Part shown: positions 1 to 64,000 of the stretch, in pieces
Position numbering within the stretch: position 1 is the stretch's first letter
Layout of the letters: every line of letters starts with the position of its first letter
Source of the DNA: Lentisphaeria bacterium
Lineage (GTDB): Bacteria > Verrucomicrobiota > Lentisphaeria > Oligosphaerales > CAITYL01
DNA: 64,000 bases
NCBI GenBank assembly: GCA_041651315.1
Contig: JBAZJM010000003.1
Coordinates: 1 to 64,000, forward strand
Reading direction: 5' to 3'
Notes under the pieces: generated by a model
What the model saw: only the letters and a program-made list of their open reading frames with translations
Told to the model about the DNA's origin: nothing
Databases searched by the model: none
Made by a program: the position numbers and the translations under genes

Positions 1-158
1 ACCAGGAGTTGGTGCGTGTGTTTCTTTATTGAGTTTTTGCGGAGTGACGACATACTGAATGCATCCTGTGATCCATTCACATCGCCCCGTGACAACACCA
101 ATAAAGCCAGTGATAACGTCTTTAACTTGTGCCCCTAAAGCGATTTTTGCTTGTGCCA
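1..158 (-). CDS. hypothetical protein (partial; N-terminal part, continues beyond window start)
   Basis: Minus-strand ATG at 156-158 opens an ORF (MAQAKIALGAQVKDVITGF...) that runs off the left window edge. Confidence 0.3.
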
Positions 159-179
159 TGAGGGGAACAATACATTTAG

Positions 180-247
180 TGCCGATAAGTGGATTCGAAC
201 CACTACAGTCACGCATATGAAGCGCACCGTCACCCTGGAATACCGGC
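180..247 (-). tRNA. tRNA-Met (anticodon CAT)
   Basis: The reverse complement folds as a cloverleaf: acceptor GCCGGTA/TATCGGC, T-arm AGTGG-TTCGAAT-CCACT, anticodon loop TTCATAT. Confidence 0.65.
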
Positions 248-249
248 GT

Positions 250-337
250 TGGAAGCGGGAGTAGGAATTGAACCTATCTTAGCCTAAAGGCGTCGGGTTA
301 TGAGCCCGATGAGCTGTGCCGTCGCTCTGTTCCCGCA
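250..337 (-). tRNA. atypical tRNA with CAT anticodon (loop CTCATAA), long variable arm, encoded CCA
   Basis: D-stem GAGC/GCTC, anticodon stem TCGGG/CCCGA (GGG/CCC as in initiator tRNAs), a 15-nt variable region with an internal hairpin, T-loop TTCAATT, 3' TCCCGCT-T-CCA. The acceptor pairs only with a mismatch at 1:72. Confidence 0.5.
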
Positions 338-338
338 G

Positions 339-409
339 CGCCCTTGAGAGGAATCGAACCTCAAACAAACAACCTTCGGAGGGTCGTCGCCTAATCCATA
401 GGCAAGGGC
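339..409 (-). tRNA. tRNA-Arg (anticodon CCG)
   Basis: Acceptor GCCCTTG/CAAGGGC, anticodon stem CGACC/GGTTG with loop CTCCGAA, T-loop TTCGATT. Confidence 0.65.
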
Positions 410-413
410 ATGT

Positions 414-1067
414 TCAATTATAAAAACGACGAAGTGGAATTGAAATACTTCTTTTCATACACCTCTTTCTCACTGCATTATCAGAAACACCAATCATTTC
501 ACCAACTTTTCGCATTGAATATGCTTCAACCAAAGCTTTAAGTTGATCATCTGACGGCCAGTTTCCTTTAATTGCGCCTCCGGCAGGATTCGAACCTGCA
601 TCTTCAAGCTCCGCAAGCTTGTGCACTATCCGTTGTGCCACGAAGGCATAACCTCTACGATGAGTTCTTTCACGATGACAATTTGCACAGACTAAATCAC
701 ATTTTTTGATTTCATCAAGAATTTTTTTCTTACTACCCCATTTTATTAATTTTGATATATCACCATCTTTTATTTTGGGATCTCTATGATCAAAGTCCAT
801 TTGCCAAGGATTGAATACTCCACCACAATCTAGACAAGGACTCGTTTTCAAAGAATCTATTAATTCTTTGAGTTCAATCATTTTACGTTTTGCTTTATTT
901 ATATATTGATGGGGTTTTTTCTTGTAATGATCATTTACTGATTTTCGATGACATTCTCTGCATGTTGGATTCAATCCATCTTTTCGAGATTTGTTCTTAG
1001 TAAAATCTCTAGTTGGATCTTTCGGGTATTTACATCGACAACAAGTTTTAGTGTCTACGAATTCCAT
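414..1067 (-). CDS. HNH homing-endonuclease-like protein with C-terminal helix-turn-helix
   Basis: 217 aa with several CxxC/HNH-type motifs (CRCK..CRECHRK..CLDCGG..CANCHRERTH) and a C-terminal HTH (MRKVGEMIGVSDNAVRKRCMKR). The ORF reads through an embedded tRNA at 575-647. Confidence 0.55.
   Translation of the reverse strand: MEFVDTKTCCRCKYPKDPTRDFTKNKSRKDGLNPTCRECHRKSVNDHYKKKPHQYINKAKRKMIELKELIDSLKTSPCLDCGGVFNPWQMDFDHRDPKIKDGDISKLIKWGSKKKILDEIKKCDLVCANCHRERTHRRGYAFVAQRIVHKLAELEDAGSNPAGGAIKGNWPSDDQLKALVEAYSMRKVGEMIGVSDNAVRKRCMKRSISIPLRRFYN
575..647 (-). tRNA. tRNA-Arg (anticodon GCG), embedded inside the HNH ORF on the same strand
   Basis: Complete cloverleaf: acceptor GCCTTCG/CGAGGGC-type 7 bp, D GCAC/GTGC, anticodon stem CAAGC/GCTTG with loop TTGCGGA, T-arm GCAGG-TTCGAAT-CCTGC. 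Confidence 0.7.
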
Positions 1068-1092
1068 TAACCATCATAGACATAAAAATTTG

Positions 1093-1162
1093 CGTCCTCG
1101 GAAGGAATTGAACCCTCGCAAGCTGGCTTCGAAGGCCTGCCGCCAAATCCATTGGCGAGGAC
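1093..1162 (-). tRNA. tRNA, probably Arg (anticodon TCG), reduced D-arm
   Basis: Acceptor GTCCTCG/CGAGGAC, T-arm GAGGG-TTCAATT-CCTTC, anticodon loop CTTCGAA in a stem with one A.A mismatch. The D-stem CCAA/TTGG follows the acceptor directly. Confidence 0.5.
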
Positions 1163-1510
1163 TTACGTTGTCATGACTGAAGCTACTTGATATGCTTTAA
1201 TCAGCCCATCAAGGCATTGAGACCAAAGTTCATACTTAGGCATCTCAATTTTCCATTCAACTTCATCCATGATCGCATATGAGTTCAATTTCAGGTCATC
1301 TTCATCCCAAAAGATGCTGAAGTCATCTGTGTTTAGATGACCGATGACTCGTTTTGTTACTAAAGACTCTTCATTAGCCGTGATGATGCCGTGGCAAGCA
1401 TATAAAAATATTGCTACAGCGCCACTACCGACAATCACTGCCTCGATAGTTGCCAATTCTTCAAGATTGAATCTGAAAAACGAATCTTTAGAAAATAAAT
1501 CGCTTTTCAT
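1163..1510 (-). CDS. paralog family member 1 (hypothetical, conserved C-terminal WxCL...VASV motif)
   Basis: 115-aa ORF. C-terminus EMPKYELWSQCLDGLIKAYQVASVMTT matches the four ORFs immediately upstream; start/stop overlap with the neighbour. Confidence 0.6.
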   Translation of the reverse strand: MKSDLFSKDSFFRFNLEELATIEAVIVGSGAVAIFLYACHGIITANEESLVTKRVIGHLNTDDFSIFWDEDDLKLNSYAIMDEVEWKIEMPKYELWSQCLDGLIKAYQVASVMTT

Positions 1511-1827
1511 ACCAACATGACTGAAGCGATCTCGAGTGTCTTAGTTAGTTCTTCAAGACACCTGGGCCAGAATTCATACTTCGGCATTTCAATTTCCCAA
1601 TCACGATCAGCTTCAAACATCGGCTCAATGAAAATGAATCCGTTTTCATTGAATCGACCGATATCATATCTGAATGAAGGCCAAAGTTTTGATTCATCGA
1701 AAAGAGTACATGGTGTTCCATTACTGATATGACAAAGATCTATCCTGATGAATCCATTTATCATTCTTGCTTCAACAAATAATGACTCTTCAAGATCAAA
1801 CTTGAAAAATGGATCATTATCTGTCAT
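1507..1827 (-). CDS. paralog family member 2
   Basis: 106 aa. N-terminal FFKFDLEE and C-terminal EMPKYEFWPRCLEELTKTLEIASVMLV motifs shared with its paralogs. Confidence 0.6.
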   Translation of the reverse strand: MTDNDPFFKFDLEESLFVEARMINGFIRIDLCHISNGTPCTLFDESKLWPSFRYDIGRFNENGFIFIEPMFEADRDWEIEMPKYEFWPRCLEELTKTLEIASVMLV

Positions 1828-2219
1828 GTCAATATGACTGACGCGACGATTGCTGCCCTATTCAAAGCGTCTAGACACTCAGGCCAATATTCATGCTCAA
1901 GTATAGATGTAGCTCTTTTCGACCAGTTTATCGTCGTATCTTGAACAACTACATCATCAAGTAGTATACCAATCATTATTCTATTTGGTCTATAATCTGA
2001 GTCTACACATTCAACATAGACTCGAATTTCACCGTTACCCATTAAAGAGGCGGTAACCGCATTACCTTCGTCAAGTTCAAAATGGAAGAATTGATTTCCC
2101 GTTACTTTTTTCGGTTTATTTGGTATATGACTATTTAAGTGATTCTTTATTTCTATCGTGAAAAACTTCTGAATTTTATTCAGACGTTCATTGAAAATTA
2201 TCTTCATATCCGGCAGCAT
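1824..2219 (-). CDS. paralog family member 3
   Basis: 131 aa. FFHFELDEGN and ...EYWPECLDALNRAAIVASVILT motifs. Confidence 0.6.
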   Translation of the reverse strand: MLPDMKIIFNERLNKIQKFFTIEIKNHLNSHIPNKPKKVTGNQFFHFELDEGNAVTASLMGNGEIRVYVECVDSDYRPNRIMIGILLDDVVVQDTTINWSKRATSILEHEYWPECLDALNRAAIVASVILT

Positions 2220-2258
2220 AAGTTACCTTGGATACTAAGAAAATCCGAAGATTTTCAG

Positions 2259-2723
2259 TTAGATGAACATGACCGATGCTACTTCGAATGATTTATGAAG
2301 TTGTTGCAAGCACTCGGGCCAGTGTTCGTATTTTTCAACTTCTCTACCCCAATGAGTATCTTCACCATCATCATTATCGAGTCGTCTATAATCGATGGAC
2401 GAAGAACTCATTGTCCCGATCTTGATTTTGAAAGCCTTTTCTACATTCAATTGGTGAACGAAAATACTAGCTTCAAGTCCATCAACTGTCTCAGCCATGA
2501 TTTCGATAGAATCATCGAGAGCGAAATTGAAGAAAACAACGGCTCTCTGAAGATTAAACCCGGTCATCCCACGGGGATTGAAAACGCCAACCCCGATTGT
2601 TTCCGTGACTTTAAACCCGATAGCCCTATCAGCTTTATCAGCTGAAATGACCGTCAACTCAGTTTTAATCGGCATTCTTCCGATAAATTCAGGGCTTGAG
2701 AACGAAAATATCTTATTTGACAT
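2259..2723 (-). CDS. paralog family member 4
   Basis: 154 aa. FFNFALDD and ...EHWPECLQQLHKSFEVASVMFI motifs. Confidence 0.6.
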   Translation of the reverse strand: MSNKIFSFSSPEFIGRMPIKTELTVISADKADRAIGFKVTETIGVGVFNPRGMTGFNLQRAVVFFNFALDDSIEIMAETVDGLEASIFVHQLNVEKAFKIKIGTMSSSSIDYRRLDNDDGEDTHWGREVEKYEHWPECLQQLHKSFEVASVMFI

Positions 2724-2731
2724 TTAATATT

Positions 2732-3076
2732 CTACGAAAAGAGAACTGAAGCGACTTCGTATGCCTTAGTCATTTGCTTAAGGCATTCTGGCCAACTTTC
2801 ATACTTTCTCATCACATTTTCCCAATTATGAGTATCATCGGGGGAGAAGTCGACGCCCTTTTCGTCTAATTTACCGATAAGTACTCCCTTTGAGGGAGGT
2901 GAAATATTAGGGAAAGCATAAACACGCGCTCCGTCGTGTCTTGTCATCTTAACCGTGATTTCAACATTATTCTCAAGGAAAAAGCTGAAAAACTGATAAC
3001 CACCATCAGGCAATTCGAGAAATTTCACATCCCAAGTGCAATTGAAGAAAGCTGATATATTGGGATCAGTTGCCAT
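2732..3076 (-). CDS. paralog family member 5
   Basis: 114 aa. C-terminus RKYESWPECLKQMTKAYEVASVLFS. Ends with TAG. Confidence 0.6.
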   Translation of the reverse strand: MATDPNISAFFNCTWDVKFLELPDGGYQFFSFFLENNVEITVKMTRHDGARVYAFPNISPPSKGVLIGKLDEKGVDFSPDDTHNWENVMRKYESWPECLKQMTKAYEVASVLFS

Positions 3077-3093
3077 GATATTATTTTACAATT

Positions 3094-3168
3094 GGCGTCT
3101 CCAGTGGGACTTGAACCCGACATTTACGGCTTGAAAGGCCGTAATCCTAGCCTTTAGAAGATGGAGAC
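3094..3168 (-). tRNA. tRNA-Glu (anticodon TTC), CCA encoded
   Basis: Acceptor GTCTCCA/TGGAGAC, anticodon stem ACGGC/GCCGT with loop CTTTCAA, T-loop TTCAAGT, 3' GCCA. Confidence 0.7.
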
Positions 3169-3605
3169 AGAGTTTGTTTTCTCAGAGATTCGAGTGTTAC
3201 TCGATAAGGGCAAGTCATTTCATGTTCATCAGGATTCGATGAACTAAATTTTTGACAGTGTTTACATACTGAGTATCTACGTGTTCGTACTTTCTTTGAA
3301 GGTTTGTAAGTAGGAGACCCGTCTATTCCATCAGCATGTTCAATGACTGACGTATAAACGGAAAACATTATTTCACCATCAGTTTCAATAACTGACGATT
3401 TAAAAACTCTGTGACCTTCCATCTCAATTTCTGAGAGAAAGTCAGATAATGCTATAACTATCGGGTTTTCTTCATTATCGAATTTATCGTGATCGACAAT
3501 TGCTTGCACATTAGTAGTGCATTTCGAACCCCAAAGATCAATAACGCCGGCTCTCACTTCTTCACAAATTACATTTAGCGTCCCTGGCGGGATTCGAACC
3601 CGCAT
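3147..3605 (-). CDS. hypothetical Cys-rich protein (both ends overlap tRNA genes, true start and stop uncertain)
   Basis: 152-aa ORF containing CKHCQKF...CPY. Its N-terminus overlaps the tRNA at 3579-3652 and its C-terminus overlaps tRNA-Glu. Confidence 0.3.
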   Translation of the reverse strand: MRVRIPPGTLNVICEEVRAGVIDLWGSKCTTNVQAIVDHDKFDNEENPIVIALSDFLSEIEMEGHRVFKSSVIETDGEIMFSVYTSVIEHADGIDGSPTYKPSKKVRTRRYSVCKHCQKFSSSNPDEHEMTCPYRVTLESLRKQTLSPSSKG

Positions 3606-3652
3606 TTCTGGTTAGAGAGACCAGCTGCCTAAACCGTTAGCAAGACAAGGAC
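3579..3652 (-). tRNA. tRNA, probably Glu (anticodon CTC; unusual U37)
   Basis: Acceptor GTCCTTG/CAGGGAC, anticodon stem CTGGT/ACCAG with loop CTCTCTA, T-arm GCGGG-TTCGAAT-CCCGC. Confidence 0.55.
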
Positions 3653-3658
3653 ATTTAG

Positions 3659-3728
3659 TACCCCTGACAGGAATCGAACCTGTGCACACGAGTTTAGAAG
3701 GCTCAGTGCCGTATCCATCGGCAGGGGC
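3659..3728 (-). tRNA. tRNA-Arg (anticodon TCT) with C31.A39 mismatch
   Basis: Acceptor GCCCCTG/CAGGGGT, anticodon stem TGAGC/ACTCG with loop CTTCTAA, T-arm ACAGG-TTCGATT-CCTGT. Confidence 0.55.
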
Positions 3729-3732
3729 AAAA

Positions 3733-3806
3733 TTGGAGGTGAGTGAGGGAATCGAACCCTCCCATAACGGTTTTGCAGACCGTTCCGCTCGCCAGAGCAA
3801 CGCACC
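3733..3806 (-). tRNA. tRNA-Cys (anticodon GCA), CCA encoded
   Basis: Anticodon stem ACGGT/ACCGT perfect, loop CTGCAAA, T-arm GAGGG-TTCGATT-CCCTC, 3' ACTCACC-T-CCA. Confidence 0.7.
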
Positions 3807-3809
3807 ATT

Positions 3810-3881
3810 AGAGAGGCTCACGAGATTCGAACTCGTACCAACGCCATGGCAAGGCGTCATCCTACCATTGGACTAGAACCT
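3810..3881 (-). tRNA. tRNA-Gly (anticodon GCC)
   Basis: Acceptor GAGGTTC/GAGCCTC, D GTCC/GGAT, anticodon stem ACGCC/GGCGT with loop TTGCCAT, T-arm ACGAG-TTCGAAT-CTCGT. Confidence 0.75.
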
Positions 3882-3927
3882 CAAATTGATTATCGAACTA
3901 TCATTTGATTTATCTGTATGATAAATC

Positions 3928-4557
3928 ATGGACAATAATTCGAAAAAACAGAAAGCAAGAAAACTAAGAATCGATGAACGTCTTTCTTTAGAAGAAATAT
4001 CAAAAAGAGTTGGGATTGCTAAATCAACTGCATCTCTTTGGTTAAGGGACATGCCTTTAACCAAAGAAGAAAGAAGCATTAGAAATAAAATTGGTGCTCA
4101 ATTCAGTAGAATTCATCTCAGAAAAGACAGAGGAGAAGAATCAAAATATTACTTAATGGCTTCTAAAACAAGGGCAGCGTCGAATCATAAAGGACGTATA
4201 TCAGAATCAGCAGTAGCATTTCGATTATCTTTGATCGGACTTACTTTTTATATGTCCCCATTTGATGGGGATCATGTCGATTTTATTGTTGAAAATTCGA
4301 ATGGAAAACATTTGAAAATTCAAGTTCGATCTACTAGACGTACACATGATACCATGCCAATGGTTAGAATCAAACGTTATTGTGGAAATCGTAAAATGCG
4401 AAAATATGAACGTAATGACTGTGATATATTGGTTGCATACGATTTAAAAACAGACGTGGCTTATGTTTTCACATATAATGAATTAAATAATCGTACGAGT
4501 CATATAACGATGTGTCCAGAAGCTGCAGAAAAATGGGATAAACTAGAAATCGCATGA
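3928..4557 (+). CDS. HTH DNA-binding protein, possible nuclease-like C-terminal domain
   Basis: 209 aa. The N-terminus (LSLEEISKRVGIAKSTASLWLRD) is a helix-turn-helix. The C-terminal D..E.K-like segment (DHVDFIVENSNGKHLKIQ) suggests a PD-(D/E)xK-type fold, which is inference only. Confidence 0.4.
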   Translation: MDNNSKKQKARKLRIDERLSLEEISKRVGIAKSTASLWLRDMPLTKEERSIRNKIGAQFSRIHLRKDRGEESKYYLMASKTRAASNHKGRISESAVAFRLSLIGLTFYMSPFDGDHVDFIVENSNGKHLKIQVRSTRRTHDTMPMVRIKRYCGNRKMRKYERNDCDILVAYDLKTDVAYVFTYNELNNRTSHITMCPEAAEKWDKLEIA

Positions 4558-4853
4558 AGTGTAAAGTGAACCCGATGGGTCGTAAACACCGGGAATTCAG
4601 AAAATCAATCAAATCCCGACTCCTTCAGTTAGGGCTGAAGGAAAATGAATTTGGAGAATTGATTAGGAGAGTCTCTAAAGCAGAAGCTCGAAGAGTTCTG
4701 CTAGGACGACGCTTAGTTTATTTCGCAAGAGTCAGAGAATGTACTGACCTTGCAAGTAAACGAGCTACAGAAGACATTCAGGCGATAGAAGACGCTATCG
4801 CAATTGATAACTGGGAAAAGATGTTTATCGTTAGTGACGTTATGCTAACGTAA
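4554..4853 (+). CDS. hypothetical protein
   Basis: 99-aa ORF; its ATG overlaps the upstream stop (ATGA). Confidence 0.35.
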   Translation: MKCKVNPMGRKHREFRKSIKSRLLQLGLKENEFGELIRRVSKAEARRVLLGRRLVYFARVRECTDLASKRATEDIQAIEDAIAIDNWEKMFIVSDVMLT

Positions 4854-5283
4854 CCTGAACCAACTCGATTTTGATCTCTTCAGCAGCCGCAAAAATCTTG
4901 TCATCTCGATAGAATTCAAGATATTTGATTGATTTAATACCCGCGTTCACGAGAAGCTTGAAACAGATCCAACAAGGGCTAGCTGTTGTGTAACAAATTC
5001 CACCCTCGAGGCGAATTCCGTTTCTAGCAGCCTGGGCGATCGCATTTTGTTCTGCATGAACAGTGCGAACGCAATGTCCATCTTCCATCATATGTCCTAC
5101 GTCATCACAATGAGGGAGACCTGCTGCTGATCCGTTATATCCCGTAGCAATAATAAGACGTTGAGGGTTAACTATGACAGCACCAATGTGTTTTCTGTCG
5201 CACGTCGCACGAGTTGCTACATCTTGTGCGATCTTCATGAAATAAGAATCCCAGGGAACTCGGCTCATGCTTGGACTATACAA
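4840..5283 (-). CDS. dCMP deaminase (deoxycytidylate deaminase)
   Basis: Zinc-binding cytidine/dCMP deaminase motifs HAEQNAI and PCWICFKLL in a 147-aa protein. Confidence 0.85.
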   Translation of the reverse strand: MYSPSMSRVPWDSYFMKIAQDVATRATCDRKHIGAVIVNPQRLIIATGYNGSAAGLPHCDDVGHMMEDGHCVRTVHAEQNAIAQAARNGIRLEGGICYTTASPCWICFKLLVNAGIKSIKYLEFYRDDKIFAAAEEIKIELVQVTLA

Positions 5284-5303
5284 GAAAAGAGATCTCTTTG
5301 AAA

Positions 5304-5379
5304 TGGAGCGAATGGCGAGATTCGAACTCGCATCTTAAGGCTTGGAAGGCCTACACCCTGCCGTTGGACCACATTCGCA
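5304..5379 (-). tRNA. tRNA-Gly (anticodon TCC), CCA encoded
   Basis: Acceptor GCGAATG/CATTCGC, anticodon loop CTTCCAA, T-arm GCGAG-TTCGAAT-CTCGC, 3' T-CCA. Confidence 0.7.
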
Positions 5380-5455
5380 TGGAGCCGGTTACGAGAGTTG
5401 AACTCGTCTCTGTTCCTTACCAAGGAACTGCTATCACCACGATTGCTAAACCGGC
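5380..5455 (-). tRNA. tRNA-Thr (anticodon GGT), CCA encoded
   Basis: Acceptor GCCGGTT/AACCGGC, anticodon stem GTTCC/GGAAC with loop TTGGTAA, T-loop TTCAACT. Confidence 0.75.
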
Positions 5456-5460
5456 ATTAG

Positions 5461-5533
5461 TGGAGCCTACAGGAGTCGAACCTGCCACCTCTTGTCTGCC
5501 AGACAAGCGCTCTTCCAGATGAGCTAAGACCCC
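5461..5533 (-). tRNA. tRNA-Ala (anticodon GGC)
   Basis: D GCTC/GAGC, anticodon stem CTTGT/ACAAG with loop CTGGCAG, T-arm GCAGG-TTCGACT-CCTGT. Confidence 0.65.
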
Positions 5534-5540
5534 GTAAATT

Positions 5541-5612
5541 TGGTGGAGCTGCCGGGTATCGAACCCGGGCTTCGAGCTTGCAGGGCTCGAATCTAGTCCT
5601 CTAGACAACCCC
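5541..5612 (-). tRNA. tRNA, probably Ala (anticodon TGC; loop CCTGCAA with C33)
   Basis: Acceptor GGGGTTG/CAGCTCC with GU pairs, anticodon stem CGAGC/GCTCG, T-arm CCCGG-TTCGATA-CCCGG-type, 3' A-CCA. Confidence 0.5.
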
Positions 5613-5616
5613 GTAG

Positions 5617-5685
5617 TGGAGATAGAGAGAGTTGAACTCTCGACGAACCGCTGCGAACGGATCACCTAAACCCGTTAGTATCCCC
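5617..5685 (-). tRNA. tRNA, possibly Ala (anticodon CGC); short, with mismatches
   Basis: Acceptor GGGGATA/TATCTCC, T-arm GAGAG-TTCAACT-CTCTC, anticodon loop TTCGCAG in a stem with one T.T mismatch. Confidence 0.4.
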
Positions 5686-5692
5686 GTTATCT

Positions 5693-5763
5693 TGGCAGAT
5701 CCAGAAGGAATCGAACCCTCATCGTGAGTTTTGGAGGCTCACTTGCCGCCATGGCATGGACCT
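5693..5763 (-). tRNA. tRNA-Trp (anticodon CCA) with C31.A39 mismatch and reduced D-arm, CCA encoded
   Basis: Acceptor AGGTCCA/TGGATCT, anticodon stem TGAGC/ACTCA with loop CTCCAAA, T-arm GAGGG-TTCGATT-CCTTC, 3' G-CCA. D region is only TGCC-ATGGC-GGCA. Confidence 0.55.
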
Positions 5764-5764
5764 A

Positions 5765-6064
5765 TTAATCTGTCAGTATTTCACGAACTAAGCACTCGTG
5801 ACAAAGTGAAGCGGCATCCCAACCATGCCTATGATTGAAACAATGTTCTAATTTAAACGCATTTCGAGCTAGCATGCGTGCGAATTCATTACCATTCACG
5901 TCTTTTAATTTTGAAAATGGTAGCATCCATATTCGATTAGGGTCTGTCTTCGACTCAAACCCGAAATGACTTGTCAACTTCCAGTTGATGGATTCTACTT
6001 GCCCGCCATCAGTAATATGCTGACGGATGTTTTCGATAAATTCTTCTTCAGAATTGAAGATCAT
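5765..6064 (-). CDS. hypothetical protein (His/Cys cluster CFNHRHGW..CHEC)
   Basis: 99-aa ORF immediately downstream of tRNA-Trp. Confidence 0.4.
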   Translation of the reverse strand: MIFNSEEEFIENIRQHITDGGQVESINWKLTSHFGFESKTDPNRIWMLPFSKLKDVNGNEFARMLARNAFKLEHCFNHRHGWDAASLCHECLVREILTD

Positions 6065-6065
6065 A

Positions 6066-6281
6066 TTAGCTTGACATCACTTGATGAACTAGTACTTCAT
6101 CAATAGTCATTTTTGTTAATGATACTTGTCCTTTGAGTCCTAACAGATGTTGAGTTGATACTTGCATAATCAATTCAACGTCATGAGCATGTTTCCCACA
6201 TTTGACAAGAATATTTTTCTTGTCATTGTTTAGAAATCCACAGACTGCTTCTGCTTCACAGTTCTGTTCATCACATTTCAT
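6066..6281 (-). CDS. hypothetical Cys-rich small protein (start placed at an internal Met to avoid tRNA-His)
   Basis: The ORF at 6066-6347 overlaps tRNA-His. An internal start (MKCDEQNCEAEAVCG...) at about 6281 clears it. Confidence 0.3.
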   Translation of the reverse strand: MKCDEQNCEAEAVCGFLNNDKKNILVKCGKHAHDVELIMQVSTQHLLGLKGQVSLTKMTIDEVLVHQVMSS

Positions 6282-6302
6282 AACGAAAAGTACATGAGAA
6301 AT

Positions 6303-6378
6303 TGGGGTGGCATACGGGATTCGAACCCGTGTATAGCTGGACCACAACCAGCCCCCTTTACCACTTGGGTAATGCCAC
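6303..6378 (-). tRNA. tRNA-His (anticodon GTG), CCA encoded
   Basis: Acceptor GTGGCAT/ATGCCAC perfect, anticodon stem GCTGG/CCAGC with loop TTGTGGT, T-arm ACGGG-TTCGAAT-CCCGT, 3' C-CCA. Confidence 0.8.
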
Positions 6379-6380
6379 AG

Positions 6381-6453
6381 TCGGAGTGGTCGGAATCGAA
6401 CCGACGATATCTAGTACCCAAAACTAGTCCCTTAGCCACTGGGGTACACTCCG
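6381..6453 (-). tRNA. tRNA-Pro (anticodon TGG)
   Basis: Acceptor CGGAGTG/CACTCCG, anticodon stem CTAGT/ACTAG with loop TTTGGGT, T-arm GTCGG-TTCGATT-CCGAC. Confidence 0.8.
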
Positions 6454-6621
6454 GAAAATTTGCGCGCATCTGAGTGACAAAACTGGAGGTTTTGATTGAT
6501 TTACTGTCAATTGCCTTTACCATTTGGCTAATCCCCCATTTTTAGCACCGAAGTGCTGGTGGGGGATGAAGGATTCGAACCTTCAAAATTTGCTTGTTAG
6601 GTCTGTCTGTTAGATGCGCGC
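6454..6621 (-). ncRNA. circularly permuted tRNA-like gene A (Tyr-like, anticodon GTA; 3' half at 6557-6584 lies upstream of 5' half at 6476-6537)
   Basis: In the minus-strand RNA the order is leader GCGCGCATCT...CTAACAAGCAAATTTT, then T-arm GAAGG-TTCGAAT-CCTTC, then ATCCCCC-A-CCA. A UUCG hairpin GCACTTCGGTGC and TAAAAAT follow, then GGGGGAT-TA-D arm (GCC..GGC, GG in loop), anticodon arm ATTGA-CAGTAAA-TCAAT and a 6-bp variable-arm hairpin CAAAAC-CTCCA-GTTTTG. The trailer ends AGATGCGCGC, which is the exact reverse complement of the leader start. Confidence 0.55.
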
Positions 6622-6710
6622 GGTGCTACTGAGTGGATTCGAACCACCATATCTACAAGAGATAACAGATTCTGAGTCTGTCGCGTCTACCAAGGTTGCG
6701 CCACAGTAGC
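6622..6710 (-). tRNA. tRNA-Leu (anticodon CAG), class II
   Basis: Acceptor GCTACTG/CAGTAGC, anticodon stem ACAGA/TCTGT with loop CTCAGAA, long variable-arm hairpin ATCT/AGAT, T-arm GGTGG-TTCGAAT-CCACT. Confidence 0.8.
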
Positions 6711-6748
6711 ATATTGTAAATTCAAGAAACTGAATCGTAAGAAAAGCT

Positions 6749-7384
6749 ATGATTTACACCATCGGACATTCTACGATGTCCAGTGAAGATTTTGTGAAAA
6801 TTGCTGCTCCGTTGAAAACTGTTATCGATATTCGATCTCACCCAACAAGTAGATGGGAACAATTTAGAAAAGAAGAAATGCAACGTTGGTTGCAAAATGC
6901 CGGGATTGGTTATGAATGGTGGCCGTCTCTCGGTGGTTGGTCAGAAAAGCATGCTGACCTTATCCCTAAATTCGAACCATTGCTTGTTGATGTCGCTGCT
7001 TATGTTCGCGGAAAATTTCCGAAGCAAAGAATAGCTAAAGGAACGAAATGTCCGGAACCAAGTGAAAATATCCAAGAGTCACTGCCTGGGATTCGACCTG
7101 CTTGGACGAATCAAGGTCTTTACGATTATTCTTGGTTCATGTCTCTCCCTGAGTTCATTCAAGGAGCGGAAGAGTTAATTCAACGCGGGGAATCAGAAGA
7201 CATTGGAATTATGTGCTGTGAGGTTCTTTGGTGGAAATGTCATCGTTCCATGGTTGCCGATTACGTTGTTTTTCGGAAGCATGAAGTTTTCCATCTTCAA
7301 CCAAAGTTATCCTCTCACACTAAAGCAATCGGTAATCGATTAGATCGATACGATCCAAGAATCATTGAAGCATGGAATAAATAG
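6749..7384 (+). CDS. DUF488-like protein
   Basis: 211 aa. The N-terminal MIYTIGHS... start is typical of the DUF488 family. Ends with TAG abutting tRNA-Leu. Confidence 0.5.
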   Translation: MIYTIGHSTMSSEDFVKIAAPLKTVIDIRSHPTSRWEQFRKEEMQRWLQNAGIGYEWWPSLGGWSEKHADLIPKFEPLLVDVAAYVRGKFPKQRIAKGTKCPEPSENIQESLPGIRPAWTNQGLYDYSWFMSLPEFIQGAEELIQRGESEDIGIMCCEVLWWKCHRSMVADYVVFRKHEVFHLQPKLSSHTKAIGNRLDRYDPRIIEAWNK

Positions 7385-7471
7385 TGGGGTTGACAGGAGT
7401 CGAACCTGCACGCTCTTGCGAGCACAAGCACCTCAAGCTTGCGTGTATACCGAAGGTTTCACCACAACCCC
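7385..7471 (-). tRNA. tRNA-Leu (anticodon GAG), class II
   Basis: Acceptor GGGGTTG/CAACCCC, anticodon stem CAAGC/GCTTG with loop TTGAGGT, variable-arm hairpin GCTC-GCAA-GAGC, T-arm GCAGG-TTCGACT-CCTGT. Confidence 0.8.
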
Positions 7472-7578
7472 ATTAGGCCCAGATTTTTACGTTCCAATCC
7501 AACGATTGGACACCCTCTTTTCGTTACCGAAAAGAATGAAGGCGGCTCTAGGTTGCCGAGCGGCTTGCGCCGCAAGTC

Positions 7579-7761
7579 TTATTTATTATCCTTACGACGG
7601 TAAAGAGTTTCTCCCGTCACAGGATCTGGGAAGGATTCCCATCCAAAAATAGATGCTACTCTGTCTCTATCTTCTTGTGTCGGTTCAGTTCTATGAACGG
7701 GTACAGAATCGAGACCTTTCTCGAATTCCATAACGTTCAATATTTCTGATAACCGCAACAT
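7579..7761 (-). CDS. hypothetical small protein
   Basis: 60-aa ORF with no detectable motifs. Confidence 0.25.
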   Translation of the reverse strand: MLRLSEILNVMEFEKGLDSVPVHRTEPTQEDRDRVASIFGWESFPDPVTGETLYRRKDNK

Positions 7762-7763
7762 CG

Positions 7764-7988
7764 TTAAGTCTGAAGTTGAGAGACGCGCCCTATTGGATGA
7801 TCGTCGATTTCTTTCCCGATTTCTTCATAGAAACAATCTTCGCAGATATGTTTTCCGTCGAGAACCGGAATCTTCCCAGTTATCATGCTCTGAAGTGGGA
7901 TTTTACACTTCACACAGGTCTCAGCATCCAAATATAACTCAGATACCCGTTCTGGGTTGTCTAGAAGTTCTCGGATAGTGAGAGCCAT
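7764..7988 (-). CDS. hypothetical zinc-ribbon-like protein (start moved to an internal Met to avoid the permuted tRNA-like element)
   Basis: The 7764-8099 ORF contains CVKCK...CEDC. Its first 37 codons overlap the 5' half of element B, so the internal start MALTIRELL at 7988 is preferred. Confidence 0.35.
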   Translation of the reverse strand: MALTIRELLDNPERVSELYLDAETCVKCKIPLQSMITGKIPVLDGKHICEDCFYEEIGKEIDDHPIGRVSQLQT

Positions 7989-8024
7989 GATAACCTCCAA
8001 ACTATACAAAAAATTTTGAAGCGC

Positions 8025-8160
8025 CCGAGGAAAAGATCTGGAGAACGTTTCTTGACGAATCCTTATTTCGTTGCATGTACCATCATGCGTATCCCCCATA
8101 GTGGAGGGGGATCCCGGATTCGAACCGGGCTGCTTGTTAGATCTTTGAATGGACGCTTCG
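8025..8160 (-). ncRNA. circularly permuted tRNA-like gene B (Leu-like class II, anticodon AAG; 3' half at 8102-8129 lies upstream of 5' half at 8041-8097)
   Basis: In the minus-strand RNA the order is leader ...AAAGATCTAACAAGCAG, then T-arm CCCGG-TTCGAAT-CCGGG, then ATCCCCC-T-CCA, then CTAT. Next come GGGGGAT-AC-D arm GCAT-GATGGTAC-ATGC, anticodon arm ACGAA-ATAAGGA-TTCGT, variable hairpin AGAA-ACG-TTCT and trailer CC-AGATCTTTT. Leader AAAGATCT is complementary to trailer AGATCTTT. Confidence 0.55.
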
Positions 8161-8161
8161 G

Positions 8162-8236
8162 TGGGTTGTCTCGGAATCGAACCGAGTTCTCGCCCTCTTC
8201 AGGGGCGCGCTGAATCACCAGACTAGCTCACAACCC
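8162..8236 (-). tRNA. tRNA-Phe (anticodon GAA)
   Basis: Acceptor GGGTTGT/ACAACCC, anticodon stem CGCCC/GGGCG with loop CTGAAGA, T-arm CTCGG-TTCGATT-CCGAG. Confidence 0.8.
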
Positions 8237-8249
8237 GTAATCTATTTAG

Positions 8250-8328
8250 TCCGCCATTGAGGAGTCGAACCCCTTCCACACGTTAATAGGACGCGCTCCA
8301 GCGACCGGCTGAATTAGGTAACGGCGGA
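8250..8328 (-). tRNA. tRNA, anticodon unresolved (possibly TAT in loop CCTATTA); over-long D region
   Basis: T-loop TTCGACT and acceptor TCCGCCG/TGGCGGA-type pairing. The D region carries about 6 extra nt and could not be folded unambiguously. Confidence 0.4.
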
Positions 8329-8358
8329 AATTCACAACTGTTTAGCGTATCGTTCTTC

Positions 8359-8919
8359 ATGGAATTTGAAGATCGAGCTATTGGAGTACCCGACGGGAAA
8401 GCTCCGATCTTTGGAGTCTTCCGGAGTTCTCGAGGAAAGCTGGCTGCTTTCGTAGTCAAAGAATTGAGAAAAATTCCCGAAGGTGTTATTTTAGCTTATA
8501 GAGAAAAAATCACCCCCGCTGAAGCAGCAAAACGTGCTGCCCAGATGCTGAATGACTACTTACCAATAAGTCATGTTACATCGGAAGAATATGAAAAAGA
8601 ACACGATCTAGTTGATGGCCGAGTAGCTACTTACCGTGATAGGGGATGGGAACATCAAGCCATCATCATTACGATAACTGGAAACAAAGCTCTTGCTTTA
8701 TTCTTTACCTCAAAAGCTAACTGGGCAAAGAAAACAAGACGAGCTTCGAATGATGAAATGGCAGCCGCCAACTTCATCTCAAGTCGAAGAACCTATGTTT
8801 CACTTGTCCTACGTCCATTAGACGGGTTTATTCCGACATTCAGGGTTGTTCCTGAGTTACTACTTTCGGAACTCAAAGAAGAGTTCAACGAAAAGGACGC
8901 CGAAATTTATATCCCGTAA
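8359..8919 (+). CDS. hypothetical protein
   Basis: 186-aa ORF with no recognisable motifs. Confidence 0.45.
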   Translation: MEFEDRAIGVPDGKAPIFGVFRSSRGKLAAFVVKELRKIPEGVILAYREKITPAEAAKRAAQMLNDYLPISHVTSEEYEKEHDLVDGRVATYRDRGWEHQAIIITITGNKALALFFTSKANWAKKTRRASNDEMAAANFISSRRTYVSLVLRPLDGFIPTFRVVPELLLSELKEEFNEKDAEIYIP

Positions 8920-8931
8920 TTCACAATCTTT

Positions 8932-9279
8932 ATGAGATCGGGAATTGAAATGTCAACAATACTTACATTTCTCGCACTTAGTATTGCTTGTGCGAGTATA
9001 TCTTTTACTATAACGAAATCAAAAATATTTAAAGGATTTAGGGAGTGGTTTCATAATTCAGATGATCCCACAGATTCAGATAGGAAAACTCGTGAATTCT
9101 TATTTGAATTCCTATCCTGCCCCTATTGCTTTAGTCATTGGATATCTTTTGCAATGACTATTATCTGGTTACCTAAAATAACGAATTGCGGCTTTCCGAT
9201 CCTAGACTACTTGGTATCAACCTTCGTAATCATCGGAATAGCCGCAATCGTAACCAGATTGATCGAGAAGACCGCTTGA
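8932..9279 (+). CDS. hypothetical membrane protein
   Basis: 115 aa with two or three hydrophobic helices (ILTFLALSIACASI; ISFAMTIIWLP; VSTFVIIGIAAIV). Confidence 0.45.
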   Translation: MRSGIEMSTILTFLALSIACASISFTITKSKIFKGFREWFHNSDDPTDSDRKTREFLFEFLSCPYCFSHWISFAMTIIWLPKITNCGFPILDYLVSTFVIIGIAAIVTRLIEKTA

Positions 9280-9285
9280 AATCGA

Positions 9286-9654
9286 TCAAGCGGCAGCTTC
9301 GGCAGCTTCTTGAAGAGCCGTTAGAGAAGCTTCAAGACCTGCTATTGCTTCAAGATCTTCCGCGGTCGTTGCTGGAAATTCACTCGGATTCTTAGCAACT
9401 AAATCTTGAAGAGCCTTGATAGCTGCTCGAGCTTTCTCAGCTTCAAAATTCAATTGATCCTGAACTCGTTCACTCATTTGAAATCGACGCTCAACGCGAG
9501 CTGGATCAATTTCAGCGATAATGGCTTTTAGAGCCTGAGCGACTAAAGTCTTGCTCGGCTTCTTCGAAGCATCAATCATCGAAGCAATTCTTCGAAGTTT
9601 GGCAGACAGTTCTTGCGGTTCCATGCCAGGAAGTTTTATTGAAAAGCTAGTCAT
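9286..9654 (-). CDS. hypothetical coiled-coil protein
   Basis: 122-aa Ala/Glu-rich ORF. Confidence 0.4.
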   Translation of the reverse strand: MTSFSIKLPGMEPQELSAKLRRIASMIDASKKPSKTLVAQALKAIIAEIDPARVERRFQMSERVQDQLNFEAEKARAAIKALQDLVAKNPSEFPATTAEDLEAIAGLEASLTALQEAAEAAA

Positions 9655-9994
9655 TCATAACATCTCGAAGGATATTATCCTTCGTTTCTAGCTTATCGAT
9701 ATCGACATTCTCAAATTTAAAGGGAGTTCCCTTTTCATCCGGATTCCAACCCGAAGCCAACATTTTACGAATTACTATCGCTATAGCTTCAGGTTTTACC
9801 GCGTGTCCGTCTAACCAAAAAAGAGTAGTCTGAGCGACTCTTCCAGGTTTCGGCTGATCAGCCTCAACGGTTAAAGTCGCTGAATTCGATTTCGGTCCTT
9901 CGTGATCCCAACGAAAAAAGGGTTTTTTCGCCGGCAAACTCCAACGAAAAGGTCGATTGTCAACGACAATTTTTCGAGCTCGAGGAATCGCCAT
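9647..9994 (-). CDS. hypothetical protein
   Basis: 115-aa ORF overlapping its neighbour by 8 nt. Confidence 0.4.
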   Translation of the reverse strand: MAIPRARKIVVDNRPFRWSLPAKKPFFRWDHEGPKSNSATLTVEADQPKPGRVAQTTLFWLDGHAVKPEAIAIVIRKMLASGWNPDEKGTPFKFENVDIDKLETKDNILRDVMND

Positions 9995-9997
9995 TAT

Positions 9998-11029
9998 TCA
10001 GTATACACAACCGCTACCACTAGTGGTATCCGGTTCCTCAACTTCTAAGATATCCTTAACAATTTCCTCATTAATAAGTTTCTTAGCCTCTTCAGGAGTC
10101 AATTTTCCAGCAGCAACTTTTTTGAGTACGTCATCCAATTCTCTTGGTTTCACGTCACTTTTCCTTTTTCGTTGCTGCCAACCATTATAAAATTTTCCAT
10201 CGTAATAGAGAACTGTTTTAGGGAATTGTTTCGGGTTTACTGGACAAGGTCTTCTCTTTGTTTGTAAACCGCACATTTGACGTACATTTACCGGCATATC
10301 ATCGATAATTATGTCGTGAATGCACCCGTAAGTGAACGGATCATCATTGAGCCCAAATTGATGATCGAAAATTTCAGCTAGATTTACGAAGTTTTCTTCT
10401 TCTAGCTTCAGTTCTGCAAATCTAATTTTATCGGCACCCACCGATTTGGCGAAAGCTACGTATTTCCTAATCGAATCATAATTATCGATGTGTCCAGAAA
10501 TGCAGTTACAATTCAATCTGACATTAACACCGATCAAATGAAAAGCATTAATGACTCCCCTCAAGTTATTGATTTTTACTCCGACAATTTCTTCATTCTT
10601 ATCTAAGTCAAAATCGTGGATTGAAATGTTGATTCCAGTCAATCCAGTCAAAACTGACGAAACATATCTTGGAGTTAGTAAACCACCGTTTGTCGTAACC
10701 CAGACATTTCGTCCACGTAGACTTAGATCAGTAATAATTTTATCTAAATCAGCATATAACGTTGGTTCTCCACCCAACAATATTATATTAGTTTTTCCTG
10801 ATTCAATGGCTTTATCAGCGATAACGTTCCATCCAGCTTTTTCTTTTGGATGATAACCGATATGCTCGATGCACCAAGAACAGCTCCCGTTGCAATTAGG
10901 AAGAAGATTAACTTCCAGCCAATCTTGAAAAGAACCGCCACAAAAATTACCAGGATGCGGCTCTGAATAAATCGTATTTAGATGATGCTTCCCGTCATTT
11001 ATATCCGTCACTTGCCCAACAATTACCAT
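9998..11029 (-). CDS. radical SAM domain protein
   Basis: CNGSCSWC (CX3CX2C) close to the N-terminus, the Gly-rich ILLGGEPTL motif, and extra Cys residues at the C-terminus. Confidence 0.7.
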   Translation of the reverse strand: MVIVGQVTDINDGKHHLNTIYSEPHPGNFCGGSFQDWLEVNLLPNCNGSCSWCIEHIGYHPKEKAGWNVIADKAIESGKTNIILLGGEPTLYADLDKIITDLSLRGRNVWVTTNGGLLTPRYVSSVLTGLTGINISIHDFDLDKNEEIVGVKINNLRGVINAFHLIGVNVRLNCNCISGHIDNYDSIRKYVAFAKSVGADKIRFAELKLEEENFVNLAEIFDHQFGLNDDPFTYGCIHDIIIDDMPVNVRQMCGLQTKRRPCPVNPKQFPKTVLYYDGKFYNGWQQRKRKSDVKPRELDDVLKKVAAGKLTPEEAKKLINEEIVKDILEVEEPDTTSGSGCVY

Positions 11030-11174
11030 TTAGAATGAAGGCCGTACCTCCACTAATGAGGCGTTTGGCTTTCTCCATCTTACAATGAGGGCATTCTTTA
11101 ATGGCGGGCTCGGAGATTTTTTGCTCAACCTCCCAAGTTTTCCCACAAGCTTCACAAACGTACTCGTAAGTCAT
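10996..11174 (-). CDS. FmdB-family zinc-ribbon small protein (59 aa)
   Basis: Hand translation gives MTYEYVCEACGKTWEVEQKISEPAIKECPHCKMEKAKRLISGGTAFILNG..., the classic FmdB CxxC...CPxC ribbon. The ORF overlaps the radical SAM start by about 34 nt and is absent from the ORF track because it is under 60 aa. Confidence 0.5.
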
Positions 11175-11193
11175 TGAATGAATTACCGTACAG

Positions 11194-11265
11194 AGCCAGC
11201 ACCGGGAGTTGAACCCGGCTATCCTCGTTACGAATGAGGCGCGTTCCCACGATTGCTATGCTGGC
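11194..11265 (-). tRNA. tRNA-Thr (anticodon CGT) with A31.C39 mismatch
   Basis: Acceptor GCCAGCA/TGCTGGC, anticodon stem CCTCA/CGAGG with loop TTCGTAA, T-arm CCGGG-TTCAACT-CCCGG. Confidence 0.6.
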
Positions 11266-11267
11266 AG

Positions 11268-11350
11268 TGGCTCCAGGGGCAGGATTCGAACCCGCGATGC
11301 TTTCGCGAACGGTTAACAGCCGTTTGCCTTACCACTAGGCTACCCTGGAA
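11268..11350 (-). tRNA. tRNA-Asn (anticodon GTT) with extended variable loop, CCA encoded
   Basis: Acceptor TCCAGGG/CCCTGGA, D GCCT/AGGC, anticodon stem AACGG/CCGTT with loop CTGTTAA, T-loop TTCGAAT, 3' G-CCA. Confidence 0.7.
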
Positions 11351-11390
11351 TATGTTTTCTACAGACAGTTTACTTACTGTCTAGTAGCAG

Positions 11391-11463
11391 CGCCCCGTAC
11401 GGGAATTGAACCCGTCTCGACCTAGCGTGACAAGCTAGCGTCCGCCCAGCGGACTTACAGGGC
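11391..11463 (-). tRNA. tRNA-Asp (anticodon GTC)
   Basis: Acceptor GCCCTGT/ACGGGGC, D GTCC/GGAC, anticodon stem CTAGC/GCTAG with loop TTGTCAC, T-arm ACGGG-TTCAATT-CCCGT. Confidence 0.8.
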
Positions 11464-11483
11464 AAAAAAGGAGGCGTACCTCC
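11464..11483 (-). terminator. Rho-independent terminator-like hairpin (minus strand)
   Basis: The minus-strand RNA GGAGGTACGCCTCC followed by UUUUUU sits immediately 5' of tRNA-Asp. Confidence 0.45.
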
Positions 11484-11485
11484 AA

Positions 11486-11677
11486 GTTTTGCCTTGTTAG
11501 TCCGCCTCCGCCTACTATCATTTGCAGGCAAGGTACCCTCACCGAGCTTATGCCTTGCCATAGCCAGCGCCGTTGCCGGATAAACAAGGTTCCACTTTTC
11601 CGTCGCTAAAGCGCCGGCTGGGTTGGTCCTTAAACCTGTTAGATTGTCAAGGAGCGAGGATCCGCTTGGATCTTGCT
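11486..11677 (-). other. approximately 190-nt non-coding, structured region between tRNA-Gln and tRNA-Asp (candidate ncRNA)
   Basis: No tRNA fold and no coding potential. It contains stem pairs such as GGCAAGG/CCTTGCC and both sub-motifs (ATCTAACAG ... CTAACAAGGCA) found in the permuted-tRNA leaders, here about 140 nt apart. Confidence 0.3.
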
Positions 11678-11752
11678 TGGTTCCAGAACTAGGATTCGAA
11701 CCTAGATAACGGGCTTCAGAGGCCCGCGTCTTAACCGTTGGACGATTCTGGA
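11678..11752 (-). tRNA. tRNA-Gln (anticodon CTG), CCA encoded
   Basis: Acceptor TCCAGAA/TTCTGGA, anticodon stem CGGGC/GCCCG with loop CTCTGAA, T-arm CTAGG-TTCGAAT-CCTAG, 3' A-CCA. Confidence 0.8.
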
Positions 11753-11865
11753 ATAACAACTGTCTTGAAACCAAAACTGCTTGTAAACAGTGGTCATTCG
11801 TGCTGCGACTTGTACTTAACTGAGCTTGCAAACTAACTACTAACTTTTCCTTTTACTGAATTTCT

Positions 11866-11939
11866 TGGTGGATCTGGAGAGAATCGAACTCTCGCCGACG
11901 GGTTAAGAGCCCGCTGCTCGACCATTGAGCTACAGATCC
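11866..11939 (-). tRNA. tRNA-Lys (anticodon CTT), CCA encoded
   Basis: Acceptor GGATCTG/CAGATCC, D GCTC/GAGC, anticodon stem GCGGG/CCCGT with loop CTCTTAA, T-arm GAGAG-TTCGATT-CTCTC, 3' A-CCA. Confidence 0.85.
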
Positions 11940-11943
11940 AAAA

Positions 11944-12018
11944 TGGTGGGTCGCCTCGGAATCGAACCGAGCTCTCTCAGGTTAAAAGCCTGCTGCATCA
12001 CCATGTTGCTAGCGACCC
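11944..12018 (-). tRNA. tRNA-Lys (anticodon TTT), CCA encoded
   Basis: Acceptor GGGTCGC/GCGACCC, anticodon loop CTTTTAA, T-arm CTCGG-TTCGATT-CCGAG, 3' A-CCA. Confidence 0.75.
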
Positions 12019-12086
12019 GAATCATCTGATTTGGGAATCGCTTCTGTTTTTGCTTCGAGTATCTCATGGTCGTAAACTTTCTTCGG

Positions 12087-12169
12087 GGTGAGGCGTCTAG
12101 GAGTCGAACCTAGTGTGCCGTAAGGCGACAGTTTTACAGACTGCTTCGCAAGCCGCTGCGAGACGCCCC
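12087..12169 (-). tRNA. tRNA-Tyr (anticodon GTA), class II
   Basis: Acceptor GGGGCGT/ACGCCTC, D CGCA/TGCG, anticodon stem GCAGT/ACTGT with loop CTGTAAA, variable hairpin GCC-TTAC-GGC, T-arm CTAGG-TTCGACT-CCTAG. Confidence 0.8.
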
Positions 12170-12173
12170 GTAA

Positions 12174-12214
12174 ATTGGGTGCGCGCTACGCGCTGCGGTA
12201 TAATAGCTGATTGT
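12174..12214 (+). promoter_or_regulatory. sigma70-like promoter consensus (TTGGGT-18-TATAAT) on the plus strand
   Basis: A perfect TATAAT at 12209-12214 with TTGGGT 18 nt upstream. No obvious plus-strand gene follows, so its function is unclear. Confidence 0.25.
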
Positions 12215-12235
12215 CTGTGTTTGAGTCATCGTAAT

Positions 12236-12277
12236 ACCAAAAAGTTTTTGGCCGCCAGGATCTTCTCCGGGCGGCCT
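12236..12277. terminator. palindromic hairpins (CCAAAAAGTTTTTGG; GGCCGCC..GGCGGCC), candidate bidirectional terminator
   Basis: Inverted repeats with a flanking A/T run lie between the minus-strand gene ending at 12313 and the tRNA array. Confidence 0.3.
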
Positions 12278-12312
12278 CGTCTTACCTGATTAGGGTGAAA
12301 AACTAGGCCGCC

Positions 12313-12543
12313 TTAAGTATCCACCTCGAGATTTCCAACAAACAATGGGCTGCGGGCGATCGAGGTAGATGAGGTGGTATGTATTCTACGTGCGATACAC
12401 CACGACGCCGAAACCGTTTCCGGCTTCTGCATCGATTTAGGTGTACCTTGATATAATGCCACGTGAAAACTTACCTTCGAGAAGTAAAGCACAACTAACA
12501 AAGTTGCGCAAGTATCTTCTGTACTAGAGAATACAGCGAACAA
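12313..12543 (-). CDS. hypothetical small protein
   Basis: 76-aa ORF. Confidence 0.25.
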   Translation of the reverse strand: MFAVFSSTEDTCATLLVVLYFSKVSFHVALYQGTPKSMQKPETVSASWCIARRIHTTSSTSIARSPLFVGNLEVDT

Positions 12544-12673
12544 GTTTGAACTTACGAAACTCAGATATCCCCAAATACGTCTGAACGCCGGAAGAGAGGC
12601 TCTCCGGCGTTCTTTTGACTATCTGCACGTTACCCTATATCGAACAGGTAAAACAAACCCTAGATACCATCCC

Positions 12674-13027
12674 CTACTGTTGAATCCCCGTATTCACCAT
12701 CTTCGGAGCCTTACATCCACTATTCATGGATAGCTTAGCGGCGCATTCGACAGGTTGAATCGCTGTCTTTCCATTTTCATTATGGGAAATGCTGCAGCTC
12801 ACATACCCATCGCCGTCAGAATCCATATCCGTACAAGAAACACCGATCACTTTAAGTCCGAGCTTCTGTGCATAAGCCCTGGCTGCCTCTTCTGCTTCTG
12901 CGCTACTCGAGGTACATCCTCGGAAGAGGAAATTTCCAGCAAGAGCAGCGATAGCGCCAAGGATAACGATGACGATAATCAGCTCGATCAGAGTAAAACC
13001 GCGTGTTCTTGGGTGTCTTCGATTCAT
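12674..13027 (-). CDS. type IV pilin / pseudopilin-like protein (prepilin N-terminal motif)
   Basis: The N-terminus MNRRHPRTRGFTLIELIIVIVILGAIAALA is the canonical class III signal: a G|FTLIE cleavage/methylation motif followed by a hydrophobic helix. Confidence 0.7.
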   Translation of the reverse strand: MNRRHPRTRGFTLIELIIVIVILGAIAALAGNFLFRGCTSSSAEAEEAARAYAQKLGLKVIGVSCTDMDSDGDGYVSCSISHNENGKTAIQPVECAAKLSMNSGCKAPKMVNTGIQQ

Positions 13028-13081
13028 TGTATTTCTCCTAATATTTCAGATTTGAACTGACTTCCATATGAAGACAGTAAT

Positions 13082-13429
13082 TCAATTTACGACTAGTTCA
13101 GGTACGAAATCAACGGTGATATCAAGACCTTGATATTGGTCCTGATCTTTGACCCCGTCCCAGAAATCCGTAACGAATGTGTCAAAGAGTTCAAGAGCAA
13201 TAGTCATATCTTTGCTCGATTGCACAGCAAGGATGTATTTTATCTTTTCCTTGCCGGGAACATCTTCAATATCGATGTTATCTCGAACAACATCATGAAC
13301 CACGATCGGTTCTTTAAAAACATCAATGAGTTTCTGCGCTATTGTAATGGCTGCTTTACGAAGCGGTTCTGGAATTTGCTGTAATTGCATTCCAGTTTGC
13401 CACTCATTGGATTCTTTCATAATACTCAC
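13082..13429 (-). CDS. hypothetical protein
   Basis: 115-aa ORF. Confidence 0.4.
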   Translation of the reverse strand: MSIMKESNEWQTGMQLQQIPEPLRKAAITIAQKLIDVFKEPIVVHDVVRDNIDIEDVPGKEKIKYILAVQSSKDMTIALELFDTFVTDFWDGVKDQDQYQGLDITVDFVPELVVN

Positions 13430-13771
13430 TTAATAATTGGGAGATCTCTTCTTTACCGGAGGGGAAAGAGGTTTTTGATATCCCGGTTTCTCCCATGGTA
13501 AAAGTGTTGATTTTATACCCGGCGGTTTCTCAGGTAATTTTCCAGAGCTATGAAGATTGAGTGAAGACTCAGCGCCGAGATCTAGCTTCTCATACCGACT
13601 AACGACCCATGCTCGTTGCTTCTCGGAAAGTTTCGCTTTCGGGTTCAATTCTAAGGGAGAAACCATGCTTTGAAAGGCTTCTCGCTCTTCATCTTCGAGC
13701 CTTTCGTCCGCTAGTAATGCCTGCAACATTTCTTTTTCAGAAGCCATTCTATCCTCTCGTAAGCCTGTCAA
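13430..13771 (-). CDS. hypothetical protein
   Basis: 113-aa ORF directly upstream of the previous one and in the same frame (TAA stop). Confidence 0.4.
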   Translation of the reverse strand: MTGLREDRMASEKEMLQALLADERLEDEEREAFQSMVSPLELNPKAKLSEKQRAWVVSRYEKLDLGAESSLNLHSSGKLPEKPPGIKSTLLPWEKPGYQKPLSPPVKKRSPNY

Positions 13772-14027
13772 AAGTTAAGACAATACGTGTCTCATCATCC
13801 TTATTAAGTTCGATGTCTTCAGACACAAAGCGAGACACTGTAATTTCCGAAACACCAGCTTTTCTAGCCAGGTCATTCAAGGAGAGGTCCCATAAATCAC
13901 AAGCAATGCTAAGAAGCTTTCCTTTTCGCGTTTCCTCTGAAGCAGCGATAAGTACTCGAGGAGGAAAAGGAGACGGACTGCTTGCGATTCGTAGAAGGAT
14001 TTTTCTAAGAAAAAACTCGATCATCAC
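13749..14027 (-). CDS. small HTH DNA-binding protein
   Basis: LNDLARKAGVSEITVSRF is a helix-turn-helix. Confidence 0.45.
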   Translation of the reverse strand: MMIEFFLRKILLRIASSPSPFPPRVLIAASEETRKGKLLSIACDLWDLSLNDLARKAGVSEITVSRFVSEDIELNKDDETRIVLTFDRLTRG

Positions 14028-14530
14028 TCACTCTTAGCAGGAGCAGGGAGTAATTTCTTAAGCTCTGCACCAGCTTTCGGTGAGAGAAGAGCACTTGCTT
14101 GAGCTGCCCTGAACTGTTTCCGATTGACAGGATCTTTAAAACCTTGCGGGTTAATGATCGCCATATTTTCATTCACCCGTTGATGCTGACTGTTTAGTCT
14201 GCTGAGTGAAGGTCGCAAACAATTTTGGTAAGTGTCATCACTACCTACAGTTGCTCGCGCACCAACTCCTGGCTTGCTATCATAGCCAAGCTTGTAATCT
14301 CGTCGAAGACAGGTGTAAGCACGAGACATCGAATTTTGGACGACCGTCTTCTCGTCTTGATCGATTCTCGCATTCGGTTTGTACCCATTGATTGCCCTTG
14401 CGATCATTTCGTGATCGAAGAAAACTCCGGGTAAAGCTTTAGCTCCCGATGCCAGAAAATGAGCAATTCGCTTATACGGCTTTTGCCCAGTAAGAGTCTT
14501 GTACGAAGCTAGGAAAGTTCTCTGATCCAT
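14024..14530 (-). CDS. hypothetical protein
   Basis: 168-aa ORF. Confidence 0.4.
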   Translation of the reverse strand: MDQRTFLASYKTLTGQKPYKRIAHFLASGAKALPGVFFDHEMIARAINGYKPNARIDQDEKTVVQNSMSRAYTCLRRDYKLGYDSKPGVGARATVGSDDTYQNCLRPSLSRLNSQHQRVNENMAIINPQGFKDPVNRKQFRAAQASALLSPKAGAELKKLLPAPAKSE

Positions 14531-14550
14531 ATTGATTGATCTCCGATTCG

Positions 14551-15417
14551 TTAAAATACAACAACGCTACTAAGACTTACGTTATATTCTTCTAGGGTTG
14601 AGTATGCTTCAACTATTTCCCTGAAGCGCTTTTCTGCTTCTTTATCGCCCTGATTGACGTCAGGATGATACGGTTTACAACGAATTCTCATCTGTTTTCT
14701 TGCAGAATCGAGATCTACAAGACGGCCTTTTTTCGGTCTATTTACCCCCAATAAGTCACAACTCCCATAAACGATAGTCATGGCTTTTCTGTCAAGAGTG
14801 CTGAATGGTTTCGGTATAACCTCACCGAGCTTTTCTGTTTTATTGGCTCGGATTTTCATTATTTCAATTGATCTCTTTAAATCGAGTTCAACTTCTCTAA
14901 CTAAGAACTCGATTGAATCTTCTTGAAGATTTGGATTTTTCTTTCTAAGAAGTTCTGTCATCCTACTGGTAAGAATCGCTATTTCCGATAAAACGGAAAA
15001 TTTATCTTCCAGTTTTTTAGGTGGAGATGAAGGTGGTGGTGGAGGTGGTGGGACAGAAACTTCTATTTCGTTAGATACTGAAGAATCAATCTTCGGTTTT
15101 ATTTTTCGTCTTGGAATTCCGGCTTCATCTTCTAAAAGATGAAGTTTAGTTATAGCACCTGAAAGAGTTATTTCGTTATTATCTATTGAAGGCCATAAAT
15201 TATCAGAAAGAGGAGAAGCATTGAGAAGTCTTGCTCTTGCTCGTATATTGATTTGTTTATCTTTAAGATGTGCCGCTATTGAAGCTACTTTTTCATTCCA
15301 AGTAGCGTTAGTTATAGCTTCCAATAAACGACGTTCTGCTTTCGCTTTCTCGAGTTGTGAAGGCGAAGTTTCAACATCCAGGAAAAGTATTTCTATATTA
15401 CTTTCCATTAGATGCAC
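14551..15417 (-). CDS. J-domain protein (C-terminal DnaJ domain with HPD), poly-Pro linker
   Basis: C-terminus MRIRCKPYHPDVNQGDKEAEKRFREIVEAYSTLEE is a J-domain carrying the HPD motif. A PPPPPPPSSPP linker precedes it. Confidence 0.6.
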   Translation of the reverse strand: MHLMESNIEILFLDVETSPSQLEKAKAERRLLEAITNATWNEKVASIAAHLKDKQINIRARARLLNASPLSDNLWPSIDNNEITLSGAITKLHLLEDEAGIPRRKIKPKIDSSVSNEIEVSVPPPPPPPSSPPKKLEDKFSVLSEIAILTSRMTELLRKKNPNLQEDSIEFLVREVELDLKRSIEIMKIRANKTEKLGEVIPKPFSTLDRKAMTIVYGSCDLLGVNRPKKGRLVDLDSARKQMRIRCKPYHPDVNQGDKEAEKRFREIVEAYSTLEEYNVSLSSVVVF

Positions 15418-16441
15418 CTGAAAGTCTAGTTATCATCAGTTTCAATTCTTCAATCGATGATGATTGAGAATCAATTTTTTGTTCTAATGCTTTGATCGAT
15501 TGAGCTTGAAATGTGAGAACCTTTACAAATTGATCAAAAACATTGCTTTCATCGTAATCATTAGGTGATTGCGGTTCTAACTGAGACTCACCAGTTGTAA
15601 TACTTAAAATAGTATTCGGATAAACTAATCTAGCAATTAATGGAAAAGAATCATAATCATCCCTATCCGAAGATAACCAATACCTTCGAGATTTTCTCTC
15701 ACCCTCTTTTTCAATGAGGCCTTCTTCAACAGCAGAATTCAGAAACTCTCGTTGAAGTTCCACACTAATATTACATGATTCAGGAAATAATTCCGGTCTC
15801 GTCCATTTCCCGCCGGAAGCAAGTTTTAATATTGACTCTCGAAAAGATGTGAGTACGGCAGTTCTATTTTCAGGAAAAAATTCGTTTATTCTATCCCAAG
15901 ATAATTCATCATTCGTTATATCGGTTACAGAATCCGGGTCTTCTTCATCATATGTTAATTCTGGTTCCGGTGTTGATACTAGTGTTAACTCCGGTTCCGA
16001 TACCAATTCCGGTTCTAATATTGATTTTTTCTCTAATTCTGGTTCTACTACCGACAGATTTTCTTGAACTGTCGGTGTTGGTAGTTCCTCTGTCTTTACG
16101 GCTAAAGCTAAAGCTTCATCCCAAATTGAACTTCCGGTAGCAGAGTCATAAGCTTTAACAACCAGTTCCCAAATTTTATCAGAATTTTTAAATATGCTAG
16201 AAAGATTTCCTGAGGTTAAAACGATTTCGCCATCAGTATCATCGAATATAATAAAACCTTCGTTGGAAAGCTGGCGCATGCAAGCGATTTCCCAAGCTTT
16301 CTGATGAGTACCAAGGTTCTTTTTTCTTATATGAGAAAATAGATCAGCTATATTCCCCTTTTTCAGGGACTCAAGTCTAGCTAAAGTAATCCTTAGATCT
16401 GCACTAAGCCAGTCTAAAGAATTATTTGAATTAGGAAGCAT
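15398..16441 (-). CDS. hypothetical protein with EPEL/PELT acidic repeats
   Basis: 347 aa. The DNA at 15950-16070 is a tandem repeat that encodes (V/L)EPELEKK...EPELVSEPELTLVSTPEPELT. Confidence 0.45.
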   Translation of the reverse strand: MLPNSNNSLDWLSADLRITLARLESLKKGNIADLFSHIRKKNLGTHQKAWEIACMRQLSNEGFIIFDDTDGEIVLTSGNLSSIFKNSDKIWELVVKAYDSATGSSIWDEALALAVKTEELPTPTVQENLSVVEPELEKKSILEPELVSEPELTLVSTPEPELTYDEEDPDSVTDITNDELSWDRINEFFPENRTAVLTSFRESILKLASGGKWTRPELFPESCNISVELQREFLNSAVEEGLIEKEGERKSRRYWLSSDRDDYDSFPLIARLVYPNTILSITTGESQLEPQSPNDYDESNVFDQFVKVLTFQAQSIKALEQKIDSQSSSIEELKLMITRLSGASNGK

Positions 16442-17195
16442 TAACGTCTCCCCCGATAAGAAGAAGTCGTTCCAGAGCTTCTGAATCCGATAAAATTCCG
16501 TCTTTATTCAGGGTACGGATGGCTGCTATTTCATTACGAATATTATTCCCATCATTTTGATGATTAGATGAATCATCGAGTCTCTTCATGAGAGCTTTAT
16601 ATATTGCAAATAATTTATTATATTCAGCAAGAAGAAGATCTTTTTCAATTCTTAAACCAGATATCGTTTCTTCTTGCTCTTTGAGTTCATGAATTAGTCG
16701 TTCATTATCTTTTTCATACAATCCGATCATTTCAGATAACTCAACAGTTAGTTTGCTTTTTTCCTCCAGTGCTCTTCTTATCTCTTGATTGAGAGAGTCT
16801 TCTCGTAAAGTTTCTGCCGGAACAGGTTTCGGATTAGTAATGAAACCAATGACTGTTTTTACTGTAGCTGTAACTTCAGCTGATGGAGGGGGAGCTATAG
16901 AGTTACTGAGTCTCTTAATGGAGCCAGACAATTCGTTATCAAAATTCTTACTTCTTTTTGAGAGAGACGCGAAAGGTTTCTTGCATTTCTTAGCGAATTC
17001 CTTTATCAAATCCTGTTGTGATTTGATAGTCATATCTTGAAACAAGATGATTGAATCAAAATCATCAGATTCTAGATAGACTTCTCCTTCCGGTCTCACT
17101 ACACGAACAATTTCAACACTGAGTTCTTCTAACTTCGGCTTAATTTCTTCTTCGAGATATTTATCAGAGAAGCTACTGAAGACAATAGACTTCAT
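16431..17195 (-). CDS. hypothetical coiled-coil protein
   Basis: 254-aa ORF. Confidence 0.45.
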   Translation of the reverse strand: MKSIVFSSFSDKYLEEEIKPKLEELSVEIVRVVRPEGEVYLESDDFDSIILFQDMTIKSQQDLIKEFAKKCKKPFASLSKRSKNFDNELSGSIKRLSNSIAPPPSAEVTATVKTVIGFITNPKPVPAETLREDSLNQEIRRALEEKSKLTVELSEMIGLYEKDNERLIHELKEQEETISGLRIEKDLLLAEYNKLFAIYKALMKRLDDSSNHQNDGNNIRNEIAAIRTLNKDGILSDSEALERLLLIGGDVNAS

Positions 17196-18397
17196 GACTT
17201 CTTGTCTCCAGACATGTCGCCAATAAGGCTGACAAATTCAATTAGTTCAGGATATTCACTGAATTTAGCTTGTAGATCAGCTTGGGAGGTAGTTTCTTTA
17301 CCACCACGTTCAACTAACCAAGCCTTAATTTCATCTATAATTTGAGTAACTCTTTTTGGTTCCGCACAATTCTCAAGTGTTGTTTTGAGTTTCTCGTACC
17401 ATTTCTGTTCAAGAAGTAGAGAATCAGGTGATTTTCCGATTGAAGAAACTATCGGTCCTGAGAAAAGAGCTCTTTCAGTAACGATTTCTGTTTTTACTTT
17501 GATAACATCTTTTCTCTTAGGAGAAGAATTGTTTATTACGCGATACATGAATGGTGGACGATCAGCGACCATCTCACTGCATTTACTTTGATATCTTCTC
17601 TGATCTACTGTGCTTGATCCACGGTAAATCATTGCAGCATAGGCAATTCCAGTCGATTGTTTTTCATCATCAATGAAGAAAAGTCCGGCAGGAACTGGAA
17701 AACTATGAGTTCTAACACAAACCGTAGAAACATGTCGTATTACGAAAGAAAGAGTTGCATAATTTTTAGTACCAAGAAATGGGATTTCCCCTCCTTCAAC
17801 AGGAGGCATCAAAGATCCCGGTAAGTCTATCAATCCTTTGAATTTGGAAGCAACTTTTTCTTTCTGAGCACTCGAGTACCAAGGCGTAGCAGCCAATGGT
17901 AAAAATACTGAATTCATATAAAGATGGAGTCTTCTCGCATACGATTCATCATCTTCTGAACCGAAAACTTCAGATATATCATTCTTGATTTTCTCGATCT
18001 TCTCAATAGCTTCATCGCCAACACCATCACATGATGACATGAAACATATGATGCAACCATCTTTTGCCCCATGAATGATGGTTTCACTCAATAAATCGAG
18101 AACTTCACAAGAAAGTCCATCTAAATCAAATAATATTAGTTCAAATTGTCGTCTAAATTCTTTGGCAAATTTATGTAAAGATGCAATATATACGTGCGCA
18201 CCTGCCGTATATAGGTCTGTTGCTAGTTCCCTACTTTTTCCGCTAGTAACGAGATACGTAGTCGTCGGATCAAATTCTAATTCTGAAAGAGAAGCAAGCA
18301 CTCTGAAACTATTTGTTAGAGTATTTCCTTTAGTAAGGAATTTCAAGTCTTTCGCTATAGTTCGAATAACGTTATAAACTTGCTCGTCGGTTAACAC
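17192..18397 (-). CDS. hypothetical protein
   Basis: 401-aa ORF. Confidence 0.45.
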   Translation of the reverse strand: MLTDEQVYNVIRTIAKDLKFLTKGNTLTNSFRVLASLSELEFDPTTTYLVTSGKSRELATDLYTAGAHVYIASLHKFAKEFRRQFELILFDLDGLSCEVLDLLSETIIHGAKDGCIICFMSSCDGVGDEAIEKIEKIKNDISEVFGSEDDESYARRLHLYMNSVFLPLAATPWYSSAQKEKVASKFKGLIDLPGSLMPPVEGGEIPFLGTKNYATLSFVIRHVSTVCVRTHSFPVPAGLFFIDDEKQSTGIAYAAMIYRGSSTVDQRRYQSKCSEMVADRPPFMYRVINNSSPKRKDVIKVKTEIVTERALFSGPIVSSIGKSPDSLLLEQKWYEKLKTTLENCAEPKRVTQIIDEIKAWLVERGGKETTSQADLQAKFSEYPELIEFVSLIGDMSGDKKS

Positions 18398-18428
18398 TTG
18401 ATCTTATACGCTATCGTAATTGCGATTT

Positions 18429-19028
18429 TCAGCCAATAACCAATGCGATCGCAAGCGGAAGTAAACAAACTAAATGGATAACCTGATCAATTGTGATCGT
18501 CAGAATTCTTCCGAGTGGAGTCATAGCAAATTCGACAAACCCATAATGATCAAGGGCTACTCGAGCTTGCTTAACAGTCATTTTTCCTGCTGCAATCTCA
18601 TCAAGTAGTCCGAGTCTATAGGTATATCCTTCTGATTCGTTAGACTCAGATTTTTGTTCATCCATGCCAACCGTTCCAGTTAAACGGGTGGTATCTCCAT
18701 ATTCAATGCGCCAACGCATCTCAAGTGGTCTTCTAATATTTTTTGCCCACCATATCACAGGAATGTACGTATCCTCGATATAATGCGTAAAGAATACGAA
18801 AAGAATCAAGCCTGCTGCTGTGAAATCACCAATCCAGTGTTTCCAAACAGAGAAACAAATTATGCCTAGAAATGGCAGAGTGTAATAATAGCAGTGCTTT
18901 GCTCGAATTTTCCAATTAAGCGGCTTTGCAGTAGCCACATCGTGAGATTGGAAGCTCCAATCAGATAAAAAATGAACGAGAACGAGAAGCGCAAAAACGC
19001 CCCCGATTTCAGAAATTTGATGTGGCAT
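18429..19028 (-). CDS. integral membrane protein
   Basis: 199 aa with several hydrophobic helices. Confidence 0.45.
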   Translation of the reverse strand: MPHQISEIGGVFALLVLVHFLSDWSFQSHDVATAKPLNWKIRAKHCYYYTLPFLGIICFSVWKHWIGDFTAAGLILFVFFTHYIEDTYIPVIWWAKNIRRPLEMRWRIEYGDTTRLTGTVGMDEQKSESNESEGYTYRLGLLDEIAAGKMTVKQARVALDHYGFVEFAMTPLGRILTITIDQVIHLVCLLPLAIALVIG

Positions 19029-19034
19029 GCGTCA

Positions 19035-19382
19035 TTAGTTTACAGCGGACGCAGCGGTCTTTTTATTACCGAAAATACTATCCCACCCATCACGATAAGC
19101 TTGGCTATTTACCATTGAAGGACCGTGAGAGTCATGATCTTTTTGATCCGGAGTCCTTCCATCGTAAATACGGGTCATTTCAAAAACTGGTGAACTACCA
19201 ACTTGTTTTAACTCAACAAGTTCCTTTCCGAGAAGACTCTCACCTTCTCCGATTCGTTTCAGTAATCCACACTGAGGACCGTGATTAGGATCATTCCTGA
19301 TTGCTGCAGTAGAGCCATCAGGTAGACTCGGACCTAGAACAACGAGTTCCTTTTTCGGACGATTATCATCGTTATTTGCCAT
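19035..19382 (-). CDS. hypothetical protein
   Basis: 115-aa ORF. Confidence 0.35.
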   Translation of the reverse strand: MANNDDNRPKKELVVLGPSLPDGSTAAIRNDPNHGPQCGLLKRIGEGESLLGKELVELKQVGSSPVFEMTRIYDGRTPDQKDHDSHGPSMVNSQAYRDGWDSIFGNKKTAASAVN

Positions 19383-19421
19383 GGGCGTATATAAGAGACC
19401 AGTAACCTGATCTACAGTACA

Positions 19422-19826
19422 CTATCCGTAAGCCACTAAACGTAGTGGATCTTCTGGCAATTTAGAACCTAGAAATCTTTGTGCTGAAGGAAATACTGAA
19501 TTAGATGAAACAGACTGCTTCAATAATCTCGGTATGCGCGAAGCGTTCTTATCTTTTACTAAAGAAATGCCGTTAACCATTATCCTCAGCCAATCAGCAT
19601 GAATTTTTCGTCTTCTAACAGCTGATTCTGCAGCGGAACGAATGGACTCTAGATCCCCATTATCTAAAAACCCGACAATTTCTTCAGGGGATATCCTCAT
19701 TGAGGAGCCTTCAGCCAGAAAATGCCCGAGAAGGTATTTATTTTCTCGAGCTAATAAGACCACCTCAGGCCAGTTCTTATATTCAGTTTCAACTCTTTCG
19801 ATGAACTCCTGAGGATATGTTATCAT
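19422..19826 (-). CDS. hypothetical protein
   Basis: 134-aa ORF. Confidence 0.4.
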   Translation of the reverse strand: MITYPQEFIERVETEYKNWPEVVLLARENKYLLGHFLAEGSSMRISPEEIVGFLDNGDLESIRSAAESAVRRRKIHADWLRIMVNGISLVKDKNASRIPRLLKQSVSSNSVFPSAQRFLGSKLPEDPLRLVAYG

Positions 19827-20069
19827 ATTTAATTACCCCTCATACCGAGATCAAGTTAGATTTACTAACTTAAACATTGATTTTTAGCATGTCATCATGA
19901 TAAAGACATGTAACTACTCTAAGTTTTTTCTCAAGTATGAGATCTATATTTAAAAACGAAGTCATATTTCTTCGAAATTTAGACAACATAGATCCTAACT
20001 CAAACAAACCCTCATGATCCCACATAGAAATTTCTGTGGTCAGATGAGTTGTCCATTGATGATAATGGT

Positions 20070-20993
20070 CTAAAAAGAACCTACCGGGGTCCATGATTTA
20101 CAAGAGCGACGGATCTTCTGTAAAGCCTGAACTTCGAGTTGACGAATCCGCTCTCTAGAAACACCTCGAGTATTAGCTATTTCTTGAAGAGTCAGTTCTT
20201 TAAATCCATCGAGAGCGAAACGATTTTGAATTATTTCTTTTTCAATAGGTGTTAAACTACCCATTGCTGCATGAATGGACTCAAGTAATCCTTCTCGTTC
20301 GATTATTTCAAAGGGTGATTCAATATCACTTTGAATTGATTCAGCAAGTGATGGAAGAGTAGAATCAGGAATAGTAGCACTTAAAGAAAGCATCGGCATA
20401 TTCATAGTTTGTCGTATAGAGCGAGCTCTTTTATTTGATATGCTGAAAAGATCTGAGATATCTTCTTGACTCATATGCTCACCAGTTGTGGTGAGCTGTT
20501 CGGATTCAATTCTCCTAACACGCAAGGCTTTACTAAGAGTATTTATCGGTATCCTTATCTCTCTTTCTTGATTCGCCATCGCTTTATATATTGACTGTCT
20601 TATCCACCAAACAGCATATGTAGAAAATTTATATCCTCTATTCCATTCATATTTATCAATAGCTTTCATGAGACCAATATTACCTTCTTGAACAAGATCA
20701 TCCTCATGAAGATTTCTGGCACAATACAGATATTTTTTAACAATATGAATGACTAATCGTAGATTAGATTTCAAAATTCTTGATTTTATGGAAGAAACTC
20801 TTTTTCTTGATTCAGTTAATTTACTTTGTGATCCTGAGTTTTTTCCTTTCAATGATTTCTTAGCTGCTTCAAAATCAGCAACAGCTGCTTCAAGTTCTTG
20901 AAAAGCAAGAACCTCTTCCTCCATCGTCATTATTTCAGGAGATTTTCTCTTCAAATGCGATGGATAGTCAGGTGTTAATTTTTTCTGCGTCAT
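20070..20993 (-). CDS. RNA polymerase sigma-70 family factor
   Basis: Region 2 (YLYCARNLHEDDLVQEGNIGLMKAIDKYEWNRGYKFSTYAVWWIRQSI) and region 4 (LTLQEIANTRGVSRERIRQLEVQALQKIR). Confidence 0.85.
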   Translation of the reverse strand: MTQKKLTPDYPSHLKRKSPEIMTMEEEVLAFQELEAAVADFEAAKKSLKGKNSGSQSKLTESRKRVSSIKSRILKSNLRLVIHIVKKYLYCARNLHEDDLVQEGNIGLMKAIDKYEWNRGYKFSTYAVWWIRQSIYKAMANQEREIRIPINTLSKALRVRRIESEQLTTTGEHMSQEDISDLFSISNKRARSIRQTMNMPMLSLSATIPDSTLPSLAESIQSDIESPFEIIEREGLLESIHAAMGSLTPIEKEIIQNRFALDGFKELTLQEIANTRGVSRERIRQLEVQALQKIRRSCKSWTPVGSF

Positions 20994-21235
20994 TTATATA
21001 TAAGAAAAATTAATGTAAAGCCGGCAGCGATTATTGCAGTTATAAACATGGACCTTTCGATAAGATCAAAAGATCTATGTCTCGTATTAGTCCTGAAAGC
21101 TGAATTAGCTTCTATCAGGGCTATTCTGATCGATCTCTCTTCAAGTCTATCTCTAACTCGGCTTCCCATCGTGTATCTCAAGTTTATTAAGGACGTTATC
21201 GAGCATTTCAAGTCTTCTGTTAAGTTGAGGGTCAT
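20990..21235 (-). CDS. small membrane protein
   Basis: 81 aa with a C-terminal hydrophobic helix. Confidence 0.3.
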   Translation of the reverse strand: MTLNLTEDLKCSITSLINLRYTMGSRVRDRLEERSIRIALIEANSAFRTNTRHRSFDLIERSMFITAIIAAGFTLIFLIYK

Positions 21236-21488
21236 TGTAATCAGAGATTATACGACGAAGAGTCGTCCCATCTTCAGAATTCATGATCTCTGCTTCCATA
21301 AAACTTGGTTCAAGTCCTTCAAGCATTAAAACGATATAGACATTCGGTACTTGTGGATCTACCCAAATTCCAGATAACTCTCCAAATTGAACAGCGACTT
21401 CTTTCACTTTTTCGTAAGTAAAAGGCTCCTCACCTACGCTAGAAATTAAAAGAACTCCCATTCCAAATGATTTTACTAAACATTCCAT
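21153..21488 (-). CDS. hypothetical protein
   Basis: 111-aa ORF. Confidence 0.3.
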   Translation of the reverse strand: MECLVKSFGMGVLLISSVGEEPFTYEKVKEVAVQFGELSGIWVDPQVPNVYIVLMLEGLEPSFMEAEIMNSEDGTTLRRIISDYNDPQLNRRLEMLDNVLNKLEIHDGKPS

Positions 21489-21494
21489 AATGTA

Positions 21495-21890
21495 TTGTAC
21501 GCTGTGAATCCAACTTCTGTTCTTTTCATGGAGATGGCCCGTAAGTCAATTTTAGAGTCTATCCCGAAAGACACTAAAATTTCTTCAGAAGAAGTAGACT
21601 CTGTTATAAGAGTATGTATGCTCGGAGTCTATAGAACCGGAAATGAAGATCCGAAAGCTATGCTCAGAGTTATTTCTGATGAACTCATTGAGCACATGGT
21701 GAAACACTTACAGAAAGCTAAAGAGCATAAAGACCTGGCAAAAGGGATGCAGTTCTTTTTACTCGAGTGGTGTTGGAGAAATGATTATCTAAATGAAGAT
21801 TGGCGGTGGGAGTGGATAAACCAAAATGAAGGAAAAATCCACTTCAATGCTAGATTGCCGCTTGAAATGATTCCAATACCGTCGGATTAA
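21495..21890 (+). CDS. hypothetical protein
   Basis: 131-aa ORF. Confidence 0.4.
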   Translation: MYAVNPTSVLFMEMARKSILESIPKDTKISSEEVDSVIRVCMLGVYRTGNEDPKAMLRVISDELIEHMVKHLQKAKEHKDLAKGMQFFLLEWCWRNDYLNEDWRWEWINQNEGKIHFNARLPLEMIPIPSD

Positions 21891-22341
21891 TACAATAATC
21901 TCTCAAGAATTTTTCAAAATACGAATTTCTGAAGGCTTTTTCGGTTCGTGCTGAACGAATCATTGATATCGCTTGATCTGGTGTAAAGCCAAAACCTTTA
22001 CATAAAACTATAGCACAAACAAGACCAGATCTGTTTCTTCCAGCTATGCAAGTAACAAGAACACTCTTGTTTTTCAGAAGTCTACCTATGATAGCACCAG
22101 CAGCTTTAACAGCTATTTCAGGTTCTGATTTAAGCATCGGCTCTCCACTATCGATTAGCGGAGCATTGATCACCTCAATATCTCTCCAAGGATTCTTTAC
22201 GAGTTGATAATCATTTGCGCAAAGAGCTAAACAATTGAAATGTTTTCGTAAATCAAATAACGGGGTAGGACAACCACCCATCCATAATCGACCATATACT
22301 CGATTTGCTGTTGTAGCCGGACCCATTATTAAGGTTGTCAC
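21850..22341 (-). CDS. dual-specificity / tyrosine protein phosphatase (CX5R)
   Basis: Active-site P-loop VLVTCIAGRNRSG (Cys-X5-Arg-Ser). Confidence 0.7.
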   Translation of the reverse strand: MTTLIMGPATTANRVYGRLWMGGCPTPLFDLRKHFNCLALCANDYQLVKNPWRDIEVINAPLIDSGEPMLKSEPEIAVKAAGAIIGRLLKNKSVLVTCIAGRNRSGLVCAIVLCKGFGFTPDQAISMIRSARTEKAFRNSYFEKFLRDYCINPTVLESFQAAI

Positions 22342-22355
22342 GCCAATATTTCCTA

Positions 22356-31749: not shown

Positions 31750-33970
31750 TCGACGACGCAGAGAGATCAGCCACAAATTTCTTTGCTTGATCATATGATT
31801 CCATGGCTGTTTGTATCTCTGTCTTAATCGCAAAATTCTTAAGATGTGATTCTATCGCTTCTCTTACCTCTCGAAGTGGAATGGCGAAGTGTTTCTTCAA
31901 TTCGGCTTTGAACTCTTCTCGTTGTTCCGGTGTGAATTCAGCAACATTGAATTTTGTCTTAGCATTCAATGTCTGAATCATTCTCGAGGCTTCTTCTGGT
32001 TTTTGATCAACAAATCTTTGCATCGAATGACGCCAGATATGATCAACAATCTTTCGAAGTACGTCACCGGTAGCCCCCTCGAGTCTTGATGCAAAGGATC
32101 GTAAGTCACCTTTATCGAAATCTTCAACCGGAAGATACGAAAGAAACTTCCGGAAAAGAATCTCCCGTTGTTCCTGATTAAGTTCGCCAACAATGATGAC
32201 CTTGCTAAATCTACGAATCATCGGCATCGGAATTCTTTCCGGATGATTCGTAGCTCCCCAAACAGTAATATTCGGATAATGGACAACACCATCCATTAAA
32301 TTTTGGAACTCAGTTGTCAGATCATCATCACCGTGAATCAAGAATTCTTTCTTCTTCATTACGGCGTCAACTTCATCGATTAGAATATGGACGTGTTTTC
32401 TCGTATCTTTTTGAAGCTTAAGGGCTGCTTCGAAAAGACGCTTCGGATTTTTCTGGGATTCACCTTTCCAACAGGTGTTGAAATCGGAACCCGTAACGAA
32501 AACAGCAATTGAATCCTTCTCAGAAGCAACAGCTCTCATTGCTTCAGTCTTACCACATCCTTGAGGGCCAATAAGAAGGATGTTCGATTTACCTGAAGTT
32601 TTGCTCGGGCTCGTCGCCACAAACAAATCATGCCAAGTGGCAGCACCCTTAATTGTTCTTACATGATCTTTCAATTCGACGAAACCACTACCGAGAATAT
32701 CGTCGAAAGAAGCTAGTGGTCTAGTTCCTGGCGTTACTTGAAGTGCTCCCGGTGCTTGACCTAGAAATGAATTACCGGAGCTAATTCGACAAACATAGAA
32801 ACTATTTTCATCCTGAAAGTGGTTTCGAAGTTTTGCTTTCCGTTCAAGAACTCGAGCGATAATTAGCGCCGGATCGTACCCGGACATATAAATCGAAACT
32901 ATCTGAGATAAGGTTTCGTTTTTAAAATCAAGAACGAAAAGCTCTTCTTGTGATAAAAGACCTTCTTTTGGTCTGTATTGAATAGCAGTAGGATCAAGAT
33001 CCTTGATCATCCCGATAGCGTTATTGAAAATTTGATCTGATCGATCAGTCTTCTGACGAGAAAACGTCATGCGACGATATTCACTAATTTCAGATCTGAA
33101 TAGATTAGTGAGTTGTTTACTTAATTCAAAAAGTGATCTTAACGATATGGTCAAGAACGCGGTAAATCCGCTAATCTCACCATCTCCCTTTATGAGGGCA
33201 TCGATAAACGGATCACGAAGGGCCTCAGCCATGATCTGCGCTTTACGCATTGAATATGCAGAAAGCTTATTCGGATCCTGTCCGTCTTCTACTTCTCCAT
33301 CGGAATCGACATTTTCATAGATATGCATCGCAACATCTGTGATAACAGCATTTCTATGAATCTTAAACCCATCGATTGAGTGGCGCTTCACAAGTGCCCG
33401 ATGATAAGTACTCAAAACATTTGCGATAGAATCTGACATCTTCGCAACTTCACCCGGTAGCTCTTCTAAAGCAGAAAGTGCATCGAGATAACTAGATAGT
33501 GAAGGAGAATTTATATCGATGAGATTACGTATGGCTTGAATACTATTAAAGTCATCATAATTCAGATTCATTCGACTGCTTGGAATCATCAAATCAGGAC
33601 TCCGCAGTCTCTGTATAGCACTGCAAACATTTCCGGTAGCTTGCGTTAAAACAGTGGTGACTTCATAAGCAATTCTCAGGAAATTCATTCCATCTGATGA
33701 ATGGCGAAAATCCTCAGCCCAATTATCATCAGTTTCCATATCATCAGAACTACCAGCTCTCTTCTTTTTGGTAGTCATTCGCCATTCGTTCATCATGTTA
33801 TTATTTGAACGAGCCAGAACTTGAGATCGAGTTTCAAGTTCAGTAACAGCTTCAACAGCTTTGGACATCAATTCGGATAAAGACGCGTCCCTATCCGAAT
33901 TATGCTTAGCTAAACTAGCGAATGAATAGAATTTACTTGGGCTTAGACCAAAATCTGTATCTAACGACAT
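31739..33970 (-). CDS. AAA+ ATPase domain protein
   Basis: 743 aa. Walker A LLIGPQGCGKTEAMRAV and Walker B HILIDEVDAV in the C-terminal half. Confidence 0.75.
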   Translation of the reverse strand: MSLDTDFGLSPSKFYSFASLAKHNSDRDASLSELMSKAVEAVTELETRSQVLARSNNNMMNEWRMTTKKKRAGSSDDMETDDNWAEDFRHSSDGMNFLRIAYEVTTVLTQATGNVCSAIQRLRSPDLMIPSSRMNLNYDDFNSIQAIRNLIDINSPSLSSYLDALSALEELPGEVAKMSDSIANVLSTYHRALVKRHSIDGFKIHRNAVITDVAMHIYENVDSDGEVEDGQDPNKLSAYSMRKAQIMAEALRDPFIDALIKGDGEISGFTAFLTISLRSLFELSKQLTNLFRSEISEYRRMTFSRQKTDRSDQIFNNAIGMIKDLDPTAIQYRPKEGLLSQEELFVLDFKNETLSQIVSIYMSGYDPALIIARVLERKAKLRNHFQDENSFYVCRISSGNSFLGQAPGALQVTPGTRPLASFDDILGSGFVELKDHVRTIKGAATWHDLFVATSPSKTSGKSNILLIGPQGCGKTEAMRAVASEKDSIAVFVTGSDFNTCWKGESQKNPKRLFEAALKLQKDTRKHVHILIDEVDAVMKKKEFLIHGDDDLTTEFQNLMDGVVHYPNITVWGATNHPERIPMPMIRRFSKVIIVGELNQEQREILFRKFLSYLPVEDFDKGDLRSFASRLEGATGDVLRKIVDHIWRHSMQRFVDQKPEEASRMIQTLNAKTKFNVAEFTPEQREEFKAELKKHFAIPLREVREAIESHLKNFAIKTEIQTAMESYDQAKKFVADLSASSIIT

Positions 33971-34060
33971 AAATTAATACACATTACATTTAATAAAGTA
34001 TGTTTAGTATGATCCATACCTCGGCTCCTTGATCAAAATTTTGGATATTAGCCATTTAGT

Positions 34061-34474
34061 TTGTTCTTAAAGGGAAGAAGCATGTCTGATTTAGATGATG
34101 AGAATGGTCCGAAGACTCCTCGTGTGTGTGAAGCATGTGGAGGAAAGACCGAAGATAGTTATAGTTGCAAATGGTGTAGAAACGGATTTCAGGATTCAGA
34201 GCAACAATCTGCTTGGCGAGAATTTCGAACCAAGATGAGGAAAATATCCTCTACTTATTCTCTACTTGAAAAATTAACTAGAGAAATGATAACCGTTCTT
34301 CGCCGTATCAATGATGAAGAAGCAAAAGATATAGCTGAAGAAGGTACTAGAGTATTAGATGAATGGTTGTCAGCTGAACCTGATTCTAGAGAGAGAAGAG
34401 ATGCCTCTGTAAATATAAGTATTTTTCAGAAAAAAGCACTGGTTTTAATAATGAAACGAAAACAAGGAACGTAA
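34061..34474 (+). CDS. hypothetical zinc-ribbon protein
   Basis: CEACGG...CKWC in a 137-aa ORF. Confidence 0.4.
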   Translation: MFLKGRSMSDLDDENGPKTPRVCEACGGKTEDSYSCKWCRNGFQDSEQQSAWREFRTKMRKISSTYSLLEKLTREMITVLRRINDEEAKDIAEEGTRVLDEWLSAEPDSRERRDASVNISIFQKKALVLIMKRKQGT

Positions 34475-34495
34475 GTTTTACTTCTCATTTTCGTA

Positions 34496-34753
34496 TTGTC
34501 ATATATGGGACAGTGTCATTATTGCAGCGGAGAAGGTCCGAAAAGAATTGGTATCGAAGATGGTATCGAAGAAGATCTATATGCTTGTGAACAGTGCTGG
34601 GAACTTTTGAAAAATCCGGCAACGGCTTTACAACTAATTCGCGGAGATCTCTCAATCGAGTTAAGAGGAACTATGGGAGAATCAATGGCAAAAAATGTGA
34701 TAGATAAATTTATGGGTACTATATCAAAGTGGGGACCGGTTAAAAGAGATTAG
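34496..34753 (+). CDS. hypothetical zinc-ribbon protein
   Basis: CHYCSG...CEQC in an 85-aa ORF ending with TAG. Confidence 0.4.
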   Translation: MSYMGQCHYCSGEGPKRIGIEDGIEEDLYACEQCWELLKNPATALQLIRGDLSIELRGTMGESMAKNVIDKFMGTISKWGPVKRD

Positions 34754-35448
34754 TCTATTTGCAGACTTTCGAAACAATCCCGAACTTGTAATCTGAGGTC
34801 CCTAATAGTTTTAGTGGTAACAACTCGATTACCGAAAGTCAAAGCTTCTCGAATTATATCAGGATTAGCGCCAGTTCTAACAGCGCAAACATATCGAGCA
34901 ACGTCCCATCTTCCAATTCGTCTCATCTCTTCTTCATAAGCTTCCATGCGATCCGTTATTGGATCACCCTCTTCAATCGGGGTATCAACCGTATCAAGAA
35001 GGGTCCTTGGATCATCTGGTCCATTCGGGGCATCAAGGGAGTCACGTTCATTCGAATACCGACGTTTTCGATGAACTAAATTGATACATACGTTATTGGC
35101 CACCATATAAACATAGTGGCCAAAACTTGACTTTGTTGGATTGTGAGCACTTTTCCCGAAGTTTTTGTGGACTATAGCCAAGAAAACTTCCTGAAGTAAC
35201 TCATCCATCGAGATGTCCACAACTTTGAAATATCTGTGGACTATCTTTATTATGTCTTGCTGCTTAGCTACGACATCAATCCCTAGCGGCGTCTTTTTAT
35301 CTTCAGCCATCCTTGGCCACGGGAATCTTTCTACAGTCTTTACCGGTCTCGACTTGAGTCGAATTTCCCTAGATTTAACTAACCGCATAGTTTTTAAGTT
35401 TACCATAAAGCTTTTTTGAAAACAAGTTTTCTTGTATAGTCTGAACAT
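34750..35448 (-). CDS. sigma-70-like (ECF-like) transcription factor, divergent
   Basis: Region 2-like ELLQEVFLAIVHKNFG...GHYVYMVANNVCINLVHRKRR, and a C-terminal HTH-like segment. Confidence 0.45.
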   Translation of the reverse strand: MFRLYKKTCFQKSFMVNLKTMRLVKSREIRLKSRPVKTVERFPWPRMAEDKKTPLGIDVVAKQQDIIKIVHRYFKVVDISMDELLQEVFLAIVHKNFGKSAHNPTKSSFGHYVYMVANNVCINLVHRKRRYSNERDSLDAPNGPDDPRTLLDTVDTPIEEGDPITDRMEAYEEEMRRIGRWDVARYVCAVRTGANPDIIREALTFGNRVVTTKTIRDLRLQVRDCFESLQID

Positions 35449-36019
35449 GGATGATTATTTAAAAGAATGTCTATCTGACATTGGAAACATCCCCCTTAAC
35501 GATTTCAATACGCTTTATTGCAGAGTTTGCGCTAGAAGAACTTGCGCTAGAAGTGGACTAAATAACTCCACTTTCGATATTAGAGCCAGAGATTGGAAGA
35601 AAAATTTATTCGAGGAGCCACAAATTGCTGAAGTAGGAGATCCTAGGTTTTCCAACATTCAGTCAAAAATTTTTGCCCCCGGTGGCTCAGCGTATGAAAT
35701 AAGAAGCAATGCTGAAATGCCGAATCTTGATGCTAATGCTCTTGCTCAACGTGAAGCTCCAAAAAATTTCATAAGTCTTCCTATCCAAAACCAACCAGCA
35801 CCATCTATTCAATATAAAGAAGAAACTCCTCCCGAAATCACGGAAACTCCGGAACCGATTCAAGAAGTACCGGCGATACAGACAAAACCATCACTTCCTC
35901 AACAATTAACGAATACAGATTTTCAACAAGGAACAGTTCTCCCTGGAGGACCAGCTCCTCAACAGGCAACACAGGGGAATATCTACGTATTTGGGGAAGA
36001 TGATGAAGATGACAAGTGA
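35432..36019 (+). CDS. hypothetical protein (Pro/Gln-rich C-terminus)
   Basis: 195-aa ORF. Confidence 0.45.
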   Translation: MYSLNMDDYLKECLSDIGNIPLNDFNTLYCRVCARRTCARSGLNNSTFDIRARDWKKNLFEEPQIAEVGDPRFSNIQSKIFAPGGSAYEIRSNAEMPNLDANALAQREAPKNFISLPIQNQPAPSIQYKEETPPEITETPEPIQEVPAIQTKPSLPQQLTNTDFQQGTVLPGGPAPQQATQGNIYVFGEDDEDDK

Positions 36020-36893
36020 AATAGAAAAAGTTTCAGAATCGTCGAATCTTTGGGGAGATGACCCGAGGATGGAACTCGTAAAAATTCGAGATGCAGGTCT
36101 CGTTATAGCAGACGATTTGCTTCAAAAAGCAGAAGCAAGATATTTGCTTGATATAAGACAACGGCTTCAGTCAGATCTAAAAATAAATAAAATGGCTGCA
36201 AATGCTTCTCCAGCCATAGATGCTCTCATTCCTTTAGCGGATGAAATGAGAGATCTCATAAAAGAAGGATCGGAAGATATATTTCTTTCGATGCTTGAGT
36301 ATGTACTAAATGAACTCGATGAATTACGAAAAGCAGAACCGGCAAGTTATCTTATTGACGATAGGACTGGAAAAATAGTCGCTCCGATAGAGGAAGATAC
36401 TATAATCAGACCAGATCCAATAGTAGATGAAAATGGGATAACTCAGGTTCAGAATCCATATATAAATCCGATTCTTGCTGCTTCCATTGCTTTAGATACG
36501 GCAGCTAAGGAACGAGACGCTAAAATTCAAAAGTTGGCTGCAGATCCTGTAAGTGGTTTAGCTTACAGACACTTAACAGAGCCAGATAGAATTGTCGAAT
36601 TAGCTAAAGAAAAACTGCGAGCATTCGGTATCATAATATTAGATGAACCAAATTCAGAAAAAGAGAAAGAGATAATTGAATTTGGAAAAGAGACTATGGA
36701 AGCTGATCATCAAGCACCAAATATTCGTTATCATCGACTTAGCGTTTATTCAGCTGTTTTAGCAACTGTTTTATCTAAAAAATGTGAAAAGGGTGGAATT
36801 TGTTGGATCGGCCCTATTCAAAAGAAAATAAATAGTAAACAAAGATGGTATCAAGTAGAAGCACTTATAACGAAGAAATCAGAGATGATTTAA
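35991..36893 (+). CDS. hypothetical protein
   Basis: 300-aa ORF overlapping the upstream gene. Confidence 0.45.
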   Translation: MGKMMKMTSEIEKVSESSNLWGDDPRMELVKIRDAGLVIADDLLQKAEARYLLDIRQRLQSDLKINKMAANASPAIDALIPLADEMRDLIKEGSEDIFLSMLEYVLNELDELRKAEPASYLIDDRTGKIVAPIEEDTIIRPDPIVDENGITQVQNPYINPILAASIALDTAAKERDAKIQKLAADPVSGLAYRHLTEPDRIVELAKEKLRAFGIIILDEPNSEKEKEIIEFGKETMEADHQAPNIRYHRLSVYSAVLATVLSKKCEKGGICWIGPIQKKINSKQRWYQVEALITKKSEMI

Positions 36894-37441
36894 ATAGTTT
36901 GAGTTATTTGTTTAGGTCCATCCCAGCGCGCAAGTACTGAAGCAAGTACTGAAGCAAGTGCGAATCTAAATTCAGCAACACCAGCTGCTCCGCCCATATT
37001 TTCAAGAAGAGGGCCGAGAGCGTCAACATTACATCTAAATTTAAACTGAACGTAAACACCGACAGGAAGAATCGGAAGCGCGTCAGCTGGGAATTTTAGA
37101 TGAGAAGACACTAAGGCAAATAAATCAAGTGTTTCTTTCACCGATTGACGTATGAGTGCATTTATTCGAGTCGGAAAATTAGGATCAGAATTTGGAGAAA
37201 ACCCTTCATCAGCTATCATTGGTATCCAAGCTGATAGCGGTTTTCGAAGTTCATATTGATCAATAAACCCTGCCCCGAGAAGTAAAGGGGTCACAGCTTG
37301 CATAACACAAGCTGGCATAACTATGAAAAATTGGACATGACGATCCACCATGTCTTCAGACATGATTTTGACCGATCCATGCGTGAAAAATGAACCTAGA
37401 GGACGTGTCGGTTTAGGACGAGGATATTTCGCTCTGTTCAT
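36890..37441 (-). CDS. hypothetical protein
   Basis: 183-aa ORF. Confidence 0.4.
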   Translation of the reverse strand: MNRAKYPRPKPTRPLGSFFTHGSVKIMSEDMVDRHVQFFIVMPACVMQAVTPLLLGAGFIDQYELRKPLSAWIPMIADEGFSPNSDPNFPTRINALIRQSVKETLDLFALVSSHLKFPADALPILPVGVYVQFKFRCNVDALGPLLENMGGAAGVAEFRFALASVLASVLARWDGPKQITQTI

Positions 37442-37470
37442 TTATTTCACATTACAGGTAACGTCAGATA

Positions 37471-37725
37471 ATGACTCCTGAAGAAGTCGATCTTCTTAAG
37501 AATATGGTTGTCATAATGTCAGACGGGGAGGTATCACTTCGTCTTGAAGCTATGGCAAAAAGAGAATTGTCCATATTAGACAATCCGGATTTTAAATCAG
37601 ATTCGATGAAAGAAGAGATAATATTTAATGCTGCAGCATTAGCTGCAGCGGCAGAAAGACTATCCCCAATTGACCTTAATATTAACGCTAGTCATGAATC
37701 GAATCATCCTGATGTCGAAGTATGA
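37471..37725 (+). CDS. hypothetical small protein
   Basis: 84-aa ORF. Confidence 0.35.
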   Translation: MTPEEVDLLKNMVVIMSDGEVSLRLEAMAKRELSILDNPDFKSDSMKEEIIFNAAALAAAAERLSPIDLNINASHESNHPDVEV

Positions 37726-37880
37726 ATTTCGCTTTTATGGAAGTTGCTATTTTTGCTCGTGTCTCAGCGCTATGGTCTTTTTAGTTAGACCGACATAACG
37801 ACGACCAGAATCAATATGAATATGACAATATATAATCCAGCGAGGTTCCATGAAGAAACTCTACCGGAACCAATCTCAGA

Positions 37881-40800
37881 TTAAAGTCCAAAAAGACTAG
37901 CTAGAAACTGGAATTTCTGAGGATCAACACGAATTCCACGTTCCTCCGACAGAATAATCGTGCCATTTGGACTAACTACTCTCAGTGGAGTATTTCCCTC
38001 TGCTAAAATACAAATTGCTTGAAGTTTTTTCGATACTTCTTCCGATAAAATAGCAGTCACAGTCCAACGAAGAATTACCTCATCTTCATTGATTTGTCTA
38101 GCTGTTCTCGTCTCCGTTTTTGTTGGAGACATCGATGTTGAAGAAGATGCTGGAGGATGAGAGGATGCTGGAGGCTTCGAAGGCTTCGTTTCTTTTGCAG
38201 GAACTTCTATCCCATCAGCTCCACCGTGACCATTCTTACAACTCATCCCGCCAGGAGTCTCGAACTGTGGCTCTTTACAAACTGAGCAGAGCGTTGGCTT
38301 AGAACCGGAATTTGACGCGAGACCAATATTAGATAAATCTAAATCGATATCGGATAAATCTATATCCATATTAGTACCAGCTTCTTCAAGTTCTAAAGAA
38401 CTCATACTATCAGAGATTTCCGGGGTTTGATTCTCTGATAACTGAGATTCATGTATTACAGGTCTTGATTTTGGTGGGAATGGCTGTTCCGATTCAGGAT
38501 GTGGAGTTACCTCTGGTTCTACTGGAGTAGTTTGAACAACTGGCGCTGGCAACTCTGGAGCTTTTTGCGCTGTCTCAATTGCCGGAGCAGGAGGAGGTTG
38601 AACCCATTCAGTACCAGCAAGTTGAGCTGCTTTAATCCTATCACTCTCTTCAGGGAGAAGTCGATAAATATAACCTTTTAAGAAATCAGGAATTTGTTGA
38701 TAAACACGACCATCAACAAAATACTGATTTTTCTTCAGTTTACCTTTATAGTTACCGTTTTCATCAATATCCGATTTCTTAGCGGGTTTGCCGTCAACCA
38801 TCGCAAAATAATCGAATCGCGCTCTCCAATGGATATCAATACCTGGTTCCGTTTCGAGTGGGACAACCCATTGTCTACCATGATTCTTCGGAAGTCTCCA
38901 TGGTAACACCATCCACTCATCAAGTTTACGAGTCACCTCCATGAGATGCTCAGGTTTGACTTCAAACACAACTTCATCGTGAACAGTTAGAACGTATCGA
39001 ACTCTATCTTCCCATCCAAGAGCTCGAATTTGCTTGTCAACATAACACATAGCAAATTTCAGAATATCAGCTGAAGTTGCTTGAATCGTGTAATTGATAG
39101 CACAACGTTCTGCTTTTTTCTGTATTGCTCTTATCGGTGAATCGATCGTCGGAATTGGCATTCGACGCCCGAATGCCGTATATACACATTTATGCTTTTT
39201 CGCAAATTTCTTTTGATGTTCAACATAGCCCATGAGACCAGGAAGACCCGTTCTCATGTTTTCCATGTGACGACCACCGTCTTCTATTGAACAACCAACA
39301 TTTCGTGAAATAGCTCCTGCACCACCACCGTAAATAACTGCAAAATTGCTTCTCTTACCGCGGTTTCTTTCATCTTTTGAAACCTCGGCTTTAGCAAAGA
39401 GAATTCGGGCAGTAATTGAATGTACGTCCCCGTCTTCGTGAAGGAATGATTTTGTCCAAAGTGGATCTCCGGACATATTCGTAATAACACGAAGTTCTTC
39501 ACCAGCGTAGTCAATTTTTAGGAGAAACCACCCCTTACGAGGGATGATTACAGTCCTGATTTGCTTGAATAACTCAGGTTTATCATCATCTGAATCTCGA
39601 GGGATACCTTGAAAGTTGATACCGGAATAACCATCTTCAATTTTGCCCGCTTTACTCGATAAACGGGCAGTATCGGTACCGATCTGATTGAATGATGGTC
39701 TTACGTCACCGTATTTATCATGGCTCCTAGTCAGTTTTTCAATATATGAGCCATTCATTTTATCGTAATGACGATATTCTAGGATTAACTCAAATATACT
39801 TTCCGGTTTCTTTTCTTCAGTTGACTCATCATTATTCTTAGCTAAGTATTTCGGTCCATAGTGACGGTGAAGAGACTTTAAGACTTCATCTTTTAACGAG
39901 TAGGTGATTTTTTCGCCACCCTCATCATCGTCATCATCGTCATCAGAGTTATCACTATAACTAACAGAAAAACCACCCTCCTCTTGAATCATTTCAGGAG
40001 TTGGCTTAAGTTTCAATCCTTCGTTATCTGTGAAGAAGCAACCCGATAATTGAGTAGGAGACCCAACATTTAGGGATAACCAACGACCAGTTCTTCCCGT
40101 TTTTGATTCAATGAGCTCCCGAATACGATCTCCGGTTGTTCTCATTGCAGTAGTGCAATCGACAAATAACTGATTTACTCGATCAATATCAAGATGGACA
40201 CGATTTCTTTCCATCTTTCGCATGACATTGGAGAAAGCTTTCTCGAGATCATAAATGTGCTCGTATCCTTCAATTTTAGGACGTAGAGCATGATATAATT
40301 GATAAGTGAAGATTCCATCAGAACAACCGTATTCTTTACCTTCTTTCGGATGGAGCAAACCGAAATTGTATCGCTCTTTATATCGTTTTAGTTGTTCTTT
40401 CTTTTCATCTGTGAAAAGTTCATCAAGTTCAACCATCTCAATGCCAAGATGCGTTTTCGTAAGAGGCTTGAGACCGGCAGGAAAGCTTTTTAGTGGACTA
40501 ATGACTTTCGCAATGAAAAAAGTATCTTCAAATTCTTTATGTCTCCAAAATTCCTTCCCGGTTACCGGGTAAAGCATTTCAGCGTCATATCTAGCATTAT
40601 GAAAGATGATGCGACAGTTATAGACAAGTCGTGTAATTTCATCCCAAGATTCATCCCATGGGAGATTACCGGAATCCTCTGGTTCATGGGCTAACGGAAT
40701 GTAATATCCGTTTTTACCATCAAAAGACATGCAGAGACCAACTATTTTGTCAACAGTTCGAATCCCATGTTTTGTTATGCGACCGTCTTCAAAAAACTCA

Positions 40801-40982
40801 TCGGGATATATCCGACTATCAACACCCGTTGATTCAACATCAAGAGAAGCAAGATTTCTGCTAATACATATATCAACGAGTTTCTTGAGCTGGTCAATCC
40901 CAGTAACAATATGAAAATTGTATTGGTTAAACCATTCCCTATGGACTGTAACTCTATCGTCTACTCTTTGAAGTCCAAGCAC
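37881..40982 (-). CDS. family A DNA polymerase (PolA-like) with 3'-5' exonuclease domain and C-terminal Zn-ribbon extension
   Basis: Exo motifs LASLDVESTG and YDAEMLY. Pol motif A DYAGEELRV, motif B RNRGKRSNFAVIYG, motif C LTVHDEVVFEV. A poly-Asp insert (DDDDDDDEGG) and a ~300-aa C-terminal tail that includes CSVCKEPQFETPGGMSCKNGHGG. Confidence 0.9.
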   Translation of the reverse strand: MLGLQRVDDRVTVHREWFNQYNFHIVTGIDQLKKLVDICISRNLASLDVESTGVDSRIYPDEFFEDGRITKHGIRTVDKIVGLCMSFDGKNGYYIPLAHEPEDSGNLPWDESWDEITRLVYNCRIIFHNARYDAEMLYPVTGKEFWRHKEFEDTFFIAKVISPLKSFPAGLKPLTKTHLGIEMVELDELFTDEKKEQLKRYKERYNFGLLHPKEGKEYGCSDGIFTYQLYHALRPKIEGYEHIYDLEKAFSNVMRKMERNRVHLDIDRVNQLFVDCTTAMRTTGDRIRELIESKTGRTGRWLSLNVGSPTQLSGCFFTDNEGLKLKPTPEMIQEEGGFSVSYSDNSDDDDDDDEGGEKITYSLKDEVLKSLHRHYGPKYLAKNNDESTEEKKPESIFELILEYRHYDKMNGSYIEKLTRSHDKYGDVRPSFNQIGTDTARLSSKAGKIEDGYSGINFQGIPRDSDDDKPELFKQIRTVIIPRKGWFLLKIDYAGEELRVITNMSGDPLWTKSFLHEDGDVHSITARILFAKAEVSKDERNRGKRSNFAVIYGGGAGAISRNVGCSIEDGGRHMENMRTGLPGLMGYVEHQKKFAKKHKCVYTAFGRRMPIPTIDSPIRAIQKKAERCAINYTIQATSADILKFAMCYVDKQIRALGWEDRVRYVLTVHDEVVFEVKPEHLMEVTRKLDEWMVLPWRLPKNHGRQWVVPLETEPGIDIHWRARFDYFAMVDGKPAKKSDIDENGNYKGKLKKNQYFVDGRVYQQIPDFLKGYIYRLLPEESDRIKAAQLAGTEWVQPPPAPAIETAQKAPELPAPVVQTTPVEPEVTPHPESEQPFPPKSRPVIHESQLSENQTPEISDSMSSLELEEAGTNMDIDLSDIDLDLSNIGLASNSGSKPTLCSVCKEPQFETPGGMSCKNGHGGADGIEVPAKETKPSKPPASSHPPASSSTSMSPTKTETRTARQINEDEVILRWTVTAILSEEVSKKLQAICILAEGNTPLRVVSPNGTIILSEERGIRVDPQKFQFLASLFGL

Positions 40983-40999
40983 AACGGACTTTACAATGA

Positions 41000-42100
41000 A
41001 TGGTGTTCAAAATGAGTAGTAGGAATTACTACGAAGTTCTAGGCGTCACGAAAGACGTGAGTGACGATGACTTAAGAAAAGCTTATAAAGCATTGGCTCT
41101 TAAGTTCCATCCAGACAGAAATCCGGATAACAAAGAAGCGGAAGCAAAATTCAAAGAAGCTACTGAAGCTTATTCGACACTCAGCGATACTGAAAAACGT
41201 CAGATTTATGACTTACAGTCCATGCCGAACCCATTTACTCGTGGATCACGGCCTCATGGATCACGGCCTCCTTGGTCACCATTTGAGTCAATTGATCCAA
41301 ATTCTATTTTCGATGAGTTCATGCGAACTCCAGGATTTAAAGTAAACACCGAGGATTCCCTGAAAGATCGCATAAGAAATGCGATGAAGGGCCGCGATGT
41401 TGAAATGGATATAACTATAACATTAGAAGAATCAATAGTTGGAGTTACCAAAGAAGTAAAAACATCTACTGATTCAAATATTATGTGTGAAAAATGTAAA
41501 GGGACAAGAGCAAAACCAGGAACAAGAAAATTTCCATGTACCGCTTGTTCAGGATCAGGAAGAAATTTCTATCAGGGCGGAAACAGTAAGTGTAAAGCTT
41601 GTCAGGGTCACGGGGATATCCCTTTCAATAAATGTGATCATTGTGGAGGGAAAGGGACAGTCAAAGGGACAAGAAATGTCTCCCTAAAAATTCCTGTCGG
41701 TATATCTGATGGACAAAAATTACGACTCGCTGGACAAGGTGGATTCGGTAATGGCGGTCCGCCCGGAGATTTGTATATAACAGTTAAAGTTACTGAGGAC
41801 GATAACTTTGAACGAAAAGGGAATGATTTATGGACTAAATGTCAAGTCAGTCTATCCGATATTGTCAGGACAGGAAGAACGAAAGTAAAAACCATAACTG
41901 GCGATGAAGTATTCATTCAATTACCGAACGGATTCGTATCAGGCAATACGACTCTAAGAATTCAGGGCGCCGGAGTAAGACAGCCTGGTAGTGAACCAGG
42001 AAATTTATATGTCACTCTGAATCTTAGCGTACCGGCTATAAAAACAGCTAGAGCAAAAAAACTCCTTGAAGAGTTAGTAGATGAACTAGGCATATACTAG
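41000..42100 (+). CDS. dnaJ: DnaJ chaperone (J-domain, Gly-rich linker, CxxCxGxG zinc finger, C-terminal domain)
   Basis: [33 protein letters not shown], and four CxxC(x)G(x)G repeats ([32 protein letters not shown]). Ends with TAG. Confidence 0.9.
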
Positions 42101-42583
42101 ATGACTCTTTTGTATGCCGAAAGAATTATGGATCAGTCTATCTTGAAAAGGATCGCTACTAAGGTAGCCGAAAGTGAAGTAATCCCTCAAGTTATAAGTG
42201 AGGATACTTTAACTCTTAAAGGTCCTTTCAAACCATATAAACTTGGAGATGAAACTGAAATTGAGAGAGACGATTTAACAATTACCTCTCCGGGATCAGA
42301 ATTCACCAATGATGAAGACGGATATCATTTATTTTATATCGATTGCGAATTTGAAGTAGAACCTGCAGAGAGAGCGACTCATAATTCTCCTGGGAACCCC
42401 GGTAGTACACAGTTAATTGATTATCAAGTAGTAGCAATTGACGGATTCATATTATTGAATCCGGAAGATAGAGTAGCTGCCAAAGAAAAACTTGATTTAT
42501 CCGATCATCAGATACATAAATTAGAAGAAAAATACGGAGAAGATGCCGCTGATCGTGCCGCCGATGATTTTTATGAACCGTAA
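42101..42583 (+). CDS. hypothetical acidic protein (ATG directly after, and in frame with, the dnaJ TAG stop)
   Basis: 160-aa ORF. The sequence ...tac TAG ATG act... puts it in the same frame as dnaJ. Confidence 0.4.
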   Translation: MTLLYAERIMDQSILKRIATKVAESEVIPQVISEDTLTLKGPFKPYKLGDETEIERDDLTITSPGSEFTNDEDGYHLFYIDCEFEVEPAERATHNSPGNPGSTQLIDYQVVAIDGFILLNPEDRVAAKEKLDLSDHQIHKLEEKYGEDAADRAADDFYEP

Positions 42584-43051
42584 TTATTGAACAATAATCA
42601 CGTATCTTCCATCCCGCCATTCATGGATTATTGCTGTGGCAAGATGTTGAGCTAGAACAGCTTCCATGTACGGGAGATGATATTTTTTATCATCTATATT
42701 GAATTTCCAACAATGAGGGATTTTAGGTTTCCCTTTTTTCATTTTCCGAGTTGAGCACAACTCACTATTGGCCATAGGACAGTCTTTTATCTCAGCACAA
42801 ATATGCTCTTCTATCTTTATGAGACATCCTGTCGGTGATGTGCTTAATAATCCTTCAAGTTGTTTTGTCCCACCTATTTTAGCCAGTTCCAAAACATCCC
42901 GCGGGGCTTTCGTGCATCTATCGAGAATAGATGATATGGCTTTAACTATATTAATATCTCTTAACTCAGAAAAAACTTCAGGATCGATCTCAGATACATG
43001 AATTATTTCGCCAGTATTGAGACTCAACTCATATTGTAAAGGGCTAGACAT
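42584..43051 (-). CDS. hypothetical protein
   Basis: 155-aa ORF. Confidence 0.4.
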   Translation of the reverse strand: MSSPLQYELSLNTGEIIHVSEIDPEVFSELRDINIVKAISSILDRCTKAPRDVLELAKIGGTKQLEGLLSTSPTGCLIKIEEHICAEIKDCPMANSELCSTRKMKKGKPKIPHCWKFNIDDKKYHLPYMEAVLAQHLATAIIHEWRDGRYVIIVQ

Positions 43052-43053
43052 TG

Positions 43054-43686
43054 TTAATCAAGTGAGATATTTGAAGAGACACATGAGTTCATTAAATCTC
43101 GTAACTTGGCCAATACTTCAACCATCTCCATAGTCTGAACACCTTTATTTTTATCAAGATCGTACTGAACGACATCGAGAACACGACAAAATTTTATATA
43201 ATCACTAAATGATGTAGTATCCTTAAGTCTAGAAAGTTTTCCTTCTAACATCGCTAAGACTCTTGGAACATCTTGCCAAGCATCAGAAATATACTTAGCG
43301 GAACTTTTGTCTTTCGGTTCCTCAATGGGAGGACCATCTGGTCTCTGTTCAACACGAATATTATATCTACGTTCTAGAGTTCGTAAAGCGTCCATGAAAG
43401 GGACGCCCTTGAACTTCATGAACAGATTTATTGAGTCCCAGCTCGCATGACAAGATCCCCAACAGTGGACATGGGATGCTATATTTCCATCTGATGGGTA
43501 ATAACGAGCTGCCGGTGTTTTCGTATTTGGATGAAATGGACAAAATATTGAAATAGCAGTTTCTTCGTCAACAAGCTCTTCCCCATGACCATGTTCATGA
43601 AGACACTGATATGCTGAATACTTTTTTCGAACAGCTTCAAGACGCCGATGGAGCCATTGTTGCTGAGCAGTGTTTTTTTCACTCAT
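43054..43686 (-). CDS. DNA primase zinc-binding domain protein (DnaG-like Zn finger)
   Basis: CPFHPNTKTPAARYY...HCWGSCH matches the DnaG CHC2 zinc-finger signature (CPFHxEKTPSF). Confidence 0.55.
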   Translation of the reverse strand: MSEKNTAQQQWLHRRLEAVRKKYSAYQCLHEHGHGEELVDEETAISIFCPFHPNTKTPAARYYPSDGNIASHVHCWGSCHASWDSINLFMKFKGVPFMDALRTLERRYNIRVEQRPDGPPIEEPKDKSSAKYISDAWQDVPRVLAMLEGKLSRLKDTTSFSDYIKFCRVLDVVQYDLDKNKGVQTMEMVEVLAKLRDLMNSCVSSNISLD

Positions 43687-43730
43687 TACTTTTAACGTAC
43701 GGTGGATAAATCATAGAAACAGAGCATGGC

Positions 43731-43964
43731 ATGAAACCAGCCACAATAAGTATTAAAAATCTTCGTCAACATCGATATCCAATAATTGATGCTGCAGTGG
43801 CTAAATTTCGAGCAGAAATTCAAGCAGCAGATGATCAAAGAGTTTGGGATGCCTTAGATAAAATTGGGTATGAATGCAGTATCTGTAAAAAGGACATACG
43901 AAGAGACGATGTTCTATCCGATAACTGTCCTGAATGCACAATTCGATCTGTACTTGAAACCTGA
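43731..43964 (+). CDS. small zinc-ribbon protein
   Basis: CSICKK...CPEC in a 77-aa ORF. Confidence 0.35.
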   Translation: MKPATISIKNLRQHRYPIIDAAVAKFRAEIQAADDQRVWDALDKIGYECSICKKDIRRDDVLSDNCPECTIRSVLET

Positions 43965-45467
43965 TCAAGCAACAGCGTCATACATCATCTCAACACCACA
44001 ACTTAGTACCTGAGCGGCTTTAACGATGTTATCTGCGTCAAGATCTAGCATTCCGGTTACGATATCACGCATTCTCTTCGATTGCCAAATAATCTTGCCA
44101 ACCATGCGATCGAAAATTGGATTATCTCGGTTCTTCAAATTTCCAAGATAGAATTTACCTTCATTCCTGAGTACGTCATTCAAATATGTATAAGTGATGA
44201 CGTCAGCAGATTTCTCAATTTCATTTGCATATGAAATAGCAGAAATATCATAACGTCCATCAGCTTTATCGGCTCGAATTTTCCCTTGCCTATTCATCTG
44301 CCAGAGCCCTAAAACAGGAACTCCTTTGCCTCGAGCAAAATTCAATGCCATGAGACGGGCATTCTTAACAACATCATTTTGTGTTGCCACGTTATCTGCA
44401 GAATAACGTTTAGGCGTGACAAGACCTAAGTGGTCAACAATTATTCCATCACACCCATATTTATTATCAAACATTTCAGCTCGACGACGAATACCATCAA
44501 TTGTGGCTTCATCATCTTTCTTCGGACGCCAAACATAAAGCTTGTTCTTAGTAGTCTCTTGAAAATCTCGAGCTACTATTACAAGTCTTTCTTTGTCACG
44601 AGGAGAGAGCTCACCGTCACGAACTTTTCGATAATCTAAACCAGTATATCCATCTTCGTCATACCATTCAGTAACAAATTTTCCGTTTGCTGAATGGATA
44701 ACATAAAGTTGTCGACGAAGTTGACTGTACGGCATTTCAAGAATAGCATAAAAAATATTTTTACCATATTTGACTACGTTGTTATATGCATAATTCAATG
44801 CTAACGTAGTCTTCAATTCTCCGACGAATGCAGTATGAATCCAAAATTCGCCGCGTCGATGACCCTTACAAACTGAATCAACTGGTTCAAGACCGAAAAG
44901 ATTTCGATTCGAAAATTTATCGGTTTTTGCCGTTCTCTCATACTCAGCAAGTATTTCTTCACAGTCTTCAGTTATAATGCCCTCAAGTTTTTCACCGCCT
45001 TCAACTCGAGTGAAAGTGTGTAATCTTTCATAAAGATAATCAACAGCGTCAGAAACGCCGCGCAATACTTTCTTATTCTTACCCTCTGTCGTTCTCCCGT
45101 GTTCAGCGATAGCACTTGCATCGCGACAAAGAATGATAAGATTTTTAGTTTGTTGAAGATCTTGCTCAGCTCGAACTTGAGAAAGAAAATTTGTTCTTAT
45201 ATATGGAACAGCTTTTATTATTTCTTCAAGACGATTTACTGTTTCAATCTCATCTTGTCTCTCAAAATGTTCCCTGACAAGAGAGATGTCAGGAGGAGAT
45301 GACATTTGAGTATAAAATAATTTCAGATATTCTAAGATCTTCTTATCTTCTTCAGTATTATAATTGATTTCATGCTCACAGTAAACTTGCCAGTTTCGTA
45401 AGCATTCATCGGATTCAGGATGCTCACCAACCTGAATAAGACTTCGGTAAACATTATCAATGGACAT
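43965..45467 (-). CDS. DnaB-like / RecA-fold replicative helicase
   Basis: 500 aa. RecA-like C-terminal domain with GIIVDHLGLV and VLGLWQMNRQ motifs, typical of DnaB/gp41-type helicases. Confidence 0.5.
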   Translation of the reverse strand: MSIDNVYRSLIQVGEHPESDECLRNWQVYCEHEINYNTEEDKKILEYLKLFYTQMSSPPDISLVREHFERQDEIETVNRLEEIIKAVPYIRTNFLSQVRAEQDLQQTKNLIILCRDASAIAEHGRTTEGKNKKVLRGVSDAVDYLYERLHTFTRVEGGEKLEGIITEDCEEILAEYERTAKTDKFSNRNLFGLEPVDSVCKGHRRGEFWIHTAFVGELKTTLALNYAYNNVVKYGKNIFYAILEMPYSQLRRQLYVIHSANGKFVTEWYDEDGYTGLDYRKVRDGELSPRDKERLVIVARDFQETTKNKLYVWRPKKDDEATIDGIRRRAEMFDNKYGCDGIIVDHLGLVTPKRYSADNVATQNDVVKNARLMALNFARGKGVPVLGLWQMNRQGKIRADKADGRYDISAISYANEIEKSADVITYTYLNDVLRNEGKFYLGNLKNRDNPIFDRMVGKIIWQSKRMRDIVTGMLDLDADNIVKAAQVLSCGVEMMYDAVA

Positions 45468-46309
45468 TAATCTCTACCCCTGAACTTCTTGGACTTATTT
45501 ATACCACTACCGTAAGAAGAAAGAGCGCTGTCGATACCGTCATCGTCATCTGATGCTGATTGAATTACTCTCTTACTCTCTTTCTTAATTTCAGTAGACG
45601 GAACGACACGAGGGGGTCGAGTATCTTCATCCGGTCTCCCGAGGTCAGGAGTGGCGAAAAATGCATTAGTTGTTTCCGAATCAGTCTCGTTGATTTTTGG
45701 GACAAGGACTCTTGTAAACTCTCTAGCTATCAAATCGGCTACTCTTTTTGAATAGGATATACTAGTTGTACTAAACGGATCAGTTGGATCAGATACCAAC
45801 CAAACCGGCTTTCCATAATCAACCCGAAGTTTTATAGAATCTTCAAGAACACCAGAAGCGGCTTTATTTGAATTTGATATGAAATTTAAGCGGACGACTA
45901 AAAGATCTGGCGGTATTACGAAATCAGCCAAACTATTGTAAATAACGCCTTCATAATCAACACTTCTTTGCTTCTTTGAAAGTGATCCAACGTAAACTTC
46001 TTTCAGATCAAGATCGTTAGTATCTCGAATAAATCTATTGCTAGTCATCAATAGAATTTTCAGGATAGCTCTCACATCACTCCAATGAGCGATAAGAAAT
46101 AAGTTGTCTTTCGTTTGATTAACTACCGAGAGACGAACATGTTCTTTCTTAACCGTAGCCCTCTTAAGATGTGGCGGCATTCCCGCCTGAATTCTTCTTA
46201 AGTATCCACACATACATTCATGTGGTACATCATCCTTCATGCACCATCCAACCCCGGTACATGGTTTGCACCATTCAATGTTGGATTCCGCCTTCGATGG
46301 AGTACTCAT
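45467..46309 (-). CDS. hypothetical protein with N-terminal Cys cluster
   Basis: CKPCTGVGWCMKDDVPHECMCGY at the N-terminus and an acidic DDDDG C-terminus. Confidence 0.45.
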   Translation of the reverse strand: MSTPSKAESNIEWCKPCTGVGWCMKDDVPHECMCGYLRRIQAGMPPHLKRATVKKEHVRLSVVNQTKDNLFLIAHWSDVRAILKILLMTSNRFIRDTNDLDLKEVYVGSLSKKQRSVDYEGVIYNSLADFVIPPDLLVVRLNFISNSNKAASGVLEDSIKLRVDYGKPVWLVSDPTDPFSTTSISYSKRVADLIAREFTRVLVPKINETDSETTNAFFATPDLGRPDEDTRPPRVVPSTEIKKESKRVIQSASDDDDGIDSALSSYGSGINKSKKFRGRD

Positions 46310-48429
46310 ATGTCAGAAAAATCCAGATCTAAGTACAATCCGGCGGCCATTTTTGATGTAGCTGATGCTGCAGAATTTTGCTTAGTATCTTTTTGAACAG
46401 GCTTCTGTTTCTTCGAAGAAGTAGAATGAATATGTTTCATCTTTTCTTTGGCACCTGCTCTATCACCGGTTCTTTTTGCATCAAGAACGAGATTCATAAC
46501 TTCTTTCACTAAATCTGATTCAGTGAATTGAAGTCCGCCTTTCAATGCTTCACCGGAAACAGAATCGGCTAATTTTTTCTTTCCTCGAAGAATTTTAATG
46601 ACATGATCATCTATTGTCTTTTCTCCATTCTGACGTCTGGCAACTAGATGAGTAATGAGAACGGTTAAATGCTTACTACCGATTCTCTGAGGACGACCGA
46701 TAGTTTGAACATAATCGCCATAACTAAATGGGCTATCTACGAAAACAAGATGTTCAGTAGCCTGAAGATTCAAAGACTCTGAACCAGCACTAGTGATTAA
46801 CATTACGTTAACACCAGAATCGGGGTCTTGATAAGTTCTTACATGTTCAGTACGAACTTTGGCATTCGATTCTTTTCCAGTAATACGAGTGCAATTGATT
46901 TTTTCTTTCTTGAGACGAGCTTCTATCAAACTGATCATTCGCTCAAAAGCAGAAAAAACAAGTACCTTTGCGTCTGGGTTTTCTTGAAGAATTTCGACAA
47001 GTTGGTCGATTTTTGAAGATTCGCCTTCAAAGGGTTTTCCTTCTTCATCAGCTAAAAGCTGTGGAGCATCACACGCCTGACGAATCATGGTCATCGTCTT
47101 CAGCGTTTGAGTATTATCGTCGTCCGGATTTGCTTCAGCTTCAGCAAGAAGTAATTCTGCTAAATCATATAACTCTTCCTGCTCCGGAGAGAGTGTGCAA
47201 ATAATTTCTCGAGTGATGAGCTCAGGAAGTTCTTTCGCAACATCATGTTTACGTCTCGAGAGATAAAACGGCTCTACTTTTTGTACGAAAGCTTCAAGTT
47301 GCTCTTTAGAATGACCGACAACTACAGGAATTTGTCTACCGCCACCTATCCTCTGCATTTTCATAACGCAATAATCACGTTGAAAATGAGTAACTTTCGG
47401 AAAAAGTTCTGGATAGATGATTCGAAATATAGCAAAGAATTCCATTAATCGATTCTTTACTGGGGTTGCTGTCATCCCAACAACTCTATTGAATGGTTTC
47501 GCAGCAATATAAAATAATTTATGAAGTTTTCCTTGATAATTCTTTAGAACATGTATCTCGTCACAGACGAGCATCATTTTAGTATTCGGGTTCTTCTTCC
47601 TGAATTTTGCTAGATGTTTAAGGAGTCCTTCGGCTATCATCGGTGGCTCTACAGCATCTTTTGCCACCGCGATTGCCTTATCAGCTTCTTCCATACCATG
47701 TCGTAATGAAAGAACTTGAGCTAAAACAGCTTCATCTTCTGGTGTCCAATCACTAGGTGGTTTAGCTCGACAACCCATCTCTTCATCAGATGGTTTCAGT
47801 TTTTCAATTAAGAAATCCTTAGTTGCTTGATCTCTTCCATCAAATCTAGTTCTAAATTTAGTTTTCCAAGTAGCATAAGTTTCAGCTAAGGATTTTTTGA
47901 AGTCTTTAGCTTCTTTCAAGCGTTTCTTGTCATCTTTAGTCGGCTTTTGACTTCTATCTCGAACTACAGATTGTTCTGCGTCTTTAAGAAAGGTGTCATA
48001 AGTCATGACAAGAAGACGCTTCTTAGATGGATCGTGATTGAAGAAGAAATCTTTGTAGATCTCATCTCGTTCAAATGGTTCCCCATCTGAAACCACAACG
48101 GATATACCCGTCATAAATCTATTGGCTTCATCCCTCCATTGATATAAAGAAGACTTTCGAGTGACGACAATAGGAACATAGTCCGGTTCAACTAACCAGA
48201 CATATCCGATAACACTCAAAACTTCAAGTGTTTTTCCTAACCCCGTGTCGTCTCCAAGAAGACTTCTTGTAACCTGCAAGAGATTCATTATCCCTTGCGC
48301 TTGATAATTTCGAACTACGACATCTTTTTCAACGCCATATTCATCAATATACTTGCTTCTTAGATAGGGACTTGGCTTAAGTTTTATGGATTCGTTAGTT
48401 CGAATTGCCCTGATATGTTCTATATCCAC
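46306..48429 (-). CDS. SNF2-family DEAD/DEAH-box helicase
   Basis: Motif I GDDTGLGKT, motif II LVCDEIHVLKN, and a helicase C domain (VLVFSAF...ITSAGSESLNLQ...QTIGRPQRIGS). Confidence 0.85.
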   Translation of the reverse strand: MDIEHIRAIRTNESIKLKPSPYLRSKYIDEYGVEKDVVVRNYQAQGIMNLLQVTRSLLGDDTGLGKTLEVLSVIGYVWLVEPDYVPIVVTRKSSLYQWRDEANRFMTGISVVVSDGEPFERDEIYKDFFFNHDPSKKRLLVMTYDTFLKDAEQSVVRDRSQKPTKDDKKRLKEAKDFKKSLAETYATWKTKFRTRFDGRDQATKDFLIEKLKPSDEEMGCRAKPPSDWTPEDEAVLAQVLSLRHGMEEADKAIAVAKDAVEPPMIAEGLLKHLAKFRKKNPNTKMMLVCDEIHVLKNYQGKLHKLFYIAAKPFNRVVGMTATPVKNRLMEFFAIFRIIYPELFPKVTHFQRDYCVMKMQRIGGGRQIPVVVGHSKEQLEAFVQKVEPFYLSRRKHDVAKELPELITREIICTLSPEQEELYDLAELLLAEAEANPDDDNTQTLKTMTMIRQACDAPQLLADEEGKPFEGESSKIDQLVEILQENPDAKVLVFSAFERMISLIEARLKKEKINCTRITGKESNAKVRTEHVRTYQDPDSGVNVMLITSAGSESLNLQATEHLVFVDSPFSYGDYVQTIGRPQRIGSKHLTVLITHLVARRQNGEKTIDDHVIKILRGKKKLADSVSGEALKGGLQFTESDLVKEVMNLVLDAKRTGDRAGAKEKMKHIHSTSSKKQKPVQKDTKQNSAASATSKMAAGLYLDLDFSDI

Positions 48430-48540
48430 TTAAAAAACATACAGGAGAAGCTTATTCATGATAACACGAGTCTCACAAGCCGACGAAAGCCCTTTTCTGA
48501 CCTTCCGATATACTTTTTGATATGGACCGGCTAGTTTAGG

Positions 48541-49239
48541 TCATTCTTGAGCAGGAAACCCGTTTTCGACCAAACTCATATTATTATATCGAATATCCAT
48601 CGTTACTTCTTTTCCGATCCACGGTGGTTTAATTATAGTAGCATCTTCTGAATCGATTTCAACTTCAGCTAACCATCCGCCCGATAGATCTTCAAAGAAT
48701 TGATCGATTTCCCAAGTCCGTCCTTCAAACGGGAACTTATAACGAATTTTCGTTATTACTCTCTTACACATCTTAATAAGACGATTCCCGTCAATTCGTG
48801 GGATTGGATACTCAAATTCCTCACGTTTAAACAGAGCAGCTTGCTTTATCGTAATGCAAGCTTCATTATTATTGACGAGTCTTATTCGAATTGGTGGATC
48901 TTTCGATAAATAACCTTGCTTTATTAATTCACCACCTTCGAAAACAGGAAGCTGATCAATTAAAACAAGATACTTCCGTTCAATTTCAATCCGGGCTGGA
49001 ATGTCATTAATATGAACAAACCACTCAGTTTCAAGAGCTTTAGGTATTTCAATTCCTGAAGAATCGAATTTACATATAATATAGTGTTCTTTCAACCAAA
49101 TCTCATCGCCCTTTTTCACTGCAGGTTGAAATACTTTATGATAGACATCTTCACCAGCAGCAATTCTTTTGAATGCTATTTCAAAAGAGACTGGTGTAAA
49201 ATCTTTTAAGTTGACCGGCGCATGTGAATCTTTAACCAT
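48541..49239 (-). CDS. CYTH-domain (triphosphate tunnel metalloenzyme) protein
   Basis: EIERKYLV (CYTH ExExK signature) opens the C-terminal domain. An N-terminal domain of about 90 aa is unassigned. Confidence 0.55.
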   Translation of the reverse strand: MVKDSHAPVNLKDFTPVSFEIAFKRIAAGEDVYHKVFQPAVKKGDEIWLKEHYIICKFDSSGIEIPKALETEWFVHINDIPARIEIERKYLVLIDQLPVFEGGELIKQGYLSKDPPIRIRLVNNNEACITIKQAALFKREEFEYPIPRIDGNRLIKMCKRVITKIRYKFPFEGRTWEIDQFFEDLSGGWLAEVEIDSEDATIIKPPWIGKEVTMDIRYNNMSLVENGFPAQE

Positions 49240-49263
49240 GCACCAAACATACAGAAAAGATAA

Positions 49264-49911
49264 TCAGTTGAAACTGAAATAAATAGAGGTGAATGCTGAA
49301 GAATCAAAACCTCTATAAACAAATGCGTATCCGGCAGTTACACCGAAATTCTTCGTAATATCAAAACCAGGACCGATACCGATACTTCGAATGCCTGGAC
49401 TAACTGCTAAATTGACCGGTCCCACATGGAAAAAATCGAGACCAATCGATGCATCCCAAAAATCTTTTACTCCTCCAGAAAAAGATTTAATCATTTCAGG
49501 AACTAAAATTCCCGCTTGTGCTCGAATCCGAAGTCTAAACATCGGATCTGGAGGCTTCTCTCGATAATTGACCTGAATAGGAAGAGTCGCTTCCATGTCA
49601 CGTTCAATTGTAGGACCAAGTTTTAGTTTAAGTTTTATCGGTTTTTCCTTACCACCATTGATATAAACTCGGTTATCCCAGTCACGGATGATAATGATAG
49701 TATCCGTGACTTCAATTTTAGCCGGGGATTCTTTAATCCCTTTGAGTTCTTTCAAAGCTGCAGCTACCTGTGCACTATCACTCTCCGATAGGCATATTCC
49801 GTTGCAAACTTGAATGTCGTGAATTTGCTTTTGTTCTGGTGGATCCGGTGTTGGCTGTTGAGCAAAACCGGTGGATGAAACGAGTAATATCGCCGGGATG
49901 AGTAGTTTCAC
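49264..49911 (-). CDS. secreted protein (signal peptide)
   Basis: MKLLIPAILLVSSTGFAQQ signal peptide in a 215-aa ORF. Confidence 0.5.
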   Translation of the reverse strand: MKLLIPAILLVSSTGFAQQPTPDPPEQKQIHDIQVCNGICLSESDSAQVAAALKELKGIKESPAKIEVTDTIIIIRDWDNRVYINGGKEKPIKLKLKLGPTIERDMEATLPIQVNYREKPPDPMFRLRIRAQAGILVPEMIKSFSGGVKDFWDASIGLDFFHVGPVNLAVSPGIRSIGIGPGFDITKNFGVTAGYAFVYRGFDSSAFTSIYFSFN

Positions 49912-49943
49912 AACCTAACTCTACCCAGCAAATTCAGACTCGT

Positions 49944-50927
49944 TCATTCAACGGTTTGCGTTGCACAACAGTAGCCCGTTCCAACTGGAGTATATTCACT
50001 GTTCTTCACTGCTACAACACATCCAGCGGGTGGAGTAGATGGATTCAGACAATCGTAGAGATACGGTTTCCCTGCGGTGGCGCCAGTCGTTGGACAAGCT
50101 GGCGGGAAGTCAGCCCAGGCAACCATGCAAGAATTCTTGGTGAAGTTGCAGCAATAATTCTGCACTGAGGGATCGGTAGAAGCAGTTGGCGCCAGTTGAC
50201 ACCTTGCATGCGTATTGAATGAAGTATCGGGCGCACTGCTATAAGAATAGCCAAACGACTTCCACCCGTCAACACTAACATCGGAACAATCAATAGCGGT
50301 GTTTCGAACCGGACCAGCACAGTGTCGTGTTGCGTCACAAGTCTGGAAGACGCTGCAAATTGCCGATGGATTGTTTGGATTGCAGGCGAGACCTGTTGAT
50401 GTTCCGCCAGCAGCGTTGGACCTGCCACCAGTGGCACCGCCAATATTGGACCTGCCACCAACTGAAGAAGAACCACCGGAACCTTCGCCTGCCTTACCGC
50501 CGGTAGCCGGAGTAGAACCACCGGTAGCCTGCGTCGTGTTACCGCCGGTAGCCTGTGGACTCGAGCCGCCACTAGCCTGAACTGCACCACCACTAGCAGG
50601 AACAGAACCACCGGAACCAGGCTGCGAAGAACCACCGGTAGCCTGCGTGCCTTGCCCACCCTGCCCACTACCAGCTACCGTCGTGGTAGTAGTCGTACTC
50701 GAGGAACCACCGGACGTAGTAGTCGTACTCGAGGAACCACCGGGAATAGTTGTAGTAGTCGTACTCGAGGAACCGCCAGGCGTGGTCGAAGTATCGCCAC
50801 CAAATTCCGTAGTAGATGCTCCAGCCACTCCGCCAGTTTCGTCGATCTTCGTAGAAGTCGCATCAACTGCGTCAGAACCACAACCCGTGATGAAGAGAAC
50901 CAATAGTGCTGCAAAATTTGATTTCAT
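49944..50927 (-). CDS. lipoprotein, Ser/Thr/Gly-rich with tandem repeats and Cys-rich C-terminal domain
   Basis: MKSNFAALLVLFITGCGSD lipobox. The DNA at 50690-50790 is about three 33-nt tandem repeats encoding GGSSSTTTT. The C-terminus holds about 12 Cys. Confidence 0.6.
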   Translation of the reverse strand: MKSNFAALLVLFITGCGSDAVDATSTKIDETGGVAGASTTEFGGDTSTTPGGSSSTTTTTIPGGSSSTTTTSGGSSSTTTTTTVAGSGQGGQGTQATGGSSQPGSGGSVPASGGAVQASGGSSPQATGGNTTQATGGSTPATGGKAGEGSGGSSSVGGRSNIGGATGGRSNAAGGTSTGLACNPNNPSAICSVFQTCDATRHCAGPVRNTAIDCSDVSVDGWKSFGYSYSSAPDTSFNTHARCQLAPTASTDPSVQNYCCNFTKNSCMVAWADFPPACPTTGATAGKPYLYDCLNPSTPPAGCVVAVKNSEYTPVGTGYCCATQTVE

Positions 50928-50982
50928 ATTATCTCCGTTCCCCGAATGGTAAGAAATAGGGCACGAGATTTACGGAATCAGT

Positions 50983-51564
50983 TCATTTTCCAGACACTAG
51001 CCCTATTTGTTCAGGAAGATCATCATTATCCGACCATCCGTGTCTATTTTCTGCCAAAGTTTCACGGATAGTTGCTCCCGGATTTTCCTTAATTAATCTA
51101 TCGTAAAGAGTTATATAAACAGCCGCTGAAAGATTAACACAATGACGTGTCGGAATTACGACAAATCTATGACAACGAGAAAGAATGGAAGGAGGTACAC
51201 TCCCATCTTCCGGTCCAAAAATGTAAAGAGCTTTTTCTGGATGAATAAAAGAAGCCAGTGATTCAGAATTAGGACGTAATTCAATAGCAACCGGAACAAC
51301 AGTATCATCATACTGATCAAGAAAATGATCGTATTGACGAAGTTCGACTTCTTTGAACCCCTTCATCCGTTCTTCGCGTGGCAGTTTTTTCATTTGGCTT
51401 AATGCGAATTGAACTCTTTCGCCCGTAAACCAAACTTGATCGACACCAAAACAGCTAGCAGCCCTCATGGCGGCTCCAACATTATGAGGAAACCGCGGAT
51501 TCATGAGAGCGACTGCTGGAAGTCGACCTAACTTTTTTGCGTTCTTACCGTAAATCTCGGGCAT
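50983..51564 (-). CDS. SpoU/TrmH-family RNA 2'-O-methyltransferase (SPOUT)
   Basis: NVGAAMRAASCFGVDQVWF and LYIFGPEDGSVP motifs. Confidence 0.7.
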   Translation of the reverse strand: MPEIYGKNAKKLGRLPAVALMNPRFPHNVGAAMRAASCFGVDQVWFTGERVQFALSQMKKLPREERMKGFKEVELRQYDHFLDQYDDTVVPVAIELRPNSESLASFIHPEKALYIFGPEDGSVPPSILSRCHRFVVIPTRHCVNLSAAVYITLYDRLIKENPGATIRETLAENRHGWSDNDDLPEQIGLVSGK

Positions 51565-51578
51565 TACCGAGATTACAA

Positions 51579-52094
51579 TTAACCGCCAAGCTTCCCGATC
51601 AAATTATTGAGATCAGCCGGTTTAATACCAGTGTCTTTGTTTCGAACTTCATAGACATCCGGTTTTACTTCAACTACCTCTTGAACATCCTTATTCTTCA
51701 CACCAGTAGGAAGATCGATAACGACTTTTCCTTTATCAGGATGAACAATAGTTACGGTAGAAGGATTTGAAAAAATACCAGGATCAGCAATTTGGGTAGC
51801 TACTGGTGCCTGGACAAATCCTTGTTTATCAGATTCACCAGGAAGAATTGGAGTCCCGTCATCCTTTTTACGCTCTTCCGGAGGAATACCTCGAACATTC
51901 TCTTTTTTCTTTCCCCAAAGAGAACCGAGAATCCCACCTATTTGAAAAGTCTTACCGGCTGCAAGCATGGCAATTGCCACGATAATTAATATGACAGTTA
52001 CGGCAAAAGCAATTGGATAACGAACACAAAGATTCCCAATTGCTTTGCCGAGTGCCTTTAGGTATATCCAAATGGATGAAAAAAACTTTTTCAT
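51579..52094 (-). CDS. membrane protein (single TM)
   Basis: Hydrophobic helix AFAVTVILIIVAIAMLAA in a 171-aa ORF. Confidence 0.4.
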   Translation of the reverse strand: MKKFFSSIWIYLKALGKAIGNLCVRYPIAFAVTVILIIVAIAMLAAGKTFQIGGILGSLWGKKKENVRGIPPEERKKDDGTPILPGESDKQGFVQAPVATQIADPGIFSNPSTVTIVHPDKGKVVIDLPTGVKNKDVQEVVEVKPDVYEVRNKDTGIKPADLNNLIGKLGG

Positions 52095-52744
52095 TTTGGC
52101 CTTGCGCTTGAGTCCATACGAGGACGAATTTGTTGAGTTTTTTCAGGAGGCGCTGGGCGAGGACGAATTTGTTGAGTTTTTTCAGAAGGTATTGGACGAG
52201 CAGCAACTTGACGAGCAGCAATCTTATTTATCCGAAGAACTGAAGGACCATTAATAAAACCGAGAGTTTGCATCCAAGTCACTGCTTGAAATTCAACAAC
52301 TTCAGCAAAGTCTTTAGAAGCGAAAGCTTCTGGAGTTAAAGAAATAATAACTGAGGTTCCTTCAGCTGCTTTACCATAATCGACAATCGATATACTTCGA
52401 CCATCTCTTATCCTATATAATTCATTAGCTTTATTAGTTTCCCAATAGTCCAGTAATTCCTTAACTGAGGAAACTAAAATAGTTTCACTAGTTAGTTCCT
52501 TACCGAATTTTTCCCAAACGTAAATTTTTCCCTTAAAGGGTTGGGAGTGTCTTAATCCAGCAAGTTTTCTGTAATCTTCAGCTGATGTACAAACCACACT
52601 ATCAAATTCAGGATCTAAATCGTAAACATTATATCCAAATACTGCTTTCCCGAAATCTGAATAAAGTGTTTTCTTTTGACCTACGATAGAGTCAATGTGG
52701 TTTTTTAGAGATTGAACGTCTGGAAAAATCTGTTCGTATGCCAT
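52091..52744 (-). CDS. hypothetical protein
   Basis: 217-aa ORF with a Pro-rich repeat at the C-terminus (PIPSEKTQQIRPRPAPPEKTQQIRPR). Confidence 0.45.
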   Translation of the reverse strand: MAYEQIFPDVQSLKNHIDSIVGQKKTLYSDFGKAVFGYNVYDLDPEFDSVVCTSAEDYRKLAGLRHSQPFKGKIYVWEKFGKELTSETILVSSVKELLDYWETNKANELYRIRDGRSISIVDYGKAAEGTSVIISLTPEAFASKDFAEVVEFQAVTWMQTLGFINGPSVLRINKIAARQVAARPIPSEKTQQIRPRPAPPEKTQQIRPRMDSSARPK

Positions 52745-52763
52745 AATGATTCAGTTCCCTAAC

Positions 52764-55700
52764 TCAATACCACAGACTTAAGTTCGATATTAAGATCGCG
52801 TGGTTGTGTATCATGGACATCGGGAGATAAGGGTAGAAATCTGCTACATATATTAAACCAGCACCAGGCCCAACAAATGACCCGGTGGAACCAGAATAAC
52901 CAGTTTCAGCTCCTATCACCCTAACTGTTCCATTATACTGAAAACCAGCTGGGATAGCTGTATCAATGTTTAAAGTAACATTGAACCTACCGTAATAACC
53001 ACCGGGATAAATAGTACTATTTCCAAGAAGAACTCCGGTAGTTTTAGATCCCCATGGATCAACATCTCTCATATTTAATTGATATGAGTCAGGACTAGAA
53101 TGATTCAAACCGATATAATTGTTAGTTACATCGAACAAACCACAGGCATCGTTCGATTTACGACTAAGTAAACAAACTCCAACTGAATAATCACCACTAC
53201 TTGCACTATTCCCACAATAAATAACGGTGCAATCTTCAACCTTAACGGGTCTGGTGAGATAGGAATCGATATAGATACCGTTATACTGACAACTATCTAT
53301 ATTGACACTTCTGATAGTGATGTCGTCACCATATGCCTCAATACCGAAAAGTAAGCCATTTTCTGAGAGAGATCCTGCAAAACGAGACCCTATGGAGCTA
53401 TTTTCAATAATAACTCCGCCAGTATTACCTTCATAAGCTGCATAGTAGGCAGCAGTTCTTGGCATACTAATGCCGCTGACAAAAGAACCTGGGGATGCAT
53501 ATAATTCAATATTAAGATCACTTATGTGACCTTTACTGATTAGATAATTTCTAGCTTCGATTAAAACAATTGCTCCAGATACCCATTGATCTATATCATT
53601 TATATTATGATAATAAACTCTTTCCATGTTGAAAGAATTTAACTCTTGGAACATTTCCCTTATGCAAATTCTGCTACCTGGTGGAGCAGATCCACCGCCA
53701 CCAGGAAACAGACGAGCATAAATACCATCAACATCTAGACTACCATATGAACAGAAGAAGAAATCACCATAGTTTGCCCAAGCTATCGGATGGACAACTT
53801 CAATATTTTTTACTTCAATATATTTCCCAGCTAAACAGAAAAGACCGCCCTTTCCTTCACCAGGACCACCATAGAGTCCACCAGTGTAGTTAGTAAACCA
53901 AGGAACCATGTTGGTTGTAGATGCTCCGTTTGTACTAAACCATGCATCAATTACAACATCTTCAACAGTTAGTTTACCTCCATAGACTGAATCAACTCCA
54001 ATCCCACCTATGGCAATAGCAGGAACAGCTACGGCATCGTGAGTGTTCCAGAATCCAACATAGAAACGTTTAATATCGAAGTTGTCGATCTTCATTGCAG
54101 GGTAACTAGAACCCTGAGTGTAATAATCTAGACCATTCCAACCTGTAGGTACGACATGAATGGCTACTGGTGATCCAGTACCATAATTGCTAGTATTCAG
54201 TCTACAATCATAGATGTGAACATTCTTAATTTCAGCACCGTAGTTAGCATAAGCATCACTACTCGGATTAAAAGATATTATGCCACATTGTGACTGTAGA
54301 TTACCAGATACATCGACATCAACTCTAGAAGTGTCGAAGTTACAATTTAAAAATTCGATGAGTTCGACATTGGCCGTACCCATGCTAGTATAATCATAAA
54401 TAGCTGTTACTGCCCCGTTAACTACTGAACTGAGATAGCATTCTTTAAATGAAATGATATTCGTGCTTTGATAGTGTGAATCATTAGTCCATATATCAAA
54501 TCCGATAGTTTGGAACCATGGACCAGGATATGCAATCGGCATACTCTGACCAATGAAACTGGTTTTATATGCACGAAATTCAACAATATTTGCACAGTAA
54601 ATGGAGCCAGCATTTATCCAGCAACCATTCATTTCTAAGATGCCGCCTTCTACCCGTATGAGATTCAGTGAAGCACCGATGTCATTGGTAATTGCAATAC
54701 CAGACATCTTCGTATACCCGTTGTTAGGGAGTGAGAGAGATTCATAATACCATTGATGGCTGATTAAAACAGGCGAGGCATTGGGATTCTCGTAGTACCC
54801 ATCAATAACTAGATCTGAAAGAAATGAGAAGTCAACAGTATAACTAGTTACATAATAGCCACTCTTAACTCTAATTGTTGCTACAGTCGCCCCTACAGCT
54901 TCTAAATAAGCTTGAGCTTTATGAAAAGCATCGGGTCCATTAAAGTCACCAAAAGTAGTAACACCATCACCAAGAACAATTTCATGCCGAGCATTTAATG
55001 TCCGCATGATGCTGTACGGACCAGCTTCTACGACGTTCCATACATAACGATCAGCTAGTGTCGGAGAACCATCAGTATGATTAGGATCGGCCGTAAGCGG
55101 TATATAACCCAGACCAGTACCACCACCAGTCGTACTATTTAAAGTATGTACATCAGCAAATTTTAAACCATCAGCTGAACTTAAAGGTCCTGGAGTTGTA
55201 TCCCAAGATACGAGAGCACCGCCGTTGTAAAGAGAAATATATCCAGGGGTATTCGGACCAAGAGATGCATATGGACCGGTATCCCTAGCTATTGAAGCAA
55301 TTAGATTACTATAAGAATAAGTACCGGTGCCACCAAGAAAATCAAATTGAGAATAAGTTGAATAACCAGTTGGATCTACGAAAAAATCCATGTACGAAAC
55401 TGGATATAATGCATTTCCTCCATACCCAGTACCTTCAAAACGGTTACTAACTATCGCAGAAACCATTTCATAAGGATACTTAAGGAATTGCTTAAATAAT
55501 GCACTTGATTGATCAATTACGCCTTGTAAATACTCTCTCGCAATAGACCCATCAGGACCAACAGTTACTGGTTTACCAACATCAAATAACCCACGAGATG
55601 GTGATACATAAATATTCCCACGAGATGTGTTAACAAATTTCAGATTCAATGAGGCTGTGGATTGATTTGAACCTGCAGATTTATCGAGAAATCTTTGAAC

Positions 55701-57176
55701 TTTTGAATCTCCGACAGGATCAATATCACCGAATTCCATGACCTCAGGAAAGATCATTTCAGCAGGATAGCTGTTTATATTGAAAACCTGTTGAAAAGGG
55801 ATAGTGACTAATTCTTCTTCTGAAGAATCGGAAGCCCCATAATAACCAGCATTTAGTCCAAGTTTGGCTAAAGTAGCAGAGGATCCATTAATTTGTAAGT
55901 ATGAACCAGTCCCTCTATACTGAGAAGTGATTCTTATTTCATCAGGACCATAAGGTTCCGCGATGAACGGTCCACGATACATACCAGGACGGAATCCAAT
56001 TTTCGATAGAACTCCACTGCTTAAGGAATCGTCAGCTAATTCTATCGATGAATGAAGTCCATCAGTATTGTGACTAGATAAACGAATTAGATTCTGATAG
56101 AAATTACTATAAGCCGAGGCTATAGGAGAACCGATAGCTGCGTTTATTGTAGTAACTACATCACCATTAGTAACTTCAGTCCCATTAAATATGACCCTAA
56201 TTTGAGGTCCACCATCAATTCTAATTATGAATGATTCACCTGAAGCAAAACTGAATGGACCAGAAATTGTTCCAATTATAAAAACATGCCCATCAGAAAG
56301 CCCGAGAGCACCTGCATAAAGAGCATTTATTGATTGAACAACCCAATCACGATTGTTTGGGTTCGGGCCAAAAAATCCGAAAGAAACGGAAAAATTAACG
56401 CCGTCAACATTTAGATCGACTTGATCAGATCCATCTAAAGTGGTGAATGAACTATTGAAAGTAACAACAGAAGCTCTGGTCGGGAGCTTCGCATAAGATC
56501 TAATACGATATCCGTAGTAACTATCATGCGTTAATCGTCCATGAACCGGAGTTCCACCAAGAATGGACGCGGCCCATGTAACTGATCCGGTATCATTACT
56601 GACCATTCGATAGTCAGTAACATCAGTAACGAGATGACGACCATCTTGTGTCGCGAGACGTACAAGGCCACCAAGACCGTCGGGAGTACGAGTAAGAATA
56701 CCTCTCGTCGGGCCCTTTAAACCAGTATATGTTCCTGCAACTAAACCGAGTTTAGCAAGAACACCGGGAGAGACATCAGATAAATTGATAGAAGAAGAAG
56801 CGCCTACCGTTATAGTTTGAAGGGAAAGAACACCTTCTTTATTGAGTGCAACATCAAAACCAAGAGTCGAGTTTATTCTTGAAGCTATTCTGGAAACTGT
56901 CGTATCAGTCCCAATGAAAGTTACTAAAACACTCGGAGCACCATCAATCGCTATTCTTATTGCATCACCAGCTAAGATAGGATATGGACTCTGAATACTA
57001 CTAGTAACATATGCCTGAACATCTTCTTCAGCTCCACCCGGAACGCCAGTAACAGCAATAGTATCGATTGAAGGGGTCGGAATGATCGAATCATTATAAC
57101 CCGGGTAAAGATCCGCAGTACCAAATGTGAATTTGGTGTTGACCGACTTAATCTGTTCTTTTCTTGGCTGAACCAT
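52764..57176 (-). CDS. giant structural protein (tail fiber / beta-helix-like, 1470 aa)
   Basis: 1470-aa ORF rich in Gly/Ser/Thr/Asn/Tyr repeats, typical of fiber or pectate-lyase-fold proteins. The call rests on composition and size alone. Confidence 0.5.
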   Translation of the reverse strand: MVQPRKEQIKSVNTKFTFGTADLYPGYNDSIIPTPSIDTIAVTGVPGGAEEDVQAYVTSSIQSPYPILAGDAIRIAIDGAPSVLVTFIGTDTTVSRIASRINSTLGFDVALNKEGVLSLQTITVGASSSINLSDVSPGVLAKLGLVAGTYTGLKGPTRGILTRTPDGLGGLVRLATQDGRHLVTDVTDYRMVSNDTGSVTWAASILGGTPVHGRLTHDSYYGYRIRSYAKLPTRASVVTFNSSFTTLDGSDQVDLNVDGVNFSVSFGFFGPNPNNRDWVVQSINALYAGALGLSDGHVFIIGTISGPFSFASGESFIIRIDGGPQIRVIFNGTEVTNGDVVTTINAAIGSPIASAYSNFYQNLIRLSSHNTDGLHSSIELADDSLSSGVLSKIGFRPGMYRGPFIAEPYGPDEIRITSQYRGTGSYLQINGSSATLAKLGLNAGYYGASDSSEEELVTIPFQQVFNINSYPAEMIFPEVMEFGDIDPVGDSKVQRFLDKSAGSNQSTASLNLKFVNTSRGNIYVSPSRGLFDVGKPVTVGPDGSIAREYLQGVIDQSSALFKQFLKYPYEMVSAIVSNRFEGTGYGGNALYPVSYMDFFVDPTGYSTYSQFDFLGGTGTYSYSNLIASIARDTGPYASLGPNTPGYISLYNGGALVSWDTTPGPLSSADGLKFADVHTLNSTTGGGTGLGYIPLTADPNHTDGSPTLADRYVWNVVEAGPYSIMRTLNARHEIVLGDGVTTFGDFNGPDAFHKAQAYLEAVGATVATIRVKSGYYVTSYTVDFSFLSDLVIDGYYENPNASPVLISHQWYYESLSLPNNGYTKMSGIAITNDIGASLNLIRVEGGILEMNGCWINAGSIYCANIVEFRAYKTSFIGQSMPIAYPGPWFQTIGFDIWTNDSHYQSTNIISFKECYLSSVVNGAVTAIYDYTSMGTANVELIEFLNCNFDTSRVDVDVSGNLQSQCGIISFNPSSDAYANYGAEIKNVHIYDCRLNTSNYGTGSPVAIHVVPTGWNGLDYYTQGSSYPAMKIDNFDIKRFYVGFWNTHDAVAVPAIAIGGIGVDSVYGGKLTVEDVVIDAWFSTNGASTTNMVPWFTNYTGGLYGGPGEGKGGLFCLAGKYIEVKNIEVVHPIAWANYGDFFFCSYGSLDVDGIYARLFPGGGGSAPPGSRICIREMFQELNSFNMERVYYHNINDIDQWVSGAIVLIEARNYLISKGHISDLNIELYASPGSFVSGISMPRTAAYYAAYEGNTGGVIIENSSIGSRFAGSLSENGLLFGIEAYGDDITIRSVNIDSCQYNGIYIDSYLTRPVKVEDCTVIYCGNSASSGDYSVGVCLLSRKSNDACGLFDVTNNYIGLNHSSPDSYQLNMRDVDPWGSKTTGVLLGNSTIYPGGYYGRFNVTLNIDTAIPAGFQYNGTVRVIGAETGYSGSTGSFVGPGAGLIYVADFYPYLPMSMIHNHAILISNLSLWY

Positions 57177-57225
57177 GATTTACATTTCCTGTTCAATCGA
57201 AACTGGAATAGATTTCTTCGGTCAC

Positions 57226-60200
57226 TTAGAGCAAAACATACCACACTTCAAGTGTGTCAGTAGTCAAAAGTGAGGGGTTTGAACCACTTACTATGTAAGT
57301 AAGATCTTTACCCGAAACACCACCAACTACATAATCAACGCCGTAGGTTAGCTTAACACCGCGAGCATAGGCTTGAACGGTAGTTGGATCTAATGGACGC
57401 GCTGATAGATTAAAAACAGTCTGTCCATCTGAAACGATTGGCAGGATTTCCTGCTTCACAGAAGTTTGATCAACATCACTTGATCCAAAATAGATTGGAT
57501 CATCATAAATATTGTTGACAAACAAAGGACGATCGTTTGGTTTTATAGAAGTATCGACAGATCCGCGCTTCTTCTCAAGTGGTCGACCCCAAATTCTATA
57601 ACGATCGACAGCGGTATAACCTTCATTCGTACCATTCGCCGAATGTTGAATATCTGTGTCTCGGAAATAAGCGGGAAGACCCTGTGTAACTATTACTAAT
57701 TGAAGTTCAGATCCGGAATGAACTTCAATGGAATTCACATTTTCTGGTTGCGATCTGACAAGGTAAGCCGTAGCAGCAAGAACTGAACCCGTTTCTGAAT
57801 TCGGTCTAGCCTTAGGCATACGAGACGCAATAACACCACCTGGCCATGGAGGAGTGACAGACCAAGCGGCACCACCACGTGCAGTCTTGAATTTTGTTAC
57901 GTCAGAGAAGCTTTGAGTACCATCAACTCGAACAATTGATTCTCCACCAGCACCATTGGTCCCGCTTGCTTGACCGCAAACAAATTCAACACCTTCCCAA
58001 GTAGAAGAACCAGCGGGTGTTGGATTTGTTGGTGCTTGATAAGGTGAGAATACTGTCGTTCCAAGTGAGATAGCACCAACATTGCTAGTACTTCTCGTTT
58101 GATATAACGTCTTTCCAATGAAATCCTTCTCTCGGAACCAAATTCCGAGAGGAAGTTGTGAAACACAACCCATGAACTCCGGGTTTACGTCACGGTCAAA
58201 AACTTCAGAGATAGCACCTCTCTTAATGGGAGGTCGAGCTGCCAATGAAGAAGGTAGAACTGGGAATTTAACAGTAGACCAGTCTTCGAATCCGACCCGA
58301 TTCAAAGAGAATCGCCGATTCAAATCAACAAGAGTGCCCGTATAATCCGGAGCAGAATTCGGATTTTGTATTGGAGTCAAAAGAGGGATCGGATTAGATC
58401 CTGAAAGTCTACCACTACCAAGAGATGTTATGAAGTTGACTGAAGCAAGAACTTCATATCCTGTCTTGTTCGGAAAAGCGAGAGTTTCAACAGGACCGAG
58501 AGGATTGGCCGAAATACTCTGAGCTTCAGAGATCGTGAGCGGGCCTAATCTCTGAACGTCATCAGAATAAGCTGACTGACTTCCGAATACGTCACCTTGA
58601 TATGGCTGACGACTATAATAAACAGTCAGTTCATTATTCGTTGCATTCAAAGAGAGAGGCGCGGGAGCTACAATACCGATCTTTTGATCTGAAGTGCCAG
58701 TAAAGGAATTGGGCAAAATCGGTAAAGATCCACCACCGGAAGTTCGTGCTACCAAAATACGACCATTGGTTTGTAAGAAACCACGATCGAATCCGAATAA
58801 GGTGCACTCAATGAGAAACTCTGAATTATCCCATGTAGTGCCTGCCGGAGCCTTTGAGAAATCAATCACATCCTTATTCAGGATGAATGTCACATCCCCG
58901 TTAGTATCGACGTCCAATAAGAATGTTGGACCATCGAAATCATCATGCATCAAATTCGTATCGGTACCAGCTCCACCAACGAAAACACGATCAGAGTTGA
59001 ATGGTGAAGAAGCTGGTTGTACTGGATATGGAGGACTACCCGATGTATTTCGTTTGTAAATCCCGGTAATACGAGCTGGACCATAGAATGGCGGGAACTG
59101 AATTCCCTTAAACGGACCACCATCAACACTTCTTAATTTCGTATTCGTGTATTTTCTACCGAAAACTGATGGAAGAGCTCCAGTTCCGTATGTTTCACCA
59201 ACAATCGGAGTTACAATGTAATAACCAGATCCACTCGGGTAACTAACAAGGTTTCTATTCCAATCAGAGGAATCGGATGCACCGAAAGGTCCTTCCTTCG
59301 ACATAAGAAGGAAGTTTATTCCTGAAGGGAATCTAGTAGTAGTGATAGGAACGATTGGGCAATGATGAAGGCCTGGTCTCGGTAAATACTCAATCGGTAT
59401 TTCAACGTATCGAGATAAAGCTCCCGTATAGAATAAGGTAAGAGGGTCAATCGTTGAATGAACCACGGACAAACCATCTTGAGATAACTGAGGCATCGAC
59501 CCTTGGAAGGTCGAAGCATTTGTCCAATTCAATTGACTACCATCTCTAACAAGAAGAGACGGAACTAGAATGTTCCTATATGGTGCTGCATAGACAGTTT
59601 TAGCACCAGGATCGATCATAACTTCTGAAGTTCTGGCAATCTCTCTATCATTCCCCGTTTGAACAAGCGGTGAGAATGGTAAATAAGTCGGAATCATTCG
59701 ACTACGATCAGAAAGACCAGATCGAAGAATCACCTTCGATGAATTGGTTGGATCACCACGATAGTGAACTTGATGTACATAGTCAGCTTTGTGAGAAAGA
59801 CCACGTCCTGCACCATAGACCACCGCAAAAGAGATGTGCATCGTAGTCTTCGATGCAAGATCTGCAGTTGCCGGAGAAGGAATGGCGTCAGTAAACTCTT
59901 GGAAGAGAGAATTGACAGCACCACTATTCAATGTGATCTCAAGATTCCCATTTGAATCAAGAGAGACTACTAAACCTTGTCCGTGCTTTAGGATTCGATA
60001 TCCAGAGATAGTTACAGAAGCCGGATTTGATGCAGATGGAGAGGTTGTAAATGGTTGATTACTTGGAACCCCACCATTTGGATCAGTTGTCATTCCTTCA
60101 AAATGAACTAAGACAGCATCTGGATCTTCTGACGGAAGAATGAATCGAACCTGATCAGCATCAGTTGCCGGTAACCCAGCTTGGAAAGTAGAAAGTCCAA

Positions 60201-61866
60201 TGGTGATTTTATCACCATTAAACCACCAAGGAACTGTTCCATTGAGACGGAAACCAGATGGATGAGATGGAGGCGTAGCCGTCCATTTAGCATCAATAGT
60301 GTATGGATTAACAGCAATCTGAATAGAAGAATTCAGGGCTGTCGCATTTGTCGGAACTTGAACAGGAACATCAAATCTCTCGGTTATGATTGCGTCAGAC
60401 CAAGCTCTTCTATTCCCATTCGGTCCATCAAGTCTCGATAAACCACCAACAAACACTGAACCATCAGTTATTCTATCGCCATAAAGCGTGACAACGCCAG
60501 CGGAGTTAGTCGATCCATAACGTTTCCAAGCAGTTCTAAGGTTGCCACGTAAAAGTTCTGTCAGATTCGTTTTAAGGATCGAATTATAATCGAATTTACT
60601 TGCCACTGAGTGGCGCATGTCCATGACATCAGTTTTAGTAATCTGATCGGCAAAAAGCCCATCTGGACGCACAGTATATGGAATAAGTTCAACACCAGCT
60701 GAGTGAGAACGGATGACAGTCAAGAGTTGACCTCTATCCATCGTCACTACGAATGCGTTTGGTGCAGTTTGAGTTACATTGCTAACTCGAATAATTTCAT
60801 CATCGATCTTAAAATATGCTTCACCGAATGAAGTGATTGTTGATAAAACTGTCCCGGTTACACTTGTTAATGTGAATTGAACATCAGTATTAGTAATATC
60901 ATTCGGGAGAATGATATCATTTATATAAGTCGTTGCACCAGAGCGTGTAGTAGCAGCGCTATTACGATTGAAAGCTCCAGCTAAATTACCGATATCTGAA
61001 AAACCGGAACCATTTCTGCGAAATACTGAAAGTAACGGAATAGCATAAACATACCCGTCAACTGTTCCGAGAACAGTTGGATCTCCATTACCGGCTCTCC
61101 AAAGACCGGGATCACCGAGTGCTTCTCTCATATTCTGGAAAGATAAAGCACTAGGTGCGGATAAAGCTCCTTGAGCAAATACTAAAGTTGGATCAAATCC
61201 TTCCGGATATTGAGCTAGATTGATGTCCGAGACAACTCGAATTCTGTACTGAATTTGAACTCGTTTAGTCGTTTCGTAATTAACATTCGGATCAATTAAT
61301 TCATCCGGTAAATACGAAAATCCACTTTCAACGTTTCCGAATCTATAAAGAAAACCGCGCTGTGGTTTACCAGGAGCTATTCCGGATGCTGGGTCAACAT
61401 CGATTCTCTGAAGCCAGACTTCAAGAAAAGCAAACTCTGCACGGTTTCCACCCGTTGATGTACTAGGCGGATTGAATTCAATCTTATTCCAAGAATCGGA
61501 ATTATCCGGAGATAGAGGAGGTTGGCCAGTTCTTGTTCCACTTACAGGAATCGCCCACCCATTCACAACAGCCCACTGCAAATCTCGAAGTTCTCCAGTA
61601 TATTTTTTACCGAAAAACAGGAAATTTGAATAAGTGGGGTCAGTCGTATAATCAGACATCGGGTTAGACTCATTCATGAGCCAACCTGACGATAATTGAG
61701 AACGAACTACCTCTGCCTTCGCATTAAGCTCCATGAGCGAGATAAGGTTCAGTTCTGAATCGAGAGGAGGTCTATTCCCTTGGAATACGACAACCGCAAA
61801 CTGACGATCTGTCGCAGAGACCACCCTTGAAACAATAGGGCCTAGAGGCTTGGAAGGCATCAGCAA
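57226..61866 (-). CDS. giant structural protein (1546 aa)
   Basis: 1546-aa ORF upstream of the fiber-like gene with similar composition. Confidence 0.5.
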   Translation of the reverse strand: MLMPSKPLGPIVSRVVSATDRQFAVVVFQGNRPPLDSELNLISLMELNAKAEVVRSQLSSGWLMNESNPMSDYTTDPTYSNFLFFGKKYTGELRDLQWAVVNGWAIPVSGTRTGQPPLSPDNSDSWNKIEFNPPSTSTGGNRAEFAFLEVWLQRIDVDPASGIAPGKPQRGFLYRFGNVESGFSYLPDELIDPNVNYETTKRVQIQYRIRVVSDINLAQYPEGFDPTLVFAQGALSAPSALSFQNMREALGDPGLWRAGNGDPTVLGTVDGYVYAIPLLSVFRRNGSGFSDIGNLAGAFNRNSAATTRSGATTYINDIILPNDITNTDVQFTLTSVTGTVLSTITSFGEAYFKIDDEIIRVSNVTQTAPNAFVVTMDRGQLLTVIRSHSAGVELIPYTVRPDGLFADQITKTDVMDMRHSVASKFDYNSILKTNLTELLRGNLRTAWKRYGSTNSAGVVTLYGDRITDGSVFVGGLSRLDGPNGNRRAWSDAIITERFDVPVQVPTNATALNSSIQIAVNPYTIDAKWTATPPSHPSGFRLNGTVPWWFNGDKITIGLSTFQAGLPATDADQVRFILPSEDPDAVLVHFEGMTTDPNGGVPSNQPFTTSPSASNPASVTISGYRILKHGQGLVVSLDSNGNLEITLNSGAVNSLFQEFTDAIPSPATADLASKTTMHISFAVVYGAGRGLSHKADYVHQVHYRGDPTNSSKVILRSGLSDRSRMIPTYLPFSPLVQTGNDREIARTSEVMIDPGAKTVYAAPYRNILVPSLLVRDGSQLNWTNASTFQGSMPQLSQDGLSVVHSTIDPLTLFYTGALSRYVEIPIEYLPRPGLHHCPIVPITTTRFPSGINFLLMSKEGPFGASDSSDWNRNLVSYPSGSGYYIVTPIVGETYGTGALPSVFGRKYTNTKLRSVDGGPFKGIQFPPFYGPARITGIYKRNTSGSPPYPVQPASSPFNSDRVFVGGAGTDTNLMHDDFDGPTFLLDVDTNGDVTFILNKDVIDFSKAPAGTTWDNSEFLIECTLFGFDRGFLQTNGRILVARTSGGGSLPILPNSFTGTSDQKIGIVAPAPLSLNATNNELTVYYSRQPYQGDVFGSQSAYSDDVQRLGPLTISEAQSISANPLGPVETLAFPNKTGYEVLASVNFITSLGSGRLSGSNPIPLLTPIQNPNSAPDYTGTLVDLNRRFSLNRVGFEDWSTVKFPVLPSSLAARPPIKRGAISEVFDRDVNPEFMGCVSQLPLGIWFREKDFIGKTLYQTRSTSNVGAISLGTTVFSPYQAPTNPTPAGSSTWEGVEFVCGQASGTNGAGGESIVRVDGTQSFSDVTKFKTARGGAAWSVTPPWPGGVIASRMPKARPNSETGSVLAATAYLVRSQPENVNSIEVHSGSELQLVIVTQGLPAYFRDTDIQHSANGTNEGYTAVDRYRIWGRPLEKKRGSVDTSIKPNDRPLFVNNIYDDPIYFGSSDVDQTSVKQEILPIVSDGQTVFNLSARPLDPTTVQAYARGVKLTYGVDYVVGGVSGKDLTYIVSGSNPSLLTTDTLEVWYVLL

Positions 61867-62049
61867 TCCTCTTTCATGAGAAATCCATCCCTCTTTGCGA
61901 ACCCTATTGCATTAAAATTAAATATGTTCTTCATGGGGCTCTCAGTATGAGTCCTCAAGAGGTAACTCGCTACCTAAAGAGTGAGATAATCCGACAAAAA
62001 ATCAGCATTAGCGGGTTACCGCCTTTGATGATCATACCGGACTTTCAAC

Positions 62050-62928
62050 TCAGGTCGGGAGTGAGACTACGGAATCGTGTAACAAAAGCCAATCCGATAA
62101 ATATTTCGATGTCGTAGAAATATTTTTAAATCGGAGTCTAATGTCACTACCCCCAAAAAGAGCTAAATCTAATCTTGAATCGGAAGTAGGGGAAGCCAGA
62201 TGAAGAGCCGCAACAGATGAAGCATTGTGAGCGACCCCATCATTCCGAGTTACGATTAGAGTATTGGAAAAAATGCCATCAACTTGCATCATCTCGTCAT
62301 CTATGACGATCATGAATGGAAATGAAGTTGGATAACCACCAGCATTCGCGACACCGAAACTAGTATCACCAGGACCAATCGGTCCGGACGTTACTAAAGA
62401 TTCATATCCTAAGATGAAAACTTCGAAATTACTTGGATTGAATGCAATGAAATCAGCGGCATTCACATCATAGTTGTATAGAAGTTGTGGTGGCTGCGGA
62501 GTGTCACTCGGATCTCCCGGATTAGAATAGAGAGTGAATCCATACCAATGAACAAAAATTGCTGAAGTATCAACAGGGATAATTATCGGATTTGTTAGAA
62601 CATACCCATTCGGAAGTATTTCAACTCGTTTACCGGGCCCAAATGAATAGTAAAGACATCTATTTAAATCGATTCCAGGGGATATAAGGAAATCGGCGGG
62701 TGAAATTAATTCATCATATACAGTATATGTAAGATTGACAGTTGCAGCTAATTGAGTTCTGAAAGCTCTCAATTTCTCATCGATCAAATCTTGAAATATT
62801 CCAGTTTTAGCCTTTACCGTAAGACCGTCTGGAACATCAACTAAATATCTCCCCGAGACAGAAAAACGAACAGGCTCTGCATGAGCACTTCTAACTGAGT
62901 TATCAGATCTATTAACCAAGAATTTCAT
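62050..62928 (-). CDS. putative structural protein
   Basis: 292-aa ORF whose ATG overlaps the upstream TAA (TAATGA). Confidence 0.4.
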   Translation of the reverse strand: MKFLVNRSDNSVRSAHAEPVRFSVSGRYLVDVPDGLTVKAKTGIFQDLIDEKLRAFRTQLAATVNLTYTVYDELISPADFLISPGIDLNRCLYYSFGPGKRVEILPNGYVLTNPIIIPVDTSAIFVHWYGFTLYSNPGDPSDTPQPPQLLYNYDVNAADFIAFNPSNFEVFILGYESLVTSGPIGPGDTSFGVANAGGYPTSFPFMIVIDDEMMQVDGIFSNTLIVTRNDGVAHNASSVAALHLASPTSDSRLDLALFGGSDIRLRFKNISTTSKYLSDWLLLHDSVVSLPT

Positions 62929-63659
62929 TAGTAATCAGACCTTCTTGGGTTCATCATGTTCCCGCGAATTCTAAATATCCCTGCTGCTGAATCGCTGGCA
63001 TCAGTAGTAAGGGTTATCTTATTGTTAACATCATACTCTATCCAAGCAGAGAAAACAACAAGAACAAGTGTTCCCTTACGACCAATACCACCAGGAAGAT
63101 TTATGAAATCTTCTTTCAATTCCATGATGGCTGGATAAGCAACTTTATGTCTACGTCCAAATGAAAGTTCTTGAGAGTAGACAACAGGAGAATATTTAGA
63201 AGGTAGAAGAGGATCTCTCGATTTTGGCCAGAAGTGCCGTCCTTCAGCATCAATCACATCATCAAGTGCACCTCTGTATAAAGTCACATCTCCAGGGTTT
63301 GGTGCATATGGAACTGAAACAGCTAGAGTGATGAATCCAGTGTTGATATCGAAATTTAAGAGATATACGTCTGCCGGGGCATCCAAACGTGCCTCTGGAT
63401 AATCAGGGATAGGAGTGGATCCGACCGGAATTTGAGCACCAGGAGATATAAATGGAAAACAGTCATCAGCGCTTCCAGGACCCGAAGCGATGATGTTCAT
63501 CATTTTTCCAAGAGCTCTCGGAGTCAAATTGAGAGTTTGGGATCCCGCTGGAGGAAGAAGACTCTGCATCGCTGCAGAGCGATAAAAGAAGTTATATGAA
63601 TTTGTTGATGAAGTTAGAGGGTATGGGGCACGATAAGCAACATAAATGATGTTTATCAT
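62928..63659 (-). CDS. putative structural protein
   Basis: 243-aa ORF in the same module. Confidence 0.4.
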   Translation of the reverse strand: MINIIYVAYRAPYPLTSSTNSYNFFYRSAAMQSLLPPAGSQTLNLTPRALGKMMNIIASGPGSADDCFPFISPGAQIPVGSTPIPDYPEARLDAPADVYLLNFDINTGFITLAVSVPYAPNPGDVTLYRGALDDVIDAEGRHFWPKSRDPLLPSKYSPVVYSQELSFGRRHKVAYPAIMELKEDFINLPGGIGRKGTLVLVVFSAWIEYDVNNKITLTTDASDSAAGIFRIRGNMMNPRRSDY

Positions 63660-63662
63660 TGC

Positions 63663-64000
63663 TCCTATTGGAACCGGACTTATCTCAACTCTTGTAAAAG
63701 CTGTGTTGAATGTGTAATTATCAGTTATATATGGATCACCGAAACCATCAGATATTTGAATAAAATCACCGGTAAGTCGTTCCGGAATGAGAACGTATGA
63801 AACTCCGGAGACTTCCCCATCAGCGTTAAATCCGAGAACGAGATTTAACGTTGAAAGATCTCCAACAACAGATCCGATTCCAACATAACCAACTGATGAA
63901 GTTATTCGTATATGATAATCCCCAGGAATAACTCCAGGGACTACCGTCGCAATTAAATTCAGAGACCAGAAAACAAATCCATTATTTAGGTCAAAAGCTA
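63663..64000 (-). CDS. hypothetical protein (partial, C-terminal part; begins beyond the window end)
   Basis: Minus-strand coding appears to continue to the right window edge. The frame was not verified. Confidence 0.2.

Follow-up and report, generated by a model that had tools for sequence, protein, structure and literature searches.

Small accessory protein families restricted to a single lineage are common in large phages, and capsid proteins trigger several bacterial immune systems. The known systems nearest to the locus described here include the acidic proteins of the p32/gC1qBP/MAM33 family, whose hallmark is a doughnut-shaped trimer, and the HK97-fold major capsid proteins of the phage G gp27 type, a relative of which has a solved structure (PDB 6WKK). 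For SegB of phage T6, anti-defence loci in the phage tRNA region have been shown to undergo segmental amplification driven by the endonuclease (PMC13096335).

The locus analysed here belongs to the genome of an uncultivated phage of ~157 kb and lies inside its tRNA region, near one end of the window (the whole stretch of DNA that was analysed, 64 kb). This tRNA region also encodes a dCMP deaminase, a DUF488 protein, a radical-SAM protein, and homing endonucleases. The cassette consists of five genes, referred to as A to E, and is flanked by two tRNA-type elements:

3093-3168, minus strand: tRNA-Glu(UUC) with encoded CCA, called by ARAGORN (Rfam score, 44.2 bits); upstream boundary of the cassette
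2732-3076, minus strand: paralogue A, 114 aa, pI 4.9; TAG stop codon
2259-2723, minus strand: paralogue B, 154 aa, pI 5.1; a captured capsid-protein tail, then the family core
2544-2711, minus strand: capsid-tail segment, covering aa ~5-60 of B; homologue of the C terminus of an HK97-fold capsid protein
1824-2219, minus strand: paralogue C, 131 aa, pI 5.8; more diverged than any other member
1507-1827, minus strand: paralogue D, 106 aa, pI 4.35, net charge -11; minimal core
1163-1510, minus strand: paralogue E, 115 aa, pI 4.4; TAA stop codon
1093-1162, minus strand: atypical tRNA-Arg(UCG)-like element (Rfam score, 25.9 bits); downstream boundary of the cassette

The sequence-only reading had described five minus-strand open reading frames (ORFs) of 106 to 154 aa at exactly these coordinates, with overlapping start and stop codons. 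Such overlaps, in the form of ATGA, are present at C/D and D/E and are also kept in the related contigs L001 and L002, whereas A and B are separated by 8 nt and B and C by 39 nt. Within the cassette, no terminator-like sites are found on the coding strand; promoter and terminator scans give nothing better than shuffled sequence. A potential hairpin between B and C (GAAAATC-TTCG-GATTTTC) was dropped because its conservation is only partial and it shows no covariation. The stop codon of A is TAG in the window and TAA in L005; recoding of TAG by a suppressor tRNA is not evident within the 64-kb window.

The array had been placed between tRNA-Arg and tRNA-Glu genes, and the Glu side of this description is solid. 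The tRNA-Glu(UUC) is found at the same position in L001, L002, L003, and L005, and its 3' end is 16 nt from the ATG codon of A (16 to 19 nt in the relatives). The Arg-like element begins 0 nt after the stop codon of E, at the very next base. It is not called by ARAGORN and its Rfam score is below the 29-bit cut-off of RF00005, but it is conserved, being near-identical in 3 to 4 relatives (among them L001, L002, and L004). It has acceptor, anticodon (UCG), and T arms and a cloverleaf-like fold of -29.3 kcal/mol (z-score, -2.1), and its D stem shows a compensatory double change from A-T to G-C between the window and L004 on one side and L001 and L002 on the other.

The cassette is found in the identical order A-B-C-D-E in five related metagenomic phage contigs (L001 to L005), always between the tRNA-Glu(UUC) gene and the tRNA-Arg-like element, and every paralogue has a 1:1 orthologue in each relative. 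Its copy number is nearly constant at five. A carries a frameshift (a 1-nt deletion) in L005 and L006, which stem from two sequencing runs and have intact B to E genes; the lineage of L007 and L008 has a sixth member, an extra C-like copy (C'). L004 is a recombinant: one type accounts for A to C and most of D, and a second type for the C-terminal end of D together with the whole of E. An apparent 5' truncation of E in L005 proved to be a matter of start choice by the gene caller. A megablast search with 6 kb against the INPHARED phages and two scans of IMG/VR for the cassette family return no match, and a scan of JGI metagenomes adds a single locus. Judged by these searches, the family does not extend beyond a single narrow clade of phages that are uncultivated, rich in tRNAs, and roughly 160 kb in size; an expansion in related phages, which had been raised as a possibility, is not seen outside this clade.

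Sequence comparison identifies A to E as significant paralogues that share N- and C-terminal motifs. The motifs reported earlier are present, although their strings are only approximate: A has L-E-N and not L-[ED]-[ED], E has W-S-Q-C-L and not WP, and C has W-x8 and N-R. Overall identity is 25 to 36% between paralogues versus 71 to 83% within orthologue groups. The central regions had been described as highly diverged, and they do differ between paralogues but are conserved inside each orthologue group. Of the 86 ungapped core columns, 24 are conserved within orthologue groups and differ between groups.

Across orthologue sequences that cover 3 to 4 independent lineages, dN/dS is 0.09 to 0.21 over all five genes (0.15 to 0.18 for A, 0.09 to 0.13 for B, 0.20 to 0.21 for C, 0.11 to 0.19 for D, and 0.11 to 0.17 for E). 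By region, omega is 0.25 before the core, 0.12 in the β-strands, 0.16 in the centre, and 0.12 at the C terminus, so the "variable" centre shows no elevation. Reading-frame support in homologues had been set beforehand as a test capable of refuting the family, and these values are far below 1: A to E are real protein-coding genes, with all parts under purifying selection. The recurrence in one order and the low dN/dS, including that of the centre, mark an old, stable, sub-functionalized set and not a fast-diversifying array. The notion that the ORFs are spurious, with their similarity reflecting repeated non-coding DNA of the tRNA cluster, draws on nothing further than their location among repeated tRNA genes, and its probability is practically nil. 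It is already refuted by codon-level conservation (dN/dS far below 1 in 5/5 ORFs); the paralogues are ~70% identical at the DNA level in their shared segments, yet the protein motifs are conserved, and no Rfam matches fall inside the ORFs.

B differs from the other members in its N-terminal part, a segment homologous to the final ~52 residues of the gp27-type capsid proteins. The match stops exactly where the capsid protein itself terminates, and from there B passes straight into the family core. In tblastn searches of B against phages, the matches include LR745208 (E value of 8e-11; 47 to 60% identity), the "major head protein" of Tunturi_5 (3e-6), and gp27 of phage G (3e-4). An HMM of 122 capsid proteins matches B with an E value of 1.7e-16 at model positions 236 to 290 of 292; B also matches NCBIfam NF042927 (8.7e-4; positions 226 to 277 of 280; 18 bits against a cut-off of 80) and PHROG 2522 (2.8e-4). 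The matched capsid proteins carry the precomputed Pfam assignment PF25209. The capsid tail is seen in all B orthologues, and its omega of 0.15 to 0.37 indicates purifying selection. No match of B to a full-length capsid profile (~280 to 290 residues, with the N-arm, P domain, and A domain) is found. The sequence comparisons thus describe B as a captured capsid fragment, not a capsid protein. The capsid HMM matches none of the other four paralogues (A, C, D, and E), and for the N-terminal extensions of A and C no significant similarity turns up, either to the capsid protein or to further genes of this phage. A capsid gene was not found anywhere in the 64-kb window, and the phage's own capsid protein is not found in the neighbouring contigs searched; in the profile search for it, the best 120 matches are all huge-phage capsid proteins.

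Apart from these capsid-tail matches and one PHROGs match with an E value of 0.097, scans of the five proteins against Pfam, PHROGs, NCBIfam, and PADLOC return nothing, with 0 families matched in PADLOC. The family profile has no match at an E value of ≤10 among PDB sequences, and Foldseek finds nothing significant in BFVD or PDB. The profile libraries searched contain no enzyme or housekeeping family that matches A to E; assignment to a known housekeeping family had been set beforehand as a refuting outcome.

All five proteins are acidic (pI 4.35 to 5.8), and visual inspection of their N-terminal sequences reveals no signal peptide. The hydrophobic segment ATIEAVIVGSGAVA of E is identical in every E orthologue read, and the residues I-F that follow it are identical in all orthologues except L005. 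The Kyte-Doolittle 19-residue maximum of this segment is 2.03; outside it, no transmembrane-like hydrophobic signal is found on this scale in A to E. The AlphaFold models, which rest on 23 to 26 sequences, are of moderate quality: that of A (pLDDT of 71) consists of five strands and two helices, and that of B (pLDDT of 62) repeats this core and adds an N-terminal hairpin predicted with low confidence. The same core is thus predicted in two independent runs, suggesting that A to E share a scaffold in which a 4- to 5-stranded β-meander packs against a long C-terminal amphipathic helix. The aromatic and hydrophobic residues of the motifs (FFxFxL, W, WPECL, and ASV) probably form its core, and the group-specific core columns (24/86) suggest that the surfaces are paralogue specific.

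The small size of the proteins, the lack of catalytic motifs, and these paralogue-specific surfaces point to binding as the mode of action; given such surfaces, five accessory binders appear to be the most likely mode. The preferred explanation, held tentatively and with somewhat less than even confidence, is that A to E are co-expressed accessory binder proteins whose message is cut from a tRNA-punctuated transcript. Transcription of the tRNA operon would include the cassette, as judged from spacing only. RNase P acting at the downstream tRNA and RNase Z at the upstream tRNA would then free a pentacistronic mRNA, and its products would be five non-structural accessory binders, each of which would hold a partner of its own, from the host or the phage, in the course of infection; the outcome might be anti-defence, host takeover, or assembly control. 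The capsid-derived β-strands of B might bind the usual recogniser of the C-terminal part of the capsid protein; the candidate partners are the capsid protein during assembly and a host factor that senses the capsid protein.

A different arrangement of the same parts, in which the five paralogues are subunits of one hetero-oligomer, such as a ring or stack of related subunits, is unlikely but retains an appreciable chance. The C-terminal helix and first strand would then provide a common interface, with gene order and ATGA coupling setting the stoichiometry. The invariant A-B-C-D-E order in all relatives, the overlapping stop and start codons at C/D and D/E that are kept in L001 and L002, and the uniform purifying selection on every member fit such a complex as well as they fit separate binders, and the invariant hydrophobic hairpin of E could be a buried interface. 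However, A is frameshifted in L005 and L006 while B to E are intact, a sixth member is inserted in L007 and L008, and the recombination within D in L004 is awkward for co-evolved interfaces. The sequence-only reading had favoured a diversified anti-defence, decoy, or immunity family, possibly directed against tRNA-targeting host defences. Part of this survives: the array is indeed a family of tandem, protein-coding paralogues situated in the accessory/tRNA region of a phage, as shown by the paralogy and the dN/dS values. The strict 1:1 orthology and stable synteny, the omega values that are low throughout and not raised in the centre, and the nearly constant copy number speak against an arms race. 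This reading as a whole is improbable. These are small acidic proteins encoded in an accessory region with many homing endonucleases, where SegB-type amplification offers a route to tandem arrays at tRNA-region sites; there is minor variation in copy number and a pseudogene (the frameshifted A), and the capsid tail of B could be a decoy for capsid-sensing defences, which slightly favours the decoy idea. Against this, no PADLOC or PHROG defence or anti-defence family is matched, and the family is limited to one narrow clade, whereas anti-defence genes are widely exchanged. Position is the sole tie of the proteins to tRNA biology, and it is no specific evidence, because the other genes listed above share the same tRNA region.

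The capsid tail also invites two readings with a small chance each. The proteins might be capsid associated, as assembly chaperones or as decoration or packaged proteins, with B anchored by strand complementation through its tail; the purifying selection on the N terminus of B and its homology to the final ~52 residues of the capsid protein agree with this quite unlikely role. However, the tail is found in B-type members only, the cassette is located in the tRNA/nucleotide-metabolism region, away from structural genes and in a window that has no capsid gene, and the family profile finds nothing beside the capsid genes of related huge phages. Equally a long shot is a scaffold that displays captured peptides, made early from the tRNA-punctuated mRNA, with B as a capsid decoy or assembly modulator and the others neutralizing other sensors. 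The capsid strands of B would come from the phage itself or from a rival phage, and B would either titrate a host capsid sensor or modulate capsid assembly by strand complementation.

The array itself is unsurprising, because lineage-specific families of this kind are so common in large phages. It represents a family with no match in the profile libraries searched and weak structural matches only, yet under clear purifying selection. With its clean orthologue/paralogue structure, it lends itself to structure determination and to screens for interactions. Bracketing of the cassette to the nucleotide by tRNA-type elements suggests that tRNA processing can delimit phage mRNAs. B is a conserved early-region protein that keeps a capsid fragment under selection, and because capsid proteins set off several bacterial immune systems, it is a concrete candidate for the role of decoy or of assembly modulator.

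Among known domains, the PPC domain (PF04151) is similar in its DYFRFxL start to the FFxFxL-[DE] strand of the family and the two strands that follow. The family profile matches multi-repeat PPC proteins in a representative search, where weak per-repeat matches are summed and inflate the scores. PPC was rejected as a family assignment, as hhalign gives only 66% probability over 38 columns (the first three strands) of the ~70-residue β-sandwich; none of A to E matches the Pfam PPC model at an E value of ≤1, and the C-terminal helical half of the family has no PPC counterpart. The PH-like, EVH1, and Ran-binding domains, to which Foldseek finds nothing significant, form a closed 7-strand sandwich, in contrast to the five strands of the family model. 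With the gp27-type capsid protein, B shares the C-terminal ~52 residues; the remaining ~240 residues of the HK97 fold are absent, and an unrelated domain of ~92 residues follows the shared part. The T-even loci amplified by SegB resemble the cassette in having tandem copies inside a phage tRNA cluster with homing endonucleases. However, those loci are recent, near-identical, laboratory-selected repeats (PMC13096335), whereas the copies in the cassette are ancient (25 to 36% identity) and individually conserved.

The five minus-strand ORFs that the sequence-only reading had placed in the tRNA region of this large phage DNA are confirmed at the following positions:

A, 2732-3076, minus strand, 114 aa
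B, 2259-2723, minus strand, 154 aa
C, 1824-2219, minus strand, 131 aa
D, 1507-1827, minus strand, 106 aa
E, 1163-1510, minus strand, 115 aa

They represent a real, conserved, and previously undescribed family of small proteins, encoded in a stable five-gene cassette, whose function we infer below. All five share a core with an FFxFxL motif near the N terminus and a W...WPECL...ASV motif at the C terminus, although the motif strings originally proposed are only approximate for A, C, and E. Likewise, the proposed overlap of start and stop codons holds at C/D and D/E (ATGA) but not at A-B (8-nt gap) or B-C (39-nt gap). The shared segments are only ~70% identical as DNA, indicating that conservation is at the protein level, and a noncoding reading of these ORFs is excluded. 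All five proteins are acidic (pI 4.35 to 5.8, net charge -3 to -11), and their N-terminal sequences, inspected by eye, contain no evident signal peptide. The B-C spacer (2220-2258, minus strand) carries, directly after the B stop codon, a 7-bp hairpin with a UUCG loop (GAAAATC-TTCG-GATTTTC), which is kept only in part among relatives and displays no clear covariation.

AlphaFold2, run with the family alignment, predicts for A five β-strands and two helices, a short one followed by a long one at the C terminus (pLDDT 71), and for B the same core following a low-confidence hairpin (pLDDT 62). Among 5.8 billion clustered proteins, profile searching finds only 21 relatives, all of them small and metagenomic. 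Among 1.84 billion representatives, exhaustive searching with HMMER yields 11 proteins at E <= 0.001: 7 small family members, 1 protein (P0021) with the E-type N-terminal segment only, and 3 large repeat proteins. Two of these multirepeat proteins contain PPC domains, whose 'DYFRFxL' strand is locally similar to the FFxFxL strand of the family. However, hhalign comparison of the family with PPC repeats gives 66% probability over three strands only, and membership in the PPC family is therefore rejected in favor of a local resemblance.

A strongly hydrophobic stretch, 'VIVGSGAVAIFLYACHGII', is found in E alone; its Kyte-Doolittle maximum over 19 residues is 2.03, and it is nearly unchanged across the E orthologues. 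Residues 20 to 35, 'ATIEAVIVGSGAVA', are identical in every E orthologue, though overall identity to the window E is 67 to 77%; the I-F that follows is identical in all orthologues but the one on contig L005. This segment resembles a GxGxxA dinucleotide-binding strand-turn and is the family's sole source of transmembrane-like hydrophobicity.

The gene order A-B-C-D-E is the same in five related metagenomic contigs (L001 to L005), and wherever the flanks are covered, the cassette follows tRNA-Glu(UUC) and precedes a tRNA-Arg. Variation is found in a few contigs: a sixth, C-like member (C') is located between B and C in L007/L008, A is frameshifted by a 1-nt deletion in L005 and L006, and L004 is a recombinant, with A to C and most of D matching one lineage and E, together with the end of D, matching another. 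In L005, E appears truncated only because of the start chosen by the gene caller. Between three lineages, dN/dS (Nei-Gojobori) is 0.09 to 0.21 for every cassette gene; pooled by region, omega is 0.25 in the pre-core extensions, 0.12 in the first strands, 0.16 in the "variable" center, and 0.12 in the C-terminal motif. Identity is 71 to 83% inside orthologue groups versus 25 to 36% across them, and 24 of the 86 ungapped core columns are conserved inside groups while differing across groups. The low omega, these identities, and the group-specific columns indicate an old, stable, and subfunctionalized family that is not diversifying rapidly.

B has an additional N-terminal segment. In tblastn searches against sequenced phages, its matches are confined to the first ~60 residues, and the annotated targets are all major head proteins:

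LR745208, unannotated locus identified as its capsid gene, 47% identity, E 8e-11
Tunturiibacter phage Tunturi_5, gp334, E 3e-6
Bacillus phage G, gp27 (solved member of this capsid family, PDB 6WKK), E 3e-4

Residues ~10 to 60 of B align with the last 52 residues of ~290-aa capsid proteins; identity to LR745208 in this alignment is 52% for the window B and 60% for its orthologue P0007. The similarity ends precisely with the capsid C terminus, which is also the point at which the family core begins in B. An HMM of 122 capsid proteins matches every B orthologue (window B: E 1.7e-16, model positions 236 to 290 of 292), a placement also obtained with PHROG 2522 and the HK97 capsid model of NCBIfam. 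With an omega of 0.15 to 0.37, this segment is maintained by selection. A full capsid gene of this type is not found in the 64-kb window or the neighboring contig stretches examined. An intergenic stretch at 43746-43865 (plus strand), interrupted by stop codons in the frame translated, has a weak tblastn match to LR745208 capsid residues 101 to 140 (E 0.002, 37% over 40 aa), which may be due to chance or to another, decayed capsid fragment.

The window contains 26 tRNAs by ARAGORN, mostly in its first 12 kb on the minus strand, and Rfam adds a few more, including two tRNA-like genes without an ARAGORN call at 3659-3728 and 5544-5612 (minus strand; 30.5 and 33.2 bits, above the gathering score). 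Upstream of the cassette, tRNA-Glu(UUC), with an encoded CCA, ends 16 nt ahead of the A start codon. Downstream, a tRNA-Arg(UCG)-like element (1093-1162, minus strand) starts at the base right after the E TAA. It scores 25.9 bits in Rfam, below the 29-bit cutoff, has no ARAGORN call, and is atypical in missing the usual spacing between the acceptor and D stems; its cloverleaf fold is recovered, and it is conserved in four relatives and near-identical in L001, L002, and L004, where a D-stem pair differs by a compensatory change from A-T to G-C. Neither the promoter scan nor the terminator scan, both by consensus, performs better than on shuffled sequence, and the coding strand shows no terminator-like site within the cassette. 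The cassette would presumably be transcribed together with the tRNAs, whose processing might release a pentacistronic mRNA with a 16- to 19-nt leader and no trailer. Beyond this position, nothing links the five proteins to tRNA biology.

Other genes in the tRNA region appear to be mobile. A 217-aa HNH homing-endonuclease ORF (414-1067, minus strand; PHROG 2255, E 7.5e-33) reads in frame through tRNA-Arg(GCG) (575-647, minus strand; Rfam 66.4 bits) into a C-terminal tail that is HTH-like by eye. Both are also found in L001 and L004 and are absent from L002, L003, and L005. Between the window and L001, this ORF is almost identical (dS 0.023), whereas adjacent cassette genes have dS of 0.44 to 1.36, suggesting that the endonuclease and tRNA form a recently mobile unit. 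A PD-(D/E)XK endonuclease-like ORF on the opposite strand (3928-4557, plus) is probably another mobile insertion, since the equivalent position in L002, L003, and L005 is occupied by a different 256-aa gene.

A large phage is indicated by the genes in the rest of the window: a family-A DNA polymerase, two helicases, one of them DnaB-like, a sigma factor, a DNA methyltransferase, HNH and PD-(D/E)XK endonucleases, a radical-SAM protein, a DUF488 protein, and a dCMP deaminase, the last named from the annotation of its orthologue in relatives. In NCBI, a protein identical to E is recorded on a 157,286-bp contig from a MAG that carries the label Lentisphaeria bacterium. By polymerase identity (36%), the uncultured phage LR745208 (485 kb) is the closest of the sequenced phages; no DNA-level similarity to sequenced phages is found. 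Unusually for a phage, an 886-aa ORF (25933-28593, minus strand) matches the shoulder domain of the major vault protein (PF11978, E 8e-30) as well as a vault repeat (PF17795). Two adjacent giant ORFs of 1470 and 1546 aa (52764-57176 and 57226-61866, minus strand) have no Pfam match at E <= 0.001 and are kept with the same neighbors in contigs L011 and L012. A tRNA with anticodon CUA (28660-28734, minus strand), an amber suppressor labelled 'Pyl' by ARAGORN, is also present. TAG is still the stop in 11 of 61 long minus-strand frames, and reading it as sense would merge only one frame pair (19037-19832), so that recoding is not evident in the window; it may concern genes elsewhere in the genome.

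Our tentative preference is that A to E are coexpressed accessory binder proteins, all five sharing a single scaffold. Conserved aromatic and hydrophobic residues of the motifs would hold this scaffold together, and each paralogue would expose its own surface to its own partner, with B engaging its partner via the capsid-derived strands. The main alternative, an obligate hetero-oligomer of all five, is consistent with the fixed gene order, the coupling, and the uniform constraint, but it fits poorly with a lineage in which A is dispensable, a second lineage with an extra copy, and the L004 recombinant, and appears somewhat unlikely.

The arms-race anti-defense family of the sequence-only reading is unlikely: the capsid tail of B would suit a decoy, and T6 SegB is a documented case of homing-endonuclease-driven amplification of anti-defense loci within a phage tRNA region (PMC13096335), but the rate data and the stable synteny weaken this idea. 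Less likely still, and improbable, is a capsid-associated role for the whole family; the capsid HMM has no match in A, C, D, or E. In its kind, the cassette is familiar, a lineage-specific array of accessory paralogues in a large phage; its two unusual details are the capture of a capsid tail by B and the nucleotide-exact bracketing by tRNAs.

What the first reader, a model, noticed from the sequence alone, without database searches (positions are those of the whole stretch)
6586..6615. Conserved leader motif (ATCTAACAG ... CTAACAAG(G)CA) shared by the permuted elements and a third locus
Minus-strand RNA motifs GCATCTAACAG and CTAACAAGCA precede the T-arm in gene A (6586-6615). A fused version, GATCTAACAAGCA, precedes the T-arm in gene B (8128-8146). 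Both sub-motifs recur in the same order in the unexplained non-coding region 11486-11677 (CAATCTAACAGG at about 11636-11647 and GACTAACAAGGCA at about 11493-11505), where they are separated by about 140 nt and followed by a terminator. The plus-strand form is GC(C)TTGTTAG(G/A/T)(T)C. This looks like a processing or recognition signal, or a promoter, tied to the permuted-gene system. It may mark a third related element.
Basis: seen in the sequence. Interest (0 to 1): 0.6.

Follow-up and report, generated by a model that had tools for sequence, protein, structure and literature searches.

The report
Junction motif of phage permuted tRNAs
The short motif is real and lies where a leader-trailer stem meets the tRNA body in two "scrambled" (circularly permuted) tRNA genes of a large bacteriophage, so it is probably a processing junction, and such genes have not been described in bacterial viruses in the literature I could search.

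Summary
(AU)CUAACA(G) and CUAACAAG(G)CA occur at the stated minus-strand positions in three non-coding elements of a roughly 30-kb tRNA array: five CTAACAR copies in about 490 nt.

Elements A (6462-6621) and B (8018-8159) are circularly permuted tRNA genes. The order is leader, T-arm, 3' acceptor strand with NCCA, linker, 5' acceptor strand, D-arm, anticodon arm, trailer. Leader and trailer pair into an outer helix, an asymmetric loop and an inner helix. The motif is the last CU of the leader strand plus the single strand (AACAAGCA) running to the T-stem.

The helices differ completely between A and B, yet CUAACAAGCA is identical. Permuted tRNA units in unrelated large-phage contigs have the same architecture, with UACA(U) at the equivalent place. 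In four of them, joining the halves right after that motif gives a unique canonical cloverleaf.

Element C (11464-11647) is a discrete, conserved RNA of about 185 nt that begins at motif 1. Its 3' end is about 82% identical to A's leader plus T-arm and forms a terminator. It is not a tRNA.

The motif is not a promoter. There is no BHB motif, and nothing matches YrlA, tmRNA or a known ribozyme. The most likely role is a leader-removal or joining junction. The enzyme, and whether ligation occurs, are unknown.

The parts
6462..6621 (-). Element A: a complete circularly permuted tRNA(GUA)-like unit. In RNA order: outer helix 5' strand, internal loop, inner helix 5' strand, junction, T-arm, 3' acceptor strand with ACCA, linker, 5' acceptor strand, D-arm, anticodon arm, trailer.
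   Evidence: Sequence. The MFE fold shows the closing helices plus T, acceptor and D hairpins, z = -5.8. The Rfam tRNA model hits the 5' half (6484-6537, 28.7 bits) and, separately and upstream, the T-arm (6568-6585). The rejoined halves are called tRNA-Tyr(gta) by ARAGORN. The unit is 100% identical in L191.
6612..6621 (-). A, outer helix 5' strand GCGCGCAUCU. It pairs with AGAUGCGCGC at 6462-6471. Its last four bases, AUCU, are the start of motif copy 1.
   Evidence: 10 bp, -18.1 kcal/mol
6608..6611 (-). A, internal loop 5' side AACA (the core of motif copy 1). It lies opposite ACUC at 6472-6475.
6602..6607 (-). A, inner helix 5' strand GACAGA. It pairs with UUUGUC at 6476-6481. This pairing competes with a possible class-II variable hairpin, CAAAAC/GUUUUG.
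   Evidence: MFE fold
6585..6600 (-). A, motif copy 2 and junction: CU (paired to AG at 6483-6484 in the MFE fold), then AACAAGCA and AAUUUU running to the T-stem.
6538..6584 (-). A: T-arm GAAGG-UUCGAAU-CCUUC (6568-6584), 3' acceptor strand AUCCCCC (6561-6567), ACCA (6557-6560), and a linker with a UUCG hairpin, GCACUUCGGUGCUAAAAAU (6538-6556).
6483..6537 (-). A: 5' acceptor strand GGGGGAU (6531-6537), D-arm, anticodon arm AUUGA-CAGUAAA-UCAAU (6495-6511; position 33 is A, not U), and trailer junction CAAAACCUCCAG (6483-6494).
8018..8159 (-). Element B: a complete circularly permuted tRNA(AAG) unit, followed by A4U6 (8008-8017).
   Evidence: Sequence; fold z = -5.2. Rejoining UUCGU+AGCAG gives a 76-nt cloverleaf called tRNA-Leu(aag). 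B is 95% identical in L191. One difference there changes an A-U pair of the inner helix to G-U, which still pairs.
8139..8159 (-). B leader: outer helix 5' strand GAAGCGUCC (8151-8159), internal loop AUUC (8147-8150), inner helix 5' strand AAAGAUCU (8139-8146).
8130..8140 (-). B motif: CU (the end of the inner helix) plus the single-stranded junction AACAAGCAG, which abuts the T-stem at 8129.
8018..8054 (-). B trailer: junction CAAGAAACGUUCUCC (8040-8054), inner helix 3' strand AGAUCUUU (8032-8039), loop UCCUC (8027-8031), outer helix 3' strand GGGCGCUUC (8018-8026).
11464..11647 (-). Element C: a discrete conserved non-coding RNA of about 185 nt. It is the last element of a Tyr-Lys-Lys-Gln transcription unit. 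It begins with ACAAUCUAACAGG and ends with a hairpin plus U6.
   Evidence: The window and L191 are identical except for 1 base between exactly these limits, while the 5' flank is unalignable. No Rfam family matches. No homologue was found in any held locus or in IMG/VR.
11635..11644 (-). C, motif copy 1 (AUCUAACAGG), at the 5' conservation boundary.
11464..11502 (-). C, motif copy 2 and 3' end: GACUAACAAGGCAAAACUU, then GGAGG-UACG-CCUCC, then U6. By my manual alignment it matches A's CCUAACAAGCAAAUUUU-GAAGG-UUCGAAU-CCUUC at 27 of 33 positions.
   Evidence: Sequences; terminator scan. An alternative pairing, GGAGGCG/CGCCUCC, appears in the MFE folds.

Best explanation
The motif is the junction element of a precursor-processing module that flanks circularly permuted tRNA genes.

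In A and B the transcript carries the 3' part of a tRNA (T-arm, 3' acceptor strand, encoded NCCA), a short linker, and then the 5' part (5' acceptor strand, D-arm, anticodon arm). The 5' leader and 3' trailer pair into a two-step stem: outer helix, small asymmetric internal loop, inner helix. The 'CU' of the motif is the last pair of the leader strand. 'AACAAGCA' is the single strand that links this stem to the T-stem.

I infer that the stem presents this junction, together with the A/C-rich trailer junction CAA(R)AAC opposite it, to an unidentified endonuclease. The enzyme would cut after ...CUAACA and next to the end of the anticodon stem, removing leader and trailer. The two new ends would then either be ligated or stay as a nick. 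Ligation would give a circular pre-tRNA that RNase P and 3' trimming open at the linker, leaving the encoded CCA as the 3' end.

For B this pathway yields a canonical 76-nt tRNA(AAG) with variable loop AGCAG.

Element C is a derivative of the same module. It keeps both motif copies and a T-arm remnant that has become a terminator hairpin. It carries a structured insert of about 136 nt instead of a tRNA body, and its function is unknown.

What is shown: the permuted anatomy, the pairing, the motif position, the conservation, and the analogous architecture elsewhere. What is inferred: cleavage at the motif, ligation, and the enzymes.
For: (1) Permuted anatomy with perfectly complementary acceptor strands, encoded NCCA and linker.

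(2) The leader-trailer helices of A and B share no sequence but both pair: 10+6 bp in A and 9+8 bp in B, each with a 4x4 or 4x5 internal loop. CUAACAAGCA between helix and T-stem is identical in the two. The one L191 change inside B's inner helix is A-U to G-U, which keeps the pair.

(3) Seven modules in jumbo-phage contigs L010 (392 kb) and L026 (424 kb) have the same plan. All their helices differ, while the loops are conserved (AUGC(C/U) opposite YYCUG(U)) and the inner helix is followed by UACA(U/A). L185, L188 and L173 carry UUACAU in their leaders.

(4) Exhaustive rejoining of halves gives one unique canonical cloverleaf each for L010-3894, L026-733, L185+2930 and L181+8434. In three of them the 3' junction falls at the end of UACA(A/U); in L181+8434 it follows ...AUGAC. 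The 5' junction lies directly before (U/G)AAA. The breaks are in the anticodon stem, where an unremoved side helix is hard to reconcile with decoding.

(5) B rejoined at the equivalent points is a 76-nt class-I tRNA. That is the same size class as this phage's ordinary tRNA-Leu(caa/taa/tag).

(6) On the tRNA strand of 20 kb of the array, the motif occurs only in A, B and C.

(7) C's conservation boundary coincides with motif copy 1.
Against: There are no RNA data, so neither cleavage nor ligation is shown.

The exact motif is confined to one phage lineage (the window, L175 and L191, all more than 95% identical in these elements). There is therefore no real covariation or conservation test for the motif itself.

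A, B and C are probably paralogues, so part of the identity may be inherited rather than selected.

The same cut rule (after UAACA) gives a canonical 5-nt variable loop in B but a 10-nt one in A. A also has A33 and can alternatively form a class-II variable hairpin. The junction in A is therefore ambiguous, and A may not be a decoding tRNA.

Generic tests of leader-trailer complementarity over all 32 detected units were weak. By duplex energy, 6 of 32 reached p<=0.05, with mean z -0.75. The longest-helix test was uninformative.

No RtcB, other RNA ligase or obvious RNA endonuclease was found among 40 ORFs of the 64-kb window.

C has no partner strand for a closing helix at its 5' end.
Confidence: 0.5

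Rival explanations
1. Two-piece tRNA with no cut at the motif and no ligation. RNase P and 3' trimming open the linker. The two pieces stay together through the acceptor stem and the leader-trailer stem, which projects from the variable region like an over-long class-II variable arm. The motif would then be only the flexible connector between this arm and the T-stem. This is the same logic as two-piece tmRNA and the RNase P-cleaved YrlA of M. smegmatis.
For: In A and B the break lies in the variable region, the one place where tRNAs tolerate an extra arm. CCA is encoded and is followed by a linker. The linker in A contains a UUCG hairpin, which suits RNase P and exonuclease maturation. Precedents are two-piece tmRNA (PMC11915505) and M. 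smegmatis YrlA, which is cut by RNase P and receives CCA (PMC4201824).
Against: It does not explain why a 10-nt connector is identical in A and B while everything around it has diverged. The connectors are long (9-16 nt and 11-15 nt). In other phages the same module sits in the anticodon stem or the D-loop, where a retained helix would block decoding, so a common removal mechanism is more economical.
Confidence: 0.22
2. The motif has no function of its own. A, B and C are recent paralogues, and the shared words are inherited sequence (perhaps including a duplication or insertion footprint between the CUAACA direct repeats) that has not yet decayed.
For: A and B share the acceptor stem and T-loop, and C's 3' end is about 82% identical to A's leader plus T-arm, so common descent is evident. 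Relative to B, A and C look like insertions of 13 nt and about 148 nt between CUAACA direct repeats. Sharing a single 9-mer between two 200-nt sequences is not rare by chance (about 0.1 by my estimate). No homologue exists outside one lineage.
Against: Between A and B the helices, linker, D-arm, anticodon arm and T-stem have all diverged, yet CUAACAAGCA is 10 of 10 identical and stays at the same structural position. An unrelated sequence (UACAU) occupies the equivalent position in independent phage lineages. C's conserved block starts exactly at the motif.
Confidence: 0.15
3. A and B are non-translational tRNA mimics, either Y-RNA/YrlA-like scaffolds or decoys for tRNA-targeting defence nucleases. 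The motif would be a protein-binding site on the stem module, analogous to the Ro60-binding GNCGAA strand of YrlA.
For: The element order (stem, T, closed acceptor, D, stem) resembles YrlA, which also occurs in phages (PMC4201824). A has A33, and B has A8/C9 in place of U8/A9, which are odd for decoding tRNAs. The window encodes an RRM-domain protein and a Major-Vault-Protein-like protein.
Against: There is no GNCGAAN0-1G motif. No TROVE/Ro60 gene was found among 40 ORFs, and no YrlA or Y RNA Rfam hit appears even at E<=10. Unlike YrlA, A and B keep a full anticodon arm with a 7-nt loop and an encoded NCCA. Rejoined units in other phages are fully canonical tRNAs.
Confidence: 0.1
4. The motif is a promoter element for the tRNA-array transcripts.
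For: Only that C's upstream flank in the window happens to read TTGACA immediately before the motif.
Against: That hexamer is not conserved in L191 (TTTACA, with an otherwise unalignable flank). No -10 element lies at the right distance. No promoter-like site lies at A or B, and such sites are not enriched. In A and B the motif lies inside a folded precursor directly downstream of another tRNA. There is no genome-wide enrichment.
Confidence: 0.03

Closest known systems
Circularly permuted tRNA genes of Cyanidioschyzon merolae, some green algae and the archaeon Thermofilum pendens (reviewed in PMC3978253)
   Same: The gene order is the same: 3' half, linker, 5' half on one strand. Leader and trailer pair with each other. 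Break positions vary between genes (D-loop, anticodon stem or loop, variable region or T-arm). Rejoining gives a canonical cloverleaf. The known pathway (junction cleavage and ligation to a circle, then RNase P and 3' processing at the linker) is the model proposed here.
   Different: Those genes rely on a bulge-helix-bulge motif and the archaeal/eukaryal splicing endonuclease. No BHB can be drawn here. The genome context is a bacterial-type phage (sigma-70 factors, DnaB, PolA, DnaJ, prepilin-like protein). The flank module is instead an outer helix, a conserved asymmetric loop, an 8-bp inner helix and a UA(A)CA junction. CCA is encoded in A and B.
Two-piece (permuted) tmRNA genes of Alphaproteobacteria, some Betaproteobacteria and Cyanobacteria (PMC11915505)
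   Same: They are bacterial. The gene is permuted with the T-arm/CCA piece upstream of the 5' acceptor piece. The linker is removed by tRNA-processing enzymes, and the pieces are held together by base pairing.
   Different: A and B have G3:C70 rather than G3:U70. They have a true D-arm and anticodon arm and no tag reading frame. The Rfam tmRNA_permuted and tmRNA models give nothing above noise (13 bits for cyano_tmRNA).
YrlA / bacterial and phage Y RNAs (PMC4201824)
   Same: These are tRNA-like modules in the order T-arm, closed acceptor stem, D-arm, enclosed by a 5'/3' stem. They are found in phages. One member is cut by RNase P and receives CCA.
   Different: YrlA is defined by the GNCGAAN0-1G Ro60-binding strand and by a neighbouring rsr gene, and its enclosing stem replaces the anticodon arm. 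None of these holds here.
'Enigmatic' tRNA introns of Lak megaphages (PMC6784885)
   Same: They are interrupted tRNA genes in very large phages of bacteria, with highly conserved intervening sequences of unknown removal mechanism.
   Different: They are reported as colinear introns, not permuted genes. Their sequences were not compared here.
RNase III processing stems of phage T7 early RNA and of rRNA operons (own knowledge, not tested)
   Same: A stem of about 17-20 bp formed by flanking sequences and interrupted by a small asymmetric internal loop. It encloses the RNA to be released.
   Different: RNase III would cut inside the stem and would not by itself create the ends needed at the tRNA junction. 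The conserved junction motif lies outside the stem.

Membership tests
Circularly permuted tRNA gene | The 3' part (T-arm, 3' acceptor strand) is encoded upstream of the 5' part (5' acceptor strand, D-arm) on the same strand. The two are joined by a short linker, and the acceptor strands are complementary. | tested here: met
   A and B: 7 of 7 complementary acceptor strands, with linkers of 19 nt and 4 nt after NCCA. The Rfam tRNA model hits the two parts of A in permuted order.
Circularly permuted tRNA gene | The rejoined halves fold into a canonical cloverleaf. | tested here: met
   ARAGORN calls rejoined B a 76-nt tRNA(aag) and rejoined A a tRNA(gta). Caveats: ARAGORN accepted every junction tried, A has A33, and B has A8/C9.
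Circularly permuted tRNA gene (algal/archaeal type) | A bulge-helix-bulge motif (3-nt bulge, 4-bp helix, 3-nt bulge) formed around the two processing sites. | tested here: not met
   By inspection of the sequences, there is no 4-bp pairing between exon ends and the adjacent leader or trailer bases in A, B or L010-3894. The loops are 4x4 or 4x5 (A and B) and 4-7 x 7-10 (L010/L026), and they flank helices of 6-11 bp.
Circularly permuted tRNA gene | A circular RNA intermediate and a mature colinear tRNA. | not testable with these tools
   No transcript data are available.
YrlA / Y RNA | A GNCGAAN0-1G strand near the 5' end (the Ro60-binding site). | tested here: not met
   The leaders read CACCGCGCGCAUCUAACA (A) and ACCGAAGCGUCCAUUC (B). 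B's ACCGAAG is a near-match but lacks the first G, and it overlaps the 3' end of tRNA-Phe.
YrlA / Y RNA | Encoded within a few kb of a Ro60/Rsr (TROVE-domain) gene. | tested here: not met
   No TROVE hit among 40 ORFs of the 64-kb window. None appears in the gene lists of L191 or L324.
YrlA / Y RNA | A match to the Rfam covariance model. | tested here: not met
   No Y RNA or YrlA hit at E<=10.
Two-piece tmRNA | A G3:U70 pair in the acceptor stem (alanine identity). | tested here: not met
   GGGGGAU/AUCCCCC gives G3:C70 in both A and B.
Two-piece tmRNA | A tag reading frame and pseudoknots; a match to tmRNA_permuted (RF04321). | tested here: not met
   The pieces are about 65 nt and 77 nt with no room for a tag. 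ARAGORN finds no tmRNA. Rfam gives only a 13-bit cyano_tmRNA fragment.
Group I intron (natural permuted intron-exon arrangement) | An intron ending in G, a 5' exon ending in U, and a catalytic core of about 200 nt. | tested here: not met
   The inferred leader ends are A, U or C, and the flanks total only 50-70 nt. No Intron_gpI hit.
Known self-cleaving ribozymes (hammerhead, hairpin, twister, pistol, hatchet, HDV) | A match to the family's covariance model. | tested here: not met
   No hit at E<=10 in window 1-12600, nor in A or C searched alone.
Sigma-70 promoter | -35 and -10 hexamers at 16-18 nt spacing upstream of the transcript start, conserved in relatives. | tested here: not met
   No site at A, B or C on the minus strand; sites are not enriched. 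The flank of C is not conserved.

The most novel reading that the evidence does not exclude
Large bacteriophages carry a so far undescribed tRNA maturation system. Circularly permuted (and possibly also colinear, interrupted) tRNA genes are flanked by a conserved two-helix module. The junction motif of that module (UACAU in several jumbo phages, CUAACA in this one) directs precise removal of leader and trailer and joining of the new ends. This would be a BHB-independent splicing or circularisation pathway operating in bacteria, carried out by an unidentified phage or host endonuclease plus ligase, or by the RNA itself. Element C and the 'empty' modules in L010 and L026 would be cargo-free or alternative-cargo versions of the same module.
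Probability: 0.3. Interest if true: 0.9.

Novelty: new variant of a known kind. Interest (0 to 1): 0.75.

Why it matters
Permuted tRNA genes are known only from a few algae and one archaeon, where they depend on the BHB-specific splicing endonuclease, an enzyme bacteria lack.

Here they appear in a bacterial-type phage. With the same flank architecture they also appear in contigs of at least ten other viral or metagenomic sources, including jumbo phages of 392 and 424 kb. Either an unknown RNA cleavage and joining pathway operates in infected bacteria, or functional two-piece tRNAs exist.

There are three practical consequences. First, standard tRNA finders miss these genes: ARAGORN and Rfam missed A, B and every other unit. 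Phage tRNA repertoires, and the codon-usage or recoding inferences built on them, are therefore incomplete. Second, the conserved junction motif gives a concrete, mutable site for testing how the precursors mature. Third, it may explain the 'enigmatic' tRNA introns reported in megaphages.

Tried and rejected
- Scanning IMG/VR for CTAACAAG near a T-arm gave 46 loci. All were ordinary tRNAs whose variable or anticodon region contains the word by chance, and none was permuted.
- Two-motif scans gave only chance hits, and nhmmer with C found nothing. The motif is lineage-specific.
- Relatives found through the DUF488 protein were not syntenic tRNA arrays.
- The scan ATCCCCCNCCA...GGGGGAT without a T-loop was swamped by terminator hairpins. 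It had to be filtered and repeated with the T-loop included.
- BLAST against INPHARED phages found only ordinary tRNAs.
- The longest-helix shuffle test was uninformative because G-U pairs raise the background. The duplex-energy test was weak, with 6 of 32 units at p<=0.05.
- Brute-force rejoining scored with ARAGORN was far too permissive. It was replaced by a strict cloverleaf parser, which resolves only units broken inside the anticodon arm.
- I considered and rejected BHB, group I or II intron ends, hammerhead and hairpin cores, RNase P-like P4 pairing in C, a UAA/GAN loop motif (lost in L191's copy of B), and a splint or guide role for C (no complementarity to the A or B junctions).
- MazF-type cleavage at (U)ACA(U) rests on my own knowledge. 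The cut position would leave ACA on the exon, which does not fit the inferred junctions, so I kept it only as a lead.
- The PD-(D/E)XK ORF inside the array looks like an I-Ssp6803I-type DNA homing endonuclease, not an RNA-splicing enzyme.
- Seven literature searches found no report of permuted tRNA genes in phages.
Full report
OBSERVATION

The window is part of a 157-kb phage-like contig (ena:ERZ27247363:k141_2920649). It carries bacterial-type replication and transcription genes: PolA, DnaB, SNF2, DnaJ, several sigma-70-family factors and a Dam methylase. It also has a tRNA array on the minus strand. ARAGORN finds 26 tRNAs in the window and more beyond its start.

ATCTAACA lies at 6608-6615, 8135-8142 and 11637-11644. 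CTAACAAG lies at 6593-6600, 8133-8140 and 11493-11500. CTAACAAG is enriched in the window (6 against 1.6 expected). ATCTAACA and CTAACAR are not. What exceeds chance is the clustering. Five CTAACAR copies lie in about 490 nt of three non-coding elements. In 20 kb of the array (L324) the tRNA strand has no other copy.

WHAT A AND B ARE

Read on the minus strand, A (6462-6621) and B (8018-8159) each contain the following, in order:

- a leader;
- a canonical T-arm (GGUUCGAAUCC);
- a 3' acceptor strand AUCCCCC, then a discriminator base and CCA;
- a linker (in A a UUCG-capped hairpin plus UAAAAAU; in B just CUAU);
- the complementary 5' acceptor strand GGGGGAU;
- a D-arm;
- an anticodon arm with a 7-nt loop (CAGUAAA in A, AUAAGGA in B);
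- a trailer.

RNAfold recovers these hairpins, with z-scores of -5.8 and -5.2. ARAGORN and Rfam at gathering threshold miss both elements. When A is searched alone, the tRNA model hits its 5' half at 28.7 bits and, separately and upstream, its T-arm. This is the signature of a circular permutation. Rejoined in silico, both are called tRNAs.

WHERE THE MOTIF SITS

In both elements the leader and trailer pair.

- B has an outer helix GAAGCGUCC/GGGCGCUUC, an internal loop AUUC/UCCUC and an inner helix AAAGAUCU/AGAUCUUU.
- A has an outer helix GCGCGCAUCU/AGAUGCGCGC, an internal loop AACA/ACUC and an inner helix GACAGA/UUUGUC, extended by CU/AG.

The motif is therefore not a free leader word. Its CU is the last pair of the leader strand, and AACAAGCA is the single strand that connects the stem to the T-stem. 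Opposite it, the trailer begins right after the anticodon stem with CAAAAC...CUCCAG (A) or CAAGAAAC...CUCCAG (B).

In A the first copy (AUCU|AACA|G) spans the end of the outer helix and the internal loop. The second copy (CCU|AACAAGCA) is the structural counterpart of B's single copy. Relative to B, A has one extra helical step on both strands.

The helices of A and B have no sequence in common, whereas CUAACAAGCA is 10 of 10 identical. This is the main argument that the junction is constrained rather than merely inherited.

RELATIVES

Two close relatives were found. L175 is a 7-kb JGI contig. L191 is a 72-kb Logan contig found through the neighbouring radical-SAM gene at 87% identity.

- A is identical in L191.
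- B is 95% identical. One substitution in the inner helix is A-U to G-U. One lies at the last junction base. One weakens the small hairpin I had first taken for a variable arm.
- C differs at one base.

These relatives are too close to test the motif itself. Scans of IMG/VR for the window-type motif found only chance hits, so the exact sequence is lineage-specific.

THE WIDER FAMILY

Searching for the permuted signature (T-loop, AUCCCCC-N-CCA, 1-30 nt, GGGGGAU) returned 5 viral contigs, 19 metagenome contigs and one rumen MAG.

A generic permuted-unit finder run on all held loci then found units with other acceptor stems in the same contigs. It found five in L010, from a 392-kb jumbo-phage contig, and one in L026, from a 424-kb contig. 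Many of these units have textbook D-arms (UAGCUCAGUUGGUAGAGC) directly after the 5' acceptor strand, so they are not terminator artefacts. None is detected by ARAGORN or Rfam.

In L010 and L026, seven modules share one plan (two of them are 'empty' hairpins without tRNA cargo). The plan is an outer helix of 5-7 bp, a conserved asymmetric loop ((A)AUGC(C/U) opposite YYCUG(U)), an inner helix of 8-11 bp, and then UACA(U/A). All helices differ in sequence. B's loops (AUUC/UCCUC) resemble these. L185, L188 and L173 carry UUACAU in their leaders.

A strict cloverleaf parser, applied to every possible way of rejoining the halves, gave a single solution for each of four units: L010-3894 (anticodon ACC), L026-733 (TGG), L185+2930 (GCT) and L181+8434 (TCC). 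In all four the break is in the 5' strand of the anticodon stem. In three the 3' junction falls at the end of ...UACA(A/U); in L181+8434 it follows ...AUGAC. The 5' junction falls directly before (U/G)AAA. In L185+3130 the break is in the D-loop, by inspection of the sequence.

The window's CUAACA is thus a local version of a junction element that recurs, with a different sequence, at the same structural place in independent phage lineages.

MECHANISM

Shown: the permuted gene order, the encoded CCA and linker, the leader-trailer stem, the position and conservation of the junction, and the fact that precise rejoining reconstitutes canonical tRNAs.

Inferred: the stem presents the two junction strands for endonucleolytic removal of leader and trailer. 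The new ends are then ligated, giving a circle that RNase P and 3' trimming open at the linker, as in C. merolae. Alternatively they remain as a nick.

Breaks inside the anticodon stem or D-loop in other phages argue for removal of the stem, because a retained 15-bp side helix there is hard to reconcile with decoding. For A and B, whose break is in the variable region, a two-piece tRNA with the stem acting as an over-long variable arm remains a serious rival.

Cutting after UAACA gives B a canonical 76-nt tRNA with variable loop AGCAG. That is the same size class as this phage's ordinary 76-nt tRNA-Leu(caa/taa/tag). The same rule gives A a 10-nt variable region. A also has A33 and an alternative class-II hairpin, so A's junction is unresolved.

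No BHB can be drawn. There is no terminal G or U.G pair of group I type. No Rfam ribozyme, YrlA or tmRNA model matches. No TROVE, RtcB or other ligase gene is present among 40 ORFs scanned. The enzyme is unknown.

ELEMENT C

Between the window and L191, the region downstream of tRNA-Gln is unalignable until ACAAUCUAACAGG. It is then identical but for one base through the hairpin GGAGG-UACG-CCUCC and the U-run. C is therefore a discrete RNA of about 185 nt whose conserved block starts at motif copy 1.

A promoter-like site upstream of tRNA-Tyr (12229-12200) and the terminator-like hairpin at 11483-11470 suggest that C closes a Tyr-Lys-Lys-Gln transcription unit.

Its last 39 nt align with A's leader and T-arm at 27 of 33 positions: CUAACAAG(G)CAAA..UUG(A/G)AGG, with the loop shortened from UUCGAAU to UACG. 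C thus derives from the same module. It has no acceptor, D or anticodon arm. Between the two CUAACA repeats it carries a G+C-rich, well-folding insert of about 136 nt (fold z = -3.1) that has no Rfam match and no homologue. An alternative pairing, GGAGGCG/CGCCUCC, competes with the terminator hairpin. Its function is unknown.

PROMOTER IDEA

No sigma-70-like site accompanies any copy, and such sites are not enriched. The TTGACA in front of C is not conserved. The words are not over-represented elsewhere. I reject the promoter idea.

COMPARISON WITH KNOWN SYSTEMS AND NOVELTY

In what it works like, the closest system is the set of permuted tRNA genes of C. merolae, green algae and Thermofilum (PMC3978253). 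A defining feature of that class, the BHB motif, was tested and not met, and the context is bacterial.

Two-piece tmRNA (PMC11915505) and YrlA (PMC4201824) are the bacterial and phage precedents for permuted tRNA-like genes. Their defining features (G3:U70 and a tag frame; GNCGAA and an rsr neighbour) are not met.

Lak megaphages have 'enigmatic' tRNA introns (PMC6784885) that may be related.

Seven full-text searches found no report of permuted tRNA genes in phages. The library is incomplete, so prior description cannot be excluded.

VERDICT

Noticed in passing
window 25933-28593 (-): An 886-aa ORF matches the Major Vault Protein shoulder domain (E=8e-30) and a vault repeat. This is a eukaryote-type vault-shell protein in a phage-like genome. 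It lies directly beside a suppressor tRNA with anticodon CUA (28660-28734).
   Followed up: no
window 28660-28734 (-): A tRNA with anticodon CUA, which ARAGORN labels 'Pyl' (52 bits on the Rfam tRNA model). It lies far from the main array and may be an amber suppressor, hinting at stop-codon recoding.
   Followed up: no
window 23393-23851, 21850-22341, 48541-49239, 50983-51564 (all -): Four RNA-related ORFs: an RRM_1 RNA-binding protein (E=3e-24), a dual-specificity phosphatase, a CYTH (triphosphate tunnel) domain protein, and a SpoU-type RNA 2'-O-methyltransferase. All are possible RNA-end or tRNA-modifying activities. None could be linked to the permuted units.
   Followed up: partly
window 3928-4557 (+) and 414-1067 (-): Probable free-standing homing endonucleases inside the tRNA array. 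The first is an HTH plus PD-(D/E)XK_5 protein weakly similar to I-Ssp6803I (PDB 2OST, E=0.012), the endonuclease of a tRNA-fMet group I intron. The second carries cysteine-rich and H-N-H-like motifs by eye (no Pfam HNH hit), and its reading frame runs through tRNA-Arg(gcg) at 574-647.
   Followed up: partly
window 1163-3076 and 4554-4853: A family of five or six paralogous small ORFs (about 100-150 aa) interleaved with the tRNAs. All end in ...YE(x)WP(E/R)CL......(V/I)ASV(M/I/L)xx. None has a Pfam match.
   Followed up: no
L324 13320-13556 (same contig, beyond the window start): Three adjacent 76-nt tRNAs with Leu anticodons (caa, taa, tag) have short 5-nt variable loops instead of the long class-II arm. 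Leu(cag) and Leu(gag) in the window are 88-89 nt. No tRNA-Ser was found anywhere in about 30 kb of array.
   Followed up: partly
L010 near 10028 and L026 near 628 (minus strand): 'Empty' copies of the jumbo-phage flank module: an outer helix, the GAAUGCC / CCUGU loop, an inner helix and a 19-22-nt terminal loop starting UACAUC. They carry no tRNA cargo. The module therefore exists independently of tRNAs.
   Followed up: partly
L172, L174, L183, L195 (rumen metagenomes and a rumen MAG): Permuted tRNA-like elements with a GGGGGAU acceptor. Here the strand after the D-arm pairs with the leader (UGGGCU/AGCCCA), which is the tmRNA/YrlA topology. They have long conserved flanks (...CUUCGGAGGUUAAGUGUUNCGACAA upstream; GCAUCAGCUUGAAAUACUCC...CCAACCUGGGGGCCGGG downstream). 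This may be a larger, different RNA.
   Followed up: no
L193/L194 10001-10972: A 63%-identical homologue of the array-adjacent radical-SAM protein lies in a cellular-looking contig, next to L20, L35, IF3, SmpB and several aminoacyl-tRNA synthetases. This is a possible clue to the host lineage.
   Followed up: no
window 6505 (A) and 8089-8090 (B), minus strand: A has A at position 33 of the anticodon loop, where U is nearly universal. B has A8/C9 instead of U8/A9. Both share the acceptor stem GGGGGAU despite different anticodons and discriminators (A73 and U73). It is therefore unclear which amino acid, if any, they accept.
   Followed up: partly

What the first reader, a model, noticed from the sequence alone, without database searches (positions are those of the whole stretch)
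8025..8160. Second permuted tRNA-like gene B with the same architecture and compensatory T-stem changes
Gene B is laid out like gene A. The leader (...AAAGATCTAACAAGCAG) is followed by T-arm CCCGG-TTCGAAT-CCGGG, ATCCCCC-T-CCA, a 4-nt spacer, GGGGGAT-AC, D-arm GCAT-GATGGTAC-ATGC, anticodon arm ACGAA-ATAAGGA-TTCGT (AAG, Leu-like), variable hairpin AGAA-ACG-TTCT and trailer CC-AGATCTTTT. Leader AAAGATCT pairs with trailer AGATCTTT. Compared with gene A, the T-stem differs by fully compensatory changes (GAAGG/CCTTC versus CCCGG/CCGGG). The acceptor (GGGGGAT/ATCCCCC) and the leader motif CTAACAAGCA are conserved. Two independent copies with covariation argue for a functional, selected arrangement rather than random debris. 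Both are class II tRNAs (Tyr and Leu) that share one acceptor stem, which is itself unusual.
Basis: seen in the sequence. Interest (0 to 1): 0.9.

Follow-up and report, generated by a model that had tools for sequence, protein, structure and literature searches.

The report
Circularly permuted tRNA-like gene in phage
A 157-kb bacteriophage carries two conserved tRNA genes whose 3' half is written before the 5' half. This arrangement was known only from algae and one archaeon, and here it most likely gives a tRNA made of two RNA pieces held together by base pairing.

Summary
On the minus strand at 8018-8159, gene B reads: leader helix, T-arm, ATCCCCC-T-CCA, CTAT, GGGGGAT, D-arm, a canonical anticodon arm (AAG), extra region, trailer helix. 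Gene A (6462-6621, anticodon GTA) has the same plan. ARAGORN and Rfam miss both in place. After computational un-permutation, ARAGORN calls them tRNA-Leu(AAG) and tRNA-Tyr(GTA), at stringencies equal to or above most of the window's 26 ordinary tRNAs.

Both genes recur in at least five related phages at 92-98 % nucleotide identity, like ordinary tRNAs and above flanking ORFs. Stem substitutions are compensatory (acceptor 5-68, D-stem 13-22) or wobble-compatible.

There is no bulge-helix-bulge motif, and no RNA ligase, splicing endonuclease or Ro60 in 74 kb. So algal-style circularisation and re-ligation is unsupported.

The architecture matches bacterial and phage permuted tRNA mimics (YrlA, two-piece tmRNA), which RNase P cuts. 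It also matches an engineered permuted tRNA that E. coli matures and acylates. A and B differ from these in keeping a complete anticodon arm.

Best reading: RNase P cleavage gives a two-piece, CCA-ended tRNA clamped by the 8-10-bp helix. Whether it decodes or acts as a decoy is unknown; it is redundant with canonical tRNAs. I class it as a new variant of a known kind.

The parts
8154..8159 (-). Gene B, outer leader helix strand GAAGCG. It starts one base after the CC that ends the upstream tRNA-Phe.
   Evidence: Pairs with CGCTTC at 8018-8023 in the RNAfold minimum-energy structure. Invariant in all orthologues.
8139..8146 (-). Gene B, inner leader helix strand AAAGATCT (the clamp).
   Evidence: 8 bp with AGATCTTT at 8032-8039. 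A-to-G in relatives gives a G.U pair. The cognate leader/trailer duplex is -22.9 kcal/mol against about -9 to -10 for crossed A/B combinations.
8130..8138 (-). Gene B, single-stranded linker AACAAGCAG. It carries the motif (TC)TAACAAGCA shared with gene A.
   Evidence: Exact motif at 8131-8140 and 6591-6600. The motif is invariant while the bases next to the T-stem vary. It resembles the anticodon-loop and 3'-stem segment of ordinary tRNAs.
8113..8129 (-). Gene B, T-arm CCCGG-TTCGAAT-CCGGG.
   Evidence: C49-to-U and C50-to-U in relatives keep pairing as U.G.
8102..8112 (-). Gene B, acceptor 3' strand ATCCCCC, discriminator T and encoded CCA.
   Evidence: C68-to-U is compensated by G5-to-A in L035 and L036. 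CCA is invariant while the spacer varies.
8098..8101 (-). Gene B, intervening spacer CTAT. U lies at position -1 relative to the predicted RNase P site 5' of G8097.
   Evidence: CTAT/CTAC in orthologues. The same ...CUAU|GGGGGAU junction recurs in unrelated phage units L004, L007, L013, L014, L021 and L022.
8089..8097 (-). Gene B, acceptor 5' strand GGGGGAT plus positions 8-9 (AC).
8073..8088 (-). Gene B, D-arm GCAT-GATGGTAC-ATGC.
   Evidence: U13-A22 becomes C13-G22, a compensatory change, in L036.
8055..8071 (-). Gene B, anticodon arm ACGAA-ATAAGGA-TTCGT. The anticodon AAG is at 8064-8062, with U33 and G37.
   Evidence: 5-bp stem and 7-nt loop, one base (A26, 8072) after the D-stem. Invariant in all four distinct orthologue variants. 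ARAGORN assigns Leu(AAG) after un-permutation.
8040..8054 (-). Gene B, extra (variable) region CA-AGAAACGTTCT-CC.
8018..8039 (-). Gene B, trailer: AGATCTTT (inner clamp strand), internal-loop bases and CGCTTC (outer strand).
   Evidence: Invariant in orthologues.
6462..6621 (-). Gene A, the paralogous permuted tRNA-Tyr(GTA)-like gene:
- leader GCGCGCATCT, 6621-6612
- T-arm, 6584-6568
- ATCCCCC-A-CCA, 6567-6557
- 19-nt spacer with a GCAC-UUCG-GUGC hairpin, 6556-6538
- GGGGGAT, 6537-6531
- D-arm, 6528-6513
- anticodon arm, 6511-6495
- trailer AGATGCGCGC, 6471-6462
   Evidence: It sits exactly between the 3' end of tRNA-Leu(CAG) and the 5' end of tRNA-Pro.

Best explanation
Gene B, with its paralogue gene A, is a functional, circularly permuted tRNA-like gene in the tRNA array of a roughly 157-kb phage.

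Proposed pathway:
1. It is transcribed with the neighbouring tRNAs.
2. The flanking leader and trailer pair (8 bp plus a 6-bp outer helix in B; 10 bp in A). The body then folds into T-arm, a 7-bp acceptor stem closed by the loop N73-CCA-spacer, D-arm and a normal anticodon arm.
3. Host RNase P, which recognises the stacked T-arm and acceptor, cuts 5' of G1 inside that loop (U at -1). 3' trimming stops at the encoded CCA.
4. The product is not re-ligated. It is a two-piece tRNA. Piece 1 is leader strand, linker, T-arm, acceptor 3' strand and NCCA. Piece 2 is acceptor 5' strand, D-arm, anticodon arm, extra region and trailer strand. The acceptor stem, the leader-trailer clamp at the variable-region/T-stem junction and the D/T-loop contacts hold the pieces together.

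Shown: the sequence architecture, its conservation, and structure-preserving substitutions.

Inferred: RNase P cleavage, the two-piece state, and any aminoacylation.

Open: what the RNA is for. It may be a spare decoder that is structurally unlike the host and normal phage tRNAs, for example one that tRNA-targeting defence nucleases recognise poorly. Or it may be a decoy for such factors. Ordinary codon supply is unlikely, because canonical tRNAs for Tyr and for all Leu codons are present.
For: Architecture and chance.

Selection:
- At least five related phages carry A and/or B in the same place.
- In B, 98.7 % of cells are paired. There are two double compensatory changes (acceptor 5-68, D-stem 13-22) and three wobble-compatible changes. 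Slid controls give 21-51 % paired and no compensatory changes.
- In A, changes fall only in loops, linkers and the spacer, or are G.U-compatible.
- A and B are 92-100 % identical across relatives, while flanking ORFs are mostly 76-88 %.

Leader-trailer helices: they differ in sequence between A and B, yet each pairs with its own partner at least 10 kcal/mol better than with the other.

Two-piece maturation, from precedents:
- M. smegmatis YrlA, a permuted tRNA mimic with a 7-bp acceptor, is cut by RNase P and carries CCA in vivo (PMC4201824).
- An engineered permuted tRNA gene with a 10-bp clamp is matured and acylated in E. coli by host enzymes alone (PMC10794150).

Absence of re-ligation machinery: no BHB (read directly from the sequence), and no ligase, RtcB or splicing endonuclease found in 74 kb.

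Other: CCA is invariant while the spacer varies. U lies at -1 in A and in most B variants.
Against: - There are no RNA data. Transcription, cleavage, end structure and charging are all untested.
- Only 4-5 distinct, closely related variants exist, so covariation statistics are modest (27 of 500 shuffles reach the observed value).
- Linkers in the tRNA core are long and non-canonical: 9 nt (B) or 27 nt (A) before the T-stem.
- B has A8, G14 and U73. Gene A has A or G at position 33. These argue against efficient standard aminoacylation or decoding.
- Both genes are redundant with canonical tRNAs.
- Gene A's spacer holds an invariant, very stable UUCG hairpin. It would hinder 3' exonucleolytic trimming, and it could mean the acceptor loop is never opened.
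- About 83 kb of the phage genome was not examined for a ligase or Ro60.
Confidence: 0.5

Rival explanations
1. A Y-RNA-like or decoy tRNA mimic that does not act in translation. The RNA, cut or uncut, serves as a scaffold or sponge. It might bind a Ro60-like or other RNA-binding protein, or titrate host tRNA-targeting defence nucleases or tRNA-modifying toxins. The anticodon arm would then be bait, not a decoder.
For: - The order of elements matches YrlA. Several metagenomic units with the identical acceptor and CCA score as YrlA below the gathering threshold (28-40 bits, E as low as 5e-6) or fold into the YrlA topology.
- A and B are redundant with canonical tRNAs.
- Non-canonical R33 in A, and A8, G14 and U73 in B.
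- Gene A's spacer hairpin is invariant.
- Phage tRNAs are known counter-measures to tRNA-cleaving defences, including one that depletes tRNA-Tyr (PMC11555353, PMC10264068).
- The phage encodes an RRM protein and other RNA-acting enzymes.
Against: - No YrlA hit for A or B even at E <= 10.
- No Ro60/TROVE gene in 74 kb.
- YrlA has no anticodon arm. A and B keep a 5-bp/7-nt arm exactly one base after the D-stem, with class-II anticodons (Tyr, Leu) matching their long extra regions, and an invariant anticodon.
- In the retron study, rescue needed a translationally functional tRNA.
Confidence: 0.27
2. Algal/archaeal-type maturation. Leader and trailer are cut, and the ends are ligated into a circular intermediate. 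RNase P and 3' processing then open the acceptor loop and give an ordinary one-piece tRNA-Leu(AAG).
For: - The gene order is the same as in Cyanidioschyzon and Thermofilum permuted tRNA genes.
- Class II tRNAs are over-represented among those genes.
- The leader-trailer helix brings the ends together.
- The terminal stems are about 20 bp long with a central internal loop, which is RNase III-like in shape (inference).
Against: - There is no bulge-helix-bulge motif. The helix is a continuous 8-10 bp, and the junction lies between the variable region and the T-stem, not at any known junction position (20/21, 37/38, 50/51, 59/60).
- Bacteria lack the splicing endonuclease (established knowledge).
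- No ligase or endonuclease gene in 74 kb of the phage.
- There is no room for a group I intron in the 30-40-nt flanks, and no intron hit.
- All bacterial permuted RNAs known so far stay in two pieces.
Confidence: 0.13
3. A non-functional relic. It would be debris of tandemly duplicated tRNA genes that lost the outer halves. Alternatively, B's 5' half and A's 3' half would be the exons of one gene interrupted by about 1.5 kb.
For: - Tandem duplication is the accepted origin of permuted RNA genes.
- Tandem normal tRNAs with this very acceptor exist (L026).
- A and B share an identical acceptor. The leader motif looks like a left-over anticodon-loop and stem segment.
Against: - A and B are conserved at tRNA-like levels across phages whose flanking genes have diverged to 76-88 %.
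- Substitutions in stems are compensatory or wobble-compatible.
- Each leader pairs with its own trailer and not with the other's.
- The B-to-A interval varies in length and gene content among relatives, which is unlike an intron.
- No group I intron signal.
Confidence: 0.06

Closest known systems
Circularly permuted tRNA genes of Cyanidioschyzon merolae, prasinophyte green algae, the Bigelowiella nucleomorph and Thermofilum pendens (Soma et al. 2007; review PMC3978253)
   Same: - The 3' half (T-arm, acceptor 3' strand) is encoded upstream of the 5' half and joined by a short intervening sequence.
- The un-permuted sequence is a full cloverleaf with an anticodon.
- Leader and trailer are complementary.
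- Class II tRNAs (Tyr, Leu) are involved.
   Different: - Those occur only in eukaryotic nuclei and one archaeon.
- Their junctions are at 20/21, 37/38, 50/51 or 59/60 and carry a BHB motif cut by the splicing endonuclease.
- They are re-ligated through a circular intermediate, and in C. merolae CCA is not encoded in the genome.
- Here the host is a bacteriophage, the junction lies between the variable region and the T-stem, there is no BHB, CCA is encoded, and no ligase or endonuclease is evident.
YrlA, bacterial and phage Y RNA-like tRNA mimics (Rfam RF02553; Chen et al. 2014, PMC4201824)
   Same: - Same order: terminal stem from the 5'/3' ends, T-arm, closed acceptor stem, then 'UA' + D-arm.
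- Found in phages.
- M. smegmatis YrlA has a 7-bp acceptor, is cut by RNase P and ends in CCA as two pieces.
- Units that share B's exact acceptor, CCA and spacer in other phages score as weak YrlA hits.
   Different: - YrlA has no anticodon arm. The terminal, Ro60-binding stem takes its place, and a 4-nt loop precedes the T-arm.
- YrlA is encoded next to Ro60/Rsr.
- A and B have a full anticodon arm and extra region, their clamp is displaced to the variable-region position, no Ro60 gene is nearby, and they get no YrlA model hit.
Permuted (two-piece) tmRNA genes of Alpha- and Betaproteobacteria and Cyanobacteria (Rfam RF01849-51, RF04321; PMC11915505)
   Same: - Bacterial precedent for T-arm, acceptor 3' strand and CCA, then an intervening segment, then the acceptor 5' strand.
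- The transcript is cut by tRNA-processing enzymes into two pieces held by base pairing.
- There is a weak cyano_tmRNA match at gene A's junction (13.3 bits).
   Different: - tmRNA has the G3.U70 alanine identity pair, no D-stem, no anticodon arm, a tag reading frame and pseudoknots.
- A and B have G3-C70, a real D-arm, an anticodon arm and no room for a reading frame.
Engineered circularly permuted split tRNA-Pyl ('cis stRNA', Nature 2024, PMC10794150)
   Same: - One gene: 3' half, loop, 5' half, with a clamp stem of about 10 bp.
- E. coli's own enzymes process it into a two-piece tRNA that is acylated in vivo.
- This is the same mechanism proposed here, and the clamp length is similar (8-10 bp).
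   Different: - It is synthetic and split at the anticodon loop, so it cannot decode.
- The natural A and B are split at the variable-region/T-stem junction, which leaves the anticodon loop intact.

Membership tests
Circularly permuted tRNA genes (algal/archaeal type) | The 3' half is encoded upstream of the 5' half, joined by a short intervening sequence between the acceptor strands. | tested here: met
   The order is T-arm, ATCCCCC-T-CCA, CTAT, GGGGGAT, D-arm, anticodon arm.
Circularly permuted tRNA genes (algal/archaeal type) | The un-permuted sequence forms a canonical cloverleaf with an anticodon. | tested here: met
   ARAGORN calls Leu(AAG) and Tyr(GTA) for nearly all junction choices. 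They pass at 105 % and 115 % stringency.
Circularly permuted tRNA genes (algal/archaeal type) | A bulge-helix-bulge (or relaxed hBH/HBh') motif is formed by leader and trailer at the junction. | tested here: not met
   The leader-trailer helix is a continuous 8 bp (B) or 10 bp (A). No 3-nt bulges flank a 4-bp helix (sequence; definition).
Circularly permuted tRNA genes (algal/archaeal type) | Maturation goes through a circular RNA intermediate, made by the splicing endonuclease and a ligase, to a one-piece tRNA. | not testable with these tools
   It needs RNA data. Indirectly, no ligase or endonuclease gene was found in 74 kb.
YrlA (Y RNA-like, RF02553) | A match to the family covariance model. 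| tested here: not met
   No YrlA hit on window 6300-8400 at E <= 10. Other phage units with the same acceptor reach 28-40 bits; the gathering score is 69.
YrlA (Y RNA-like, RF02553) | A permuted tRNA-like module: T-arm, closed acceptor stem, D-arm, with the 5'/3' ends paired. | tested here: met
   compared with the consensus.
YrlA (Y RNA-like, RF02553) | The terminal (Ro60-binding) stem replaces the anticodon arm, so there is no anticodon loop. | tested here: not met
   A and B have a closed 5-bp/7-nt anticodon arm one base after the D-stem.
YrlA (Y RNA-like, RF02553) | Encoded next to a Ro60/Rsr (TROVE) gene. | tested here: not met
   No TROVE domain among the screened window ORFs or in the 9.6-kb extension. 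The rest of the 157-kb genome was not examined.
Permuted two-piece tmRNA | The G3.U70 alanine identity pair in the acceptor stem. | tested here: not met
   GGGGGAT/ATCCCCC gives G3-C70 in A, in B and in all orthologues.
Permuted two-piece tmRNA | A match to the tmRNA_permuted or clade models, and a tag reading frame. | tested here: not met
   Only 13.3 bits (E = 0.79) for A and nothing for B. The whole unit is about 140 nt and has no space for a tag.
Canonical bacterial elongator tRNA-Leu | Anticodon loop of 7 nt with U33 and a purine at position 37. | tested here: met
   The loop is AUAAGGA.
Canonical bacterial elongator tRNA-Leu | A73 discriminator and the U8-A14 core pair (identity and core features known from E. 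coli tRNA-Leu; from my own knowledge). | tested here: not met
   Discriminator U (8105), A8 (8090) and G14 (8084). All are invariant in orthologues, except position 9.
Canonical bacterial elongator tRNA-Leu | A long variable arm (stem-loop). | tested here: inconclusive
   About 15 extra nucleotides are present, but the proposed 4-bp stem is broken in 2 of the 4 distinct variants.

The most novel reading that the evidence does not exclude
A and B are natural split tRNAs. The phage makes two-piece, non-covalently assembled, aminoacylated tRNAs (Tyr and a Leu-anticodon species) from permuted genes, using only host RNase P and 3' trimming, and these decode on bacterial ribosomes. The nicked backbone, the unusual core and R33 would make them poor substrates for host tRNA-targeting defence nucleases. 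They would then be a back-up decoding set during abortive-infection responses. This would be the first natural two-piece elongator tRNA, and the first permuted tRNA gene outside eukaryotes and archaea.
Probability: 0.22. Interest if true: 0.92.

Novelty: new variant of a known kind. Interest (0 to 1): 0.74.

Why it matters
Permuted tRNA genes have been a curiosity of a few algae and one archaeon, and they depend on the BHB splicing machinery. In bacteria and phages, only tRNA mimics without an anticodon (tmRNA, YrlA) are known to be permuted.

A conserved phage gene that keeps the whole cloverleaf, anticodon included, in permuted order and without a BHB motif suggests a second, bacterial route to such genes. 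It would give a testable natural counterpart to the synthetic split tRNAs recently built for genetic-code engineering.

It also shows that standard tRNA finders miss these genes, so phage tRNA repertoires may be under-counted. Finally, it points to a broad, mostly undescribed set of permuted tRNA-like RNAs sitting in phage tRNA arrays.

Tried and rejected
- IMG/VR scans for the acceptor pattern, the leader motif and B's anticodon arm. They gave only L001 (YrlA-like after folding with wider flanks), ordinary tRNAs (L028-30) or chance coding hits (L051-54).
- The genome-contig scan gave a tandem normal tRNA-Val (L026) and one rumen-type unit (L027).
- DUF488 homologues in IMG/VR (L024, L025) have no tRNA array.
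- The neighbouring 186-aa ORF has no IMG/VR relatives.
- BLAST of the array and of un-permuted A and B against 50,697 phage genomes gave no full-length relatives. The 252 partial hits are ordinary tRNA-Lys 3' ends.
- Un-permuting all metagenomic units gave apparent tRNAs for L001, L010 and L022. I rejected these, because the strand after the D-arm pairs with the leader.
- The deaminase in the array (4840-5283) was considered as a TadA that might edit A34 of B. It is dCMP-deaminase/ComEB-like (135 bits against 24 for TadA).
- Promoter and terminator scans were uninformative.
- The idea that the phage's own tRNA-Val supplied the acceptor was rejected. Its Val tRNAs have other acceptors.
- A look-up of the protein at the far window end found nothing on record.
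Full report
**1. What is in the sequence.**
The window is part of a phage genome. It encodes a DNA polymerase, helicases, a primase-type zinc ribbon, sigma factors and an HNH endonuclease. It is identical to ENA contig ERZ27247363:k141_2920649, which is 157,286 bp long. ARAGORN finds 26 tRNAs, all on the minus strand, most of them in an array at 179-12169.

Read on the minus strand, 8159-8018 contains, in this order:
- outer leader strand GAAGCG
- inner leader strand AAAGATCT
- linker AACAAGCAG
- T-arm CCCGG-TTCGAAT-CCGGG
- ATCCCCC-T-CCA
- spacer CTAT
- GGGGGAT-AC
- D-arm GCAT-GATGGTAC-ATGC
- A26
- anticodon arm ACGAA-ATAAGGA-TTCGT
- CA-AGAAACGTTCT-CC
- AGATCTTT, then CGCTTC

Gene A at 6621-6462 has the same plan. 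Its T-arm is GAAGG/CCTTC, its discriminator is A, its spacer is 19 nt and holds a GCAC-UUCG-GUGC hairpin, its anticodon is GTA, and its leader-trailer helix is 10 bp, GCGCGCATCT/AGATGCGCGC. Gene A fills exactly the gap between the 3' end of tRNA-Leu(CAG) and the 5' end of tRNA-Pro. Gene B starts right after tRNA-Phe.

**2. Is it more than chance?**
Yes.
- The acceptor-CCA-spacer-acceptor pattern is expected 0.00 times in shuffles.
- A generic scanner for T-arm + 7-nt strand + N + CCA-like + spacer (up to 60 nt) + complementary 7-mer finds only A and B in 64 kb.
- RNAfold recovers the terminal helix, T-arm, closed acceptor and D-arm, with z = -4.1 for B and -6.5 for A.
- Neither ARAGORN nor Rfam's tRNA model sees the genes in place.
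- Joining the 5' half to the 3' half gives sequences that ARAGORN calls tRNA-Leu(AAG) and tRNA-Tyr(GTA) for almost all of 49 junction choices each.
- These calls persist at 105 % (B) and 115 % (A) of the default thresholds. That is as good as or better than most of the 26 normal tRNAs.

**3. Is it selected?**
Homologues of the two ORFs flanking B led to syntenic contigs from other metagenomes (L031-L050). These contain four distinct B variants and five complete distinct A variants, plus one partial A.

In gene B:
- Acceptor pair 5-68 changes G-C to A-U, and D-stem pair 13-22 changes U-A to C-G. Both are double compensatory changes.
- Three further stem changes give G.U or U.G.
- Sliding the 3' partners drops pairing to 21-51 % and gives no compensatory changes.
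- The shuffle control is only moderately significant (27 of 500), because the sequences are 97 % identical.

In gene A, changes fall in the linker before the T-stem, the T- and D-loops and the length of the spacer's A-run, or they are wobble-compatible. The 5' strand of the supposed variable hairpin drifts freely (AAAAC, AAATT, ACATT, AAAAATT), while its partner strand is invariant.

Across the same contigs, A and B are 92-100 % identical to the window. Ordinary tRNAs are 76-100 % identical, and flanking ORFs are mostly 76-88 %. These RNAs are therefore under purifying selection that preserves the fold. They are not debris.

**4. What they are related to.**
A scan of 241 million metagenome records for T-loop + ATCCCCC-N-CCA-N(1-30)-GGGGGAT returned 22 loci. 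IMG/VR returned one, and the species-representative genomes returned two.

One locus, L006, is the same phage. One, L026, is simply a tandem pair of normal tRNA-Val genes. The rest are diverse permuted tRNA-like units, nearly all inside phage tRNA arrays.

In these units the strand after the D-arm pairs with the leader just upstream of the T-stem, so there is no anticodon loop. Examples are L007 ACTAATC/GATTAGT, L022 TCTGTT/AACAGA, L010 CAACG/CGUUG, and the L002 group TGGGCT/AGCCCA, which covaries to TGGACT/AGTCCA.

Several score as YrlA below the gathering threshold (28-40 bits). Others match the tRNA-like domain of the permuted tmRNA models.

YrlA is a known permuted tRNA mimic of bacteria and phages. 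The M. smegmatis YrlA, with a 7-bp acceptor, is cut by RNase P and carries CCA in vivo. Permuted tmRNA genes are likewise cut by tRNA-processing enzymes into two base-paired pieces.

A and B share the order of elements with these families. With some members they also share the exact CCA-(N)CUAU-GGGGGAU junction. But they get no YrlA hit at E <= 10, they have G3-C70 instead of G3.U70, and they alone retain a closed 5-bp/7-nt anticodon arm placed one nucleotide after the D-stem.

Their anticodons (Tyr, Leu) belong to class II tRNAs, which fits their long extra regions. From my own memory of the E. coli tRNA-Tyr sequence, gene A's T-arm is identical to it, and its 3-bp D-stem and CNGUAAA anticodon loop resemble it. 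I did not check this with a tool.

**5. Comparison with true permuted tRNA genes.**
The 34 known genes come from six algae and Thermofilum. Their junctions are at 20/21, 37/38, 50/51 or 59/60. They carry a BHB motif, are re-ligated through a circular intermediate, and in C. merolae do not encode CCA.

A and B differ on each point:
- The junction lies between the variable region and the T-stem.
- The leader-trailer helix is continuous, with no BHB.
- CCA is encoded.
- No RNA ligase, RtcB, Pnkp, splicing endonuclease, Ro60 or CCA-adding enzyme was found among the window ORFs screened by Pfam, PHROGs or NCBIfam, or in the precomputed Pfam listing for the extra 9.6 kb.
- The 30-40-nt flanks leave no room for a group I intron, and Rfam finds none.

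Full-text searches found no report of permuted tRNA genes in bacteria or phages.

**6. Most likely mechanism.**
I combine the anatomy with three precedents: two-piece tmRNA, RNase P-cut M. smegmatis YrlA, and the engineered permuted tRNA-Pyl gene. That engineered transcript, with a 10-bp clamp, is matured and acylated in E. coli by host enzymes alone. On this basis, the best-supported model is:
1. RNase P cuts 5' of G1 in the acceptor loop.
2. 3' trimming stops at the encoded CCA.
3. The result is a two-piece tRNA, clamped by the leader-trailer helix.

The two clamps differ in sequence. Each prefers its own partner by at least 10 kcal/mol. This would also keep the two sets of halves, which share one acceptor, correctly paired. 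It also argues against B-5' plus A-3' being the exons of one interrupted gene.

Shown: architecture, conservation, and structure-preserving substitutions. Inferred: cleavage, the two-piece state, and charging.

**7. Function.**
The array, including the part beyond the window start, already holds canonical tRNA-Tyr(GTA) and tRNAs for all six Leu codons: CAG, GAG, TAG, TAA and CAA. Simple codon supply is therefore unlikely.

B has A8, G14 and U73. Gene A has A or G at the normally invariant U33.

Phage tRNAs are known to counter tRNA-cleaving defences, including a retron effector that depletes tRNA-Tyr. A structurally aberrant spare decoder, or a decoy, is a reasonable hypothesis, but it is untested.

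**8. Verdict.**
The genes are permuted, selected and tRNA-derived. However, the variable hairpin is not conserved, the ligation pathway is unsupported, and the shared acceptor recurs across other phage permuted tRNA-like units.
- It is a new variant of a known kind. It has the permuted tRNA-mimic architecture of YrlA and two-piece tmRNA, but with a complete anticodon-bearing cloverleaf, and it sits in a phage.

Noticed in passing
window 25933-28593 (-) and 28660-28734 (-): An 886-aa protein has Major Vault Protein repeat and shoulder domains (Vault_3, and MVP_shoulder at E = 8e-30). This is unusual for a phage. An amber-suppressor tRNA (anticodon CTA, which ARAGORN labels 'Pyl') lies about 70 bases away from it, beside its start.
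   Followed up: no
L002, L005, L011, L015-L017, L020, L023, L027 (e.g. L005 99-330): A group of large (about 200 nt) permuted tRNA-like RNAs occurs in rumen and gut phage contigs of up to 167 kb. They have a GGGGGAU acceptor with CCA, a true D-arm, and a P2-like helix that covaries (TGGGCT/AGCCCA to TGGACT/AGTCCA). They have G3-C70, and an indel rules out a conserved tag frame. No Rfam family reaches its gathering score.
   Followed up: partly
L008 1165-1229 and 1319-1458: Two different permuted tRNA-like units lie side by side in one phage tRNA array. One resembles the tmRNA tRNA-like domain (beta_tmRNA 34.6 bits). The other is YrlA-like (40.3 bits, E = 1e-7). Both are below the gathering scores.
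   Followed up: partly
window 250-337, 11268-11349; L057 12877-13113: Some ordinary tRNAs have the wrong class architecture. An 88-nt tRNA-Met(CAT) and an 82-nt tRNA-Asn(GTT) have long variable regions. The three tRNA-Leu genes (CAA, TAA, TAG) just beyond the window start are only 76 nt, with no long variable arm.
   Followed up: no
window 23393-23851, 50983-51564, 48541-49239, 21850-22341 (all -): The phage encodes a cluster of RNA-directed functions: an RRM-domain protein (E = 3e-24), a SpoU-family RNA 2'-O-methyltransferase, a CYTH (triphosphate tunnel) protein and a dual-specificity phosphatase. Any of these might act on the phage's tRNAs or on the permuted RNAs.
   Followed up: no
L031 8504-9882; L045-L049: In some relatives, a 232-aa HNH_3-like gene and a 203-aa ORF are inserted between tRNA-Phe and gene B. 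Gene B is still preceded by a remnant that looks like a tRNA 3' end (GGTTCGATTCCTCGACTGTCTACCG). This suggests a homing-endonuclease-type insertion that duplicated the tRNA end.
   Followed up: no
window 8359-8919 (+) homologue P0019: A close homologue of this ORF from a related 157-kb contig is deposited at NCBI as a protein of a 'Lentisphaeria bacterium' MAG (MFA5203028.1). Either the phage contig was binned into a bacterial MAG, or this hints at the host lineage.
   Followed up: no
window 6749-7384 (+): A DUF488 protein is encoded on the opposite strand between genes A and B. It keeps this position in the relatives whose contigs span the interval (L031, L039-L042, L045).
   Followed up: partly
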